This document shows, in pieces, positions 1 through 64,000 of a DNA stretch of 64,000 bases. Below the pieces are notes generated by a model that did no database searches, was not told the DNA's origin, and saw nothing but the letters and a program-made list of their open reading frames with translations. This DNA is from a virus. Location: positions 26,421 to 90,420 of the IMG/VR virus record IMGVR_UViG_3300008110_000166; one strand, 5' to 3'. The number at the start of each line of letters is the position of its first letter. Position 1 is the stretch's first letter. Position numbers and translations under genes: made by a program.

Positions 1-144
1 TTCCTCGGTGGCCGCGTCATCCTCGGCTGCCTCACCCTCTGCTGCTGCTTCAAGCCACAAGTCCTCGTAGACCTGATTGGTTTCCCAAGTTTCAAGGTCG
101 TTCTCGTACTGGCCGTATTCATCGTTGTCGTAGTAGTCATCCAT
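1..144 (-). CDS. acidic early protein, truncated at window edge (MDDYYDNDEYGQYENDLETWE...)
   Basis: Open frame from ATG at 144 to the window start; ATG lies 7 nt downstream of the -10 box of the promoter at 152-180. Confidence 0.7.
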   Translation of the reverse strand, partial: MDDYYDNDEYGQYENDLETWETNQVYEDLWLEAAAEGEAAEDDAATEE

Positions 145-151
145 AACTAAG

Positions 152-180
152 ACATTACGGGCCGCGCAGGGCAGATACTA
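152..180 (-). promoter_or_regulatory. early promoter family copy
   Basis: TAGTAT-ctgccctgcgcggcccg-TAATGT, 17-bp spacer. Confidence 0.75.
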
Positions 181-301
181 AACGTGGAGATGGGTGTGCA
201 CGCAGCCCCGGTTCCGCGGTTGACCGGGTCGCAATGACGGGGCTCACGAGATGAAGAATAATTTGGAACGCGCTGCCGATTTCTATTTGAGCAGATACGC
301 G

Positions 302-333
302 AAAAAGCCCACCACACACTCGGTGCGGTGGGC
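302..333 (-). terminator. intrinsic terminator
   Basis: AGCCCACC..GGTGGGCT hairpin followed by TTTT on the minus strand, just after the gene at 351-620. Confidence 0.6.
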
Positions 334-350
334 TCTCGCTGTGGACTCTG

Positions 351-620
351 TTATGGCCACACGACCGTGAAGCCATCTGCTACCTCGGTAATGTCGTACC
401 CCGGCGACTGCCAGCCGAAGTCGTACCCAAGGTAGCTGTAGTACTCGGCCTGCAAGCGAGCGTGTAGGCAAGCAATTTCTGCTTCCTGACGCGTTGCGTA
501 TGTGTACCACGCAACCTTACAGCCTGACTCTGTCTTGATGGGCTTTGGACACGGTGGCAACTCTGCCTTGACACGCTCGTACTCTGTGCGAACGGCCTTG
601 TCCTGTGCATCTATAGTCAT
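351..620 (-). CDS. hypothetical early protein
   Basis: ORF with G/A-rich RBS, downstream of promoter 653-681. Confidence 0.7.
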   Translation of the reverse strand: MTIDAQDKAVRTEYERVKAELPPCPKPIKTESGCKVAWYTYATRQEAEIACLHARLQAEYYSYLGYDFGWQSPGYDITEVADGFTVVWP

Positions 621-652
621 ATAATTCACCCCCTCTCCCTTCCTCACTTGTA

Positions 653-681
653 ACACTACAGAACCCGCAAGTCAGATACAA
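653..681 (-). promoter_or_regulatory. early promoter family copy
   Basis: TTGTAT-ctgacttgcgggttctg-TAGTGT. Confidence 0.8.
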
Positions 682-815
682 AATCAGTTTCTATAGCCCC
701 GTTGCTGCAAATCAATTTCGCTGCCGATTGTTGTTTGTTTGTAGTAGTACTTCAGTTTGCTGGCCGTGGATTCTGTTGCCAAGCCCCACGCGGCTCCGTT
801 TGTTAGACAGTATGG

Positions 816-1016
816 CTATGAGTCCGAACACATCCCGTCCCCATCAATCGCCCAAGCGTCGATGAGTCGAGCACCGTTCTCACGGGCGACTTCGCGTCCG
901 AATGCCTTCGCTGCCTTTGTGGCAGCAGCATCGCTTGCGAACTCGTCACCGTAGGACTCTGTCCACTCAGCGCCTTTCGGGCCGTTGAGCAGAGCACAAA
1001 CCGTGTATTCCTTCAC
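816..1016 (-). CDS. hypothetical early protein
   Basis: ORF with GAAGGGGGTG RBS, downstream of promoter 1070-1098. Confidence 0.65.
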   Translation of the reverse strand: MKEYTVCALLNGPKGAEWTESYGDEFASDAAATKAAKAFGREVARENGARLIDAWAIDGDGMCSDS

Positions 1017-1069
1017 TTATTCACCCCCTTCCAAGAAGTGTGGTTCGAGCGGTTCTCGAACGCATTTAC

Positions 1070-1098
1070 ATCTTACGAAACGCACAGGCCAGATACAA
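1070..1098 (-). promoter_or_regulatory. early promoter family copy
   Basis: TTGTAT-ctggcctgtgcgtttcg-TAAGAT. Confidence 0.8.
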
Positions 1099-1139
1099 AG
1101 TGGTGGTTTCTGTTGCCAAGTACCACCCAACTCCGTTTG

Positions 1140-1364
1140 TTAGACGGTTTGGTTCTCCCACAGACCTCGCGTCTTGTGTCCCACCAATGGATACTCATGA
1201 TTGAGGTATCCGATTGGGTAGTCCGCAGCGTAGCGATTGGTAGCAATGAAGGTTGCCATATCAATGCCGCAACGCTTGAGGTCACGCATGACAGAAGTCA
1301 GCAGGTGTGGCTTTATCACACGCTGACGAATCATCTGTCCATCGTGGAACTGAATAATCATCAT
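1140..1364 (-). CDS. hypothetical early protein
   Basis: ORF after the duplicated leader/RBS. Confidence 0.6.
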   Translation of the reverse strand: MMIIQFHDGQMIRQRVIKPHLLTSVMRDLKRCGIDMATFIATNRYAADYPIGYLNHEYPLVGHKTRGLWENQTV

Positions 1365-1421
1365 ATTTTTCACCCCCTTCCCAAGAAGTGTGTTTCAGGA
1401 ACGGTTCCCGAACGCAGTATC

Positions 1422-1450
1422 ACCTTATGAAACACGCAGGCCAGATACCA
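1422..1450 (-). promoter_or_regulatory. early promoter family copy
   Basis: TGGTAT-ctggcctgcgtgtttca-TAAGGT. Confidence 0.75.
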
Positions 1451-1569
1451 ATACCAAAAGAGCTGCGGCCGCATCAACAGCGAAGCCCCGATACTCCGCT
1501 CATGACGCGGGGCTCCTGGAAAAAATTAGGGGGTGTAACAAGGTTTCCCCTGCTACACCCCCTCGGGGG

Positions 1570-1869
1570 TTACTTGGCGAGAGCCCGCTCCATTACTGAA
1601 GTCATTGGCACTGGTTCGCCGTAGGTCTGTTCGTAAATTGCCATCAGAGCCTTCATTGCGCCCTTCTTGCTTCGGACAGTCACTCCGTACTGCTCTGCTA
1701 CTCGCGAGAGTGGGTAGCGCAACGTACGGCACTTGTGGACAATTTCCATTGAGTATGACGAGATGAGCAAGTGAAGCCTGTATCGCTCAATTGCTTCGCC
1801 CTCAAGGCAAATCATTCCTGTCTCTGTTACTTCGGTTCCGTTGATTACTTCTTGCATTTTTGGGTTCAT
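1570..1869 (-). CDS. hypothetical early protein
   Basis: ORF with GAAGGAGGGG RBS; hairpin terminator at about 1520-1563. Confidence 0.7.
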   Translation of the reverse strand: MNPKMQEVINGTEVTETGMICLEGEAIERYRLHLLISSYSMEIVHKCRTLRYPLSRVAEQYGVTVRSKKGAMKALMAIYEQTYGEPVPMTSVMERALAK

Positions 1870-1892
1870 TGGTGTCCCCTCCTTCACTTACT

Positions 1893-1921
1893 ACGTTACG
1901 GCACGCACAGGACAGATACAA
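1893..1921 (-). promoter_or_regulatory. early promoter family copy
   Basis: TTGTAT-ctgtcctgtgcgtgccg-TAACGT. Confidence 0.8.
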
Positions 1922-2070
1922 AGGTGACCGAACGTGTGTTCGCATAGCCCCGGGTCTCAAGAGGTACAGCGGGGCTTGGCCGCGAAAGAGCCCGTACCCT
2001 ATCTCAACGTCGGCAGTGAAGGAAGGGAAGGGGTTGCCAACGGAGACTGGATACGGGCTATCGCCGTGGA

Positions 2071-2337
2071 CTACTCGTAATCTGAATAATCCTCGTTCTC
2101 GTCTAGGAATGACGACAGATGAAGGCCGTCAATAATCCCAGAGACTGTCTTAGTAATTCCGTTCGGCATAACAATTTCAGTGTGCCAGTCTCCCTGATTA
2201 GCAAGCGAGATGGCCTGACGTGCTATCGGCAGGAATACTGGGTGAACTGCTGGATAGTGATTAGTTGCCAAGTGCCAACGGAGTGCTACGTCCGTATCGG
2301 CATTGGCCACCATTTCTTCTGCGCTCATTCTGCCCAT
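2071..2337 (-). CDS. hypothetical early protein
   Basis: ORF coupled to the upstream gene by a TAATG overlap. Confidence 0.7.
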   Translation of the reverse strand: MGRMSAEEMVANADTDVALRWHLATNHYPAVHPVFLPIARQAISLANQGDWHTEIVMPNGITKTVSGIIDGLHLSSFLDENEDYSDYE

Positions 2338-2603
2338 TAGATTGCTCCCTCGTTCGCCATCATTTCTGCGAAGTGTCCAACAAACGTTGGCGCACTTACT
2401 GCGTTGTAATGGTCTGCGATAGCGCAAGCCTGACTGAATGAGAGACAGGGCAGGTCAAACGTCAAACTGTCTGAACTGTCTCCAGTTGGTGAACTGAAGT
2501 ACAGACGTACTGACCATTCCGTGTTCACTCCGTAGAGCGACATTGATAATTTCTGAACTTGTGCGACTAGCACAGTTCCCTTTATTGCGACTTGGGTAGT
2601 CAT
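2337..2603 (-). CDS. hypothetical early protein
   Basis: ORF with GAAGGGAA RBS. Confidence 0.65.
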   Translation of the reverse strand: MTTQVAIKGTVLVAQVQKLSMSLYGVNTEWSVRLYFSSPTGDSSDSLTFDLPCLSFSQACAIADHYNAVSAPTFVGHFAEMMANEGAI

Positions 2604-2640
2604 TTCATTCCCTTCGTGTAGTTGAGTAGTTGTTCTTGGA

Positions 2641-2722
2641 GTTCAGATGGGAGAGCCTGTCGGGAGACTTTGGTAATCTCCCAATTAGCGTTATGGGACA
2701 CTCTTCAGTCTCCCACCTGAAC
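2641..2722 (-). ncRNA. candidate structured leader or small RNA
   Basis: 14-bp closing stem GUUCAGGUGGGAGA/UCUCCCAUCUGAAC plus internal hairpins, starting at the predicted TSS of promoter 2730-2758. Confidence 0.45.
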
Positions 2723-2729
2723 GATTATT

Positions 2730-2758
2730 ACTTTACAGTTTGCACAGGACAGATACTA
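2730..2758 (-). promoter_or_regulatory. early promoter family copy
   Basis: TAGTAT-ctgtcctgtgcaaactg-TAAAGT. Confidence 0.75.
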
Positions 2759-2772
2759 AGTAACCGCCAGTG

Positions 2773-3054
2773 TTACGCTCCGCTCATATTGCCAAGCGTT
2801 CCGCACCTGAATATTTCTTGACGGGTCATTCCTGATATGTCGTTGAGTTCGCCACTCATCAGGTTCTCAATGTGGAGCAACTGCTCTTCTTCTATGTAGT
2901 CGCCCCACTCGTCAAGTCGTGGACGACGACGACCTAAGTTCAGTGGACGACCGACGTCCACAAACTCGTCAAACTCTTCGCTATCGGAGTAGGCGAGTAG
3001 GTACGGCAGTGGCTTGCTCTTTGGCTTGTAGTTCCTTCTTTGCGTAATTCCCAT
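2773..3054 (-). CDS. hypothetical early protein (leaderless)
   Basis: ATG 6 nt after the -10 box TATTAT. Confidence 0.65.
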   Translation of the reverse strand: MGITQRRNYKPKSKPLPYLLAYSDSEEFDEFVDVGRPLNLGRRRPRLDEWGDYIEEEQLLHIENLMSGELNDISGMTRQEIFRCGTLGNMSGA

Positions 3055-3060
3055 ATTCCA

Positions 3061-3089
3061 ATAATACTAGACACACAGGACAAACACAA
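3061..3089 (-). promoter_or_regulatory. early promoter family copy
   Basis: TTGTGT-ttgtcctgtgtgtctag-TATTAT. Confidence 0.75.
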
Positions 3090-3190
3090 ACCGCGGTAGT
3101 AGAGCCCCGCAGCCGAGTTTGTACGGTGGGACGGCTGGCGGGGCTTACAAACAAGAGAAGCGACCCGAGTTGGGCCGCTTCCCGAGTTGG

Positions 3191-3412
3191 TTAGAACCAG
3201 TCGGTTGCTTCGAACGGCTTCTCGTTCGGTTCGCGGAGTGCTTGGCGCCATCCGTCGTGTCCGTTGAAGAAGTACGTCCCTTGGTAATCACCGATGAGCG
3301 CTCCAAGAGCGTCATCGACTCCATCCGCGTCGGCCGCGTCGAGTGCTTGGAGCACCACGGTGACCGCCTTTCGGATTTCCTCGAGGGCTTTCTGCCCAGC
3401 CGTTATGTTCAT
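3191..3412 (-). CDS. hypothetical early protein
   Basis: Start moved to MNITAG after the GAAGGGAAAG RBS; the upstream extension overlaps the promoter. Confidence 0.65.
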   Translation of the reverse strand: MNITAGQKALEEIRKAVTVVLQALDAADADGVDDALGALIGDYQGTYFFNGHDGWRQALREPNEKPFEATDWF

Positions 3413-3458
3413 TTCTTTCCCTTCCGAATGTTCCACGTGGAACATTTCCTCACCATCA

Positions 3459-3487
3459 AACTTAGTGTCCCCGCAGGACAGATACCA
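3459..3487 (-). promoter_or_regulatory. early promoter family copy
   Basis: TGGTAT-ctgtcctgcggggacac-TAAGTT. Confidence 0.75.
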
Positions 3488-3576
3488 AATAGCCCCGCAG
3501 CCCGGAATGTCGTCAACACCGGTGGCGGGGCTCATGAAACAAGCAACCACCCGTGAGTGGTTACCTGTCCGAGTGT

Positions 3577-3795
3577 CTACTCCTCTTCCGAGAAGAAGAC
3601 AGCCCGAGCGGTCGGCGAGTACTTCTTGACCATCGTGTCCATGAATTCCATGAACGTGTCGGTCTCTTCAGACCACTCGCAGAAGTCAATGAGTTGCTCG
3701 GGGGTAATCCCGTCCTTCGCGCAGTTGTCAAAGACTTCCATTTGGATAATCTTCATCAACACTGCTTTCATCAGGTCTTCACCGTTGAATTCCAT
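3577..3795 (-). CDS. hypothetical early protein
   Basis: ORF with GAAGGGAGG RBS. Confidence 0.7.
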   Translation of the reverse strand: MEFNGEDLMKAVLMKIIQMEVFDNCAKDGITPEQLIDFCEWSEETDTFMEFMDTMVKKYSPTARAVFFSEEE

Positions 3796-3815
3796 ATTCC
3801 CTCCCTTCACTATCA

Positions 3816-3844
3816 ATGGTACATACAGCGCAGGACAGATACAA
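3816..3844 (-). promoter_or_regulatory. early promoter family copy
   Basis: TTGTAT-ctgtcctgcgctgtatg-TACCAT. Confidence 0.8.
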
Positions 3845-3937
3845 AGTCCGCCACGCTAGCCCCGCGAGTCAAACCACCCCCCGGGGCTTTGCAGAGAAAG
3901 AATGCTACCCGAAGGCAGCACTCTCTCTACTTACTGA

Positions 3938-4348
3938 TTAGCAACCAGCAAGACGCTCGTAGTACGAGCACATAGCGTCGTCATACGCGCTCTGGCGGTA
4001 ATCGGCGAGATACTCGCGAGCCTCGTCAGTAAGGCAGTCCTCGTCCAACTCGCGCACCTTGCCCGCGCCGTGGCAAACCTCGCAAGGCTCGTCAAAGCGA
4101 CCAGAGAGGTAGTCCTCTTGGAACTCCTCGTCCAACTCGTCCCAGCGTTCAGACGAATACGTACCAAAGCGGCGTGAATGACCGCCGTCGCCGTGGCAGT
4201 AGTCGCAGATAGCCCACACGAAGCGCAGAGCGAACGAGGCGATTTGCTCGTCCTTCATCGCGTCCACGAGGACACGAGCCTCCTCAGCCTCAGCGCACGC
4301 GATATCGCTCGCGTAGCGGTCGCGCAACCCGTCATAGTCAATGTTCAT
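3938..4348 (-). CDS. hypothetical protein with two CxxCxGxG zinc-binding motifs
   Basis: CDYCHGDG and CEVCHGAG; AAGGAGGGG RBS. Confidence 0.75.
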   Translation of the reverse strand: MNIDYDGLRDRYASDIACAEAEEARVLVDAMKDEQIASFALRFVWAICDYCHGDGGHSRRFGTYSSERWDELDEEFQEDYLSGRFDEPCEVCHGAGKVRELDEDCLTDEAREYLADYRQSAYDDAMCSYYERLAGC

Positions 4349-4381
4349 AAATACCCCTCCTTTGGGAATATGGTCAAGACC

Positions 4382-4410
4382 AGCCTAGTAATGGGACAGC
4401 ACAGATACAA
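4382..4410 (-). promoter_or_regulatory. early promoter family copy
   Basis: TTGTAT-ctgtgctgtcccattac-TAGGCT. Confidence 0.75.
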
Positions 4411-4521
4411 AGCGAAAGACCAGCTCGGAAACAACCTGGCTCTTTGTAAACCTTGTTATACCCCTTTGTTCAGCGCAAGCCCCGTTGGTTGGTCCGCGCA
4501 GCGGGGCTTTCCTAAAGAAAT

Positions 4522-4557
4522 AGGCGGTGCGAGTGGAAGGGTTACTCGCACCGCCTC
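4522..4557 (-). terminator. hairpin terminator
   Basis: AGGCGGTGCGAGT..ACTCGCACCGCCT stem followed by ATTTCTTT on the minus strand. Confidence 0.65.
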
Positions 4558-4596
4558 TTACCGAGCCTAAATGGAGAAAGGCTACAAGGTAAGTTC

Positions 4597-4908
4597 TTAG
4601 CAATCCTCAAACACTTCACCGCCATCAGTAATGCGGAGATTGCAGTCGTTATTTCGTGGCAGGAATACTTGCTGACCGACCACAAGATTAGTTCCGTATG
4701 TATCTACAGCGTCATCAAGTGCTTCGCCAAGATTGCCATCACAGTTGCGAGTTACGAGGTCAAACAGAGTTATCCCATCACTGACGATAATCGGGCGACT
4801 ATCGCAGATATATGCGTCTATCGCCTTCTCTGTCTGTAGGTAGAACATCGCCGATATTGACAGAGCAATCCCAACGAGAATACCAAGCAAGATATTTTGA
4901 GTTTTCAT
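4597..4908 (-). CDS. membrane-anchored LysM-like protein
   Basis: N-terminal hydrophobic helix, then IVSDGITLFDLV...YGTNLVVGQQVFLP (LysM-like); resembles 13044-13295. Confidence 0.6.
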   Translation of the reverse strand: MKTQNILLGILVGIALSISAMFYLQTEKAIDAYICDSRPIIVSDGITLFDLVTRNCDGNLGEALDDAVDTYGTNLVVGQQVFLPRNNDCNLRITDGGEVFEDC

Positions 4909-4936
4909 ATTTTCCCTTCGCTTTTCCATACAGATA

Positions 4937-4965
4937 ATCGTATCCGTCACACAGGACGGATACAA
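4937..4965 (-). promoter_or_regulatory. early promoter family copy
   Basis: TTGTAT-ccgtcctgtgtgacgga-TACGAT. Confidence 0.8.
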
Positions 4966-5099
4966 AACTTACTTTTTTCGAAGTACAGAGCGTACGTAGG
5001 CGAACACAAGCCCCGCAACGAAACCAATCAACATTCCTTGGTAGTAAGCAATAATGCGCATAATCACAAGATACCAGCCTCGGCCTATTTCCGTTCGGA

Positions 5100-5654
5100 C
5101 TACTCGCAGTACGAAATATTCCAGTCCACGACTGTCCCGAAGGCCTTGTACGGTTGGAACTGTGCTCGCTGTGAGTCGGACATTTCTGCGAGTGGCGTGA
5201 ACTCTGCCCGTGTGAAACGAACCGACTGAAAGCCTTTCGCGTTGCGGTGGCCATTGCGAACTGGAATCGTCACCTCGCGCTCGGGTGTGAGTACCCCGTA
5301 TCCCGCGCGACCCATCTCCATACGCGACCAAACTTGCGTGTACGAAGTGAGCGGTGAGTATGAGCAATCGCCGTTCGCGTGTTCCTTGTAGCCCGCGACC
5401 CATTGCCTGTGCTCGCTACGCGCAACCCATACGAAACGCTTCTCGCGCTTACTCCACACGCTCTCCTCGTACTGGAATACGAACAGGCCAGTCGTGTTTT
5501 CGTCGTAGGCCGTGTTAGCCCACACCTCAACTTCGTCAAGCCAAGCGGAATCGTGCTCGCGTCGTGTAGGGCAGTCCGCGTACCACGGAAGGCCACTCGG
5601 GTTCGGGTTGGGTGTACGCGTCGGCATCTCGCCTCGCATCAGGGAATGTGTCAT
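5100..5654 (-). CDS. hypothetical early protein (leaderless)
   Basis: ATG 7 nt after the -10 box of promoter 5662-5690. Confidence 0.65.
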   Translation of the reverse strand: MTHSLMRGEMPTRTPNPNPSGLPWYADCPTRREHDSAWLDEVEVWANTAYDENTTGLFVFQYEESVWSKREKRFVWVARSEHRQWVAGYKEHANGDCSYSPLTSYTQVWSRMEMGRAGYGVLTPEREVTIPVRNGHRNAKGFQSVRFTRAEFTPLAEMSDSQRAQFQPYKAFGTVVDWNISYCE

Positions 5655-5661
5655 ACAAACA

Positions 5662-5690
5662 AGATTACAGAGAACACAGGACAGAAACAA
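5662..5690 (-). promoter_or_regulatory. early promoter family copy
   Basis: TTGTTT-ctgtcctgtgttctctg-TAATCT. Confidence 0.75.
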
Positions 5691-5721
5691 AGGCCGCGCT
5701 GTCGCGCGAAGAGGCCGGGGC

Positions 5722-5916
5722 TTAGAACAGACTGTCTTGCTTGGGGGCCGTAGTGCAGAAACTATGTTTGTATTTCCATAGTTCATTCTCAACAGACACA
5801 ACTGTCTTGCCACTACTTTTCAGCCACACTTCAGCAAGCCTCATTGACGTACTTGCGCTTGGGTGTATTTCGTTATTACAGATACAACACGTGTATAGAG
5901 GTGGCATTGATGACAT
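5722..5916 (-). CDS. small putative Zn-binding protein
   Basis: CCIC...HSFC motif. Confidence 0.6.
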   Translation of the reverse strand: MSSMPPLYTCCICNNEIHPSASTSMRLAEVWLKSSGKTVVSVENELWKYKHSFCTTAPKQDSLF

Positions 5917-5928
5917 ACTCGAATCGTA

Positions 5929-6168
5929 TCAGCCTGTAAAGTCAGTTCCGTAATCGTCTTTAGATGGATTGTAGAAGTCGTCGTGAGTGCGCTCAATGTC
6001 AGTCCGACGCAGTGGCACTATCCAAAAGTATCCACGAGTTTGTTCGGGTTGTTTGTCTATCCAAGCTTGAGCCCCGGCACCTTTCTCAAACGGACCATAG
6101 AAGCGGGTAGCACCCATTGGTTGAGAGAGCGAGACAACACACGCCCCTATGTCGCCCAGTTCTACCAC
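5929..6168 (-). CDS. hypothetical protein
   Basis: ORF in a tight minus-strand operon. Confidence 0.6.
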   Translation of the reverse strand: MVELGDIGACVVSLSQPMGATRFYGPFEKGAGAQAWIDKQPEQTRGYFWIVPLRRTDIERTHDDFYNPSKDDYGTDFTG

Positions 6169-6374
6169 AGCGACATTGACGCATCTACCATCTCGTAGAA
6201 GTGAGCGTCACAGATGGTTGTGTGAGTTCCGTTCACTCGGCGTACTTCATTGTTGCCACCACACTCAACGCCGTGAGCGTGAGTGAACTGGCAAGTTTCG
6301 GTGTTCGTGGTGTTCTCCATAAGGTAAGAGTACAGGTCACGCAAGTCAGATACCAACTTGCTTATTAGTACCAC
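6162..6374 (-). CDS. small Cys/His protein
   Basis: ORF in operon; the true start may be the internal MENTTN. Confidence 0.45.
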   Translation of the reverse strand: MVLISKLVSDLRDLYSYLMENTTNTETCQFTHAHGVECGGNNEVRRVNGTHTTICDAHFYEMVDASMSLW

Positions 6375-6721
6375 TCACTCCATTCGTCTTCCTCTTCGTC
6401 TTCATCTTGCTCTTCACCTGCGCCCTGCGGAATCAGCGTGGTGAATCCTTCGTTCGGGTCTTCGTTGTTTGTCTCAACTGCCGAGATGAATCGCAAGCCA
6501 CACGACTCGTGCCACCAAGCGTGAAGTTTCGCCAACATCTCTTCAGGCGTTCCCGTGAAGATGTCAGGTGCGTAGTTCTCCCTGAACCAACGCTCTTGAC
6601 CTGCGTCCATCGCAAGGTAAATCTTGTGGCACGTGTCCCAAGCGATAAGGCGAGCGTCTTTGACTGCCACCTCAACATTGTTCCAGTATTTCTCCATTGT
6701 GTCCATTTTGTTCTCCTCCAT
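6365..6721 (-). CDS. hypothetical phage protein with acidic tail
   Basis: AWDTCHKIYL...WWHESCGLRFI; leaderless start 7 nt after the -10 box. Confidence 0.75.
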   Translation of the reverse strand: MEENKMDTMEKYWNNVEVAVKDARLIAWDTCHKIYLAMDAGQERWFRENYAPDIFTGTPEEMLAKLHAWWHESCGLRFISAVETNNEDPNEGFTTLIPQGAGEEQDEDEEEDEWSEWY

Positions 6722-6728
6722 ATCTAAG

Positions 6729-6757
6729 AGGTTACTTGGCGCACAGGTCAGATACAA
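6729..6757 (-). promoter_or_regulatory. early promoter family copy
   Basis: TTGTAT-ctgacctgtgcgccaag-TAACCT. Confidence 0.8.
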
Positions 6758-6869
6758 AGACCCGTGCCGGGGCTTATGGGTTACTATTTATGGGTGGCTG
6801 ACGAAAAGAAAAAGAAAAAAGACAAACCAGCAAAGGTCAAGCGCAAAGAGCGTAGACCGAGTTGCTGTC

Positions 6870-7085
6870 CTATTCGTTAGACCAGCGAGCCTCTACCCAT
6901 TCGTGAAGTTTCGGCGGGCAATTGTCTCTATGAAAAGGGTCAAGCATTGTTCCGTTCAGTGCTCTCGCAATAGACGGCTTCACTTCATCTAAATAGTTGT
7001 AATAAATCTGCCCGTATCTCATTGTTTCGTCGTGGCGAAGTTCGTACTTCAGCGCAACATCAGCAAGAAACTCTAGGTAATTCAT
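6870..7085 (-). CDS. hypothetical phage protein
   Basis: RYGQ..YN....DPF motif typical of small phage proteins; ATGA overlap. Confidence 0.7.
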   Translation of the reverse strand: MNYLEFLADVALKYELRHDETMRYGQIYYNYLDEVKPSIARALNGTMLDPFHRDNCPPKLHEWVEARWSNE

Positions 7086-7363
7086 ACCGCAACTTTATCT
7101 CGCTCACCACGAAGTAAGTACGAAGGCAATACGGCGTATCCAGCCATATGACGTTCTCTCTCCGTCTCTCCGCCCCACACTCCGTATTGTTCTTTATTCT
7201 TGCGTGCTATATCACGACACTGAATTGCTACTGGGCAAGTGCTACAAACTTTCTTGGCAAGTGCTTCACGCTTGTCTCGCCGTTCAGGTCGTTCGGCACT
7301 CTTCCCGTAAAAGATATAAGCCTTGCCGTGACAAGGTCGTGGTGTATCAAAGACGATGCTCAT
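7082..7363 (-). CDS. whiB: WhiB-family transcription factor (early copy)
   Basis: Four Cys (C..., CSTC, C) plus GVWGGETERER. Confidence 0.9.
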   Translation of the reverse strand: MSIVFDTPRPCHGKAYIFYGKSAERPERRDKREALAKKVCSTCPVAIQCRDIARKNKEQYGVWGGETERERHMAGYAVLPSYLLRGERDKVAV

Positions 7364-7728
7364 AGTGAGTACTCTACTAACGGCATAACAATAATCGGTG
7401 TTTGTTCACCAACCCACGCACCGACAACATTGAAGTCCACATACTCCATTGCTTCTTCATATTCCATTCCGTCACGCTCCATACAAACATTTATCAGTTT
7501 GTCGTAAGAATAGACAGCGAGTATTGGTTCGTTTATTCGTTGAGAGAAACCGATAAAGGCTTCATCAAACCCGTCCATCAGCAATGCGCTTTCACCCATT
7601 TCTTGTAATGCTTCATCTATTTGCGAGCGTGAAGGTTTTGTAGACATTTCTGTCCAACCATTCTTGTCGCCTATTTCTTTCCAATGTTCGTAGGTGTTAC
7701 CAACGAATATGTCTTTCGCTTCGCCCAT
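7360..7728 (-). CDS. conserved phage hypothetical protein
   Basis: DGFDEAFIG...AVYS...EEAMEYVDFNVVGAWVGEQTP family motif. Confidence 0.75.
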   Translation of the reverse strand: MGEAKDIFVGNTYEHWKEIGDKNGWTEMSTKPSRSQIDEALQEMGESALLMDGFDEAFIGFSQRINEPILAVYSYDKLINVCMERDGMEYEEAMEYVDFNVVGAWVGEQTPIIVMPLVEYSL

Positions 7729-7910
7729 TATGCCCTCTCTTGCGTAGTACTGATGAAGTAGTCCACGATAGCCTCTATTTCGCCACAAGCGGAACATATT
7801 TCAGTTTCGTTGTCACGTCGTGAGAGAGCCCCGGGGTAAGCCCCTGGCATTTCATTGTTTGGAATAAACCCATTGCAATTTGGGCAGATGTGGTCAATGC
7901 TCTTTTTCAT
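7728..7910 (-). CDS. small zinc-ribbon protein
   Basis: CPNC...ALSRRDNETEICSACG. Confidence 0.75.
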   Translation of the reverse strand: MKKSIDHICPNCNGFIPNNEMPGAYPGALSRRDNETEICSACGEIEAIVDYFISTTQERA

Positions 7911-8164
7911 TTGTCCTCGCAGTAGTAGAAGCGAATATCTCTGTAGAAGTCTTGAGAGATGTTGGTGATGTCATACACAGCGTCACACCTTGCGCACCAG
8001 TAATGCGCCCGTGTCCACTCTGATGCGACTGGCTCACACTCTGTCCATTTTCCATTTACGTTTTTACACGGATAGAAACCGTCGTAATGCGGTGCGTTGC
8101 CACACGAACATTCCAACCAGTCCTCGCTAGCGAGTATCGCCGTGCTTCGTTCTTGTGTTTTCAT
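7907..8164 (-). CDS. small Cys-rich protein (leaderless)
   Basis: CSCGN...GFYPC...CARC; ATG 7 nt after the -10 box. Confidence 0.7.
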   Translation of the reverse strand: MKTQERSTAILASEDWLECSCGNAPHYDGFYPCKNVNGKWTECEPVASEWTRAHYWCARCDAVYDITNISQDFYRDIRFYYCEDK

Positions 8165-8171
8165 ACCCACG

Positions 8172-8200
8172 ACAGTACAGATAACGCAGGTCAGATACAA
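8172..8200 (-). promoter_or_regulatory. early promoter family copy (divergent pair, left)
   Basis: TTGTAT-ctgacctgcgttatctg-TACTGT. Confidence 0.8.
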
Positions 8201-8232
8201 CGCTACGCCGAGCGGGGCTCTTGTACGGGCTT

Positions 8233-8261
8233 TAGTATCTGTCCTGTGCCCCCTGTATCGT
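8233..8261 (+). promoter_or_regulatory. early promoter family copy (divergent pair, right)
   Basis: TAGTAT-ctgtcctgtgccccctg-TATCGT on the plus strand. Confidence 0.75.
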
Positions 8262-8268
8262 TTGATGT

Positions 8269-8483
8269 GTGGCAGGGAAGCCTGTCGCCTCGGCTCTCAG
8301 ACAGTTGGAGAAACGAGACATACCAGCAAGCCTCTCTAACGCTAAGGCTCTGTCGGGATGGTGTACTAGTCACCTAGCCCGTCATCCGTCCGCCTCTTAC
8401 GAAGCAACCGCTACAGGTAGTCTCGCCAACGGGCAAGGCCAGCCCAGTCTGGGAGTTGGGGCGAGAGGTTTCTCTGTTTTTTT
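8269..8483 (+). ncRNA. candidate ~210-nt structured small RNA
   Basis: Own promoter, consecutive stem-loops, ends in a T7 tract; the overlapping 85-aa ORF has no recognisable features. Confidence 0.45.
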
Positions 8484-8693
8484 ATTTCGCGAGCCCCGGC
8501 TACCCGAGACGCATTGCGCCGAGTGACTGGTTTGTTTCACCCAGTGAGTTCTTGGTAGGGGTGGAGACATCAAGTTGGATACGTTGGAGTATCACTTCGA
8601 GTTCATCCAGTTTCTTATTCATTGCGGTTACTTTGTTGAGAATATCCACGATGTGCTGTTCCATTCCATAGACCCTAGCAGTATTATCTACCC

Positions 8694-10613
8694 GTGCGCC
8701 TATTTCTTGACCACGACTTACTGGCACTGGACTTCCCCTATGACGCCGACCAAGTTGCTGAAATCAAGGCAGTACCCGGGGCTAAGTGGGACAAGGTGGA
8801 CAAGTTATGGAAAGTGCCTATTAGTTCCATAGATGAAGCCCGTGGTTTCGCACAGAAACATAAGTTTCAGATATCTGATGAAGTTCTGCGGTTTACTATC
8901 CCGGGAAGGAAAGCAAAGCGTGGGGCATATCTCAAAGGTGACTGGGTATTCATACAAATCCCGTATGACAAAGTAGTAATCAACGCCGTGAAGCGGATAC
9001 CAGGGATAACTTGGGATAAAGGTGAAGTGGCGTGGAGAGCACCCGTAACCTCGGCACAAGACACTATTGACTGGGCTAACTCATTCGCCGTATCAGTAGA
9101 TGAGACAGTATTCCGTGTGGCAGATGAGACAAAGGCAAAGTTAGAGCGATTACAACAAGCCTCACGCTCAACAGACGCAGAGATAGAAGTGCCGGGATTA
9201 CAAGGAACGCTATTGCCTTATCAAAGAGCAGGCGTGGAGTACGCCACCCGTGCGAAGCGAACGTTCATAGCAGACGAGATGGGTTTGGGAAAAACATTAC
9301 AAGCGATAGCAACACTGGAGTATTCCTCGCAGACAGATGAGGTGTATCCAGCAGTAGTCGTATGCCCACCAACTCTCGCACTCAACTGGAAAGCAGAGTG
9401 GAACAGATGGTTGCCTCACAGACGAGTTTCCGTTGTAAGTAATCGCAAAGAGTTTCCTGAAAGTGGAACTTATGATGTCGTGGTAGTCGGTTACTCAAAC
9501 ATTCAGCATTGGGAAAAGCAACTAACTGGGCATAACTCATACGTATTTGATGAAAGTCATTACACAAAGACACCAACGGCGCAACGAACTAAGTCGGCTA
9601 TAAAGATGGCAAAGAGCGCACCCAAACACGGCATTGTGTTGTGTCTTACTGGAACACCCGTAACCAACAGACCAGCAGAGTACGCAAGTCAGTTAGACAT
9701 AATCGGAAAACTCAAAGAGTTTGGTGGCTTGTGGGGTTTCTATCGGCGTTACTGTAACGCATTCCAAGACAGGTTTGGTCAGTGGAATATCAGTGGAAAC
9801 TCACACCTTGACGAACTCAATGACAGACTTCGTGGTACTTGCTACATACGCCGTACCAAGTCACAAGTGCTATCCGAACTGCCACCCGTAGTACATAACC
9901 CAGTTCTCGTGGAAGGAACAGAGGCGGGGCTCAAGGAGTACGTGAAGGCAGAGCGAGACATCATCAAGTACATAACGGACAGAGCCCGTGAAATCGCATT
10001 GGAACTCGGAGAAAGCCCGTACTCGGCAGCGGTGGTGGCAAGAATAAAGGCAGAAAGCAACGAACACCTAGTCCGACTATCCGTTCTTAGACGACTATCA
10101 GCGAAAGCGAAAATGCCGTTGGTAGAGGAGTGGGTAAACGAGCGCATAAATGACGGGAAAAAGGTGGTTATCGCTGCGCACCACAGAGACGTTGTAGATG
10201 AACTCGCAAGAAAGTTCGGAAATCTACGGATACAAGGCGATATGAAAGTCACCGACATTGAGGAACAAAAGCATAAGTTTCAGACGCTACCCGTAGAGGA
10301 AGCACCCGTAATCGTTCTAAGTATTCAGGCAGCCAAGACTGGACACACGCTTACCGCAGCGCAAGACATTGTATTTGTGGAGTTACCGTGGACACCCGCA
10401 GACCTTGACCAAACTTATTCACGACTTCACCGCATTGGACAGCAAGGAAGCGTGACGGCGACTTATCTACTGATGGAAGGAACCATTGACGAGGAAATCT
10501 ATTCGCTTATTGAGAGAAAGCGGAAGGTTGTCAATGCGTCAGTAGAAGGTGGAGAGTTCGTTCAGTCGTCAGCGTCGCAGTTGGTACTGAACTTCATAGA
10601 CCGACACCGCTAA
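8694..10613 (+). CDS. SNF2-family helicase with tandem N-terminal HARP-like domains (SMARCAL1-like)
   Basis: ADEMGLGKT (motif I), DESH, LTGTP, QTYSRLHRIGQ; two repeats of IKxxPGxxWDxxxxxWxxP. Confidence 0.9.
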   Translation: MRLFLDHDLLALDFPYDADQVAEIKAVPGAKWDKVDKLWKVPISSIDEARGFAQKHKFQISDEVLRFTIPGRKAKRGAYLKGDWVFIQIPYDKVVINAVKRIPGITWDKGEVAWRAPVTSAQDTIDWANSFAVSVDETVFRVADETKAKLERLQQASRSTDAEIEVPGLQGTLLPYQRAGVEYATRAKRTFIADEMGLGKTLQAIATLEYSSQTDEVYPAVVVCPPTLALNWKAEWNRWLPHRRVSVVSNRKEFPESGTYDVVVVGYSNIQHWEKQLTGHNSYVFDESHYTKTPTAQRTKSAIKMAKSAPKHGIVLCLTGTPVTNRPAEYASQLDIIGKLKEFGGLWGFYRRYCNAFQDRFGQWNISGNSHLDELNDRLRGTCYIRRTKSQVLSELPPVVHNPVLVEGTEAGLKEYVKAERDIIKYITDRAREIALELGESPYSAAVVARIKAESNEHLVRLSVLRRLSAKAKMPLVEEWVNERINDGKKVVIAAHHRDVVDELARKFGNLRIQGDMKVTDIEEQKHKFQTLPVEEAPVIVLSIQAAKTGHTLTAAQDIVFVELPWTPADLDQTYSRLHRIGQQGSVTATYLLMEGTIDEEIYSLIERKRKVVNASVEGGEFVQSSASQLVLNFIDRHR

Positions 10614-10718
10614 CTGCCAGCTCGAGCCCCGCTCGCCCTCGCAGTTAGTTTCTGTCCTGCGTGCTTATTAGGCTTACGTTGCCGTAAGGCAAACGAGCCC
10701 AAGGAAGGGGGTGAACAA

Positions 10719-10940
10719 GTGAAAAGAGAAATCGTGTGGCGTCTCACCGAAACGCAGAAGCAACTCATTCTGCGTGCGGTACTCCACTGCCCTTGCGAAA
10801 TCGGCGAGGGCGCAACCGAGCACGAGGAACACCACGCTCTGCTTCGCAAGAGCGAGGAAGAACTCGCAAAACTCGGGTGGGGTGGCGAGGGGTTGTGGCA
10901 TTTTCTCAACCACAACACCAAGCGCCTCGCAAGGCGTTAG
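10719..10940 (+). CDS. hypothetical protein
   Basis: GAAGGGGGTG RBS identical in style to the early genes. Confidence 0.6.
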   Translation: MKREIVWRLTETQKQLILRAVLHCPCEIGEGATEHEEHHALLRKSEEELAKLGWGGEGLWHFLNHNTKRLARR

Positions 10941-10995
10941 TGCGTAGGGGCAGGGGCAGGCAACCCTTGTCCCTCGCTCGCCCGTGTGCCGGGGC

Positions 10996-11427
10996 TTACT
11001 TGGCCTTGGGCTCGGGGGCTACACCCATAATCTCATCTGATATGAGTTTGGTGTACTTCTTGCGCAGACGCCATATTTTTTGGTTCATTTCTGCCATTGC
11101 GTCTGTCTCACGGGCTTTGCGTATTGCTTCTTTGTCGTAAACGCCAAACTTCTTGAACAATATGTCATCAATGTCATTGTTCTCAAGGATTATGTCGGTA
11201 ATCCAACCAGCCTGCTTGTCAATGCTCATCAAAAGTTCGCACATACCTTCGTAGCCAAACTCGGTGAATACTCGGTTCACCAAAAGTGAACAAAAGTGAG
11301 AGCGATACAGTACTTCTGCGTCAGCGCTCTTGTTCATAAACTCGCTCAACCAAACGGCAAGTTCTTCACGGGTCGGCTCACCATCAAACGAACTGTCGTC
11401 AGGGTCAAAATCAGGTTCATTATCCAT
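10996..11427 (-). CDS. hypothetical protein
   Basis: 143-aa ORF. Confidence 0.7.
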   Translation of the reverse strand: MDNEPDFDPDDSSFDGEPTREELAVWLSEFMNKSADAEVLYRSHFCSLLVNRVFTEFGYEGMCELLMSIDKQAGWITDIILENNDIDDILFKKFGVYDKEAIRKARETDAMAEMNQKIWRLRKKYTKLISDEIMGVAPEPKAK

Positions 11428-11482
11428 TTAGCCAGCCTTACTCGCCGCGGGGCTTACAGCTCAATGGTATCGCTAATACTTG

Positions 11483-12508
11483 TCAAGCCAGTGACAGGAT
11501 TATCTCTTGCGCTGTGATTTTCTTTTGTGTCACCCACGAGTTGTTGCTCATTGACGCGAGTGCTTTTTCGTCTGCTTTTGCGTCTCGGTAGTGGTCAAGG
11601 TACTCAACTATTGCGTTGTAAGCACTCCACCCGTTGTACCCGTAGCCACCTGCGTTCTTTTCATTGTCATACACACCACGAACGAGTGCGACAACTCCGT
11701 CACGATTTCGTTTCTGTCTTTCGGTATCTGTTGCTTTCGCTGGGAATACTCCGTCAAGTATCTTCGTGAGTTGTGTGCTTGCCTGCGGAACGCTAATCGT
11801 CAATAGTTTCTCGGCGGTCTTTTGGAACTGTGTAGCCCACGCTGTTGAGATTTCTAATACTTTTTGTGCTTCCTCAATGGCGTGTTCAGCGTTACGAGTA
11901 TGTCGTGCTGTGAACACCCGTGGTGCTTGTCCGATACCTGCGATTACCGTGTTCTTACACACCGCACGAATAGAAGTGTTAGCGAACGTAATCGGGGTCT
12001 TTCCGTCGTGTCCGTTACGAACGAGTAAGTAGCGTTCTATTTTGTCGTTTATTCCCGTCGGGTCAATGACTAGCCCACCCAAGTCAAGCGAACTAAAGAA
12101 CTCACGCCCACCGTCTAGCACTCCGCAAGTGTCCACTACTGCGTCACCCTTGCTTGCGCCGACAATGGCGAGTGCGTAGTCCAAGCACTCACGGTTCTGC
12201 TGTACGACATAGCGTGTGCCGACTGTTGCTAGTCCATCAAACGAGCCATCAGGGTTCACCCGTACCGTTGCCCGACTATCCTCAATGACTATTGACGAGC
12301 CATCAGGGTTCGTAATCAGGTTTCCTTCCGTGTCCACGACTGCGACTTTCGTGGTGACGACATCATAATCAGCCTGTGCCGTTGCCAACATTTCCTCGGC
12401 TGTCTGTAGTCCCTTCATAGCCACGCCAAGTCTGTGCCACGGGATTTCTCTCTCGGCATACGCCATTTTCGCTACACCCTTAGCGTCTATCTCTAGCCCG
12501 TGTGCCAT
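11483..12508 (-). CDS. DUF932 family phage/plasmid protein
   Basis: MAH...PWHRLG...YVVQQN...YLLVRNGHDG...IRAVCKNT...RHT...WSAYNAIVEYLDH. Confidence 0.9.
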   Translation of the reverse strand: MAHGLEIDAKGVAKMAYAEREIPWHRLGVAMKGLQTAEEMLATAQADYDVVTTKVAVVDTEGNLITNPDGSSIVIEDSRATVRVNPDGSFDGLATVGTRYVVQQNRECLDYALAIVGASKGDAVVDTCGVLDGGREFFSSLDLGGLVIDPTGINDKIERYLLVRNGHDGKTPITFANTSIRAVCKNTVIAGIGQAPRVFTARHTRNAEHAIEEAQKVLEISTAWATQFQKTAEKLLTISVPQASTQLTKILDGVFPAKATDTERQKRNRDGVVALVRGVYDNEKNAGGYGYNGWSAYNAIVEYLDHYRDAKADEKALASMSNNSWVTQKKITAQEIILSLA

Positions 12509-12739
12509 TTCGTGTGTCTTTCTCTATGTCTCAGTTAGATTTATCTGAAACATACCACACGCTTACTGCGTTACAGGGTAGGTGTAGCCCCGGCTTCTAC
12601 CGTCTGAACTCCGCCCACGGGTCACGCCCTGCGTTCACTTCCTCTTGTTCCCAGTCAAGTAGGTCGTTCGCCCACTTCTCGCACTCGTCGCAAGCGCACT
12701 TGGGTTCGTGCCATTTGGGTTGCTGTGGTCGTGGTCGCA

Positions 12740-12994
12740 TTACTCGTCGTCCTCGTCGTCGTCGTACATTCCGAACAACTCTGTCCAACACTTCGGGTGA
12801 GTTCCTGAGATAAGTTGCTCTCGCAAGTCTGCCGAGAGAAACGGGAATGCGTCTTGTATGTACGCACCTGCGTTACGCAACTCAATACCGCGCAAGCCTT
12901 CCTCGCGTGGCATAGTGAGTTCTCCAAACTCGCCACAGTGGTAGCAACGCTTCGTCTCAATGGTGATGGTGTCGGTGGTGGTGTTCATAATCAT
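12740..12994 (-). CDS. small Zn-binding phage protein
   Basis: CYHC...IQDAFPFLSADLREQLISGTHPKCW. Confidence 0.75.
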   Translation of the reverse strand: MIMNTTTDTITIETKRCYHCGEFGELTMPREEGLRGIELRNAGAYIQDAFPFLSADLREQLISGTHPKCWTELFGMYDDDEDDE

Positions 12995-13009
12995 CTCCCT
13001 TCGTATCCA

Positions 13010-13038
13010 ATAGTAGTGACAACACAGGACAGATACTA
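13010..13038 (-). promoter_or_regulatory. early promoter family copy
   Basis: TAGTAT-ctgtcctgtgttgtcac-TACTAT. Confidence 0.75.
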
Positions 13039-13043
13039 AGCGA

Positions 13044-13295
13044 TTACTCGCCTAGCACTATCCTCTGTGTCGGGTGAATGAGTGTGCCGTACTTCTTGAC
13101 CATCTCGTAGTCGGCTTGCTGTAAGTTGCCACGACAATACTTACGAACGATACCGCTGATGGTGTCGCCATACTCAACCTTGTGCGATACCTTCTCACAG
13201 GTGTATGGTGCGTGTATTGACTGCCACGCTGAATAGGTAACTGTGGCGAATGCGACTACTGCGATTACTACTTGGGCTATCTGCTTTGTTCTCAT
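13044..13295 (-). CDS. membrane-anchored LysM-domain protein
   Basis: TM helix then HKVEYGDTISGIV...LIHPTQRIVL; leaderless behind TTGACT-N17-TACCGT. Confidence 0.75.
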   Translation of the reverse strand: MRTKQIAQVVIAVVAFATVTYSAWQSIHAPYTCEKVSHKVEYGDTISGIVRKYCRGNLQQADYEMVKKYGTLIHPTQRIVLGE

Positions 13296-13539
13296 ATCAT
13301 CTACGGTAGGGAATACTGAAACACAAGTCAAGGATTTGTGAGCCTTATGGGATAAGGGTTATACCCGTAGCACTACCCGTAGGCACTTGCGACACTCCAC
13401 CTATAAGCGCACTGTGTCGGTTGCTATGTCGGTGCGTAGTGCGCCTGCCTTGTGTGCCGGGGCTTCGAGCTGGCCTACAGTTTGTCTTTGACTAGGTAAG
13501 TGAATGCGAGCAACATTGCGCTCAATATGACCAACTGGT

Positions 13540-14319
13540 TCACTTCTTGACTGTCGCCTTCTTGCTCTTGACGACTGGCTTCTTGCTCTTGACGACTGGC
13601 TTCTTGACGAATGGCTTGCGGGTCGTCGTTACTGATGGGGTGAATACAGTGCTCTCAACTCCTGCTACTGCGCTAGCAACTAGCGGTGTCGTAGTCGTTG
13701 TCGTAGTCGGTGTCGGTGCTTCGTATGCCACTGGCGTCGGCTCATCTACTGGTTCGCTCGCTGGTTCGTTCATTGGTGCTGGTGCTTGCGTCGTCGTCGT
13801 CACTGCGACAGTGGTGGTCGTAATCACTGCGACAGTCGTCGTCGTGGTCGGTGTGACAGTGGTGGTCGTCGGTGCTACTCCATCTATTGTGCCGTCACAC
13901 GATACGGCACAGTCTCCGTTCGTCACGACTGGGGTGGTGCTTGCGCCTATCAACTGATACACGACACTACGTGCGAGTGCGACATCTATTCCACTTCGCC
14001 ACAGTGCGAGTGTAAAGTTCGGGCGATAACCATTGCCACCTGAACCATTACCAATACCTACGCCGACATACTCACACACGCCGAACCAACCGTGCGCCTG
14101 TGCTATCGCCTTGCCTAGTGCGGTGTGTCCACCATTGGAATAAGTCACTAGGCGTTCGTATGCTGTCGTGCCTACCTCGGTGTCAATGATGGTGAACACT
14201 GTAGGCACTGCTGATGATGGTGCTTGCGTCGGCTCTAGGCATTCATCTGCTCTCGCTTCACTGACTGGGGTGAACGACAGTGCGACTGCGACTGCGAGTG
14301 TGGTGGTTAGTAACTTCAC
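13540..14319 (-). CDS. secreted Thr/Pro-rich protein with Lys-rich C-terminal repeats
   Basis: Signal peptide ending ARA, poly-Thr tracts, (KPVVKSK)x2 tail; AAGGAG RBS. Confidence 0.75.
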   Translation of the reverse strand: MKLLTTTLAVAVALSFTPVSEARADECLEPTQAPSSAVPTVFTIIDTEVGTTAYERLVTYSNGGHTALGKAIAQAHGWFGVCEYVGVGIGNGSGGNGYRPNFTLALWRSGIDVALARSVVYQLIGASTTPVVTNGDCAVSCDGTIDGVAPTTTTVTPTTTTTVAVITTTTVAVTTTTQAPAPMNEPASEPVDEPTPVAYEAPTPTTTTTTTPLVASAVAGVESTVFTPSVTTTRKPFVKKPVVKSKKPVVKSKKATVKK

Positions 14320-14373
14320 TATGTCTCCTTGTAGTAGGGATACCCGTAGGCTACCCGTGGCACTTGCGACTTG

Positions 14374-14754
14374 CTACTTCGTGTTCTCGTCGTCGGCTTC
14401 TTGCCAACCTTGACCGTCGTCGGTTGCGACAAGGGTGGTGAGTGAACCGTCGTCGTTCGTGCGGAATATCCAACACCAACGGCAACACGGCTTATCACCT
14501 TTGCGACTTGGGTGCTGTCCTTTACCTAGTCGTTCACCTAGTCGGGGTAGGGCTGTGAGTAGGGTGACGATACAGTCGTGACACAACTTCCACGGGTGGT
14601 CTTCATCTTCGTCTGCGAGACTGTCACTGAAACCGCTGTAGTAACCAAACTGATTTGCGTCTAACAACCAACCGTCGTCTATCAGTTCGTTATGAATGTG
14701 CGCTTCATACGACTTCTCACAAGCGTCGCATACGACAATGTGACCATCTCTCAC
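14374..14754 (-). CDS. Cys-rich hypothetical protein
   Basis: CDAC...GYYSGFSD...LCHDC; GTG start overlapping the upstream stop. Confidence 0.65.
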   Translation of the reverse strand: MRDGHIVVCDACEKSYEAHIHNELIDDGWLLDANQFGYYSGFSDSLADEDEDHPWKLCHDCIVTLLTALPRLGERLGKGQHPSRKGDKPCCRWCWIFRTNDDGSLTTLVATDDGQGWQEADDENTK

Positions 14755-15146
14755 ACGACACCTGCGAATACTTGTGGTGTGAAACTGCCAACCAATGTCG
14801 GTGACTGCCAACCTTCTATGACTGTCTCAAGTGTGCGTCGCACCTGTCGTGCGTCTGCCTCTCTACCTTGTCGCACCATCTTGCCTGTCTTGGTGTTAGG
14901 TGCTGTCTCTGCGTCGGTGAGTAGGCACTGCTCAAGTTCGTATAGTGACAGGGTGAGTAGCAACACCTCGTCGCTAGTCAAGTATGCGCCTTTCGTCTTG
15001 ACCTTACGAAACAACTTCACGACACGCTCTGACGCTGATGGGTCGGTGTCTGCGAGGTCGTCTGTGTATCGGTAGTCAAGTGTGCCTAGTACCTCAAGTG
15101 CTTCACGCTCTGCGTCGGTGAGTAGGTAGTGAGTAAGTGTCTCCAT
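14751..15146 (-). CDS. hypothetical protein, first gene of the early region (leaderless)
   Basis: ATG 7 nt after the -10 box of promoter 15154-15182; internal LLTDAE repeat. Confidence 0.7.
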   Translation of the reverse strand: METLTHYLLTDAEREALEVLGTLDYRYTDDLADTDPSASERVVKLFRKVKTKGAYLTSDEVLLLTLSLYELEQCLLTDAETAPNTKTGKMVRQGREADARQVRRTLETVIEGWQSPTLVGSFTPQVFAGVV

Positions 15147-15153
15147 ACCTCAC

Positions 15154-15182
15154 AGGATAGTCACGACACTGGACAGATACCA
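15154..15182 (-). promoter_or_regulatory. early promoter family copy
   Basis: TGGTAT-ctgtccagtgtcgtgac-TATCCT. Confidence 0.75.
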
Positions 15183-15185
15183 AAC

Positions 15186-15238
15186 GGGTATCGGGTGGGG
15201 TATAGGGTATGGGGAATGGGGTATGGGGTGTGGGGTAT
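15186..15238 (+). repeat. G-tract array (potential G-quadruplex)
   Basis: Eight G3-G4 runs separated by 1-4 nt. Confidence 0.7.
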
Positions 15239-15418
15239 GTACCTACTACCCGTGTGTCACCCGTAGCGTGTGCGCCACTCCTCTTAGGGCGAGTTGGTCT
15301 GCGACTGCTCACGGCTTCCCTCTCTCTCCTACCAACCTTCCACGCCTCTCCCTAGTCACTAGCCCTCTGCGTGTAGGGATACTTGCTCTGCCCTTGCCTA
15401 GCGACTACCTTAGACACT

Positions 15419-15613
15419 ATGACTAAGCAACACGCTGATAGCACCTCACTTATCGGACTAACCATTGTCGTCTCACCTACTGATGACAGACACGGTGGTC
15501 GTGTGGGTGTAGTCGTTGCCTCACCTCTGCCTGACTATGCGACAGTCAAGTTCGCTGACGGTGGTGACACTGCGACGCTTCACACGAAACTGCTAGCGAC
15601 GACACGACACTGA
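15419..15613 (+). CDS. small beta-barrel (KOW/SH3-like) protein, leaderless
   Basis: TTGCTC-N17-TACCTT-7nt-ATG; HGGRVGVVV...ATVKFADG. Confidence 0.5.
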   Translation: MTKQHADSTSLIGLTIVVSPTDDRHGGRVGVVVASPLPDYATVKFADGGDTATLHTKLLATTRH

Positions 15614-15927
15614 CGCTTCGTGCTTCGTCTGCGTTGCGACGACACACTCACACGCTTGGTGCGAACCCACGAACCCACAAACCCATCTTGCGACTTCGTG
15701 TGCTGACTACACGACACGAATGATGATGGCGTAGCACACACTGCTACACGACGACAGTGCGTGTGTACGACGACAGTGTGACAATGTAGGTACACACTTC
15801 GTGTGTTGCGAATATGGTACACGACTTCGGGTGTCCACAGGGGTCTGCGGGGCTGCGTACATGCACTCGTAGGGGGTGTGGGGGCACCAATGCGCCAAAT
15901 TTTATGACGCAGAGTTTTTATTGTAAT

Positions 15928-16554
15928 TTATCTAAACCGGCTCTTGAGAACTCGCTTGCCGCGTAGGTCGTATTCTGCTCGGTCTTCGATGACGGTCACC
16001 AGCTCGGGCACTCGTTTGTAGTTTCCGGTTACATCAAGGTGCATGATGCATGTTTCTAGTTCTCGTCGTATGTCTGAATCGGTGTGGTAGTTGGCAATAG
16101 TGACATGTATTCGATTCAGGTCGATAGTTAGCATCGGTGAAGAGTTGTCGTATTCGTAGTGTGTTTTGAGTTTCTCGCTCAGTTCTTCCCAGCTATTTGG
16201 TGCAAGCAATCTTCTCATTGGCTGATTTGTATCAATTGCTACATAACCGTACGGATGCACAAGTATGTCACTGACTGTTTTAGCGCTTTCTCGTATTTTT
16301 TGCGTCCCAAAGCCTGCGTCTTGCAAGATACTCAGCAGCTCTGCCAGAAATGTACCTAAATAGGTGAATTGGCGATGATGTGCCGATTTGCCAGTGTGTA
16401 TGTAGGTGGCAGGGATGAATCCTTCTTTTATCCAGCCATCGATTGTCTTGTATGGCTTGTCGATATAGGCAGCTAACTCTTGCAGTGACAGTGGTTCTTT
16501 TTGTTCTGTCTTTTGCGCTAGTTCGATAGTGAGTTCTGTGCTATATAGCGTCAT
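15928..16554 (-). CDS. MerR-like HTH DNA-binding protein
   Basis: LSLQELAAYIDKPYKTIDGWIKEGFIP...HRQFT...LQDAGFGTQKIR. Confidence 0.7.
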   Translation of the reverse strand: MTLYSTELTIELAQKTEQKEPLSLQELAAYIDKPYKTIDGWIKEGFIPATYIHTGKSAHHRQFTYLGTFLAELLSILQDAGFGTQKIRESAKTVSDILVHPYGYVAIDTNQPMRRLLAPNSWEELSEKLKTHYEYDNSSPMLTIDLNRIHVTIANYHTDSDIRRELETCIMHLDVTGNYKRVPELVTVIEDRAEYDLRGKRVLKSRFR

Positions 16555-16584
16555 AGGGATACATATTATATGCGTGGAAGCATA

Positions 16585-16686
16585 GGATAAATTTATCTAG
16601 AAGGCGGCCGTTTTTCTTTTGTCCGGTTGGTGACGTACACAAAATATGCAGAGCTGTGTGAGTGTCGGATAAATTTATCTAGAAGG
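16585..16686. promoter_or_regulatory. two identical 20-bp boxes containing a 12-bp palindrome (putative operators)
   Basis: GGATAAATTTATCTAGAAGG at 16585-16604 and 16667-16686. Confidence 0.7.
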
Positions 16687-16727
16687 GGCCTCAAAATAAA
16701 AAAATCGCGGAAAAGGCTTCAGCCGGA

Positions 16728-17108
16728 TTAATTTGAAGTTAGCGGCGTTTCGCTTAAATTTATCTGATTCTTCTTACTGCGACCGAAATTGCTTTGCACT
16801 CCGTTTTCACGAAGCATGTCGGCTAAATCGTCTTTGCGTTTTTGTCCCAATACTCTGAGGCAAGTATCGCCATCGGCGGTGATTCTGTAGGTCGTTTTGT
16901 TATTTGCTTCATGTTTGGCTATATAGCCGAATTTAGAAAGCGTGTCGAAGCTTCTTGAGATGTCTTTGACGAATTCCGCTCGATTTAACTGGAATTGTCT
17001 GTAGTTATCCTCGGTGAACCAGTTTCGCTTGCTTTTTGCGTAACAGAGGACAACGTATGACTTGCTGTCCAATTTGATTTGTGGTTTGAATTTTCCTTTG
17101 GTGTACAT
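16728..17108 (-). CDS. hypothetical protein, possible winged helix
   Basis: ISRSFDTLSKFGYI...YRITADG. Confidence 0.6.
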   Translation of the reverse strand: MYTKGKFKPQIKLDSKSYVVLCYAKSKRNWFTEDNYRQFQLNRAEFVKDISRSFDTLSKFGYIAKHEANNKTTYRITADGDTCLRVLGQKRKDDLADMLRENGVQSNFGRSKKNQINLSETPLTSN

Positions 17109-17166
17109 GTTGCTTGGAGTGTACCTATTTGACGTTAAATAACAACTTGCCTGGCGTCACAAGGCG

Positions 17167-17239
17167 TGCGCCCTCTGGGGCTCGAACCCAGGACCAACGG
17201 ATTAAAAGTCCGGTGCTCTACCGACTGAGCTAAAGGCGC
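17167..17239 (-). tRNA. tRNA-Lys(UUU)
   Basis: Cloverleaf GCGCCTTTAGCTCAG...CTTTTAA...GGTTCGAGCCC. Confidence 0.95.
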
Positions 17240-17244
17240 GCTAT

Positions 17245-17523
17245 TTAGAAGAAAAAGTCGTCGTCTGACTCTGACTGGTCATCGTAATAGTCTGCGACGA
17301 TATTTATCCAGTCCCACATCTCTGGCCATTCTCTTCTTTGTTTGACCATCATCTTCATGTGCTTTTTTTGGTCTGGATGTTCTGCTCTGAGAGCCTGAAC
17401 CATTTTGCCAACAGCCGTGTGCAACTGTTCATATTTTCTCTCGATTTTAGAATGCTCCACATCCAATATGGTGATTCTTTTTTGGAGGTCTTTTATGTCG
17501 CGCCTTAGGTGTTTCTTCTTCAT
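17245..17523 (-). CDS. hypothetical coiled-coil protein
   Basis: ORF with ATGA coupling. Confidence 0.65.
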   Translation of the reverse strand: MKKKHLRRDIKDLQKRITILDVEHSKIERKYEQLHTAVGKMVQALRAEHPDQKKHMKMMVKQRREWPEMWDWINIVADYYDDQSESDDDFFF

Positions 17524-17750
17524 TGTCCTCTTTGCTCCTCTTCAATCTCAAATGCCGCGTCCCTGAATGCTTGATATGCGTTCTTCCACGTCTGCGGAAC
17601 GGTGAAATCCGGGTCCACCCTATCGCTGACTTGGTCGTTGTACGCGCATTCCTCGGCGTAGTAATTGCGAATAATTTTTCTCAATCGGTCAATTTCGTAC
17701 GCTTGTTCAGCAATGATTTCCATTAAGTCGTAATCGAAGTAGTCATTCAT
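17520..17750 (-). CDS. hypothetical protein
   Basis: ORF. Confidence 0.6.
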   Translation of the reverse strand: MNDYFDYDLMEIIAEQAYEIDRLRKIIRNYYAEECAYNDQVSDRVDPDFTVPQTWKNAYQAFRDAAFEIEEEQRGQ

Positions 17751-17901
17751 TGATATCTCTCTCTTCGTCCAATATTTTTGCACAGATAGAACAGAACATA
17801 ACGCCTGCTTTTTGATTACCTAAAAACTGTTGCCAGTTCTTGCACTTATGGGGTATTCGCGACTTAATCCAATACCAACGGTATAGAAGAAAATCCATGT
17901 C

Positions 17902-18369
17902 CTAGATATTTTTAGTGAATATATCGGCGCAACAATCAGCACCAAGATTCATCGTCAATGTTCCATGCCCAATCGGGATTGATATTTCTTGGTACATCAC
18001 CTGCTTGATGCTGCAAAGGTCGCAACCAGACGAGTCGGCCATAAGTAAGGGCAGAAATCCTGATAAACATTCGAAGCAACAACCAACTCCAATTGATGGA
18101 CAGAGGAAGTGTCTGAAGGTTGGCATTGTGGTGCTGAAATGTGGGCAAAACTTATCAATCTTTCCAAGCAACCTCTGAAGAGCCTCTGTTCTTTTTTCAG
18201 AAGACTTTTCATGAGTGATTCCCGTGAAGTTTTTCCCCTTGAGTTGCTTTTTCATCTCGGTGAAAAATTCGCTCTCGGCCTCAACAAAGTTGCGCATGAA
18301 TTCTTTCAGTTCATCTTCGTTTGCGAACTTCTTTATCTCAGGTGCTGACTTTCTGTATCTTGGTTGCAT
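17902..18369 (-). CDS. Cys-rich hypothetical protein
   Basis: AAGGAG RBS before MQPRY; the upstream extension overlaps a tRNA. Confidence 0.65.
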   Translation of the reverse strand: MQPRYRKSAPEIKKFANEDELKEFMRNFVEAESEFFTEMKKQLKGKNFTGITHEKSSEKRTEALQRLLGKIDKFCPHFSTTMPTFRHFLCPSIGVGCCFECLSGFLPLLMADSSGCDLCSIKQVMYQEISIPIGHGTLTMNLGADCCADIFTKNI

Positions 18370-18380
18370 ATTTTCTCCTT

Positions 18381-18454
<74 letters not shown>

Positions 18455-18459
18455 TTTAT

Positions 18460-19116
18460 TTACGGGATTTTTATTGTAATAATCTTCGAGAGTGCAGTGT
18501 AACCAGGGTTTTCGTATGAATCAACTTCAGATATCTCAATTATCTCGATTAATTCGCTATCTACAAGCCGTTCCAGTTGCCCCATGAATCCAGAATCCTG
18601 AAAGTGGTCGCTTTTAACACTAAATACAGCATAGGAATCAGCCTGCATCATTCTGATTATCTTCAATAAATGACCAGCATCTAAATGCCCAGTTGTAAAA
18701 GTTCCAGAGCTCACCATAAAGCTATAAGTATTTTTCTGGATTTGATTTTGGTTTGATATATCACCGATATAGATTTTCCGGTAGCACATACGGCCATTTT
18801 GCTTCTTTTTGTTATAGGCATAAAAAACCATTTCGGGTGAAATGTCTATTCCGTCAATACGTATGTTTTGGGGATTTGAACCAAGTTCCAATCCAAGAAG
18901 ACCAGTTCCGCAACCGATATCAATAATCTCTTCAGTGCGCCTCAAGGTATTGAGCAAATGTGATGCCTTTTCCGCCACGCGTTTGTGAAGCACGTAACCA
19001 ACAGATTCTGTAAATCTGTCATAATCTTTAGCCGAGTCATCGTAATACTTTGATAGCTCTTCGCTATTTTTGTATGAGTAGGCCAGATTTATTGAAAAAT
19101 CGTCTGGTGATTTCAT
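18460..19116 (-). CDS. class I SAM-dependent methyltransferase
   Basis: IIDIGCGTGLLG, DGIDISPEM, SSGTFTTGH. Confidence 0.9.
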   Translation of the reverse strand: MKSPDDFSINLAYSYKNSEELSKYYDDSAKDYDRFTESVGYVLHKRVAEKASHLLNTLRRTEEIIDIGCGTGLLGLELGSNPQNIRIDGIDISPEMVFYAYNKKKQNGRMCYRKIYIGDISNQNQIQKNTYSFMVSSGTFTTGHLDAGHLLKIIRMMQADSYAVFSVKSDHFQDSGFMGQLERLVDSELIEIIEISEVDSYENPGYTALSKIITIKIP

Positions 19117-20226
19117 CTAATAGCTGTGAACGAAAGCCGCAAACTCTTCTTCTGAATCACCGAGATTCTCGAACTCAATGGTTCCCATTTCTTCAAATTT
19201 CCTACGCAACCAAGCCCCATTTCTATCGAGTAGCCCAAGCTTACTGACATTTGGAACAATTTTGGCAGCCAGCATTTTTCGAATCCAGGCCTGTGCTGGG
19301 TCTTTCAATAGGTACGGTGCGATGTCTTTGGTCTTTACGCCCATCTTTTCATAAACTTCCTGCTGAAGCATTCTTTCACCGAGCTTGACGCTGGCTTCAT
19401 AAGCGAACTGCTGACGCTCCATTATTTCGGAGTCGCTCATCTCCGCATAAATCTCTTTGAGAGAAAGAACCCCGAACGATATGTGCCTCGCCTCATCGGC
19501 CATGACGTTTCTGAGCAATTGCTTGAGTAGTGGTTCGTTTGTAAGTTCACGCATGTACGCCATGGAGGCAAGGCCTAAACCTTCGACCATTATTTGCATA
19601 CCAAGGTATGTCATATCCCAACGATTGTCTGCAATTGTGTCGTCAACGAGGCTTTGAATGTGCCAGTTAAAAGGAAGAGTGCCACCGAGTTTTTCCTTGG
19701 CATACTTTGCAAATACCTCAACATGGCGAGCTTCGTCCATGACTTGCGTAGAGGCATACAACTTGCCGTCATACCACGGACATGTTTGCGTCAATTTTGC
19801 TGAGCACATCAACGCGGCCTGCTCTCCATGAATGAATTGGGAAATAAGCCAACGGCGACTATTTACGCCAAATTCAAGCCATTCTTTATCGCCCCAGTGC
19901 TCAACAGGGCTGCCGTCATACACCGACATCTCACGACTTGAGCCGAAGTTGGCATAATCCTCTATTACTGAGCGTTCTACGTCTACTTCGGTTGACCAGT
20001 CAAGGGCTGTTTCACCGTTCCACTGATTATTTTTCGCCTTTTCGTAAAGCTTGCGGAGCTGTGGTCTTACAAGACTGTAATCCCAGGTGAAGATGACATC
20101 ACTATCGTTTTTTACAACTCGGTCAACTGCTTCGAAATCCACATCTGGCGCGGAAATAATTGGCTCAATATCGCCATAGCTGACGCGGCCAATAAATTCC
20201 TTGTAGGTTTCACGCGTGACCGTCAT
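19117..20226 (-). CDS. ferritin-like diiron enzyme (AurF/R2-like superfamily)
   Basis: HGE...DEARH...VEG...DEARH diiron ligand pattern. Confidence 0.85.
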   Translation of the reverse strand: MTVTRETYKEFIGRVSYGDIEPIISAPDVDFEAVDRVVKNDSDVIFTWDYSLVRPQLRKLYEKAKNNQWNGETALDWSTEVDVERSVIEDYANFGSSREMSVYDGSPVEHWGDKEWLEFGVNSRRWLISQFIHGEQAALMCSAKLTQTCPWYDGKLYASTQVMDEARHVEVFAKYAKEKLGGTLPFNWHIQSLVDDTIADNRWDMTYLGMQIMVEGLGLASMAYMRELTNEPLLKQLLRNVMADEARHISFGVLSLKEIYAEMSDSEIMERQQFAYEASVKLGERMLQQEVYEKMGVKTKDIAPYLLKDPAQAWIRKMLAAKIVPNVSKLGLLDRNGAWLRRKFEEMGTIEFENLGDSEEEFAAFVHSY

Positions 20227-20256
20227 AGTCCAACAATATTAGCAGTTTGTCTTATT

Positions 20257-20883
20257 TTAAAGGCTGTAGAAATTGGTGCTGGCGAATTTGTGGCCACTCT
20301 TTACAGGTGCCGAAGCGTGCCACTGGAGGGCATCAAAAAACACAATCGTTCCGGCTTGTGGCTTCAGCGACATTATGTCGTGCTGATACTCGGTCTGCCT
20401 TTTAGTGGAAAAAAGCAATTCGCCGCCCTCATAGTTATCGTTGATGTAGAAAACGGACGAAAGGTGAACGACTGGAAAGCCGTTTTTTATTACATATTCA
20501 GATATCGACCAATCTTGGTGATATGGGAGAGATTGACCTTGGGCATACCGAACGATTGATTCGCCTTGTAGGCGAGTTGTTTGCTTTCCGTATTGCTCGA
20601 GGATTATATCTTTGCATATTTTATTCAATTTCAACGTAATCTCTTTAAGGACTCTGTTCATGTCCTGAAATCGATGAGAACGCAAAACTTCGTCTGGTGC
20701 TGGTGGTGCACCGAATTCTTTTAGTTTTTCATCAGTTATTCCAGTTTGCTGTTGAGCTAACAACTTATCTGGTATTCCACCATACGACTCGTTGATATAG
20801 AAGTCAACGCTTTCACAGTACTCATGCATCGTTTCCAGCGTTTGACTATCAACTACATCTGTTCTTATGAGTGTGTCAAACAC
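20257..20883 (-). CDS. 2OG-Fe(II) oxygenase (prolyl-4-hydroxylase-like)
   Basis: HQD...YINDNYEGGEL...WHAS..VKSGHK. Confidence 0.85.
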   Translation of the reverse strand: MFDTLIRTDVVDSQTLETMHEYCESVDFYINESYGGIPDKLLAQQQTGITDEKLKEFGAPPAPDEVLRSHRFQDMNRVLKEITLKLNKICKDIILEQYGKQTTRLQGESIVRYAQGQSLPYHQDWSISEYVIKNGFPVVHLSSVFYINDNYEGGELLFSTKRQTEYQHDIMSLKPQAGTIVFFDALQWHASAPVKSGHKFASTNFYSL

Positions 20884-21466
20884 TTAATGGGTCTCCGTAA
20901 AAGTATTGCCTAGCAAGCTGGTGGTCAATCACGTTGCAGTCAATCCACCAATCTTCGTGGACATCCCTCCAAATCAGCGTGTACCCGAGGGCGTCAAGTA
21001 TCTCCCTCTGCGCATCTCTTACTGTGTTTAGTCTCCAATACATATTCTCATCATGCTCAAATACAATCACATTGAATCTGTACTGAGTTAGGGGAAGCGT
21101 AATTAGGCCCAATAGAGTTGTGTATGGGGTAATTGGCCTTATGTTTGTGTCATACCCAGCATCAATATCTACCTGTAAGTAGTCAATTTGTTTCGGGAAG
21201 AAGTTGTCATTAAAATATGCCAAGTAGTCAAACTTCAAGGCATCACCAAAGCATGGATTTGTTCTGTTGCTAATGAACTCTTCCCTTTTTTCATCAACTA
21301 TCTCAAAAGAAACACCTGACCAGTTGTAGTCACGTTCGAGATGAAACGTGTTGCTTCCATTCACTGAATGGAACGCTCCAAGCTCAACATAAAAACCATC
21401 TTTTTTGTACCCACTCATCGCGAGGGCAAATTTTTCTTGCGCGCTTACGCCTAAATATTCTGTCAT
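20876..21466 (-). CDS. FkbM-like methyltransferase
   Basis: GFYVELGA....GSNT..LE....WSG; IDYLQVDID; FEH. Confidence 0.8.
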   Translation of the reverse strand: MTEYLGVSAQEKFALAMSGYKKDGFYVELGAFHSVNGSNTFHLERDYNWSGVSFEIVDEKREEFISNRTNPCFGDALKFDYLAYFNDNFFPKQIDYLQVDIDAGYDTNIRPITPYTTLLGLITLPLTQYRFNVIVFEHDENMYWRLNTVRDAQREILDALGYTLIWRDVHEDWWIDCNVIDHQLARQYFYGDPLSV

Positions 21467-22368
21467 CGGTCTTCCCTGACTCCGTATCCTTTAACTAGGT
21501 TTCCTTTATAAGCTCTTACTAATTCTTTTGAAATTGTTGGTATCCCGTTTTCAAACATCATTAAAGCAGGTCCTGCCTTGGCGTAAACGCTCTTCTTTTC
21601 ATCATCGGTTCCGCAGACTTGTTGTTTCCAGGCCTCTTCGCCATACTTCTCTACACCAGCCTCCCATTCAGGCGTGACGGGGTCAACATACTTGCCAAAA
21701 GAACGGAATAGCCACTTCTCTCCCTGACCAGTCGGGCATACGGAGTGAAAATATGGGCGACCATCTCCGGGGAACAATGGATTGCCTGATGGAAAGACGA
21801 GAATTTCACCCGCTTTTGGCTTGTACCTTATTGCCTTCCCATCAGCCCAAAACTCGATTTCTCCACCCTCGTAATCATCGTTTGGGTATGTGCAGGATGT
21901 AATCATGAACTTTTCACCAGGAAAGTCGACGGTCTCCGGAATGAAATCAACATGAAAGCTCATCGCTTTTGGGTCTATTTTGTCATGGTCGGATGAATTC
22001 TCTTTGTATGAGCATGGTCCTGGACTTGTCAGTATTGGTAATTCATTGCCCGTATTTGGGTCGACAATTCCGTTTACCTTCTGATAGTGAATCATTGCCG
22101 CATGTATCGCCGCTGTTGCACGTCGGTAGCATCCGCGTTCGAAATTGGCAATCTCTGGTTCGCCGTTTCCCTCGTTTATGAGAGCCATATGGCCAAATGT
22201 GTACCAAGGCGTCCATTTACCGTAGAAATTATTATCGGCGTTCCGCTCTTTGCTTTCTCTCAGCGATTTGTAAATCTCCTCGTGGTCTGGGAGGAGCTTT
22301 TTGTAGACAAATATGTAGTCGTGAATCTCTTCGTATTCAAAGTCCATCGCAAATGTCTGCATTTCCAT
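21463..22368 (-). CDS. 2OG-Fe(II) oxygenase
   Basis: HVD...YPNDDYEGGEI...FPSG...YFHSV. Confidence 0.85.
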   Translation of the reverse strand: MEMQTFAMDFEYEEIHDYIFVYKKLLPDHEEIYKSLRESKERNADNNFYGKWTPWYTFGHMALINEGNGEPEIANFERGCYRRATAAIHAAMIHYQKVNGIVDPNTGNELPILTSPGPCSYKENSSDHDKIDPKAMSFHVDFIPETVDFPGEKFMITSCTYPNDDYEGGEIEFWADGKAIRYKPKAGEILVFPSGNPLFPGDGRPYFHSVCPTGQGEKWLFRSFGKYVDPVTPEWEAGVEKYGEEAWKQQVCGTDDEKKSVYAKAGPALMMFENGIPTISKELVRAYKGNLVKGYGVREDR

Positions 22369-22418
22369 GTTAAAAAATTAGCATGTCTGACAGTTTTTAG
22401 TGGGAATAGCTTTACCTA

Positions 22419-22700
22419 TTAGATATCCCTCGGTGGGATTGGTACCCCTCCGCCAGCCATTTTATGGAATGTTTTATCATCCAGAACCTCAAAAGACCAC
22501 GCATCTTGAGTGAATCCATTGTTTATTTCATGCGGTCTTCTGTCGATTAGCGATATGAGCCTGCAGCGTGAAAACTTCCCATCAATATCCGTGGTTACAT
22601 ACCATGTTTTAACTGGGTCTTTAGTTTGCCAAATCACATAGATACAGTCGTCTGTTTTCCCGGCTTTTGTTATCTGTCCGATTGTCCCTTTTTGTGGCAT
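22419..22700 (-). CDS. hypothetical protein
   Basis: ORF with AAGGAG RBS. Confidence 0.55.
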   Translation of the reverse strand: MPQKGTIGQITKAGKTDDCIYVIWQTKDPVKTWYVTTDIDGKFSRCRLISLIDRRPHEINNGFTQDAWSFEVLDDKTFHKMAGGGVPIPPRDI

Positions 22701-22701
22701 T

Positions 22702-23100
22702 TCACTCCTTCGTTTTCTTATCTACTTCTGAGTACTTTGCATATGTCAGATTGCTCGCAGCAAATTCTGGGTTCAGCGTTTTGTACCAGTTTCCAATTGA
22801 CTTCATCAACACACCTGAACCACCGGTAGCTTCGCATGTTCTGCCGGCGATTTCTTCGTACTTTGCAACAACTGCATCCATTTCATTGCGAAGAGATGGG
22901 TCGGATGGCTGGAAGTAGAATCTCAAGCCACCAAATTTTTCTTTGATTTGTTGCAGGTCGTACTTGGGGTCAATTTCTGAAAGTTCCTTGTCGCAATCAA
23001 GCACAAGCTGGTACCAGCCCTCGTCGACATCGATATACGGCAAATATGGTGGCTTAATTTTTAATTTCAACAAGGTGATTTTTCGATTAAGTTCGTCCAT
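22702..23100 (-). CDS. conserved phage hypothetical protein
   Basis: GW..L...QIKEKFGGLRFY...TCE..G family motif. Confidence 0.75.
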   Translation of the reverse strand: MDELNRKITLLKLKIKPPYLPYIDVDEGWYQLVLDCDKELSEIDPKYDLQQIKEKFGGLRFYFQPSDPSLRNEMDAVVAKYEEIAGRTCEATGGSGVLMKSIGNWYKTLNPEFAASNLTYAKYSEVDKKTKE

Positions 23101-23112
23101 ATTCGCTCTTCC

Positions 23113-23784
23113 TTACAGGTCTATCGCTGGTGGCTCAGAGGGTCCGCCATCGAATGCGTTATTAATCCAAGTCCACACCACGAAGCCGGATTCGTTTATC
23201 ACATCAGTGCAACCATTACCTCGGAAAATGAGGTTAATCATTTGAGTATTGTCTTCTAGGTTATTCATCTCTTCAATTACCTTAAATTTAAAGCCAGCTT
23301 CAGTTAACCTGCTGGTCGCAATATCTAGGCCGTCGTTTTGAATATCAAGCAAAACATTATCTTGAACGCAATCCCAGTTAATAGCCCACGACATCCCGGT
23401 ATTGAGATGGTCCCAATAGTCCATGTCTCCCTCGTAATGGGTAATCATTGGCTGCTCCAGTGTCGGCAGATTGCACCAGTAGTCTACGTAGCCATTTCCT
23501 TTAATATTCCATCTCGCGAACGCCCCATCAGAACGCATCTTCGTAAATGCTGAAAACAAACGATAGTAATCAGAATTTTTTGGCGGCGACATTGGTTCTT
23601 CGTTACGTTTGCGCGTAGTTCTGACTACGCCATCACAACCAATAACCCTGCTACGGGGAACCCACATTCGGTGATATCTATCGTACTCTGTTTCGCGACT
23701 ATTTGTGAGACGCAACGATTTAAGACGTTGAGTCTCATCATTTTGACGACGTTGCAATTCATTGAGTGTAAGTGTGTTTGTCAT
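23113..23784 (-). CDS. hypothetical protein
   Basis: ORF; start uncertain. Confidence 0.6.
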   Translation of the reverse strand: MTNTLTLNELQRRQNDETQRLKSLRLTNSRETEYDRYHRMWVPRSRVIGCDGVVRTTRKRNEEPMSPPKNSDYYRLFSAFTKMRSDGAFARWNIKGNGYVDYWCNLPTLEQPMITHYEGDMDYWDHLNTGMSWAINWDCVQDNVLLDIQNDGLDIATSRLTEAGFKFKVIEEMNNLEDNTQMINLIFRGNGCTDVINESGFVVWTWINNAFDGGPSEPPAIDL

Positions 23785-23787
23785 TTG

Positions 23788-23862
23788 TGCCCCTGGTTGG
23801 AGTTGAACCAACGTGTACCGCTACGGTTTCTACACCTTATAAGAGTGAGCCGATACAGGGGC
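23788..23862 (-). tRNA. atypical D-arm-less tRNA-like RNA, UAU anticodon, long variable arm
   Basis: Acceptor GCCCCTG/CAGGGGC-A, T-arm GTTGG-TTCAACT-CCAAC, anticodon loop CTTATAA, variable stem ACCG-TAG-CGGT, no D-stem. Confidence 0.65.
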
Positions 23863-23902
23863 GAGCATCACACACATCCCTGTATTCGACCCATAAAAAG
23901 CA

Positions 23903-24286
23903 TTAGCTCAGTTGTTCTTTGACGTAGTCGGCCCATTCTGGGCAAAGGAAAATTACTGAACCAGCAATGACTGCTGAATATAGTTCGTCATCGTAGTTAC
24001 CCGAGGAGTTCTCGTTAAATACTTCAATGAGGCCATCAATCGTTCCGCCTTGGTCAAACACTTCGCATACGGTTGTGCCAAGTTCGAGCAAATCTGCCTC
24101 TGTCCAAGAGCGAGCTTGAGCTGACTCGTTGTAAAGCATGTCTAGATACTGGTCAAACTTATTCAGTTCTGGAGCTGGTGCCTCTGTTGGCGGAGTTGTT
24201 ACGAGCACCTCGCGGATGGTTTCTTTTTGACCGCACCCAACGAGAATCGATGCAACGATTGCTAAACCAATAATTCGAGTTTTCAT
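23903..24286 (-). CDS. DUF732-like lipoprotein
   Basis: Lipobox LVGC; LLELGTTVC...SVIFLCP. Confidence 0.7.
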   Translation of the reverse strand: MKTRIIGLAIVASILVGCGQKETIREVLVTTPPTEAPAPELNKFDQYLDMLYNESAQARSWTEADLLELGTTVCEVFDQGGTIDGLIEVFNENSSGNYDDELYSAVIAGSVIFLCPEWADYVKEQLS

Positions 24287-24459
24287 TTGATTCCTTAATT
24301 CAATAATTTGTGGTTTATGACTTTTATCTTATTTATCAGTTTCTTTTTTGACAACCTCGTCCTGCACGTCCACTTCCTCTTCTTCATACCACTCTATGTG
24401 GTTCTGTTCTCCGAGGTCTGTCCGTTCAAGATTTATTAGTTTTCGTACTCTCTTTTTCA

Positions 24460-24804
24460 TCAGAGTAGTCCACGTCTTTTGAGTGCATACTCGTATAAAA
24501 CAACTTCACGTTTTCTTGCTTCTTCTTCGTCCACTGCGGTTCCATTTTTGTAAGCAGCAAGACAGTCAAAAAGTTGGTCGGAAAGATTTCTTTCGTACTC
24601 GTAATCTTTGCGCCAGTTATCTCTATCGAGACGAAGTAGTACGTATCGAGATTGAAGCGCTTTGATTTCATTAACTACAGTTCTTGCAAAATCGCTTGGG
24701 CTTTTTAGAAGTTCATCAATCACTAAAAGCAGTGATTCGTTTTCCCCACCATAACCAACAGGCAATTCCTCGGGCAGGAGTTCGGATTCCATATTGTCGT
24801 TCAT
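24460..24804 (-). CDS. hypothetical coiled-coil protein
   Basis: ORF with ATGA overlap. Confidence 0.6.
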   Translation of the reverse strand: MNDNMESELLPEELPVGYGGENESLLLVIDELLKSPSDFARTVVNEIKALQSRYVLLRLDRDNWRKDYEYERNLSDQLFDCLAAYKNGTAVDEEEARKREVVLYEYALKRRGLL

Positions 24805-25259
24805 GCCGGTAAATCGTATTCGCTATTCCTCATCAAATCAATCACATCTTGCGGCATCAAGAGAAATCCACGGGCCGGGTTATCCTTCCCGCCTAGGTTG
24901 ATTTTTGTGTTTTCGTTGAATCTTGGCTTGTTAAGCCTGAGGTACCGCTTTAATCTATCGACGTTGATGATGACGAATGCTTCGTCCATCGAAAAAACGT
25001 ATACCCACCATTTAGCCGTAGTGACGTTTATTCCGCTTTTGTGCCAAATTTGGTTCCCATTGTTGTCGCGGATGCCACGTGGGTTTTGGTCGGTCTCGAC
25101 GACCATCCTCCCATTTCTGTAGCGGTCGCTTTTTACTTCGAAAGAGCCACCAGATAATGAGTCAAGAAAACTGGAAACGAGGCTTTCGCCTTTTTGGCCA
25201 AACGATAAGTCAGTTTTAAAATCAAACTGCCGAGCTGGCACATCAAAGGATTCTTGCAT
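24801..25259 (-). CDS. PD-(D/E)xK-like nuclease-fold protein
   Basis: DL.FGQ.GE...FEVKSD...GRMVVE...SGI..T.A.WW. Confidence 0.6.
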   Translation of the reverse strand: MQESFDVPARQFDFKTDLSFGQKGESLVSSFLDSLSGGSFEVKSDRYRNGRMVVETDQNPRGIRDNNGNQIWHKSGINVTTAKWWVYVFSMDEAFVIINVDRLKRYLRLNKPRFNENTKINLGGKDNPARGFLLMPQDVIDLMRNSEYDLPA

Positions 25260-25303
25260 GGGGCCAAGGTTATCGAGACATTAAAAGTCTGACAACCATA
25301 GAC

Positions 25304-25939
25304 CTACATTCTCCAGTTAGACAATCCGCCTTGGCTATTGTTCATTATGTAGCGAGCCATCATGAGGTTGCAGTGAATAGTCTTCAGTCCCTGCATCCGA
25401 TTGTCGACCGCATTCTCCCCGCAGACTTCTTTGACGGCTGAGTACCATCCAGAATTGATTTGTAGAAGGCCGGTATCGTACGACTTGTCCTTATTTAGGG
25501 CGTACGTCATATTCCCGTTGGCATCCCATGTGGCATTCTGGGCCTTAGGACGGCACCCAGACTCTCTCCAGGCGATGTAGGACCACGTTTGCACTGGATA
25601 GAGCCCATACGCCTCAAACACTGGTTCTAGACGCGGACAACGCTTTTCTGGGTCTTGTGGAACCTCTTGCCTCTTGCCTCTGTGGTCGCTTTTTACTGGC
25701 GGAAACTGCGGCAAGACTCTCTGTGCTCTGAATGGCGGTTCGGTTTCCCGAATGCTCTGGTTTTCTGCCCAGAGTGGGTTCTCGACCATTATCTCCACGT
25801 GCTCTGCTTTCCCTGATGGGGCTTCTGCTTCGCTGGAATTAAGTGGTATTAAGACTCCCGTCATGAAAAAGAGTAAAGAAATTCCATATCCCAAAACTGC
25901 GTTCAACTTTTTGTCTCCTGTGGCTAGCGGATAGGACAA
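25304..25939 (-). CDS. lysozyme-like (SLT-type) transglycosylase with N-terminal membrane anchor
   Basis: IAWRESGC, DTGLLQIN, CNL..A. Confidence 0.75.
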   Translation of the reverse strand: MSYPLATGDKKLNAVLGYGISLLFFMTGVLIPLNSSEAEAPSGKAEHVEIMVENPLWAENQSIRETEPPFRAQRVLPQFPPVKSDHRGKRQEVPQDPEKRCPRLEPVFEAYGLYPVQTWSYIAWRESGCRPKAQNATWDANGNMTYALNKDKSYDTGLLQINSGWYSAVKEVCGENAVDNRMQGLKTIHCNLMMARYIMNNSQGGLSNWRM

Positions 25940-26048
25940 CAGGTGTTAATAACTAACCTGCCTATGTGTGTCACTTTGACACCTCTATATTACCAAATTA
26001 TTACGTGGGCCCCAACATCTTGCCCAAACCCTTTACAGATAAAGGCCT

Positions 26049-26312
26049 TTATTCTCGGCCGAGTAGGTCTTGTACAAATTTTTCTCCATCTTTTAGCTTT
26101 ATTTGGACTAAAGCTACATCGTTTTCGAGCACTTCTGTAACCTCAATTTCGAGTGAAGCCCCAATAACTGCAGATATATTTAGCATTTCTTCAAATACTG
26201 TATCCGCCTCTTCGTCCGTAGATGTGTCATCGGTGTTGATGTATGTAAGGACCCATGCTATCTGTTCAATAAGGGCAAGTCTCGCTTCATCTTTTGAGTA
26301 GCTCATGTTCAC
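26049..26312 (-). CDS. acidic hypothetical protein
   Basis: ORF. Confidence 0.6.
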   Translation of the reverse strand: MNMSYSKDEARLALIEQIAWVLTYINTDDTSTDEEADTVFEEMLNISAVIGASLEIEVTEVLENDVALVQIKLKDGEKFVQDLLGRE

Positions 26313-26387
26313 ATACCCTATCAGCGAGGTGGTATGGTATGTGCACCGAGGTCGTCGACCTCGGTAATTAACCCACTAGGAGAAGAA

Positions 26388-26852
26388 ATGAACCCAGCAC
26401 CAGTAGTGATTATCGGGAATGTCACGGCAGACCCGGAACTCACTTTCACCGCAAGCGGCCAGGCTCGCCTGGCATTTTCAGTAGCGTCAAACTACGTCTG
26501 GTACGACCAGGCCGGGGAGAAGCAGGAAAAAGTTTCCTTCTTCAACATCACGGCATGGCGTTATACCGCCGAGAACGCATCAAAGACCCTCGAAAAGGGG
26601 ATTGGTGTAATCGTTACGGGACGTCTTGAGCAGCGCACCTGGGATGACAAGGAGACTGGTCAGAAGCGTTCAACGGTAGAGGTAATTGCAGATGAAATCG
26701 CAATCAACACTCGTGCCATTGAGGCTGTGACTCGTCGCACAAAGCAAGAAGGTGGCCAGGAAGGCTCTGCTGCACCAGCGGCTCGCCGTCAGAAGCCAGT
26801 TACATCGCGTCAGCCAGTGGGCGTGGGCGCAGATGAATCTGAACCATTCTGA
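26388..26852 (+). CDS. ssb: single-stranded DNA-binding protein
   Basis: IGNVTADPEL...GRLEQRTW...acidic EPF tail; AGGAG RBS. Confidence 0.95.
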   Translation: MNPAPVVIIGNVTADPELTFTASGQARLAFSVASNYVWYDQAGEKQEKVSFFNITAWRYTAENASKTLEKGIGVIVTGRLEQRTWDDKETGQKRSTVEVIADEIAINTRAIEAVTRRTKQEGGQEGSAAPAARRQKPVTSRQPVGVGADESEPF

Positions 26853-26867
26853 TTTAAAACCACTTAG

Positions 26868-27101
26868 TTAAGCAAGACCCTCGTTAATTCCGAACCGAGA
26901 TTCGGAGACGGGGGTCTTTCTTTTTTTGCCAAAATACTTGGTCATTTCATCACCGTCAATAATCACAGACTTGCTTTCGTCGTCCGTTTTTATGTCCAGA
27001 AGTATGTCGATGACCTCTCTGACCCCGAGTACGGTTTTCGGCTCAGCCTTGACTAATTGGGATAGTTCCTTTAGGTGTTTTTCTAACATGCTCATAGCCA
27101 A
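26868..27101 (-). CDS. hypothetical protein
   Basis: ORF. Confidence 0.5.
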   Translation of the reverse strand: MAMSMLEKHLKELSQLVKAEPKTVLGVREVIDILLDIKTDDESKSVIIDGDEMTKYFGKKRKTPVSESRFGINEGLA

Positions 27102-27199
27102 AACCCTATCAAATAATTTTTATTAGAGGTTGTCACATTTCTAAAAAATCGCTACTATCAAATCAACCTACAAACACTCACCTAATAGGGGGTTATTAA

Positions 27200-27409
27200 A
27201 TGTCAGAATATAAAGCTCTTAAAACAAAGGGACTCACTCGTGGTCGCCCACGTCTTAACGACAAAGAGCGTCAAGAACGAAAGAAAGTTACTGCAATGCG
27301 GCAAGAGGCACGTCGTCGTGCGGGGTTGGTTCTTCAGCACCGCCACAATGACGAGTATGAACAACTCGTTCGGAAGGAAATGGAAAGCCTTAAGCGCGAA
27401 TCTCGCTAA
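27200..27409 (+). CDS. small basic protein with RGRP (AT-hook-like) motif
   Basis: TRGRPR; helical basic body. Confidence 0.7.
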   Translation: MSEYKALKTKGLTRGRPRLNDKERQERKKVTAMRQEARRRAGLVLQHRHNDEYEQLVRKEMESLKRESR

Positions 27410-27501
27410 CTAGGTCCAGTTATTCACAGAAGGCGCTGGCGCGGTTGATTCCGTGTCAGCGTCTTTTGCATATTCTCCGGTCTTGAATCGGAGTTTAAAA
27501 C

Positions 27502-27693
27502 CTAATTCGCTTGCCCCTTCATTGGGCTGCGACCTTTTTTCGATGGCTTCATCACCTTTGACTTGGACTTCCCATACTCCGTCTCCAGCCATTCGTCAAA
27601 ATCCTCAATATCCCCGTGGGATGACCTCGCGTACTTTTCGTACTCTCGCATCATGCCAATTAGTTCGTTATCTTCCTCATCAAACCTAGGCAT
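27502..27693 (-). CDS. hypothetical protein
   Basis: MPRFDEED... start just after the upstream stop. Confidence 0.55.
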   Translation of the reverse strand: MPRFDEEDNELIGMMREYEKYARSSHGDIEDFDEWLETEYGKSKSKVMKPSKKGRSPMKGQAN

Positions 27694-27697
27694 TATT

Positions 27698-28216
27698 CTA
27701 TGACTTTCTCGCGGCCCTTCCCGCACTTGCTGCTCGGTCTGTGTTGGCAACAAACTGTCTGCCACTGCGCGAGCCGAGAATCTTTTTTCGATTTGTTGCT
27801 CTTCTCTGAGCTGGAGTAAGTCTTGCCCACGCCGCTGCTGGAAGATATCTGCGCATTCCGCCCGGCCTGTTGGCCTTCTTGCCATCGCTGGTCGTCCACT
27901 TTTCTCTTGTCCACTCTTTTAAAGAGCGTTGAGCCTTTTTAGGCTTCCCTCTATACCCGCCACCAGCCTTGCGGTATTCGAGTGCAAGCAGTTGCGCTTT
28001 TCTTGCGCTCCACTGACCAGGATTCCCACCCTTGGAGCCAGCCATAATTCTATTTTTGATTCTCTCACGAAGTTCTGGTTTTGTGTAAGACATTTTTGCC
28101 GCTTTGCCCATTACCTCGAAGTCTGGGGCATTTTCGACGAACTCATCGACCACCTGCTGAACCCAGGCGGGAGAGCTGTCAAGCGATTTAATTTCTCTCT
28201 GTATCATTACACCCAA
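27698..28216 (-). CDS. DUF5872-like basic protein
   Basis: YTKPELRERIK...GGNPGQWSARKAQ...GGGY...SLKEWT.EKW...RYLP. Confidence 0.8.
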   Translation of the reverse strand: MGVMIQREIKSLDSSPAWVQQVVDEFVENAPDFEVMGKAAKMSYTKPELRERIKNRIMAGSKGGNPGQWSARKAQLLALEYRKAGGGYRGKPKKAQRSLKEWTREKWTTSDGKKANRPGGMRRYLPAAAWARLTPAQRRATNRKKILGSRSGRQFVANTDRAASAGRAARKS

Positions 28217-28252
28217 TAATACGCCAAAACGAATCCCTGCAGGGGTGCAGTA

Positions 28253-28579
28253 TTACTGAAGTCTCGTGTTGCACTGGGTGCAAATCTTTGCCCAGGGGTA
28301 TATCTTCAACATATATGCCGGGTGCTGGCAGTCGAGCAGCTCTGTTGCCTTGGCGTCAAGAATGTCCCGAATCCATGCGGACATGCTCTGACCGGTTACC
28401 TCTGCAGCCTTCCTCCAGCGCTCGCGACTTGCCTCCGTGGTGCGAATGAGGACAGATGTTCCGGCTGGGCCATCTTCGGTTTTGTCAATTGGCGAAATGG
28501 ACAATCCAGTCGTTTCGGAAACCTTGTTTACTGCTGCCTCTAAATTGCTATTCGTTGGAATTTTCTTCTGCATCTTCAT
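28253..28579 (-). CDS. ribbon-helix-helix-like protein with C-terminal Zn ribbon
   Basis: VLIRTT....RW..AA...GQSMSAWIR; CQH...CTQC. Confidence 0.65.
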   Translation of the reverse strand: MKMQKKIPTNSNLEAAVNKVSETTGLSISPIDKTEDGPAGTSVLIRTTEASRERWRKAAEVTGQSMSAWIRDILDAKATELLDCQHPAYMLKIYPWAKICTQCNTRLQ

Positions 28580-29225
28580 CTTCCTCCATGTCTTCGGGTT
28601 CTATCTCAATAAGAGAAGAATCTTCGATAACTTCGGCATCGATGATGTCTTTCTCGCTAAGTATTCTCTGCACTGTGCTTTCTGGCAAAACTCCGGAAGA
28701 GCCCATGAGTGCAAGCAGTTGTCTGGCTTCTGCTTCTGGGTCGAATTTCGGGCCAACCTGTTTCATTTGTTCAGAGCCAGCCAGTGTTGCTTTGATTGCA
28801 TCGTTCTGTTTTGTAGCAACGTCCATTTGCACATTTATGTTTGTCTGGTCCATGCCTAACAATTTTGTTCTTCTGTCCATAATTGAGAGCACCTGTTGTA
28901 TTGCTTTGAGGTCTGGCTCCACTTGTACTTCGGTCCCATCAGGGAGGACTTCTCTTCTATGTTGAGTCATTGGCCAGATTGCTTGTTGAAGGTTGTCCAG
29001 TCTTTCGAGTTCAAGCCTCAGTACCTCGGGGTAGGCCATCAAGGTTTCTCTATTCATCTTTTCAAGAGAACGCTGAATTGATTTTGCTACTGCACCAGTT
29101 GAGATGCCGAATCTACGAGCTATTTCGGTGGTTGATGTCCCGGCTTGACGAAGTTTAAAAATTCTTAGGTCGCGCTCGCCAAGAAATTCACGTGAAGCAA
29201 TCTTATTGCTTTTCTCTTCGCTCAT
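28548..29225 (-). CDS. HTH protein, putative terminase small subunit
   Basis: LRQAG....EIA...GIS; LELERLD.L...W; DLKAI..VL.IMDRR.KLLG pattern. Confidence 0.6.
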   Translation of the reverse strand: MSEEKSNKIASREFLGERDLRIFKLRQAGTSTTEIARRFGISTGAVAKSIQRSLEKMNRETLMAYPEVLRLELERLDNLQQAIWPMTQHRREVLPDGTEVQVEPDLKAIQQVLSIMDRRTKLLGMDQTNINVQMDVATKQNDAIKATLAGSEQMKQVGPKFDPEAEARQLLALMGSSGVLPESTVQRILSEKDIIDAEVIEDSSLIEIEPEDMEEDEDAEENSNE

Positions 29226-29242
29226 TTAACTATCTTAGTAAA

Positions 29243-31063
29243 CTATTTGCCCACATTCATAAACTCGATTACCTGGAACGGGAATGTGGTGCCACGCTTG
29301 ATTTTGAGTGGCCACTGGCGCTCATCGCGGGCCCCACGGAAGTGACGGACGTCGTAAACATAGGGTTCAGGAGCGGTCGGGTCGGGTTGTAGAGAAATAC
29401 CGAATTCCGGCCAGCGCGACCATACAGCGCTACCGAACGGCCGCAATTCTCGTGTAGCAAGAGTAGTGCCTAGTGGTGCGTGGTGTTCTAGCCACATTGC
29501 GCATCCATACCTTGTCCGCAATGAATCAAGATATCGAGCAATTTCAACAACAATTGATTCAGACGTTCTCCCACCTGGGTCTACGAAAGATTTGTAAATA
29601 GGCCCCATAACTAGAAGCTCTGGTTCTGCTCTTTCTATTGCTTCCTCGAGAATTGCCCTGTCTGGAAGTTTCATCAAATCGAGACCTGCTGGTTTTATTA
29701 GCAGTTCGCCATATACGCGCTTGACATGTCCATGCTTCATCGCCGAAGACAAAATCTTGGCAGACATTCTTCTGATGATTCTTTCCGGATTTTCAAGGTC
29801 GACAGTAAGTGTTTTGATTGGCCTCATTTGCGAATAAGTAAACGGGTGAATTCCAGCTGCCGAACAAAGCGCAATTTGTCGCGCAAGCATGGTTTTACCC
29901 ACACCCTCCGCCGCAACGACTATTACTCTTTCCTGCTTTTCTAAAAGACCAGGAATTACCCATTCGTAACTATCGTCGTCTTTTTCGTCAATGAAGTCGT
30001 TCCATTGGACAAACCTACCCTTGTCTTCCACTCCAGAGGATGCAGCTTCAAGAATAATTCTGTTTGCCCGGATGATAAGCGAGTTTGAATCTATGTCAGT
30101 TCTGTTGAGAAGTTCGCGAAGGTCTTCTACTTTTTGTGCAATAACAGAAATCTCTTCTTGCTGTGTTTCTGTTTCTTCTGTCTGCTCTACTTCATCTCCA
30201 TCATCCTGAACAGAGAATTCTTCGATGTTCACTTCTTCCGCAAATTCAAGCAATTTATCTACTGCATATCCAGCAGCAAGGTGGTCTGCAATGTCTTTAT
30301 GCTCTGGACAAATCCATACCTGAGCGTCACAACCAGCTTTAGTGAGTTCATCAAAAACTTCTTTAGCATGCACCTTGCCCGGCTCGTCATTGTCGGCAAC
30401 AATTTCAACTATTGCTCCAGCAAGAGCTTCGGTATGTATGTCTAGCCACTTACCCGCACCGCCAGGCATTGTCGTAGCAACCACACCCTGTTCTATTAGT
30501 GCATCGGCATCTTTTTCACCCTCCACCACCCACACTGGTATGCCTGCTTCGCGTGCTGCCAGAACAGCAGGGAGGTTGTAAAGGACTTTTGGTGTTTCGC
30601 CAAGAGAATAAATCCAACCACCAGCCCCATCAGGTCTGCGCTGTCTAAAAGACTTTTTACCGTCTTGGTTTACGTATCTGACTTTTTGAAACAAAAGCTC
30701 GCCATCTTCGCTTACAAAGTCGTACGACTTAACAAAGGTTAATTTGTCTGGCTGTTTCTGTTGAACAACCGATTTTGGTTTAGGCGTGACACTTCTTGTT
30801 GACGGTGGTGAGAAGTCCCCATTTGATGGACCACAAAGGTCACCTTCTTTAATGCCAACTGTGGAACATATTTCAGAAAAGGAGCAACCGTTGCCGCGGT
30901 GGCACGTAACCAAGACACGGTCTTCTGAGAATCCGATACTCAACGACGGATTATTATCATCGTTCCTGCACGGACAGCGCGCAGCCCACTGATTCTGCCC
31001 AGCAGGCCTTACACCATCAAGCCTCGCAAGGAAGTCGTCTAAACGTTCTCTGGCGTCGCTCAT
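29243..31063 (-). CDS. DNA primase-helicase (Zn finger, TOPRIM, RecA-like AAA domain)
   Basis: CPC..D...SL; VEGEKD; DND..G; AAEGVGKT; GSAVW. Confidence 0.9.
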   Translation of the reverse strand: MSDARERLDDFLARLDGVRPAGQNQWAARCPCRNDDNNPSLSIGFSEDRVLVTCHRGNGCSFSEICSTVGIKEGDLCGPSNGDFSPPSTRSVTPKPKSVVQQKQPDKLTFVKSYDFVSEDGELLFQKVRYVNQDGKKSFRQRRPDGAGGWIYSLGETPKVLYNLPAVLAAREAGIPVWVVEGEKDADALIEQGVVATTMPGGAGKWLDIHTEALAGAIVEIVADNDEPGKVHAKEVFDELTKAGCDAQVWICPEHKDIADHLAAGYAVDKLLEFAEEVNIEEFSVQDDGDEVEQTEETETQQEEISVIAQKVEDLRELLNRTDIDSNSLIIRANRIILEAASSGVEDKGRFVQWNDFIDEKDDDSYEWVIPGLLEKQERVIVVAAEGVGKTMLARQIALCSAAGIHPFTYSQMRPIKTLTVDLENPERIIRRMSAKILSSAMKHGHVKRVYGELLIKPAGLDLMKLPDRAILEEAIERAEPELLVMGPIYKSFVDPGGRTSESIVVEIARYLDSLRTRYGCAMWLEHHAPLGTTLATRELRPFGSAVWSRWPEFGISLQPDPTAPEPYVYDVRHFRGARDERQWPLKIKRGTTFPFQVIEFMNVGK

Positions 31064-31449
31064 TGTCCCTGAATGCGTGCTCGTATTTTGGAATCAGTAA
31101 GGTATTTTGAGCCTTTGTAGGCAAAACCATTGGCATTTCTTCTGCCAATCCCTGGCAAGTAAATTCGCGCTTCTCTCGATACAAGTATGTTTCGTTCTGA
31201 GCGCAAAAAGGCCCGCTCCGCTTCTGTTTTTCCACCCCAAATGCCAAGAGGCTCATTGCGAAGTGCGTAATCCAGGCACTCTTCTTGTTTTTCACATTTA
31301 AAGCAAATCGATTTTGCTTCTTCTGAATCTCGGTGAACTTTTTTTAGTTCTTCTCTTGATAAGTCAGCAACAATCATTGGAAACCATTTATTTACATCGT
31401 GTCCTTTACACAAACCATCAGTTGGTGGTAGTTCGACACTATTACTCAT
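31060..31449 (-). CDS. whiB: WhiB-family transcription factor (second copy)
   Basis: Four Cys (C..., CFKC, C) plus GIWGGKTEAER. Confidence 0.9.
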   Translation of the reverse strand: MSNSVELPPTDGLCKGHDVNKWFPMIVADLSREELKKVHRDSEEAKSICFKCEKQEECLDYALRNEPLGIWGGKTEAERAFLRSERNILVSREARIYLPGIGRRNANGFAYKGSKYLTDSKIRARIQGQ

Positions 31450-31469
31450 GTGATATTCCCCCGTAAGTG

Positions 31470-31898
31470 TTAGTTCCCCGATTGGTTGCGTGAAAGCCTA
31501 GCCACATCTGAACCAGAAAGGAACAACAGAGCGTGCTGAATTATTAAATTTCCGTTGACGTCTGCCACGACTACGTCGATTGCTTCGATTGGTATTTGAA
31601 ATCGTGTAGCGATAATTGCTTTTGTTCTGCTTATATCTATTTCTTCATTTGCTAATTTTTGATTTATATCAACTTCGTTAATAAGTTGCGCGCCTGCTCC
31701 AAGTGCTTTTATTTCTTCATCTTTGGCCTCAGCGCGAAGACACCAAGCGCATGCAAGGGTCGGTGATGTTGCAGCCCTGGGCCTTGTTTCGGTATGCCCA
31801 CAAGAAAGAAGGTGTTTGTACTTAACGCGCCCCCATGCGCCTTCTCGTGAAATTTCAACGACGCTACGACGCGGTGCCTTGCGATGCTCTGTTGTCAT
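31470..31898 (-). CDS. hypothetical Zn-binding protein
   Basis: LSCGH...CAWC. Confidence 0.65.
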   Translation of the reverse strand: MTTEHRKAPRRSVVEISREGAWGRVKYKHLLSCGHTETRPRAATSPTLACAWCLRAEAKDEEIKALGAGAQLINEVDINQKLANEEIDISRTKAIIATRFQIPIEAIDVVVADVNGNLIIQHALLFLSGSDVARLSRNQSGN

Positions 31899-31922
31899 GA
31901 CCCACCTGCTGGTGGAATCTAA

Positions 31923-32222
31923 TTACTTAGATGCGCTCTTGAACAGCTTGCGCAGCCAGTTCTTCAGACCACGTGAATCAACAGTGATTTGCGCTGGAAT
32001 GCTATCGACGAGCAATTCAATCTTTTCTGCATGCTCAGCAATTTGCTTAGCGGCAATTTCCTCGAAGAATTTGTTTGTGTCAACAAACTTCTTTGGCTTA
32101 ACTGCTGCCTTTGATGATGAAGCAGCTTTTTTCGGTGCTGCCTTCTTCTTTGCTGGGGCTTTCTTGGCCGGAGCCTTCTTAGCCGTTGCCTTTTTTGCTG
32201 CTGGTTTCTTTGCTGTTGTCAT
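31923..32222 (-). CDS. histone H1-like Ala/Lys-rich protein
   Basis: KKAPAKK repeats. Confidence 0.7.
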   Translation of the reverse strand: MTTAKKPAAKKATAKKAPAKKAPAKKKAAPKKAASSSKAAVKPKKFVDTNKFFEEIAAKQIAEHAEKIELLVDSIPAQITVDSRGLKNWLRKLFKSASK

Positions 32223-32306
32223 GACATGAAACACTAGCAAACCGCTAACGCCCCGTGGTGGAACACCCTCCCCTACTGCAGGGCTGTTTGCACCTAATGT
32301 GTACTC

Positions 32307-32948
32307 GTGGACGGCATATATGACAACGATTACAGTAAAATCGCTCTTGCTGTAACGGCCGCCCAGCTAGCAAAATCGACCTGTGTTAAGGAATTCGGCA
32401 TTGGCGAAGACCTCTCAATGAATTTTTTTGGATGGGATTCCGAAAGACTGTCAATAGTTTGCCAAATGAAACAGGAGTTCATGAGAGAGAGCCCTGAAGA
32501 GAGATTAGAGCGATGTGCTGAATTATGTAACGTAATGAGGAAGTACTGGGGGGTAGATGCGATAAGCATGATAGCCGAGGGGTATTGCTCATTTAATCAA
32601 GCCGAAACGGCCGGCAGTGAGCTTTCTCAAGCTTTTCTCGACCCCCAAAAACCAGTAAAAGAATGCATAACCGTTACCCACGTTGGCACGATGGACAGCA
32701 ACGACGACACCCGTGTGACCACAATCGTGGCCATTCCTTATGCGTATGAACTTGGACGTGATATCACCTGGTTCGACATGATTGTTTACCCAGAAAATCA
32801 TAGAAGTAAGTTCAGAAACGCCAGATTTCCAGTCGCTATCGATAAGGCCTTAAAACTTAAGGTTGTTGATGACTTACCAGAAGAGGCTTACGACGAACTT
32901 AGAAGACTTATTCTCGCTAACGGTTTCCATTTAGAAGAATTTAATTAA
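32307..32948 (+). CDS. hypothetical protein
   Basis: 213-aa ORF. Confidence 0.7.
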   Translation: MDGIYDNDYSKIALAVTAAQLAKSTCVKEFGIGEDLSMNFFGWDSERLSIVCQMKQEFMRESPEERLERCAELCNVMRKYWGVDAISMIAEGYCSFNQAETAGSELSQAFLDPQKPVKECITVTHVGTMDSNDDTRVTTIVAIPYAYELGRDITWFDMIVYPENHRSKFRNARFPVAIDKALKLKVVDDLPEEAYDELRRLILANGFHLEEFN

Positions 32949-32962
32949 AGTACTATTTAAAT

Positions 32963-33298
32963 ATGCCTTTTTATGACAATCCATATACATCTTCATTTGA
33001 AACTGGGAAGATTTTTGATGATGTTACATTCGTAAAGGCCGACAGAATGCCTTGCCCTGTTTGTGGTCATCCAACTGGTGATTGTTCATCCACAGATAAT
33101 CCACAGCCTGTGAGGATTGCTGGTTTCGGACTCAGTGAATCACTAAAAGAAGTCCAAACATATCTCCTCGAAGAAGACATCTACGAAGAGAGACAAATTA
33201 CTCCATTTTTAAAGACACGTGTGCTCGTCCATCGCAAGGGGAAGCAGATACCATACGCGGAAGCAGAAAGACTGGGGTTGGTCAAAAAGTTCATATGA
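32963..33298 (+). CDS. hypothetical protein
   Basis: CPVCGHPTGDC motif. Confidence 0.7.
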   Translation: MPFYDNPYTSSFETGKIFDDVTFVKADRMPCPVCGHPTGDCSSTDNPQPVRIAGFGLSESLKEVQTYLLEEDIYEERQITPFLKTRVLVHRKGKQIPYAEAERLGLVKKFI

Positions 33299-33372
33299 CT
33301 TTTGAACCTTTCAGTATTTCTGACTGAGTTACACTCGATACCTACCAAAAATCAACACCGTTAAGGAAAATT

Positions 33373-35298
33373 ATGACCCTGCTAGACCAATCATTCGTGG
33401 ATTCCTATTCTCTAAAAACAGCTCCGTGGGGCTTCAATGGAATGGGCGAGGTCGTTTTTCTTAGAACGTACAGCCGCAAGAAAGACGACGGAACCAACGA
33501 GACATGGACAGAAACTCTGCAACGCGTCATCAATGGTGCTCACGAAATTGGCGTCGATTACACGAAGGAAGAAGCTGAAGCGCTTTTTGACCACTGCTTC
33601 AATCTTCGCTGTTCATTCTCTGGGCGCTCGCTATGGCAACTAGGAACACCTCTTGTTCAGAAATACAATGCAACATCACTGAACAATTGCTACTTCACCA
33701 ATATCGAAAAGATTGAGGATTTCGAACTGCTATTCGAATACCTGATGCTCGGTGGTGGAGTTGGATTCTCCGTAGAGCGTTCCAAGATTCACGAACTTCC
33801 AAAGGTTAAGACTGGTGTAACAATTACACACGAGCGCTCAAACGATGCGGACATCATTGTCCCTGACTCGCGTCAAGGTTGGAAGCGTCTTCTTCATTCA
33901 GTGTTGAAGTCGTACTTCGACACGGGTAAGTCTTTCTCATACTCCACGATTCTCATTCGTGAATTCGGTGCACCACTCAAGACGTTCGGCGGTACCGCTT
34001 CAGGTCCAGGCGCACTCATTGATGGAATTGCAGACATCTGCAAAGTGATGCAGAATCGTGAAGGCAAGAAGCTTCGCTCAATTGATGTGCTTGACATTTG
34101 CAACATCATTGGTCGCATTGTTGTTTCTGGTTCGTCACGTCGTTCAGCTCAGATTGCGATGGGTGACCCAGACGACGTGCTATTTCTTCGTGCCAAGAAC
34201 TGGTCATCAGGAAACATCCCTGGCTGGAGAGCAAATTCGAACAACAGCATCTATGCGGATTACTTTGAGGAAATCATGCCTGAACTGTGGAAGGGTTACG
34301 ATGGGACTGGCGAGCCTTACGGCTTGCTAAATCGTCGTCTCGCCCGCAAGTATGGTCGTCTCGGAGAAGCCAAGGCTGACAACTCAATTGACGGATTTAA
34401 TCCATGTGCAGAGATTGCTCTTGCAGATGGTGAATCATGCAATTTGGCAACAATATTCTTGCCAAACGTTGAGTCCATGGAGCAGTTCATGGAGATTTCT
34501 CGCCTCTTGTACAAGACGCAAAAACAAATCACACGCATGGCTTATCCATACGAAAAAACCACCAATGTAGTGAGCAAGAACGCTCGCCTTGGGCAGTCGG
34601 TTACAGGAATCCTGCAATGTGGCGCCGAAAAGCTTTCATGGCTATCACCTGTTTATGAATATCTGCAGGCTTTCGATGCAACATACTCAAAAGAGCGTGG
34701 CTGGCCAGCATCTGTTCGCTTAACAACCGTTCAACCGTCGGGAACACTTTCGCTTCTTCCTGGCGTCACTCCGGGTATCCACCCTGCATATGCTCAGTAC
34801 TACATTCGCCGGGTTCGCTTTGGCGCTGCCGACCCACTAGTTGATGGACTGCGCAAGCGAGGACACAAGGTTGTGTGGGATATTGGTATTGACGGTCGTG
34901 AAGACCACACCAAGTATGTGGTTGAGTTTCCATGCATGTCTCCAGAGGACTCGGTTCTTGCCGCAAGCATGACAGCCGTTGAGCAGCTCGAATGGGTAAA
35001 GAGAATGCAAACCGAATGGGCTGATAATGCCGTATCGGTCACTGTTTATTACCGCAAGGAAGAACTTGGAGAGATTCAGGATTGGTTAAGCAAGAACTAC
35101 GACAAGAGCGTTAAGTCTGTTTCTTTCTTGCTTCACGCTGACCACAACTTCCCGCTTCCTCCATACGAAGAGACAACCAAGGAAAACTACGAGAAATTGC
35201 TTGCCAAGATTGACTCCTCAATCCCGCTACAGCAGACAACATTCCTCGGAGAACTTGACCTAGATAATTGCGCAACAGGGGCGTGCCCGATAAAGTAG
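33373..35298 (+). CDS. nrdJ: class II (adenosylcobalamin-dependent) ribonucleotide reductase, monomeric RTPR type
   Basis: RTYSR, SLNNC, GGGVG, RRSA, NPCAE, CNL, TVQPSGT, C-terminal CATGACPIK. Confidence 0.92.
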   Translation: MTLLDQSFVDSYSLKTAPWGFNGMGEVVFLRTYSRKKDDGTNETWTETLQRVINGAHEIGVDYTKEEAEALFDHCFNLRCSFSGRSLWQLGTPLVQKYNATSLNNCYFTNIEKIEDFELLFEYLMLGGGVGFSVERSKIHELPKVKTGVTITHERSNDADIIVPDSRQGWKRLLHSVLKSYFDTGKSFSYSTILIREFGAPLKTFGGTASGPGALIDGIADICKVMQNREGKKLRSIDVLDICNIIGRIVVSGSSRRSAQIAMGDPDDVLFLRAKNWSSGNIPGWRANSNNSIYADYFEEIMPELWKGYDGTGEPYGLLNRRLARKYGRLGEAKADNSIDGFNPCAEIALADGESCNLATIFLPNVESMEQFMEISRLLYKTQKQITRMAYPYEKTTNVVSKNARLGQSVTGILQCGAEKLSWLSPVYEYLQAFDATYSKERGWPASVRLTTVQPSGTLSLLPGVTPGIHPAYAQYYIRRVRFGAADPLVDGLRKRGHKVVWDIGIDGREDHTKYVVEFPCMSPEDSVLAASMTAVEQLEWVKRMQTEWADNAVSVTVYYRKEELGEIQDWLSKNYDKSVKSVSFLLHADHNFPLPPYEETTKENYEKLLAKIDSSIPLQQTTFLGELDLDNCATGACPIK

Positions 35299-35305
35299 TG
35301 GGCAT

Positions 35306-35382
35306 GCGTCGGTAGCTCAATCGGATAGAGCAACAGACTTCTAATCTGTAGGTTGCAGGTTCGATTCCTGCCCGACGCGCCA
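35306..35382 (+). tRNA. tRNA-Arg(UCU)
   Basis: Cloverleaf with CTTCTAA loop and encoded CCA. Confidence 0.95.
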
Positions 35383-35393
35383 AGGAGGGAATT

Positions 35394-36056
35394 ATGGAAT
35401 TTGGATTTGTACGTCTTGACGCATCAATGGCTGATGACTTGTCTGTTGTCAATGCGGCGAGGGTGTCTTTTGCTCAGGAGTCAGACGAGCTAAACGAGTC
35501 AGGGGTTGGTTTAATCCGTTTTCTGATGAGAGAACGTCATGGCACACCATTCGAACACAACGCGTTCAGATTTCATGTTAAATGTCCTGTGTTCGTGGCT
35601 CGTGAATGGTTCCGTCATAGAATTGGCTCGTTTAACGAGTTCTCGGCACGGTACAGTACCGTAGGGAATGAGTTCTTCAAGCCAAACATTGCGGATGTTC
35701 GTACGCAGGTTGGGAAACCTGGCAGCTATTCATTCGAACCAGTTTCTCAAGAAAAAGCAGCCATGGCGGTTCAGGAAATATCCAAGCTAAACGAGCAGGC
35801 ATATGCGACGTACGAGAGACTAATTGACCAAGGAGTTGCTAAAGAGCTCGCAAGAGTTGTTCTCCCTGTTTCGATGTATACGCAGTTTTATTGGACAGTG
35901 AATGCACGCTCTATTATGAATTTTCTTAGTTTACGAACCAGTGAAACCGCTCAAAGAGACATTAGGGAGTATGCAAAAAAGGTGGAAGAACATTTTTCAA
36001 CTTCCATGCCGGTTACACATAAGGCGTGGGTGGAAAACGGGCTAGTCTGTCCTTAA
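35394..36056 (+). CDS. thyX: flavin-dependent thymidylate synthase
   Basis: HGTPFEH, RHR.GSFNE.SARY, ELAR.VLP. Confidence 0.97.
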   Translation: MEFGFVRLDASMADDLSVVNAARVSFAQESDELNESGVGLIRFLMRERHGTPFEHNAFRFHVKCPVFVAREWFRHRIGSFNEFSARYSTVGNEFFKPNIADVRTQVGKPGSYSFEPVSQEKAAMAVQEISKLNEQAYATYERLIDQGVAKELARVVLPVSMYTQFYWTVNARSIMNFLSLRTSETAQRDIREYAKKVEEHFSTSMPVTHKAWVENGLVCP

Positions 36057-36060
36057 GCAT

Positions 36061-36133
36061 TGGTGGATAGCTCAGTTGGCAGAGCAACGGACTGTTAATC
36101 CGTGGGTCGCAGGTTCGAGCCCTGCTCCACCAG
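36061..36133 (+). tRNA. tRNA-Asn(GUU)
   Basis: TGGTGGA/TCCACCA stem, CTGTTAA loop. Confidence 0.92.
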
Positions 36134-36138
36134 CAATA

Positions 36139-36212
36139 CGGAGTGTGGCGTAGCTTGGTAGCGCGCTTGTCTGGGGGACAAGAGGTCGTAGGTTCAAATC
36201 CTGCCATTCCGA
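36139..36212 (+). tRNA. tRNA-Pro(GGG)
   Basis: CGGAGTG/CATTCCG stem, CTGGGGG loop. Confidence 0.92.
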
Positions 36213-36231
36213 CGAGTAGAATGTAGGAACT

Positions 36232-36321
36232 GGAGCGGTGGCAGAGAGGCTTATTGCACCTGTCTTGAAAACAGGAGTCCGTTTGCGCGGACCGGGGGTT
36301 CAAATCCCTCCCGCTCCTCCA
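36232..36321 (+). tRNA. tRNA-Ser(UGA)
   Basis: CTTGAAA loop, long variable arm, CCA end. Confidence 0.92.
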
Positions 36322-36325
36322 TTTA

Positions 36326-36388
36326 GTCTGGGTAGCCCAATGGCTTGTAAGCGGTAGGTCGTCAGTTCAATCCTGACCGAGGGCTCCA
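36326..36388 (+). pseudogene. tRNA-Thr(UGU) remnant with internal deletion
   Basis: Intact T-arm GTCAG-TTCAATC-CTGAC, CTTGTAA loop and CCA; the 3' D-arm and 5' anticodon stem are missing. Confidence 0.6.
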
Positions 36389-36406
36389 GATACTACAATT
36401 GGATAC

Positions 36407-37213
36407 ATGGGTGTCACCATATATAGGAACATGAGTATTGGGGATGTACCACCAACCCCTGCACACCCAATGATTGACGAGTCAATAACTCCAGAATCAC
36501 GAAAATCACTTCTGGATATGGGAAGAATTTTGGGCACCCCAGTCAGTTACGCCCAAGAGCAAAATGGCAGACTCATTCAGAATATTGTCCCAGTGCATAA
36601 GACTGAATATCAGCAGATTTCAACATCATCCAAAGTTGAGCTGCAAATGCATACGGAATCGTCATTCCACCCGTACAGACCTTCACATGTCCTTTTGCTC
36701 TGCCTGCGTGGCGATGACTCCGCGTTCACAACATATGCAGATGATTTTGACATCATCGAAAAGCTGAGCGACGAAGCGATTAATGTGCTGAAAATGCCAT
36801 GGTTCACAACTCAGGTAGATGACAGCTTCAGAACAAACGGTGAGCCAAATATGAAAATGACCACATCTATTCTTAGGGAAAACACCATTTCTGTTTATTC
36901 ATCTTGGATGATGACGTATGATTCTGCTTTTATGGAGGCCTCTGGAGTAGACGAGAAGTCACAGATTGAAGCAGAAAGAGCACTCGAAGAGATGCGTATG
37001 GCCGTGGATGCTTCCACCAAACAGGTGGCACTCAAAACAGGTGAACTTATGGTTATCGATAATAGAACAACCATCCACGGGAGAAAGCCATTTCAGCCAC
37101 GTTATGACGGAACGGACAGATGGGTTCAGAGAATGGTTGTGATTGGGACGCTTCCTCCTCCTGACCATATTTCTGGCCACGTCATAACTACAAAGTTCCG
37201 CTCGAATGGGTAG
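36407..37213 (+). CDS. TauD/clavaminate-synthase-like Fe(II)/2OG dioxygenase
   Basis: HTE..FH...P...LLCLR; DN...HGR..F.PRYDG.DRW.QR. Confidence 0.9.
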   Translation: MGVTIYRNMSIGDVPPTPAHPMIDESITPESRKSLLDMGRILGTPVSYAQEQNGRLIQNIVPVHKTEYQQISTSSKVELQMHTESSFHPYRPSHVLLLCLRGDDSAFTTYADDFDIIEKLSDEAINVLKMPWFTTQVDDSFRTNGEPNMKMTTSILRENTISVYSSWMMTYDSAFMEASGVDEKSQIEAERALEEMRMAVDASTKQVALKTGELMVIDNRTTIHGRKPFQPRYDGTDRWVQRMVVIGTLPPPDHISGHVITTKFRSNG

Positions 37214-37523
37214 GGGTTGCATGACTTTTTTTAATGTTTTCTCAAACCCTAAATACGACCTGTACCCAATCGTTGTGATGCAGGCAAGGTACGGCGGAGC
37301 CTATGAAGGCGGCAAATGGATAGCGATTGGCTGTTTCGAAAGTATAGAAAAGTCCGGAATGACCGATTACGTATCAGGTGACGACTGTGACGCACTCGAT
37401 TTTTGGCTTTCCGATGAGGCGAAAAAAATAGGTCGCGGTTCAGACCCTAATTCAGCAGTTGTTGACTTATGCGTGCGGAATGATTTTGACCCAAATCAAA
37501 TCATTCATACATATCTGGATTAG
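37206..37523 (+). CDS. hypothetical protein
   Basis: YP......RYGG.YEGG.W motif. Confidence 0.65.
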   Translation: MGRGCMTFFNVFSNPKYDLYPIVVMQARYGGAYEGGKWIAIGCFESIEKSGMTDYVSGDDCDALDFWLSDEAKKIGRGSDPNSAVVDLCVRNDFDPNQIIHTYLD

Positions 37524-37877
37524 GAAGTTTAAACATCTTTCTAAGTTGAAGAATGTAAGGAATTGACGCAATTACTCCAACTGGCAAAAATGCCAAAATA
37601 AACTTCATGCCAATTCTTTTCCTCATCTGTTATCCCCATTATTGAAGTCCATGATACCCCCATCTATTTTAGAGATACTTTGTATAGATTCATCTTATAA
37701 CAAGATTGAGCGCCATAATATACGTCATGTTCTTTATCGTCTTAATTTTAACAGTAACAGCAATATTTTCAGCACATAGATTTGTGATGAACTCGGTCGA
37801 GTCTTACGACAGCTACGGCAACGGCGGCTCTTTCCGTGAGTGGCAGCAATTTGAGAGGGAAAAGCTTAACTTTTAAG

Positions 37878-38489
37878 CTACTTGACGTATATTCCAATGC
37901 GTTCTAGTTCTGTTCCTTCGTCGCTTATAAATCTATAGCCTTCTGGCTTTGGGTCTATTTCGTTCTTCCATAACGGGATTACCGAGCTATTCCCATGCAT
38001 AAAATCTGGATTCCCACGCAGGTGTATTTCTATTAGTTTGCCACCGATGAACTCGCAGTTAATCGTTTTATAGCGAAGTGGTATGTATCCGATAAAGCTT
38101 GGTAGCGGATGGATTTGTTCAGTTTTTTCCCATCTTGTGAACCTTTGATACGGGCGTTTCTTGTCTTTTTCACCCCTAACCGAAAGAACAGGTTCGTAGC
38201 CACTGTAGTCAATGCTCAAATGGTCGCCTTCAAATATCTCGCACCAGAACTCTCCCGGGTGAAGATGACTCGTATCTCCGTCAAGATACTCGACTCGTGC
38301 ATTGCGCCCCATGCCTTTTATATTGCTGATAGGCCTAACAAAATACTCGCCTCGTTTTGGAACTGGCACGCCCATTGGGCCACATAGATGACCAGACCGT
38401 CTAGCAACTATTAGTTTGTCGAAAATCCACAAGTCTTCTGGATTACAATTTTTCCAGGCATTAACTTCTATTAAATAGTCATTTTTCAT
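37878..38489 (-). CDS. ATP-grasp-like phage protein
   Basis: VRP..N..GMG, FWCE.F.G.H.S.D, N.EFI...LIE.HLR.NPD. Confidence 0.6.
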   Translation of the reverse strand: MKNDYLIEVNAWKNCNPEDLWIFDKLIVARRSGHLCGPMGVPVPKRGEYFVRPISNIKGMGRNARVEYLDGDTSHLHPGEFWCEIFEGDHLSIDYSGYEPVLSVRGEKDKKRPYQRFTRWEKTEQIHPLPSFIGYIPLRYKTINCEFIGGKLIEIHLRGNPDFMHGNSSVIPLWKNEIDPKPEGYRFISDEGTELERIGIYVK

Positions 38490-38735
38490 CTATGGTTCGA
38501 TGAATATGCACTCACCAGGGCACTCTTCGGCGGCTTCAATTACGTCAGACAGTCTTTCGTCTGCGAAAGATGCCATTCCTTCTGCTCCCTCTGGGTTCCC
38601 CGCAGCGGCCGCATAAATCTTTTCCCCTTCGCGCACATACGCAAGACCGTCTGGCATCATATGAAAAACATCTGGGGCTATCTCCGCGCAAAGACCATCT
38701 CCAGTGCATAAGTCTTGGTCAATCCAAACTCTCAT
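38490..38735 (-). CDS. ferredoxin (single Fe-S cluster, actinobacterial type)
   Basis: CTGDGLC..IAP.VF...CPGECI. Confidence 0.9.
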   Translation of the reverse strand: MRVWIDQDLCTGDGLCAEIAPDVFHMMPDGLAYVREGEKIYAAAAGNPEGAEGMASFADERLSDVIEAAEECPGECIFIEP

Positions 38736-39073
38736 TACTTAAATTCAGCTTTATTCAGGCATGCGGTTGATGGGTTCTCTACATCATCAGAGGAGTAAAT
38801 ACGGGCCAGAATTCGTCCATACTTATCATTTTTATCTGGGATTGTGTTAACAAAAACCCACTGATGGTTTGTTAGCCAGTCTTTAGTAAAAGACTTAGCC
38901 TTAAGACCCATTTCTTTTTCTGCAAGGTCTTTGGTTCTTGATTCAGGAGTATTCACTCCATACAAACGAACACGTATCTTGTGATGGATACTAAAGCCGA
39001 GGTCTATCATCAAGTCAATAGTGTCACCATCAACAACATTGAGGACCGTAGCCCCATACCAGAATCTTTGCAT
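38735..39073 (-). CDS. thermonuclease (SNase-like), possibly C-terminally truncated
   Basis: VVDGDT, RVRLYG.NTPE, KYGR.LA. Confidence 0.8.
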   Translation of the reverse strand: MQRFWYGATVLNVVDGDTIDLMIDLGFSIHHKIRVRLYGVNTPESRTKDLAEKEMGLKAKSFTKDWLTNHQWVFVNTIPDKNDKYGRILARIYSSDDVENPSTACLNKAEFK

Positions 39074-41079
39074 CAGAAGTCTCTAATTCCGCGGTTTTTC
39101 CTGTTGTCCCTCAGATTGAACTGTCCTGGGTCTCTTTCTGGATTTTCTCTTCCGTTGCCCCTTAAGAATCCTGGGTCTGGATTTCTTTGCGGATTCCCTC
39201 GTCCATTTCCTCTTAAGAATCCTGGGTCTGGATTTGAATCTCTGTCGGCTCTTCTTCTTGGGCCAGATGGCTTATCTATGCTGTCTGGTCTTTTTCTGTC
39301 GTCATCGCTTGTTGGGCGACGTGAATCAGTCTGGCCTCGACGAGTTGCAGCATCGCTTGCGCCAACGCCGCGATTTGCTCTTGCCCTGTCGGCAGCGTCG
39401 CCCATTCTGTTCGGATTTGAACGGTCTGTCCTGTCAGCACCTCTTCTGTCATTTGCACCCGTTCTTTTGTCAGGGCCGTACAGCTGAAGTGTTCCATCAC
39501 GCTGTTCTCTTATGTATTCTCTGTCTTTTGGCGTCTGTCCGTCGTATTGTTGCAACTGTCCATCAGCGTCTTCCAGAATGTATCCAGGTTTATATTCGGA
39601 CCGACTAGCTCTATCGGCTGAATCGGGTTTTCTATTTGGGGCTGAACGGTCAGCCCTGTCAGCTCCACGACGGTCGTCTGCACTGGTTGGTCTGCGGGAA
39701 TCTGTTTGTCCACGTCGAGTTGCGGCATCTCTCGTCCCCTGAGCGGCTTGACGACCAACACGAACAGGCTGGTCGCCTGCTGCGCGGTTTCCGGTTCCAC
39801 GGTCAACGCTGTCTGGGCGCTTGCGGTCGTCGGCGCTCGTTGGTCTTCTTGAGTCTGTTTGTCCACGTCGAGTCGCTGCATCTCTTGTGCCTTGAGCCTC
39901 CTGGCGGCCAACTCTTACTGGCTGGTCTCCAGCAACCCTATTGCCGGTCCCCTTATCGATTGAGTCTGGACGACGCTTATCATCAGCACTGGTTGGCCTG
40001 CGCGAATCTGTTTGACCACGACGAGTTGCGGCATCAGATACGCCAGTTGTTCTTCCACGATTAGCCAATGCTCTGTCAGCAGCGTCTATGCGACGTGCTG
40101 GTGGAGAATTGTCAATTCTGTCTGCTGGTTTTCTATCTGCAGCGGAGGAGCGTTGTGCTTGGCCGGTGAGTCTGTCACTTTGAGCTTGATTTCTTCTGGC
40201 TCTTGCGGCATCCGTATTTGCTCTACCGATTTGAGCTTGTGCTTCAGCACCTGAACGAACAGTCTGCTTGTCAAAAGCTGCTCGCGCCCTTGCTCTAGCG
40301 TCTCTTTCCCTCTGGGAGCGGTCTGCCACGTCTCTGTTTGGCTTTATGCCCTGAGATGCAAGCTGTCCACGAACAAACTTTCTGCGACGCTTTTCATAGT
40401 CAGAGTTGCTTTGCCTCTTGTATGGTGCCCGCTGCTCTTCTGGGGTTCCGTCATTAATCATTCCGTCGCCGTCATGGTCAATCGCATCCAATGAACCCTG
40501 TGCTGTTGCACCAATTGTTCCACCGCGTTGTTGCCCGATGGTCTGTCCTTGAAGTTGCTTTTCATTCAACTCGACTTCATCGCTCTTCTTCTTGGTGTTT
40601 TCATATCTTTCAAGAAGTCTTCTTCCTTTTGCCGCGAGTTTTGCCGCTGCCGCTGCATCCTTTGGGACTGGTTCACCCCATGCTGCCGCAGATAGCGCGA
40701 GACGCGTTGCACGACCCTTTTCATCTTTCATTGGACCAGATGGATTTGTGAAGAAGCGTGTAAGGAAGGAACCTTTTCTACGCATTTTTTCTGGAGTGTC
40801 AGCAGGTCCTTTGACTCCAGGTTTAAGGTTCGCGCCTTCTGTTCTCTTGAAGTAAGCACGGCCAGCCGCAGTGAGACCGCCTTCTGGGTTCTTTAATTTT
40901 TGTTTCGCTGACTTCTCACCATAAAATTCTTCTGAAAGATAATCAAAAACAACTGACGAGTAATACTCGTCGTAGATTGGTTGTTCAATTTCGAATGACT
41001 CATCTTCTTTGATTGAGATATTAATTTCAATCTCTGATAGCTCGTTAAAGAGTTGTTCTATTTCTGTATTTTCATCCAT
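39073..41079 (-). CDS. head-region protein with DUF6321-like domain and long Arg/Asp-rich repeat tail
   Basis: KNP.GGLTAAGR...GANLKPGV...RRKGSF..RF; DHDGDG..NDGT; DAATRRGQTDSRRPTS x4; start moved downstream of the terminator. Confidence 0.75.
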   Translation of the reverse strand: MDENTEIEQLFNELSEIEINISIKEDESFEIEQPIYDEYYSSVVFDYLSEEFYGEKSAKQKLKNPEGGLTAAGRAYFKRTEGANLKPGVKGPADTPEKMRRKGSFLTRFFTNPSGPMKDEKGRATRLALSAAAWGEPVPKDAAAAAKLAAKGRRLLERYENTKKKSDEVELNEKQLQGQTIGQQRGGTIGATAQGSLDAIDHDGDGMINDGTPEEQRAPYKRQSNSDYEKRRRKFVRGQLASQGIKPNRDVADRSQRERDARARARAAFDKQTVRSGAEAQAQIGRANTDAARARRNQAQSDRLTGQAQRSSAADRKPADRIDNSPPARRIDAADRALANRGRTTGVSDAATRRGQTDSRRPTSADDKRRPDSIDKGTGNRVAGDQPVRVGRQEAQGTRDAATRRGQTDSRRPTSADDRKRPDSVDRGTGNRAAGDQPVRVGRQAAQGTRDAATRRGQTDSRRPTSADDRRGADRADRSAPNRKPDSADRASRSEYKPGYILEDADGQLQQYDGQTPKDREYIREQRDGTLQLYGPDKRTGANDRRGADRTDRSNPNRMGDAADRARANRGVGASDAATRRGQTDSRRPTSDDDRKRPDSIDKPSGPRRRADRDSNPDPGFLRGNGRGNPQRNPDPGFLRGNGRENPERDPGQFNLRDNRKNRGIRDF

Positions 41080-41108
41080 TTGTACATTCTCCCACATGAA
41101 TTTGATGC

Positions 41109-41146
41109 AAAAAAGAACCCCCGGTCTTTTTAGGGACCGGGGGTTC
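41109..41146 (-). terminator. intrinsic terminator after the capsid gene
   Basis: GAACCCCCGGTC..GACCGGGGGTTC stem plus T6. Confidence 0.9.
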
Positions 41147-41169
41147 AACTTTTTAGCTAGTGCTGATTA

Positions 41170-42540
41170 TCAGCTTGGCTCGGCGTCGAAGTCGACTTTC
41201 ACGAACGCTTCTGGACGCTTGACAGCGAGAGCGAGTCTCTGTTCTGCCAAAACGACGATTGCGTTGCGCACGAAGAAGTCTGAGTGCTGCTCCGAGATTC
41301 TGATTGAAGCCTGCTCGCGGTCGTACAGCTGTGCTGCTGTTCCGAACGCACCAACAAGGGCTGTGCCCTCGGTGATTGCTGGCGTATCAACAACTGGCAT
41401 TCTCCAGACGCGTGGCTCGCCACCCATTGCAACCGAAACTGCAACGAGGTACTGACCTTGATTGTCCTTTGTCAATTCGATGTCTTCCCAGTCGTTCGGG
41501 TGCAACACGATGCCGGATGGCTCGTAGTAAGCGAGGAACGAGAGGGTAGCGGCACGACGAATTGCATCAGCCTTTGTGTCAGCAACTGGGCTTGTTGCAC
41601 CTGATGACCATGCGTACTCTTGAATGTTTGGCGTGTTGAGAACACCGAGGAGATTTTCTCCTGCGCCGTTACCATTCAAAATCTGGTCGTCTTCGAGAAG
41701 ACGCAGACCGTACATCAATTCGTTGTCGATGATTGAACGCAACTGTGGCTCATCGGCTAGGACGTTGCGGTGTGCAGCTTCCCAGTGTGCCAATGTGCGA
41801 ATAGGAGCTTGCTCACCAACGAACGAGAATGACGACTGTGGCTTCATTGCAAACGCGTTGTTTGCGCCGTTACGCTCAGCGACAGTTGATGCTGAGTTAA
41901 CACCAGCAGCAAAGCCGTAACCACCCTGAATTGGTGTGGTGAAGCCGAGCTGACGGAAGTACTCGATAACTGCTGCTGTTGTCGTGCGGACTGGGAACAG
42001 GTCACGAACACGCTTGGTACGCATTGGCTGCGTTACCATCGCATCGCGCTGAACACTTCCGAACGTGCCCAAGCGGCTGCCTGTTACGTTTGTGTTTGGA
42101 ATTGCTGAATAGACGTCCTTAACTTGGATGCCACCTGTGAACGAAGCCTTCACCTGCCACGGAGCAACCATGTTTGCACCGTTGCGGCCATTGGCGAGTG
42201 ACTTGAACTCAGCTGACTCGAGGAACATTTCGCCGATTGACTTGATTTCTGAGCTTGTAAGCTGTGAAACCTCTGCTGCAGCAGCAGCAAATGAACCAGC
42301 AACAGTCTCAGTTGGCTGTGATGACCAAGACTCAACTGAGTCCATGGCCTGCATGCCGTCGATGAGGCTCTTGATTTCCTTGATGTCAGACATGTTCTTG
42401 TCGAACGCTGTCTTCTGTTCTGGGGTGACGACAACTGTGCCGTCTTCTACGCGGAATGAGTCCGCAATGGCCTTATTATCGGCCATCTTCGAACGAAGTG
42501 CACCTTGCAGTTCGTTCAATCTTGACTTGTCTTGCGACAT
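41170..42540 (-). CDS. major capsid protein (HK97 fold)
   Basis: Coiled-coil delta domain; TLAHW...VLADEPQL...ILNGNG...HP.DW..IEL.KD..G.Y...F.RN.....AE.R.AL.V.RPEAF. Confidence 0.95.
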   Translation of the reverse strand: MSQDKSRLNELQGALRSKMADNKAIADSFRVEDGTVVVTPEQKTAFDKNMSDIKEIKSLIDGMQAMDSVESWSSQPTETVAGSFAAAAAEVSQLTSSEIKSIGEMFLESAEFKSLANGRNGANMVAPWQVKASFTGGIQVKDVYSAIPNTNVTGSRLGTFGSVQRDAMVTQPMRTKRVRDLFPVRTTTAAVIEYFRQLGFTTPIQGGYGFAAGVNSASTVAERNGANNAFAMKPQSSFSFVGEQAPIRTLAHWEAAHRNVLADEPQLRSIIDNELMYGLRLLEDDQILNGNGAGENLLGVLNTPNIQEYAWSSGATSPVADTKADAIRRAATLSFLAYYEPSGIVLHPNDWEDIELTKDNQGQYLVAVSVAMGGEPRVWRMPVVDTPAITEGTALVGAFGTAAQLYDREQASIRISEQHSDFFVRNAIVVLAEQRLALAVKRPEAFVKVDFDAEPS

Positions 42541-42701
42541 GATTACTCCTGATTGGAATTGAGGGTTGGATATTTTATTACTGACGGCTTAGGTAAGCAC
42601 CCAGCCCTAGTTATATAAATTAACAGAGATTTACACTCTTTAGTGGAACTAGTTTTATTGCAAGATTATTGTGTGTAAATCGTTAAGAAGAAATAGATAA
42701 A

Positions 42702-43298
42702 TTACTTCTTCTTTTGACGTTTTAGTTCTTCACGAACCACTTTTTGTATATCACGTCGTGATTCCTCTTGCCGACCACGACGACCGAGTGATGTGGTACC
42801 AGAAACTCTTGCATAGTCGCTCATGTTTGTGCATGGCATCCACACTGCGCGCCCGTTCTTGGACACCCTTCTGCTTATTCCAATGCACCCAAGTTGCCTG
42901 GACCGAACGCGGGCTGATTCTGGGTCAATAAAGACATCTGGGTCGTTTTCGCGGACATATTCCGGCCCTGAGCGTGCTGTTTTTGCAGCCATGCCAGCTT
43001 CACCAGAAACAGCGCTTACTATTCCCACTCCTGGCAGTCCAGTTATTCCACGAATTGGTTTTTCTCCAAGTTCTTCCCATCCGTCTGACCGCTTCTTCCT
43101 TTTTCGTTTCTTCTGAAACGCCATTACCTTTTCGGTCCATTTTCCAGTCTCGGCTCTATTTGAAATACGAGACAGAGATTCTGGAGAAGAGCATGGAAGC
43201 CAGTTGCCATTTTCGTCTTGGTGCACTCCTGAACAACCAATCATTTTTGCAACTTCTTCTGCCTGTTCGCGAGAAACTGGTTCTTTCTGCTTAGCCAC
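42702..43298 (-). CDS. protein with two DUF3721-like GC.G...W.PC repeats
   Basis: IGCSGVH...WLPC and LGCIGIS...WMPC; GTG start at 43298. Confidence 0.65.
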   Translation of the reverse strand: MAKQKEPVSREQAEEVAKMIGCSGVHQDENGNWLPCSSPESLSRISNRAETGKWTEKVMAFQKKRKRKKRSDGWEELGEKPIRGITGLPGVGIVSAVSGEAGMAAKTARSGPEYVRENDPDVFIDPESARVRSRQLGCIGISRRVSKNGRAVWMPCTNMSDYARVSGTTSLGRRGRQEESRRDIQKVVREELKRQKKK

Positions 43299-43299
43299 A

Positions 43300-44040
43300 T
43301 TAGAACCTTTCGTGAACTTCTTTTTTGGCAATAGAGATTCGGTCTTCACCTTTTGTTGCGACCGGGGAAATCGAACCAGCACGACGGAGAGCTCGTCTAT
43401 TTTGGCTTTGTGTTGATGAATCAAGATTCTTTAAACGAATAAATCTTCTCGTAAAACCATCTCCAAGTTTTTCCTGCAGCTCTATTGCTTGCCCCATCAA
43501 AGCATCATCGTTTTTTGCACTAATTATCGAGCCGGAACGACTTTCTATGGCTAGACCAGAGTTTTTCATTCCTAAGGCGAATGATGCTTTCTTGTTGCTT
43601 GAAATGAATTTTCTGATTTTAAGGTTAATTTTGTCTGTTTTTGAGAATTTGTTAGAATTGGCGTTTATTTTTTCTTCTAATGATTTTGACTCAAAATTTA
43701 TCTTTTTATCAAACTTAACTCTTTCTTTGAAATTTGGTTTCAAAGAGGCGACTTTCTCTAAAATCACTCCAGTGAATGATTTTTGGTCAACTTCAATTTC
43801 TGATGTTTTCTTGACAATATTTTCAAGGATGCTTTTTGAGACAGTTTTAAAAGCTGTTTGAGAAATTCCGTCCGGCATTGAATACTCACCAGTTTTTGCA
43901 AATGAGTTTTCCGCCTCTTTTGCCCATTCTGAACCCAACTCGTGAAAACCATAAAACTTGGTGTTTTCTTGTTCTTTAACGATTACGCCAAAATTTGTGT
44001 CTCTCACTGCATCCTTAAGAATTGATACGGAAGCCATCAT
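43300..44040 (-). CDS. Lys-rich hypothetical head-region protein
   Basis: ORF with ATGA coupling. Confidence 0.7.
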   Translation of the reverse strand: MMASVSILKDAVRDTNFGVIVKEQENTKFYGFHELGSEWAKEAENSFAKTGEYSMPDGISQTAFKTVSKSILENIVKKTSEIEVDQKSFTGVILEKVASLKPNFKERVKFDKKINFESKSLEEKINANSNKFSKTDKINLKIRKFISSNKKASFALGMKNSGLAIESRSGSIISAKNDDALMGQAIELQEKLGDGFTRRFIRLKNLDSSTQSQNRRALRRAGSISPVATKGEDRISIAKKEVHERF

Positions 44041-46052
44041 TCACCTCTCAGTACATCTACGAGTGTTTTTTTACTCTTTGACAAAGTTTCCAGTCTGTTC
44101 TTAAATAGCACTTCGATTATTTTCAAGTGTGCTTCTTCTCCAGCAGAAAGACCATCAAGTTTCATTCTTCTACGCAATTCAGCCATTTTGAATAAACGAG
44201 CCCTATTAATAAGGGCATCGATGTATCGTCTGAAAGCAGCTTGCTGTTGTGCTTTTAGTTGAGCGTAATATTCAGAATAATTCGGCATGCCAGCCGCCTT
44301 GTAGAAATCTTCAATTGTCATTTTTGTTCTCTTGGATATTTCTATTTTGTCCAAGTCTGTGAGTCCTGATGTTATGTTTTGCGCTAACATCGCCCGCACC
44401 CCGTCTGATGTATCCATTGCATAAATTGAGGAGTTCGGTCTTTCTCTTTGGTCGGTCAAAAAGTCCGAAACCATCATCCTTGCAATATCCTGTGGGTCTA
44501 GGTCATTGAACTTTATGTTTGGGTTTAGTTTTGAACCCTGAAGTGCGGTCTCTACGTCTTCCCTGAAGTACTGACGCTTGTCTCCCGGCTTTCCAAAAAA
44601 GAACACATCTGGAGACTCGAGACCCAAGTGTTGCTGAAGGTCGGAAGCAAAGAATTCTCCCATGTGTTGATACTTCTTTGGCAACTGACTTAAGAAGTAC
44701 TTATTTCCGCCCACTGTTATTAATGTCTGATTATTGGCAAGTTTCGTTGTCTGTATAACTTTGGATTTCCTGAGAACCTGCGGCATTATTTCTGCAGATA
44801 TCTGTGAAAGGCTTCCGCCTTCTATCAGAAATTGGACAGCTTCATCAATATCTGTAATTTTCTTGCCAATCGCTCGATTGGAAACTGTTTTTCTTGCTGG
44901 CTCTGGTGCTGCAGGGGCTTTTGCTGCGCGCATTTTAAATCCAGCAGTGGCCCATCTTGGTTTTCCGTTCACTACTTCATTGGGGTTCTTTAGGCCAACA
45001 AAGTTTTCCGTATACCCAATTCCGTCTCCGGTCTCATCGGCAACCATTTTGAGTCTTGATGCTGGGTCATTGCCAACGCTAGATTCAATGGCTGTATTTA
45101 CTGTGCGCCCAAGTTTTCTTCTTTCACCAACAGAAAGTTTTCTTTTCTTTTCCAGGGTTAGAGTTGAACCACCAGGAAGAACATAGATAAGCGAACGCAC
45201 GCCGGTATTTGAAAGCAATCCTAGTTCATCATTTCCTATGTCTTGCGGAGAGAGCGCCGAGAGCATGTAGGTTGCGCCTTCCATGTCTCTGTTGTCCGGG
45301 ATTGCTCTAAGAACTTTTGCTGGTACGACTGGTTCCAACACAAAACCATCACGACGAACCATTCTGGAAACCCTGTTACCGGTAGAGCCAATGTCTGAGG
45401 TAAGTTTTTTTACCTGCTCGGAAGCGACCTGCCTGTTTTCAACAGACACTTTTGGTATCTGTGGCTTACGTGATTGAATCAGACTTTCTGGATACTGACC
45501 AGCACCCAGTGGTGTTCCAGTAACTTTTTCTGGCTTCTTTCCTCGTACAGCGCGCCTAATCGCGGCAAGCGCTAAACCAAGTGGTGATGGGATATCAAAA
45601 AGTTTTGCCCCACACGTAGAAAGTCTTGAGTCAGTAAATCTTCCGCCGTACTGGTAACCCTCTGGGCATCTGTGCCCACGATTCTGGCCAGGAAGCGAAC
45701 CGCCTCGACTACCACCAGGTTTTCCTGGTGTAATTGTTCTGTATACAGCAGAGCGAACAGGTGAGCGGATTGGGTCGGAGTCGCCAGGAATGGCTATTGA
45801 AACAAGACTTCTTCCGAGCCTTGATGCTTTAACCTGCATCCCGTCTTGGAAGAGCGTCTTGGTTGAACCAATTCTTGTGGTTCCGTTCCTCTTGCTGAGA
45901 GCCTTAAAATCAATGATGTCCTGCGTTAACGGCAAGTGTTTTCTTGCAATGTTGCGAGGGTGCGTAGAGTCATCGCTTGCAAGAAATATTCTTGCTACCG
46001 AAACTTGCTCTTGACCAGGGCAGCACGATTGAGGTTGCGTGAATCTAGACAT
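44037..46052 (-). CDS. head-region protein with degenerate HipA/PI3K-like kinase fold at the C-terminus
   Basis: E.FASDL..HLGL.SP.V...M.VSDFLTDQRER; N-terminal RCP.G...GG.FT motif. Confidence 0.55.
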   Translation of the reverse strand: MSRFTQPQSCCPGQEQVSVARIFLASDDSTHPRNIARKHLPLTQDIIDFKALSKRNGTTRIGSTKTLFQDGMQVKASRLGRSLVSIAIPGDSDPIRSPVRSAVYRTITPGKPGGSRGGSLPGQNRGHRCPEGYQYGGRFTDSRLSTCGAKLFDIPSPLGLALAAIRRAVRGKKPEKVTGTPLGAGQYPESLIQSRKPQIPKVSVENRQVASEQVKKLTSDIGSTGNRVSRMVRRDGFVLEPVVPAKVLRAIPDNRDMEGATYMLSALSPQDIGNDELGLLSNTGVRSLIYVLPGGSTLTLEKKRKLSVGERRKLGRTVNTAIESSVGNDPASRLKMVADETGDGIGYTENFVGLKNPNEVVNGKPRWATAGFKMRAAKAPAAPEPARKTVSNRAIGKKITDIDEAVQFLIEGGSLSQISAEIMPQVLRKSKVIQTTKLANNQTLITVGGNKYFLSQLPKKYQHMGEFFASDLQQHLGLESPDVFFFGKPGDKRQYFREDVETALQGSKLNPNIKFNDLDPQDIARMMVSDFLTDQRERPNSSIYAMDTSDGVRAMLAQNITSGLTDLDKIEISKRTKMTIEDFYKAAGMPNYSEYYAQLKAQQQAAFRRYIDALINRARLFKMAELRRRMKLDGLSAGEEAHLKIIEVLFKNRLETLSKSKKTLVDVLRGE

Positions 46053-46692
46053 AATCTCCGTTGCAGCATTCTGCCGATTTTCTCTTTGGAGAGATTTCTC
46101 TTACGACTTTATTTCCTTCTTCGTCGTCGCCTTCAACTTCCCAGTTGTCGTCATTGCGTAGAAACTCAATAAACTTTGGTTCCATGTCCATGAAGTCACG
46201 TAGTACTTCCATGGCATGTCTGAAGTCTGATTCCGTAACTACGTCCATTGGTGAATTAGGTTTTTCACCTTTAAACTCATGGAAGAAAACATCGTCGCTA
46301 TATTGCATGTCTAGAGACTTGCCTTTAGTCGGTCGCTTGGCGGCATTGCGCAAGTTGCGCGCAAACTCCATATTCGACCAGTTTTGTTTCTTAATCTTGC
46401 CTCGGCAATTTTTCATTCCTGGATGATGGCAGCCCTCGTTTGGCCACAGCCCAGTTGTTTCATGATGCAACCATGCACAAATATTGTTCAATGGATAAAG
46501 TTCTGGGTGGTTGGCAAGAATCACGCGACACCTGCGAAACCCGCCAGGCTTTCGCATGATTGGTCTCCAGTAGCGAAGAAGGCGTTCAAGATTTCCTCGA
46601 CGAGGACCGTATCCACGAAGAATGTCACCAGTGACAATCTCTTGAGGGATTATCCCACCAAGAGGGTCGGCCTTTAGCTCGTGTTCATTCAT
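46045..46692 (-). CDS. actinophage head-associated hypothetical protein
   Basis: GN.ERL.RYW...PG.F.RC...CA.LH...TG.WP. Confidence 0.7.
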   Translation of the reverse strand: MNEHELKADPLGGIIPQEIVTGDILRGYGPRRGNLERLLRYWRPIMRKPGGFRRCRVILANHPELYPLNNICAWLHHETTGLWPNEGCHHPGMKNCRGKIKKQNWSNMEFARNLRNAAKRPTKGKSLDMQYSDDVFFHEFKGEKPNSPMDVVTESDFRHAMEVLRDFMDMEPKFIEFLRNDDNWEVEGDDEEGNKVVREISPKRKSAECCNGDYV

Positions 46693-47125
46693 TGTGAGGT
46701 CTGCTTTCTTGAATAATGTTTACCTTATAATCTACCATTTGACCAGAATCCTTATTATTCAAGAATTTAATGGCTCTTGAATTTTTAACCTCTAACTTCT
46801 TTTTTGTTTGGCCAAGCGTTTTTTCTATAACAAGCTTGTCAAGCGTTTCCTTGTCAATCTGGACATTTTTTGTCACGAACATGTCAAACCATTTCCCCTT
46901 GGTCACAGCCTTAGGTGCATCCCAAAAGAACCGATGAAATGAAGTGTTCCTTATCTGATTCAAGCCTTTTACCTTCGCCGCCCAAGAAAGAAGATAAATC
47001 TTTACAGTAGAGCCATCTTCACGAACAATGATTCCGTCACGACTTCCAGCTGGGGCGTCAAAGTCGTAATAGACCTTGTTTCCCTCATGGGTTCCAACAA
47101 GTAGGGCTTTCATGTCAGGAGACAA
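46685..47125 (-). CDS. hypothetical protein
   Basis: ORF in operon. Confidence 0.65.
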   Translation of the reverse strand: MSPDMKALLVGTHEGNKVYYDFDAPAGSRDGIIVREDGSTVKIYLLSWAAKVKGLNQIRNTSFHRFFWDAPKAVTKGKWFDMFVTKNVQIDKETLDKLVIEKTLGQTKKKLEVKNSRAIKFLNNKDSGQMVDYKVNIIQESRPHNE

Positions 47126-50100
47126 CCTCTCGTGGCCCTGGTTTGCGCATTTTCTTGAGGGCTTTCTTCAGTTCTTCATCCATCTCTGAGATTATGTTTT
47201 GTTGAAGCATCAGGCCCACATTTTCATTTCCAAGAGCGTTCTTGTCGTATGTTCGCGGATTCTCAATATTGATTCCATCCGGGTGAGCAATTCTGACATA
47301 TTCGACACCAGCATTCTGGTACTTGTCTTTTACTTTCTTTGCTGCTCTATACTCGCGAAGCTTCTGCATTGAAGGGGTATTCATGGAACCGCCATCGGAT
47401 ACGGAATAGAAATATGCAATTTCTTCTGGTGTAAACCCAAGCTTCTCAAGTCTTCCCTTTACCGAGCCTTCATTGACAACATCCGATATATCTTCTTCTT
47501 CTGCCAATTTCTGAACCCTGGTATATGGGTAGTGAATTCCTTCAACCTCATCTTTCTTGAATCCACCAAGAATGTGGGCTTCAAATGGGTCGCGTGGTCT
47601 TTCACTTGGGTCTATTTTTCCAACTGGAGTCATTCTGCCTTTTTCGTCTCTTCCGGCATTTATTGAGGAGAAGTTCTTATCAAGCGACGCCTGCAACATG
47701 TGCACCATCGCCTCGGCGTCTTTGCTCGAGTTGTTTATGCCATCGGTATTTATCAAGGCGTCGGCAATGTCGTCGGTATCTCTCGAGTTCATAAGCACTG
47801 GTCTATGTGCAGATGCGAGTGAATCTCCTCTTCCGTAGGACGTTCTTTGTGAAACCTCTGGTCTTAGCACTACTTCGATTTCTCCAAAAGCAGTTAGACC
47901 ATCTCCCGCGATATCGTTATCTCCGATTTCAAATACCGCATCAGAGCCAATATTTCCTTTGCCCTTTGCTTTAACTCTTCGCTTTCTTTCTTCGTCATGT
48001 GAACGATGGACGACATAGCCAGATACTGGTCGTGTCGCTGATGGCATACCCTTGCTCAAACCAATTCTTGACTGATATTCCTTGTTGTAGTGATTGGCTG
48101 CTCTGCCAGCTTTTTTACCCGAACTAAAAGCTGCGTCACCGAAGGGGTCATATTCTGTTTTTGCTGGTTCACTCGAAGTGACGTTGAAGATTGCGAACTT
48201 ACATCAAATCCATCAAATGGGTCATCATATTCTGTATTCGTTGATGGTGGTGTGTAATCACCGAATGGGTCGTCGTATTCCGTTGTTCCCCCAAAGGAAG
48301 GGATTGATGTTTGAGTTCCAGTAGCTGATGGCGTATCGAACTCGTCAAAGGAATCTCCACCACCTCTTCTTCTCCCGCCGATTCGGCCGCGAACCCTTGA
48401 AGCGACTCCGCCAAGCTTTTCTTTTGCGGTTTCTCCAGCCTGTGTTACCGAACCAGGAAGGTTTTGTGTCGCCGAGCCAGCAATCTCTTTTCCTCTTCCG
48501 ACAATTTCTCTTGCGCGTTCTGCGTTTTCTTCGGTGAATACTCTCTCGTCCATGAACTTTGAACCAACTGTCCATGCGTCGGCCAACGCGTCAACCACTT
48601 CGTCTGGGAGGCCCTCTGGGGCTACACGGTCGACTCCGCGCATTGCAAGTTCGGCTTGCTCTGCTGTTACGTGGCCTCTTGCCACGGCTTCCTCAAGTAC
48701 TCTTTCAGCTATTTCGCGACCAGCTCTGCGAGCTACGTCTTGCGCAAGTGCGGCAGCAAAACCAGGAGGACCACCAGCTGCTAGTGCGCCAGCAAACTTC
48801 ATTCCATACTTCACGCGTTCTTTTGTTTGCTCGTCGGCGTTTGTCCGCTTAAGGGCTGCATCAACTATCTTGTCTGTAACGCGAGAGGTGAGAACTCCTG
48901 CAACTTTCCCACGTTTCCCACCAGTTCTTCCAGAAGAAAAACCGTCAACCGCAAAAGCATCGGTTCTTTGAGATAGTGGCGCAGACAGAACAGCCTCTGG
49001 GGTAACGGGTTTACCCTGTCTCTGGAGTTTGATTGCTCTAGCCATGAGCGCAGGCCCAACTTCCTTGAGCTTGTCGTCCGTGACCGTTCCGTTTTCGGTG
49101 TATCTTTGACCTGGGCTTACCTTTTGTGAAATACCAAAAATCGGCTTCCTCCGGCCAAGAATCTGTGTTTCCTCATTTCCTGGCCCAAGAAGGCTCGTTA
49201 TGTCTTTCCCTTCTTTTCCATCAACGAGCCAGGCTGTTCCACGACGGCTTGTCATCCATCTGTCATAGGCATCCCTGTCTTCTATTGTCGATGAAACCTG
49301 CAAATTCTGTCTTTCAAACTCTGATGCAACAGAGGCAATATCATTTGGAATTGTCTTTGGGGCAAAACGTCCAAAATAACCACCAGATACAATCTCTTTT
49401 CCAGCGGGGTAAGAGGATAGGAACTGTCCATCTACTCTCTCAGCCATATCAAGAACGGCTTTGTATTTGCCTAGGAATTTTTCTTCGCTTTGAATTGTGT
49501 TATCTATTTCTCTATAACCATACTCTGCGTAGGCTGATTGTGGAATGTCATAATCAAGACCATCACCACCATCAACTTTGAATGCGGAACCGATAAGGCC
49601 AAACATTTCTAGCTGTTTTGCCTCTTCTGGAGAGGAAGCCCTAAATCTTCCACCTTCAGGATTTTTATTCTTCCAGTCAGAAAGAGCCTTAAGTGCATCA
49701 AGACCTGGCTGGCGTTCATCAATTGTCTCTCTTGCTATCTCAATCTGTCGATTATTAAGACCACGGGTGTCTCCAGGTCCTTTTGACCTACCAACCATAC
49801 TGCCGACACTTCTACTTGGGTCAAGAACTCCGTCATCTAGTTCGCTTGCGCCTGCGTGGTAAACAAAGCGGTCATCTGATTCAGCGCCACCGAATATCTC
49901 ATTAAATTCTTCAGAATCCGTTGAGAGTCCCTTTATTCTCTTGGCCTCTTCGCGGAGCTCCAACATGACATCATCCGGAATGTCTTCAACATCCAAAACA
50001 CCTTGCTCGCGACGTATTTTCTTTCTCTTCGCAATATCTTCTTGATGCCTTGCTTCAATTTTGGAGATGCGAATCTTTTCCTTTAGGATGTCGATTATTT

Positions 50101-53100
50101 TTTCAGCTCCACCTCTTTCTGCAACCTCATCTGCAGTTAAGTTCTTTGGAGTGAGTCCTGGCTCGTCTGGTCCATCGACCGTCCAGTTGTTTGAAACAGA
50201 TGCAACAACACCAAGGTCGCCGCCTTTCCATTCACCTGTCTCTTCAAGTATTCTCAATCCTTCTTCCAGGTTCTCTACACGTCTTACGGCATCGTCATAG
50301 TTCTTCTGCGCTCTTTCTACGGAGCTATCGAGCTCAATTGCCCTTTGCTGTGTTCTTCCAGATGAGAAAGTAATATCTGCATTGCTTCTACGTTGTCTTG
50401 GATTGAGTCTGCGCTCAAGTCTTCTCCCAATTGCTCCGCTTTCGAGAATCACGTCATCTGGGTCATCTGGCAAAAACTCACCAGAATTCATGAATGAATC
50501 AAGTTGCGTTTCTGACATTCGAACACGTGGTCGCTTGTCTATCCCTTCGTGGAACTCAACCGCAGCATCTTCAATCTTCTGCGCAATTTGTTCTGGAGTT
50601 GAACTGAAAATTATTCTCGCTACCGATGGGTCAACGGAGTCTTTTGTTGCATCCGGCCACAAGTCTGATGCGTCCTCCCCGGAAAGCAGGTTCTTAACAG
50701 AATCAACGGTGGATTCAACTTTCTTTCGTCTCGAAGACTTTCTCTGTTCTCGTGTTTGTGGAACGCCAAGCGCCTCTGCTCCTGATGCCGGATTGTCGGG
50801 AACAACACCAGATGAAGTCTTGTATGGCGCTCTTTTCTTTGAGCCAGGAACATGGTTTTCATCGAAGTCTGGGGGTTGCGGAAGATTGGCTATTATCTCA
50901 CCGCGTTTTGCTAGTTCATCATCAAGGGACCTGAGCGTTGCTCTGTCTGTTCCTTGGAAACCTTTTCTATCATTTGCGTAGTCTGGGTCGAGAAGATTTC
51001 TGTAGACCGATGCCCTGCGATTAACCAACTCATCCACGGTCATGCGGTTCACAACCCTCATCTGTGGTCTACCGGTTCGTGGGTCGACAGGGTCTGGTTT
51101 GATGTCCGCTTCGGCTGGCTGAACGAGTGGAGCCTTTGTTACTTCTGCAACATAGTCATCTGGGGCTGCTTCACCAAAAGCGCCACCAGCCTCACGTACG
51201 GTGCGAGTCGCTTCAGTGTTTCTAGATTCAATCGCGGGAGATGGTTTTGGTTGCGACGGTACAGAACTAAGGCCATTCTCTCTTCTTTGCGCAATGTACT
51301 TATCTATCGTTCTGTCTATTTTCGACTTAGTGCCCTTTGCGTGCTGAGTCGCTGCTGGCCCTTCATCCGAACCACTTGTTATGTTTGAAATTCTTGAAAG
51401 CGTGTCAGTTATGCTTTCTTGGCGCTCAATCCTGGCAACGATTGTCCCATCTTCACGCCTATCGACTACGCGAAGTCTCATTCCGGGTGGGAGTGTTGCA
51501 AATCCAGAAGTATCGTCCTTGCTTCTTGCGTCACCGCGTGAAAGTATCGCCTTATCGCCTTTTGCTACCTGGATAACTACACGATGTTTCTTTTCGGTTC
51601 CCCATCTGTTTCGTATGTCTTCACCATCAGCATATTTTGCTACACCCGTTAGTCCTGGCTTTTCTTCAGTAATGACACGACCCTTTACTATTTCAGAAAC
51701 GAATATCGTGTCTGGAATTACAGCCGTATCATCGTCAGCAATGTCAACATAAACAGTTGCATCTACTTCGAAATTATCTGTCACTTCAGCCTGCTCGAAA
51801 GCCTCCAATGCAGGTATTAGCACGTTCTCAATTTGCTGCTCTAGTGAGGCGTTATCGATATTTTCGCCATTTATCTCAGCCGCTCCACGCTGAGCTTTTC
51901 TGTGTTTACGATTAATCTCTTTGACAGCAGAAACCTGTTCGCTTTGCTTCATAATGCGTGTTATCGCTGGGCCGTCATCGCCTTCAACTGTTACTGCATC
52001 TTCTGTGCGCTCTATCTGTTTAACAGCTTCTTTTTGCTTGTCGGTCAGCTTGGAGTCAAGGTCTTTTCTAGTTTGTCTTGCATATGTTCCAGACGAACGT
52101 GAATTCTTGAACTTTTTAGGCTTTGCGATTACTCGCTCTGTTTCGGGAACAACGATGTCAAAAATCTTCTTCTCAAGTTCACGTCGCTGGGCGGCCCATG
52201 GGCGCTCATCTCCTGAGTCGACTCGTAGTTTTTTGAATGCGTCTCTAAATATCTTCTGTTGCTTCTTTATCTTTTCACGTTCATCTTTTGATGTTGCTGG
52301 GTCCTTAAGGAGAATTTCAAAGTCAGCAAGTTTTCTAATTAGTCCGTCTTCGTCAAGGCTCGAAGACAGTTCCTTGGCCTCTTTTGTCTCTCGCTCATCC
52401 ATGCGAACCTTAAGTTTTTCTGGGTCGAGAGTTCCAGTAACTTCTCGTCTTTCGTCGATAAGTTCACGCATTCTCTTTTTGTTTGCAGACCTATTCTCGT
52501 CTCCAGGTCTACCAAATCTGTCGTTCCATCCACGCTCAATAATCTTTTGAGTTTTATCAAGCTCCGTCATTTTGTTTCTGTTTTCAATTCGTGCAGGGTC
52601 GTCAGACGGAACGCCCGCAGAATCCATTCTTGACCAATCATTCGATAGGTCTTCTTTATATTCCTCGATATTCGTCAGTGCCGCAATTATCTGGTCCTCG
52701 GTAGTGGTCGGGTCGGTAGCAAAATCTTCCGCCCTCTTGAGCCTGCCCTTTGCTTCAGCGCGTTCACGCTCTCTAATAACAGCTCTTGTTTCTCCGAGTA
52801 TTTCCCTATCTGGGCCAACGTTTGCGTAGTAACTCTCTTTGATAATTGCTAGACCCTCATCTGCGGAGAGTCTTCTTTCTGTAATGTACTTTTGGTCAGA
52901 CTGTTCGTCCATCCACTCCAGTGCTGCGTCAATATCGTCACCGTAGATGATTCCAAGGTCTCTGAGTGCGTGCAACTCGGCAAGTGCTTCAAGGGCCCAA
53001 AGCTCAGCGCCATCATCATCGTTGAAATAGTCTTTTGGATACTCTCCGGCCAAAAATGCCACAACATCAGTTCTGGATAGTGCATTTTTCAATGACTCCA

Positions 53101-54925
53101 GGTCAATTGAATCCCCATCTGATTTCATCAATGCTGCAATCATTCCACCAGTCAGGTCTTTCACGTCCTCAACACGCGCAAGAGTTCCGTCTGATTTCTT
53201 TACCTCAATGAACCCATTGGTTTCAATTTGCCTCTTTGCTTCAGTGGTAAATCTTGCCATTTGAATGGTGTGTGCTATTTCGTGTTTAGCAATATGGCGA
53301 GCGTAGGCTCGTTCTTCAACCATCCCAGCTAGTTGCTTGGAATGACCATCGACAGTGACAAGGAAGTCAGAAAGAACTGTTGCCGCTTCTGCATCGGTTC
53401 TAGCGCCAACAACATCAATTCTTAGGCGCTCATTAGGTGCGAGTTGCGGAAGCATTGCTTCTTGGTTGGACATTATTTGTGGAATATGGAATGTCATTAC
53501 ACCGGAGAATCTTTGGGTATCTTCCGTTATTCGCAAATTAGCGTTTGCTTCATCACCTGGGTTTAGTTCCCATCTGAATTCGATGTCATTGACTGAACGC
53601 ATGTGTTCTGGGTCGGCGACGAAAGAATCTAGAGCCGCTTCGAGGATTGCTCTTTCTGTTTGGTAGTAGCGCTCTGCATCTGCCTTTATCAGGGCATTCT
53701 GTCTTTCTGGAGAAAGTGCTGAAAACCCTGGGACCTGGTTTAGCCTGGCACGCATTACTAGATTGACTTGCTCTTTTGTTGGTCTGTCACCATCTCCGTG
53801 TCTAACGTTTAGCGTCCACGCTCCACTTGCTCGGAGTTTGTCAAGCGCTTCGTATAGGTCTTCGTTCGTAGCCATTCTTTCAGGGGTACGCATCACATCT
53901 AGGTCGGTCATTAAGTCAGAGATGATTTTGTCTTGCTGCTTCAATCTGTCTTGACCACGAATCATCCCGTCTACGAAGACACGGCTATTTCTGTCGTTCA
54001 GGCTCGCTTCGCGCCACTTCTTAATGTTTCTAATGCGCTTGCCATTTTCGTCGCGCCAGACAGTTCTTCCAAGACCTGGAATACCACCGTTATCGATATA
54101 AGAAACAAAGTTGAAGAAGTTTTTGACGTTATTTCTAAACGTGCTTTCATCACCAATTTCTTTCGCTTTATCAAGGGCAAAGTTAAGAATTTCACTTGAT
54201 GAAATACCGAAGCAGTTTGACCCCATGCTGTCGGTGAATTGGTTTGCTGCAGGCGTCCCTGGAGGGCATCTGAATTTATTCGCTTCGTCGACGATTACTC
54301 CGAATGCAGCAGCAGCTCTGGCAAGAAGAGAACGACCACGTGAGCCAATTGTTTCTCCTGGAAGTCTTTTTACTTCTGGGGAATCAGTTTGTTTTGCCGC
54401 ATTGCCATTAAGACTGAATTGGTCAACTGGCTGTTCGGAAGATTGAATTAATTCATTTGTTTTTGAATTGACTTTGTATTTTCTAAAACGAATTTTTGGC
54501 TTGCTCGCCAACCCACGTGCATACTCATCTGGGTTTGATGGTTTCGGGTCTTCAAGCCATCCGAAGTTTGGTTGCTTCGTATTTTTCAGTCTGCTAATCA
54601 GGCTCGGCGTGAGGTATAGGGAGCGACCCTCTTCCCATTTTTGATTTTCTATATATCTGATTCCACCGCGCTCTTCAACTAGGCCGGATGGGGCGCCAGT
54701 ATTAACACGCTTCTTGTTATCAGTGTCCTGATACGTCTCGCTTCCGCTTACGTCCGATAATGCCTTAATGGAATACGCGGCATCTAGAGTTGGTCGTGAA
54801 GATGAAGCAATGAGTGCACGCTTAAATGCGATTGCTATCTCATTAAAGTCTTTCCTACCAGCAAGCTTAAGCTCAAGCTCTTCTGATGTGATGACCCTGA
54901 TTTTGTAGAACGGGTTACCCGCCAT
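47115..54925 (-). CDS. giant multidomain protein B (~2,600 aa if joined across a -1 frameshift near 48180): zincin HExxH domain, ART-like segments, C-terminal DUF3626-like domain
   Basis: HEIAH at 53270-53284; the -1 frame continues the EYDxPFGD repeat and FSSGK into ORF 47115-48059 (RPVSGY, FG....VL, RTS...GDS, EAHILGG). Confidence 0.75.
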
Positions 54926-54940
54926 TCCGGGTCCCCTTTC

Positions 54941-56371
54941 TTAAATCAAGTCTGTTTCAGCTTCGAGAATCTGGAACTCTGCAAGAGAAGCGAGGAACTC
55001 TGCCTGAGTTGTTTCATCAGCAATTTCTTCTGACTTCTCTGATGCGCTCCAGTTTTCCGGAATGAGGTCTTCTTTCCCGAGGTCCTTTGCGCGCTTCATG
55101 ATGTGGCGCTTGGCGGCTTCCTTATCCTTTGCACGACCGTAGGCCTGGATTGCATTGCGCAAGTCGCCTTCGTTCGAAATTGGATACGAGCCATCTGGAA
55201 GTGCTGTACCTTCCTTGGCCATTGCTTCTCTTTGCTCATCGGAGAAAGCTCGTTTGAGGGCAATCTCTGCAGCCTCGGCCTCGATGTCTTCTGCCTCTTC
55301 TGGTTCGTACTTGTCGTATCCAAGTATGTCGCCATCTAGCGCAACGTAAACATCGTACGACTTGCCATCGAATCCTTCGATTTCAACTGCATAGGCATCG
55401 ATTCCTTCGAAGTTGTCTGGCTCTACAGCAACCACATGGCCATCAATTGACTTGACTGCAATTTCAGCAGCTTCTGTGAAGCTAACAAGGTTCAATTCAT
55501 CGACGGAGCTCTTCTCCCCAACAAGTTCATCGTCGAGTCGATGCCAGCCCATTACCTCTGCCGTGGTTCCGTCAATGAAGGCTTCGTACGGCTTTCCGTC
55601 CTTGCCCATTACGTCAACAACAAACATGTCTGCGTCTGCAGAGTAACCAGAGTCAATCACTTGACCATCAAACATTTCTTCAGCCATTCCTTCGACATGA
55701 AGAAGTCCTGGAAGACCCTTTTCCGAAACACATCCGCCTGGGCAGTCGTCGCAAACAGAAGTTGAGCCAGGGTAGCCCTTGCGGTCAACCGCGCAAACAT
55801 AACCATGCTGACCGAGGTCTGCCGCCTTCATCCCCATGGATGCGATACGACGCTTGCGGAATTTGTCCATAGCGCCATTCATCTTTTCTTCCATGTCCGC
55901 TGCATCTTCGAGGTCTTCGTCTTCCTCGTCTTCCATCATTTCTTCGTCATCTTCTTCGGACATCTTTGAAGACTTGCGCTTCTTGAACTTGCCCATCATG
56001 ATGTTTTGCTTTTCAGACTCTTCGTCTTCCATTTCCTCTTCGGAGTCCTCCATGCCGTCTTCCATCTCAGTGTCCATGTCTGACTCTTCGTCATCCATTT
56101 CTGCCGATTCTGGCATAGCACCCATACGCTTCTTTTTCTTTGGCATCATTTCCATGCCGTACATCTTCTCTTCGTCGTCCATCATTTCTGAGTCATCCTC
56201 TTCCATGTCGACAGCAGGTACCATCTTCATCTCTACGGCCATAGCACCACATTTGCCGCATACCTTTGCGCCCTTTACGTAGCCACAGGCATCTCCAGCA
56301 AGACCTTTGGCGCATTTCATAACAGCACCCTCGCTATCAATGCTGACTGTCGCTTTCTCGTCGTAAGCCAT
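54941..56371 (-). CDS. acidic head-assembly protein with tandem PepSY-like domains and C-terminal LPDGSYPI domain
   Basis: SF.EAAEIA.....G.VV.VE......YAVEI...DG..YDVYVA.DG.IL; ALPDGSYPI....DL.NAI.A.GRA. Confidence 0.7.
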   Translation of the reverse strand: MAYDEKATVSIDSEGAVMKCAKGLAGDACGYVKGAKVCGKCGAMAVEMKMVPAVDMEEDDSEMMDDEEKMYGMEMMPKKKKRMGAMPESAEMDDEESDMDTEMEDGMEDSEEEMEDEESEKQNIMMGKFKKRKSSKMSEEDDEEMMEDEEDEDLEDAADMEEKMNGAMDKFRKRRIASMGMKAADLGQHGYVCAVDRKGYPGSTSVCDDCPGGCVSEKGLPGLLHVEGMAEEMFDGQVIDSGYSADADMFVVDVMGKDGKPYEAFIDGTTAEVMGWHRLDDELVGEKSSVDELNLVSFTEAAEIAVKSIDGHVVAVEPDNFEGIDAYAVEIEGFDGKSYDVYVALDGDILGYDKYEPEEAEDIEAEAAEIALKRAFSDEQREAMAKEGTALPDGSYPISNEGDLRNAIQAYGRAKDKEAAKRHIMKRAKDLGKEDLIPENWSASEKSEEIADETTQAEFLASLAEFQILEAETDLI

Positions 56372-56506
56372 AAACCAAAGCTCCTTGCGCTAATTGGTCA
56401 CAGACGGCCGCAAGAGCCAACTGTTTATTGAATATTCTTTATAAGAGTATAACGCAGAGCACTCTTTATACGGGAAGTATCAAAAAAACGGAATTTATAT
56501 AAATGA

Positions 56507-59500
56507 TTAACGTTTCGTATTTTGATTGTCAACTAATCTTAAAAGTTTTTCCCATTGGTTTGCAGAGAGAAATCCATCGCGGTCGAACTGCTGAACAAGA
56601 CTTGTGGCAAAACCACTCCACTTATTATTCCGTGCCCAGAAAATTAATTCATTCTGCATGCGTGGAGTTATGTTGTCTGGAGCGCCATTGTTCTTTCGGC
56701 CTGATGAAAGTGCTTCTGTTGATTCACGACCAGCTTTTGCAACTCTCCGCGAGGCTCTTCTTCCGCTTGAGAAGTCGGTTCCGCGAACATCGTCAAGAGT
56801 AAAATTGGTATTTAGCTCGCCATTGATGGTGTCGAGATGTCTTGCCATATCCACTTCTGAATATCTTGGTGGCATGCCGCGAGATATCTTCGCATCTATG
56901 GACAATGCTTTATCCGGAGTGTTTATTTCTTTTCGGAAGTTGCTTGAGCCGAGAATTCTGGCGAGCTTGCTGTCAGATATCTTCGCCCCTTGCCCCTTCA
57001 AAAGCGCGTCAAGACGTTTGTGGAATTCGATTTTGCCCATCGACTGGTCGAAGGCCCTGCCGGCCTCTCCCCAGATTTGTTCAGCATTTTCGATAAGGCC
57101 AAGGTCCCTGAATACTTCTGCGTAAGCAGCAGGTACACCATCCGTATTCCAGCTACCAATTGTTGTACTGGTAACAGTGATTCTTCCGTTGGTGCGATTC
57201 TTGATTTCCTCCATCATCGCTTTTCTATCACCAGGTTCAACACCGAGGAATTCTGCGAATTTCTGGATTGTGAAGTCACTCTTGCGGAAACTTCCTGCAA
57301 GATTGCTCTTGTCTGACGACCGTCTAACCGGTGCGGCTGAAGGAGTTGGTGCCTCTGGGGCTCCTGGTGCGTTGACGGTAGATGGACCATCTGGTATTTC
57401 AACATCAAGCGGAGTGCTCAGACCGTAGACATACTCACCATCTGCCATGAGTTCGTCAAATTCGGCCTTATCTATCTGCTTGTCATTCACGTCATACCAA
57501 TATGGAGACGCATTCCATCCCCATATTGCCTGCATGTATCCATCTGTCTTCATTAGAGTCTTTGGGTCACTAGCGCCACCCATTAGCATCTGAACGAGTT
57601 CGTATGCATCAGTATCGGATATCGATGCACCTTCCTTGGACATTTTCTTGAGGTCTTCTCCAGTCATTCCGAGAAGTTCACCAAGCATTTCTGGTGTCAT
57701 ATCAACAAATGTCCGCTCGTCGTCGACGAATCTCTCTCGCCCAAGAAGCTGAAGAAGTGGTGCTATCGGAACCTGCCATGTATCCAGCGGTCCGCGCATG
57801 TCGTTGTCTGATACGTTTCCTGCTTTTGTTGGAGTGTCTAGGCGCTCAAAGTATTTCTTTAACTGTTTTGCATCTGCATCCGTAACAGGTAAGCCAACCC
57901 TTTTGCCCGATGTAGTCCTTCCTGATGAGAATTCAGAAGCCTCTGGACCGCTTCGACGCTTGCTCGGAACAGTCTTTGCACGCATTCTCAGGCCGTCACG
58001 GTAAGCCTGCATCTCTCCATCCGACATTGGTCGGCGCTTTGAACTTGCTGAACGCTTTTTACGTCCAGCAGAGAAACCATTTTGTAACGTAGCCCTTTTC
58101 TCACGACCGATGATTTTCTTCATGTCATCGAAAGTTATATTGTCTTTCTCAACCGCATAGTATTCATCAGCGAGCTCGTCTTCCGATGGGCGATAGTCGC
58201 GCTCTTCACCTCGTGGTCCTCTAGCCTCAAATCCCCAGTCGGTTGATTGATATATCTCGTTCAGTTCATCATCGGATGGTGCCCCAACGAATTCATCAAC
58301 AATTTCTTCAACACTGTGGTTATCCCAGAATTCAGCAATGTCATCAGCTGTTGCTCCTGTTTCTGGGTCAACAAAATCTGTATTCAATTCAGGATATTTT
58401 TTGAGTGCTTCCGCATATGCCTCTTCTGAAGCATTATTAGGGAAATCAAATCTCTCGTTGTTGAGGTCGTACCCATTAAGTCTGAAGCTGCTAATCTGCC
58501 GCTTGATATAAGCCTTCTCAGCATCGCTGTGCTCAGCGTACGAACGCATCGGTGGAAGAGAATCGATATATTCCTGCCTGCTTCTACCTGAGGAGAATCT
58601 TTCTCTGTATACCTGCTTGCCATCGCCCTTTTGAACACCAGGCTGCCTTGGGTTTACAGGAAGTTTTGCTCCATCGATAAGTCCTTCAATCTTTTCCAGA
58701 TTGAAGCTTCTGTACTGGCCGCTTTCTTCATCAACACCGATGAAGTAAATGCCGCCTTCTTTTTTGGCTTTTATACCAGTTGGGTAAATTGTGCGGTCTT
58801 TGCCCTTGTACTTGAACTTGACTGGCTTGCCCTGAGCGCGAACCTCATTCAGGTCATACAAGTCCGTTGGGACGTACGTGTTCTTGATGATTTCACGAGC
58901 ATTTGAACCAATCTCGTCATCTCTTCCAGCAGCACCCTTTACGTTCGGGATTGTTGCAGGGTCGGCGTCGTTGTATCGAGATACGCGACCCGCCGAGAAT
59001 CGGCTTTCCTCGCGCATGAAGTCTGATTGCAGGTCAGCAGCATGGTCTTGCCAGTCCTCCGCAGACCAATTAGCTGTTTCCTCGTCAAACTGGCGAGATA
59101 TCTCGTCCCAGCTCCACATCATGTCTTCTTGCTTTCGACGTTCGTCAGCCTCTGCCCAGCTTTGCCTTGCTAGTTCATACTCGTCATCTCGGCGCTTTGA
59201 TTCTTCGTCAAGAAGTTTCTGGACGCGCTCAAGGTCGTCATTTTCGACTGCTTCGCTATACGCTCTCTTGAATTCTCTTCTTCCATCTTCGTAATCCTGA
59301 ATGAAGTCGGCCATCTCTTCTGCTGAATCAAACGAACGCGACACTCCACCAAAATCTCTGTCGATGTTGTCGTCGTCACCACGGTCTTCGTCGTCGCCGT
59401 AATCATCAAAGACAAGTGAATCTAGGTGCCATTTACCAGATGCATCTTGTCCAGCATGCCATCTTCCGAAACTTCCTAGTTCACGGGAGTCGCGAACAAA

Positions 59501-62500
59501 GTAATCCTTTTCGTATTGATTTCTGCCTTCTGGATATGTGAATCCTTCAAACTCACCAAGTATTCCGTCGTTGGGCTTGCCCATTACATCAGCAAGTGAT
59601 GTTCTGTTTCCTTCAGCGTCTCTCATGAAGCGTGGACCAAACGGTCTACCGTCTGGAGCCATTCTTCCTGATGAAAGTGGTGCAGCAACTTCTGGCATGC
59701 TTGGAACAAGGTCTTTGTTTCCTGTAAGGACGCCCTTTTCTGTTCCATTCTTGCCGAGTTTCTTTTGCATCTTTGGTGATTTACCAATGACAAAATCGGC
59801 TGCTTTTTGTGCATCGCCGAAAGCTTGCTGGAGGGCGTTCGGGTCACTCTTTAGTGCTTGCAACCAGTTCGCAAGATATTTGGCATGGTCTTCACGTGGC
59901 TCTGCTGAAACTCCTAGTGCAGCAAGGAAGAATGCAGATGCTATTTCTGCAACTAGTTCTTCACGCGCATATGCTTCGTTTCCGAACATGTTCATGTTTG
60001 GACGATTTAGCCTTGATGAGTGACCGGTCCAGTGCATCATCTCGTGTGCGAGAGTTGCGTAGTAGCCCTCTCTTGACTTAAATGATTCAAATGGCGGCAT
60101 TGATATTTCGTCGGTTGATGGCCTGTAGAAAGCGCGACCATCTGTGCTGATATTTACAATTGCGCCGACTTCTGCAAGTGCTTCTTCAAGCTCCTGCACT
60201 CTTTCTGCTGGGTCGAGTTGTTCACCCTTTAGGGCGTCCATATCTATACCGTCTACTTGGTCGGCGTTAAATACATACCCGACTTTAAAGAAGACGAAAC
60301 CAGACTTGACTACAGTGCCGTCTTTGTCTTTCTTAGGAGGAACGATTGTGGGAATGAATATTTGCGTTCCCTTTTCGCCCTTGCGTACAGAACCGCCCAA
60401 CTTTTTCCACTGCTCAAACCCTGCCCACATCGGCGTTTGATAACCCATGTCCTGCTGAGTGAACATAAGCATGAGCGCGTTTACGTTGGTGTATGGGCGA
60501 TTCTTGTTCGATGGATTACTTGGAACGAATCCAGACTTATGCCATGGGAATTCCCAGCTATTTGGGTCGGCACTTTCAAGCATCTTGATGAGTCGGTCCT
60601 GAACTGCCTTATAGACCTCATCCTGCTTGCCAGAAGAGAGTCCCTCTCCAGGGAACATCCCCTCCATTGGGTTCTTGAATGCACCACTTCTTCTTGCTGA
60701 TGCAAATTCTGGATTCTCATTTCTCCATGCTTCAGCTTGTGCGTCAAGGTCCTTGAGGAGACGTTCATGGCGTTCTGAGCCTTCAATGACTTGACCAGGT
60801 GTAAGCCCGTAATCTTTCGCAATATCCTCTGCTGACTCTCCAGCGCCGATACGTGAATAGAACAGTTCGTCTGCTCTTTCTTGCGCAGCTTCGATTTCTG
60901 CAAATCGCTGCATGTCTTTTGAGAACTCTTCAACATCTATATAGTCCTGAACGAGACTTGAGTCAACTGGCGTGTCGAGTGTCCCACGCATGCGGGCCAT
61001 ATGGCGCTGTTCGGCCTGTCTCACAACCTGACGCGGCACTCCAAGTTCATTGGCGACATCTTCAAGTGAGGCGCCCTCCATTCTTCTATTGAAGATTTCC
61101 TTATCAGTTGCGCCAATTTTTGGAAGTTTTGCAGCGGCTCTTTGGCCTCGCGTTCTTCCCGATGCAAACGATGCGTCAACGTCGGAAACATCGTCCCTAT
61201 TTTTAAGAATCTGGCCCATTTCTGGATTTACTGTTGGGTCAATATTAAATACTGATGACGCAACACGAGTTCTACCTGAGGAAAATCCGAGGTCTGATTC
61301 TGCCTCATCGGCGTCATAAACTTGGTCGTAGTTCCAAGCGCTAGTTGCTTTTCCGTAATCTTTGTCGGCCCACTGCTTGGCTGATTCAAGATTCGCAAAT
61401 CCGAAATCATGTTCAGTATCCATCTGGTACTGGCCGCCCTCGCGAACAGCATCATACGTACGGGTTACATAGAACTTGTCGTCGTCGCCCTTTGCAATGG
61501 TGTACAGACCATCGATTCCTGGCGCATCTGCTTCAAAACCATTATCGGTTTTCTGCCACTTGCCGAGTTTGTCCCCAGCGCGTCCAGAAGAAAAATCAGT
61601 TCCAGCAGAGGTTTTAGGACGGTCTATAAACCTGACGGCATTTTCCAAATCTCTTGGTTCTGGAACACCAGCATCCCTAAGTTCTGAGAGTCTGAGATTA
61701 TTTTCTTCTTCTTCTTGGTTGAGCGTTCGCATCACCTTTGCGTGACTTGACTCAACTAGCTTTCGTCCCTCCTCAAGCTGCGCCTCTTCAAGGTCATAGA
61801 TTCCGCGACTCAGTGACCTAATGTCGCTAGCGTCAGAAGCAAGAAGCGGGCCGCTGACATCGAGGTCGCTCATTATGGACGAATGCGCTCCATCGAGACT
61901 GTCCGCAAGGTCGCTGATATGACTAAATTTCTGTTCAAGAACTTCGTCCTCGTCATAGAGGTTTTCTATTTCAGCAAACTTTTTGTCGATGCTGGATGGT
62001 GAGAACGGATTCTCCACATCTGAAGCCCCTAGTGATGAAAAGATATCGTCAAGAGTCTCTTTTCTATTTTCGATATCGTCATACTCTTCTGAGTATTTTC
62101 CAATTGCAATTTCGAGACCAGCAATTGCCGTGTCGTAGTCGGAAAGAATGTCCGTGACATCTTCGTCTTCTGTGACATCAAATAAATTGAATCCACCACG
62201 TTCTGGCTTCTTGCCGTCATACGCCCTCGTTGCAATGTCATTCATCTCTTTTGAGAGTTGACGCATGAGGTCATCTGCTTCACCAACCCTGTCAAGCCCG
62301 ATTTCTCTACGTTGTCTTATTCTGTAAAGAAGGTCTGTATCCCCGGTTCCAGAATTAAGTTCATCTAGTCTTTGGCGTGCAGCAGACTTTTCCTTTTCGG
62401 AAATACGGCCAGATGAGAAAAAATCTCTTCCAGTTGCTTGTGGAACACCTCGCGTATCGGCACGCGTTGTAGGTGACGGCTCTCCAAGATTTCGGGTTTG

Positions 62501-64000
62501 CTGCTCGTCGAACAGTCTTTCGTTGATATTGTCGGCGACCACTTCTTCAATGCGGCCCTCTAGTTCTGAGTCCCACTTAGGGTCGTCAGGGTTCATGCCC
62601 ATGCTTGTTAGATAGTCAGCAGCGTCTTGCTCGTATTCTTTACGTTCATCAGCAGACATGTTGTCCATGAAGTCGTACACGCGGTCTTCTTCTCGTGGGT
62701 CAAGGTCACGTGAGAATTCATTTGTGCGGCCAGATGAGAAGATTCCTTCGTCAAAATCGCGCTGACTTCTTCCTACGCTTCTTTCAAGTCTGTCCCTAGA
62801 CCTTTCATCGTCGGACATGGTACGGGCGCGGACTTGTGCGTCAAAAAGGGATTGCTGAAGATTCTCAAGAAATACAAGTTTATTTTGGCCCTCTATAGAC
62901 TCATCTACAGATAATTCATCAATCATCTCTTCAACAGAGGTGTTTATCCATGGCATGTCCTCATTGGCTGAGGCCCACCCTTCAACTGCTGAGTCCAGCT
63001 GATTACCAAATTCCCACTCTTCATCGTCCCATCCATCGAATCTATCCAGGAATTTACGCAGGCTCTCGTCTGCAGCATCCATTTCCTGCTTTTCAATTTC
63101 TCTGGAGGTGAGTTGTCTGCCTGAAGACATCTTGCTATTTTCCAATGCGTCATACATTGCATTGGCTAATGACTCTGTGAATTTACCTGTGTCGTTTGCT
63201 TCAACAAGTGCATCTTGCTCGTCATCATCTAGAGCTTCAAAAGCTGCTCTGGCTTCTTCAGCTTCTGACTCGGAAAGGCCGATTTCGTACATGTATTTGT
63301 CGACATCTTTGTTGAATCTTTCTTCAACAAGTGGCGTATCATCAACATCATCTCTTCTCCAGAAGAGAGCTTGCCTTCTGCGTTGAGTTTGCGAAGCTCC
63401 TGAAGGTCTGGCTCTGTTGCTGTACCAGCGCCACCCTTCTTTTTCTTTTTCTTCTTCCTGAGTTTTTCCATATGGCGCTGCTCGGCTTTGCGAACATCAG
63501 TGCGGTCTACGCCAAGGTCATCAGCAACTTCTTGCAGTGTTTCTCCAGCCATGCGACGGTCATAAATATCCCTGTCAGAAGGCATCTCTCTTGGCTGTGG
63601 AGCATCAGTGGTTGGCTTCACAGGAGCTCTGTCTTCGCTTCTTCCTGAAGCAAATGCTTTTGGCTCCCTGTCCTTCAGAGAGCTACGTACGCCTCGTTGT
63701 GGGTTTAGACCCAGACCATCGAGCGTCCGCCCCATAGCATCCACGTCTTCACGTCTCCACGTTGAGGTGTCAGGACGCTTTTCATACACTTCTGTTTTTA
63801 GAGCCTCTTCTATTCCAGCCCAGTTTTCATCGCCTTCTTTTGCATTCGCATCAAGGTACTTGGATACAGCATTTGCGTAGTCCATATACCAAGTTGCGTA
63901 ATCAGAGGAGCTCTTTGCTTTTTCGTCAAACTTTGCCGGACGCTTTCTTGTGTCATCGCCTTGCCACATGAGACGAGATTGGTTTACTCCGAGCTCTCGT
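56507..64000 (-). CDS. giant polyvalent protein A (>2,490 aa, 5'-truncated, -1 frameshift near 63355) with ArdC/zincin, WYL and HTH modules
   Basis: ArdC signature (PW...N......Y...N...W..F.QW...GG.VRKGEKG...VFN..Q...AFY.P..D.I.MP...HEMMHWTGH..RL.R...YA.EELVAE); WYL-like (F.Y....R.I.P.......Y..G.D......RSF.L.KI); frame open to the window end. Confidence 0.85.

Follow-up and report, generated by a model that had tools for sequence, protein, structure and literature searches.

Giant protein A of this phage carries one short peptide, the tag, which recurs at the junctions between what are predicted to be independently folding units, and the tag is most likely a protease cutting site. The reading we put forward, tentatively and at somewhat less than an even chance, is that protein A would be a cargo polyprotein loaded into the capsid, the tags of which would be cut by the S78 protease fused to it and the modules of which would then be injected. 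The window (the whole 64,000-nt stretch of DNA analysed) comes from an uncultured phage of about 160 kb, the host of which probably belongs to the Actinobacteria. Two features point to an actinophage: the phage has three WhiB genes, and its closest capsid relatives are actinophages. A search of 50,697 phage records for DNA nearly identical to 24 kb of sequence returned no match.

Protein A and its recurrent tag

In the window, protein A is encoded in two frames:

56507..63292, reverse strand: C-terminal 2,261 aa of giant protein A (P0001), with 14 in-frame tags dividing the modules
63229..64000, reverse strand: upstream piece of A in the other frame, open at the end of the window and of the contig, with FASGR at 63640-63654
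63454-63567, reverse strand: HTH after FASGR in the upstream piece of A (Pfam)

P0001 aligns with the intact protein P0005 (3,275 aa) at 98% identity over 2,212 aa, and the full protein A is predicted to have about 3,275 aa and to run beyond the contig end. The split into two frames is due to a 1-nt deletion (GGG to GG) at 63359/63360, inside a tag; two near-identical contigs (L002 and L007) have an extra G at 63359-63360 and read LSSGR. A programmed frameshift at 63359 was dropped because of this extra G and because protein A is one ORF in all relatives (3,061–3,567 aa in the intact ones). The initial annotation had described a protein of more than 2,490 aa as a continuous ORF; in the window this frame is interrupted by the deletion, and the corrected length is about 3,275 aa. 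Its description of a polyvalent protein of the head region with ArdC-N and zincin domains agrees with the Pfam domains and with the S78 domain encoded next to the portal gene. The genes run in the order terminase, portal, A, a 476-aa protein and protein B, with the major capsid protein (MCP) further on.

The motif [FLM][SA][SA]G[RK] was scanned in all six frames of the whole 90,420-bp contig. The tags found in A, in addition to FASGR in its upstream piece, are as follows (residue numbers refer to the AlphaFold model):

63356..63369, reverse strand: tag LSSG(R), broken by the deletion; near-identical contigs read LSSGR
63116..63130, reverse strand: tag MSSGR
62726..62740, reverse strand: tag FSSGR
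62405..62419, reverse strand: tag FSSGR
61580..61594, reverse strand: tag FSSGR; residue 28, pLDDT<50
61271..61285, reverse strand: tag FSSGR; residue 131, pLDDT<50
61154..61168, reverse strand: tag FASGR, directly before the HTH; residue 170, pLDDT<50
60626..60640, reverse strand: tag LSSGK, directly before ArdC-N; also located in the model
59663..59677, reverse strand: tag LSSGR, after the ArdC/MPTase module; residue 667, pLDDT<50
58985..58999, reverse strand: tag FSAGR, before the WYL-like module; also located in the model
58583..58597, reverse strand: tag FSSGR; residue 1027, pLDDT<50
58061..58075, reverse strand: tag FSAGR
57917..57931, reverse strand: tag FSSGR
56759..56773, reverse strand: tag FSSGR
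56696..56710, reverse strand: last tag, LSSGR

The scan gave 20 matches in total. Fourteen are in frame in ORF 56507-63292(-), exactly where the initial annotation had placed them, and one lies at 63640 in the piece 63229-63999(-). Two are in frame in B (48926 and 50354), and one more, at 48114, is in the post-frameshift frame of B. The remaining two are unrelated: the match at 60403 is off frame, and the other one is upstream of the window. All 16 positions first listed for A are thus real, although in the window the GGG run of the 63356 copy has lost one G, which gives LSSG-E. The earlier count of three tags in B is likewise explained, since the tag at 48114 sits in the frame that continues B past the frameshift. 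The tag is enriched over chance: the 2,261-aa ORF contains 14 tags against 0.08 expected, and the maximum among 5,000 protein shuffles was two.

Across 120 relatives, LSSG is the commonest 4-mer (1,018 occurrences against 10.9 expected); it is found in 116 of them, and there are 1,145 distinct contexts. The conserved core is [L/F/M]-S-S-G, with about 90% conservation per position and I or V occurring only rarely as the first residue. The core of the motif proposed earlier therefore holds, but its fifth position does not, R or K being present at only about half of the family's sites; for this reason the logo does not reveal the scissile position. Cutting in the manner of trypsin, after R/K, was dropped as a rule on the same ground, and a site of the Prp/L27 type was dropped because conservation does not extend upstream of the tag. 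A literature search found no published description of the motif, just as the initial annotation knew of none; the supplementary architectures of Iyer et al. might list relatives.

Modules of protein A and their borders

Protein A appears to consist of about 17 independently folding, swappable modules bounded by tags. Among them are three HTH modules, an ArdC-N plus MPTase unit and a WYL-like module, and many are of unknown family:

60986-61087, reverse strand: HTH of the sigma70_r4 type, directly after FASGR
60269..60619, reverse strand: ArdC-N domain (PF08401), E 2.8e-24
59822..60193, reverse strand: MPTase-PolyVal zincin domain (PF18818) with HExxH, E 8.6e-43
58682..58852, reverse strand: WYL-like domain, 20.9 bits, slightly below the Pfam cut-off of 21.8; beta-barrel in the model
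56510..56695, reverse strand: conserved 62-aa C-terminal module (homologue comparison)

The ArdC-N/zincin unit also matches phrog_7245. One A-type ORF combines S78, ArdC-N, MPTase-PolyVal, sigma70_r4 HTH and WYL-like domains, and UvrD-type helicases, DEAD and pentapeptide domains occur in relatives. The majority of the modules match no recognisable family, and the proposed toolkit for anti-defence and host takeover is suggested by the ArdC-N, HTH and WYL-like domains. The 62-aa module forms the extreme C-terminus in 32 of 36 homologues and is possibly a capsid-targeting tail.

The module borders described at first were confirmed. ArdC-N and MPTase-PolyVal lie between LSSGK (residue 885) and LSSGR (1206), the WYL-like domain lies between FSAGR (1432) and FSSGR (1566), and FASGR immediately precedes an HTH of the sigma70_r4 type twice, the WYL and HTH Pfam scores of the window protein being slightly below the curated cut-offs. 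All of 100 homologous ArdC modules have a tag at most 40 aa upstream, and 80 of them also have one downstream. The expected location in linkers is also seen in the AlphaFold models: in model 1, five of the seven tags are in linkers with pLDDT<50 and the other two are in coil at domain edges, while the single tag of model 2 is in a segment with pLDDT<50.

It had been asked whether relatives gain or lose modules at the motif, and indeed they gain, lose and swap them there. For divergent inserts, 118 breakpoints were compared with random positions: 43% and 41% fall within 5 aa of a tag, as against 7% of the random positions; these breakpoint and HSP statistics include related sequences and do not represent independent events. 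In a cassette swap between strains that are 95–98% identical, both ends fall exactly on tags. Such exchange would also be expected if the tags were flexible junction peptides with no biochemical reader, retained as safe recombination points. We regard this as very improbable. The codons vary among the tag copies, as was first noted, which argues against a recombination signal at the DNA level; furthermore, a passive peptide would not stay about 90% conserved per position in 1,145 contexts, nor would several proteins together exchange it for a different, equally exact peptide.

Candidate readers of the tag

The N-terminus of A, beyond the window, is a prohead protease of the HK97 type (S78), the gene of which directly follows the portal gene and thus sits between the portal and major capsid genes. 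This domain was read from the near-identical contigs: PF04586 matches residues 26-175 of the L002 ORF with 39.2 bits against a cut-off of 21. It is accompanied by about 450 conserved residues before the modules. His64 and Ser128 are invariant in 39 aligned homologues, and we take them to be the catalytic pair by analogy with HK97. In some relatives, S78 is unfused (474–573 aa). A Foldseek search with the N-terminal model gave no match at E≤0.001; herpesvirus proteases and T4 gp21 appeared among its weak rows. Besides S78, the phage-encoded protease candidates are the MPTase zincin and an HExxH motif in B. The neighbouring features are the following:

54941..56371, reverse strand: acidic, Met-rich 476-aa protein, tag-free, encoded between A and B
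48056..54925, reverse strand: giant protein B, 2,289 aa in one frame, with tags FSSGR at 50354-50368 and 48926-48940
53270-53284, reverse strand: conserved HExxH in B (B homologue comparison)
47115..48203, reverse strand: continuation of B after the second frameshift (between about 48160 and 48203), with tag FSSGK at 48114-48128
41170..42540, reverse strand: major capsid protein (PF05065) with an N-terminal delta-like region
42250-42261, reverse strand: tag-like L-T-S-S in the MCP, at the end of the variable linker

In L004, one uninterrupted 2,568-aa ORF encodes B, which is strongly divergent among lineages. B has no family in Pfam or PHROGs, no PDB relative by sequence and no Atlas score of at least 0.9; the small head-module ORFs also have no Pfam or PHROG family. 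The C-terminus of the 476-aa protein resembles that of an isolate's 'head maturation protease', and PepSY gave no Pfam match in this protein at E≤0.001. A conserved tag is carried by a 1,413-aa ORF with hydrophobic N-terminal segments, a possible tape measure for which a PHROGs search gave no match. In a protein other than A, a tag lies some 36 residues after the N-terminus. Neither the window's contig nor G002 contains an ORF of tape-measure size; G016, a complete relative, has a 1,496-aa ORF close to its tail-fibre genes, with a single MASG.

An exact tag was absent from all 80 capsid proteins examined, the window's own reading LTSS. A tag-like L-[ST]-S-[RSH] ends the variable delta linker in 61 of the 80 and changes in lineages with other tags. 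The sequence SLANGR of the capsid protein was dropped as a matching site, since every lineage conserves it, regardless of the tag in use.

In other lineages, all tags have been replaced, simultaneously in several proteins, by peptides of the GLASR type, ITGxM or STRS. In L014, G[LM]xS[SR] is found in A' and B' alike, and in G011, [ILV][TS]GxM is found in four proteins and LSSG is absent. For P0076, with tags of the GLASGG type, no relative was found in viral_contigs. Phages with wholly different tags can be closely related, with proteases 70–78% and capsid proteins 69–76% identical. Such switching in step across proteins points to one co-evolving reader. There may be a lineage-specific junction code, in which one peptide marks putative cuts in A, in B and in the propeptide of a third protein and is recoded with the specificity of one protease; we consider this about as probable as its opposite. 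A reader from the actinobacterial host, acting at assembly or after injection on tags that mimic a host site, would suit a phage that is probably an actinophage, judging by its WhiB genes and capsid relatives, and in some Firmicute phages capsid maturation is carried out by the host Prp protease. This alternative seems very improbable, because related phages with wholly different tags would need a host switch each time; we know of no such host site.

In the reading with S78 as the reader, the protease end would carry the entire chain into the procapsid, where the fused S78 would cleave at the tags of A and also at those of B and of the N-terminal propeptide of the third large protein. The modules would then be free in the head and would exit with the DNA. 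From sequence, we infer the tag cutting, the role of S78, packaging and injection; packaging and delivery of A are suggested by its position in the head module and its fusion to the protease. This reading is supported by the S78 match and gene order, tag enrichment, the position of tags in linkers, the ArdC borders and the breakpoints, as well as by tags that would act in trans and that switch in step and by the tag-like site of the capsid proteins. The absence of an exact tag in these proteins counts against it. If the third tagged protein were the tail tape measure, a protease confined to the capsid could not reach it, which would also count against S78.

The S78 domains are 70–89% identical across lineages with four wholly different tag codes, where changing specificity would first suggest otherwise, whereas B diverges strongly. 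This favours an alternative that we consider somewhat less probable than the S78 reading, in which a zinc metalloprotease, either the HExxH domain of B or MPTase-PolyVal of A, cuts the tags in the cytoplasm, in the head or after ejection in the next cell, and S78 handles the capsid protein alone under another rule, as the lack of an exact capsid tag would allow. HExxH-x-I-Q is present in all four B homologues, in the tag-free N-terminal part of B, and these include L014, the A' of which has no MPTase. The preference for L, F or M as the first tag residue fits too, as these residues suit the P1' pocket of many zincins. In addition, processing of polyvalent proteins by MPTase was predicted in the available part of Iyer et al. 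2017 (PMC5512222). However, 18 of the 20 relatives lacking MPTase keep their tags, so MPTase is not needed in cis, and tags flank the ArdC/MPTase unit just as they flank other cargo. As for B, it matches no protease family, and HExxH alone is a five-residue pattern; moreover, the capsid tag-like site partly follows the code.

The tags might also remain uncut and serve as docking or chaperone-binding motifs, for example in loading modules onto the capsid interior, the portal or an unfoldase. We consider this unlikely. Exposure in linkers and the sharing of tags by several virion-module proteins would fit such a role, and genome-wide co-evolution of the tags fits any single reader, protease or not. 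However, one motif at nearly every border, before the last 62 residues and near another protein's N-terminus is typical of polyprotein junctions and propeptides, and protein A has its own maturation protease. An uncut 3,275-aa chain with DNA-binding domains would presumably be hard to pass through the tail.

Relation to known systems and significance

The S78 type member, HK97 gp4, is a small protein. The protease end of A resembles it in the Pfam match, the position between portal and capsid genes and the conserved His and Ser, and differs from it in about 3,000 extra residues. In T4, N-terminal targeting propeptides are removed, and phiKZ gp175 is a parallel case of head-protein processing. 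A further parallel, going by the available part of the source, is SPN3US gp245, where a prohead protease processes internal and ejection proteins. T4 gp21 cleaves head proteins at I/L-x-E (PMC12991175, available part). As far as these sources go, the three systems share with protein A a maturation protease of the assemblin fold and a short motif common to several head or ejected proteins. Unlike here, where about 17 modules are fused to the protease, their cargo consists of separate gene products cut once or a few times; moreover, the tag has no Glu, and the capsid protein lacks the exact motif.

The ArdC-N and zincin unit (PF08401 and PF18818) has the two-domain organisation of ArdC of IncW plasmids; here, it is a tag-flanked cassette among many and not free-standing. 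Polyvalent proteins were described by Iyer, Burroughs, Anand, de Souza and Aravind in 2017, with delivery together with DNA and in-built peptidase processing predicted (PMC5512222). Like those proteins, A combines unrelated effector-type domains, ArdC-N and the MPTase zincin included, in one phage polypeptide. In the available part of that paper, no cleavage motif is named and assemblin-like peptidases are found only at polyvalent C-termini, unlike the single tag per junction, differing in set between lineages, and the N-terminal S78 seen here.

[quoted passage not shown] Protein A is similar to these systems in its long precursor, its short Gly-containing consensus and a virus-encoded protease at maturation, the cutting being putative here. 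It differs in realm and protease fold, and, so far as the source describes them, the products there are structural core proteins and not swappable cassettes.

If the tags are cut, protein A would be a phage counterpart of eukaryotic-virus polyproteins: from a single gene, at least a dozen effectors would enter the capsid in fixed amounts, and the insertion of a tag-flanked cassette would suffice to add new cargo. Such a rule could also serve in engineering to load chosen proteins into capsids. According to the available part of a recent report, prohead-protease activity triggers CBASS, and it may be speculated that code changes matter for escape from host sensing (PMC12991175). The wholesale change of tags between related phages is a natural experiment in which a protease would co-evolve with many substrates. 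The tag offers an objective rule for dividing giant "hypothetical" proteins into working units, and the modules, mostly without a known family, are candidates for anti-defence or takeover functions. The junction code, if true, would provide a plug-in rule for injected effectors and a parsing rule for thousands of metagenomic modules.

Tagged proteins of the head module

With its 64 kb, the window forms the final part of a viral metagenome contig that measures 90,420 bp and has a completeness rating of about 60%. Its head module lies on the minus strand in the order giant protein A, a 476-aa protein, giant protein B, five small or medium ORFs, and the major capsid protein.

Features of the contig (window positions unless another record is named)
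63999 down to 56507, minus strand: giant protein A; the contig terminates within it
54941-56371, minus strand: 476-aa protein, its N-terminal half extremely acidic and Met-rich, with two beta-rich repeats
54925-48056, continuing at 48203-47115, minus strand: giant protein B
42702-43424, minus strand: ORF just upstream of the capsid gene, DUF3721
42540-41170, minus strand: major capsid protein (PF05065, phrog_10)
39073-41148, minus strand: 691-aa ORF downstream of the capsid gene, DUF6321
31210-31419, minus strand: WhiB-family gene
7148-7291, minus strand: WhiB-family gene
G000:C1:7723-7914, plus strand: third WhiB-family gene of the contig, outside the window

The three WhiB-family genes and the closest isolate capsid proteins, which belong to Brevibacterium and Gordonia phages (46-48% identity), point to an actinobacterial host. 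The C-terminal stretch of the 476-aa protein shares 63% identity over 71 aa with the C-terminus of gp30 of the Gordonia phage ChisanaKitsune, annotated as 'head maturation protease'. Pfam found no PepSY domain in the 476-aa protein, which may be a scaffold or capsid-binding element. In the cultured relatives ChisanaKitsune (10536-23944) and Cantare (6387-13426), the interval between the portal and capsid genes, the position of the polyproteins in the window phage, is filled by stand-alone effector-like genes, whose annotations read RNA ligase, VIP2-like ADP-ribosyltransferase toxin, and HNH protein (970 aa).

Scanned over its full length in all six frames, the contig has 20 matches to the tag [FLM][SA][SA]G[RK], 18 of them within the reading frames of A and B. 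Every match in the frames of A coincides with a copy located by the initial annotation, and the copies are encoded by differing codons, as had been claimed. The 2,261-aa ORF of A contains 14 tags against 0.08 expected, while the maximum in 5,000 shuffles was 2; the tag is real and far beyond chance. The sixteenth proposed copy, at 63356, encodes LSSGR in two near-identical contigs (TCTGGGAGA) and is disrupted in the window (TCTGG-AGA), where a G is missing from the GGG run within the tag (63359-63360), shifting the frame of A. A second frameshift is located close to the end of B, at about 48160-48203. These single-base frameshifts splitting A and B are confined to this contig and may be assembly errors or real variants. 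The continuous protein of more than 2,490 aa that had been proposed is thus frame-broken in the window, but relatives encode it as one ORF: 3,061, 3,182, and 3,316 aa in the related contigs L002, L004, and L005, and 3,567 aa in G016, the closest complete genome (160,449 bp, direct terminal repeats). The intact 3,275-aa homologue P0005, with 17 tags, shares 98% identity with the window protein across 2,212 aa.

A protease with exchangeable cargo

Over residues 26-175, intact A scores 39.2 bits (cut-off 21) against Pfam Peptidase_S78, the family of the caudovirus prohead protease, and all 39 aligned homologues keep His64 and Ser128. The A gene directly follows the portal gene, with the large terminase gene upstream on the opposite strand. 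In full-length relatives, the tags start no earlier than about residue 620, with a median of 658 for the first one. In three related genomes (G008, G010, and G015, the records behind L096, L101, and L098), the S78 protein is only 474-573 aa long, terminates about where the fused forms have their first tag, and its cargo is encoded separately, so the fusion has been gained or lost within the group. The N-terminal position of S78, the late start of the tags, and the unfused forms together mark A as a predicted maturation protease with cargo attached behind the first tag. In L002, where positions 4206-6305 cover the N-terminus of A that the window lacks, the segment from the protease to the first tag comprises a Pro-rich disordered stretch, two small domains modelled with confidence (residues 205-268 and 470-563), and four nearly invariant Cys residues, clustered at 384-409, that may bind zinc.

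A search with the first 640 residues of A found 286 proteins at E<=1e-5, of which 120 were analysed. They range from 1,951 to 4,759 aa, and nearly all combine S78 with varying cargo, including ArdC-N, MPTase (a zincin domain), UvrD-type and DEAD helicases, pentapeptide repeats, and HTH domains. LSSG is their most frequent 4-mer (1,018 occurrences against 10.9 expected) and is present in 116 of the 120. In 1,145 distinct contexts, the logo is [RKGS]-[L.81, F.13, M.04]-S-S-G-[R.30, K.20, A.15, G.10]-[RK]. Of the five-residue consensus suggested by the initial annotation, the L/F/M-S-S-G core therefore stands, whereas R/K at the fifth position is a preference. The flanks are polar, enriched in Gly, Pro, and Asp, and poorer in order-promoting residues (0.17-0.20 against a background of 0.27).

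The tags lie in linkers at module borders, as predicted from the window. In the AlphaFold2 model of A residues 540-1739 (mean pLDDT 61.8; 413 of 1,200 residues in segments below 50), five of the seven tags fall within the low-pLDDT segments; the other two are in coil, where one immediately precedes the first helix of ArdC-N and the other separates a helical domain from the WYL-like barrel. In the N-terminal model, the first tag, at residue 662, is likewise in such a low-pLDDT segment. Every one of 100 units homologous to ArdC/MPTase has a tag at most 40 aa upstream, and 80 of them have one at most 60 aa downstream; of the 20 others, three are at the protein end. For the WYL-like unit, the counts are 34/35 upstream and 33/35 downstream, and in 32 of 36 cases the protein ends with the final 62-aa unit.

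The family exchanges cassettes at the tags. Among 71,604 BLASTP HSP ends (identity <=90%), 15.6% are no more than 5 aa away from a tag, compared with 4.0% of random positions (median distance 34 versus 107 aa). Where divergent inserts separate HSPs of >=70% identity, there are 118 distinct breakpoints; the left end is this close to a tag in 43% of them and the right end in 41%, versus 7% at random, and in 31 of the 118 both ends fall within 10 aa. Both sets of counts draw partly on related sequences and do not represent independent events. In the clearest single swap, L002 and P0005 share 95-98% identity as far as ...KLSSG and from xSSGR onwards, while the segments enclosed by these two tags, of 75 and 127 aa, are unrelated. 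It is very improbable that the tag is only a passive linker.

Lineage-specific tag codes

B carries the same tag at conserved places. In divergent relatives, another peptide replaces the LSSG tag throughout.

Tags of divergent relatives
P0076, P0079, and P0088 (proteins of relatives): GLASGG, 6-9 copies each
L014: G[LM][SRA]S[SR], in A' (8 copies) and B'
L085, L089, L092, and L099: G[LMF]ASR-type, in large head-module ORFs upstream of the capsid gene
L096: STRS, 9 copies
G011: [ILV][TS]GxM, 10 in the B-like protein, 6 in a 2,485-aa protein, 2 in an 831-aa protease protein (one at residue 648); no LSSG in this genome

A further protein follows the same codes.

G016:C1:12733-16971, minus strand: 1,413-aa protein with hydrophobic N-terminal segments and K-FSSGR about 36 residues from the start

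Its orthologues in L111-L115 (size range 1,413-1,673 aa with the G016 protein included) have FASGR, LSSGR, FSSGD, or LGS-R in the tag column, and G011 has LTGAM, each matching the code of its genome. Judging from the sequences, the N-terminal part of about 36 residues looks like a removable propeptide. The window's contig has no orthologue.

Candidate readers of the tag

Polyvalent proteins were defined by Iyer et al. 2017 with predicted MPTase processing; the relevant passages of that paper report assemblin-like peptidases at C-termini only and give no cleavage-site motif (PMC5512222). Among the best-ranked full-text matches to the tag peptides (the best 20 of 65 and the best 10 of 301, judged by title and abstract), no phage paper came up, and the matches listed on prohead-protease fusions and freshwater actinophages held nothing on the A family at title and abstract level.

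The sequences themselves establish how the proteins are built, that cassettes are exchanged, and that the tag code switches; we infer that the tags are cleaved and the cargo delivered. The fused S78 protease is the putative reader, a tentative assignment that we hold to be possible rather than probable. It is attached to the cargo and common to all relatives, though these were gathered through the same N-terminal region, and the T4 prohead protease is described as cutting head proteins at I/L-x-E (PMC12991175). Moreover, 61 of 80 capsid proteins have L-[ST]-S-[R/S/H] (LSSR 41, LTSR 14, LTSS 3, including the window, LSSH 3) where the variable delta linker ends and the conserved [IV]-K-[ST]-I-G immediately follows, and this stretch differs in lineages with other tags: GLDRS, GLGRN, GLQRG, or SLGSS in those of the GLASR type and ...AHDM-GYKSIG in the ITGxM lineage. 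However, none of the 80 capsid proteins has the exact tag, and S78 remains 70-89% identical across all tag codes. A zinc protease is a more doubtful reader: the HExxH-x-I-Q of B is kept in 4/4 homologues, but for MPTase, 18 of 20 relatives lacking the domain retain tags, and MPTase is itself a tag-flanked cassette. That the tag is an uncut docking motif is unlikely, and cutting by a host protease is highly improbable.

The A family is akin to the known polyvalent proteins, and its tag system to known head-protein processing codes. Since the tag has been replaced in concert across several proteins, its genome-wide switching calls for one co-evolving reader.
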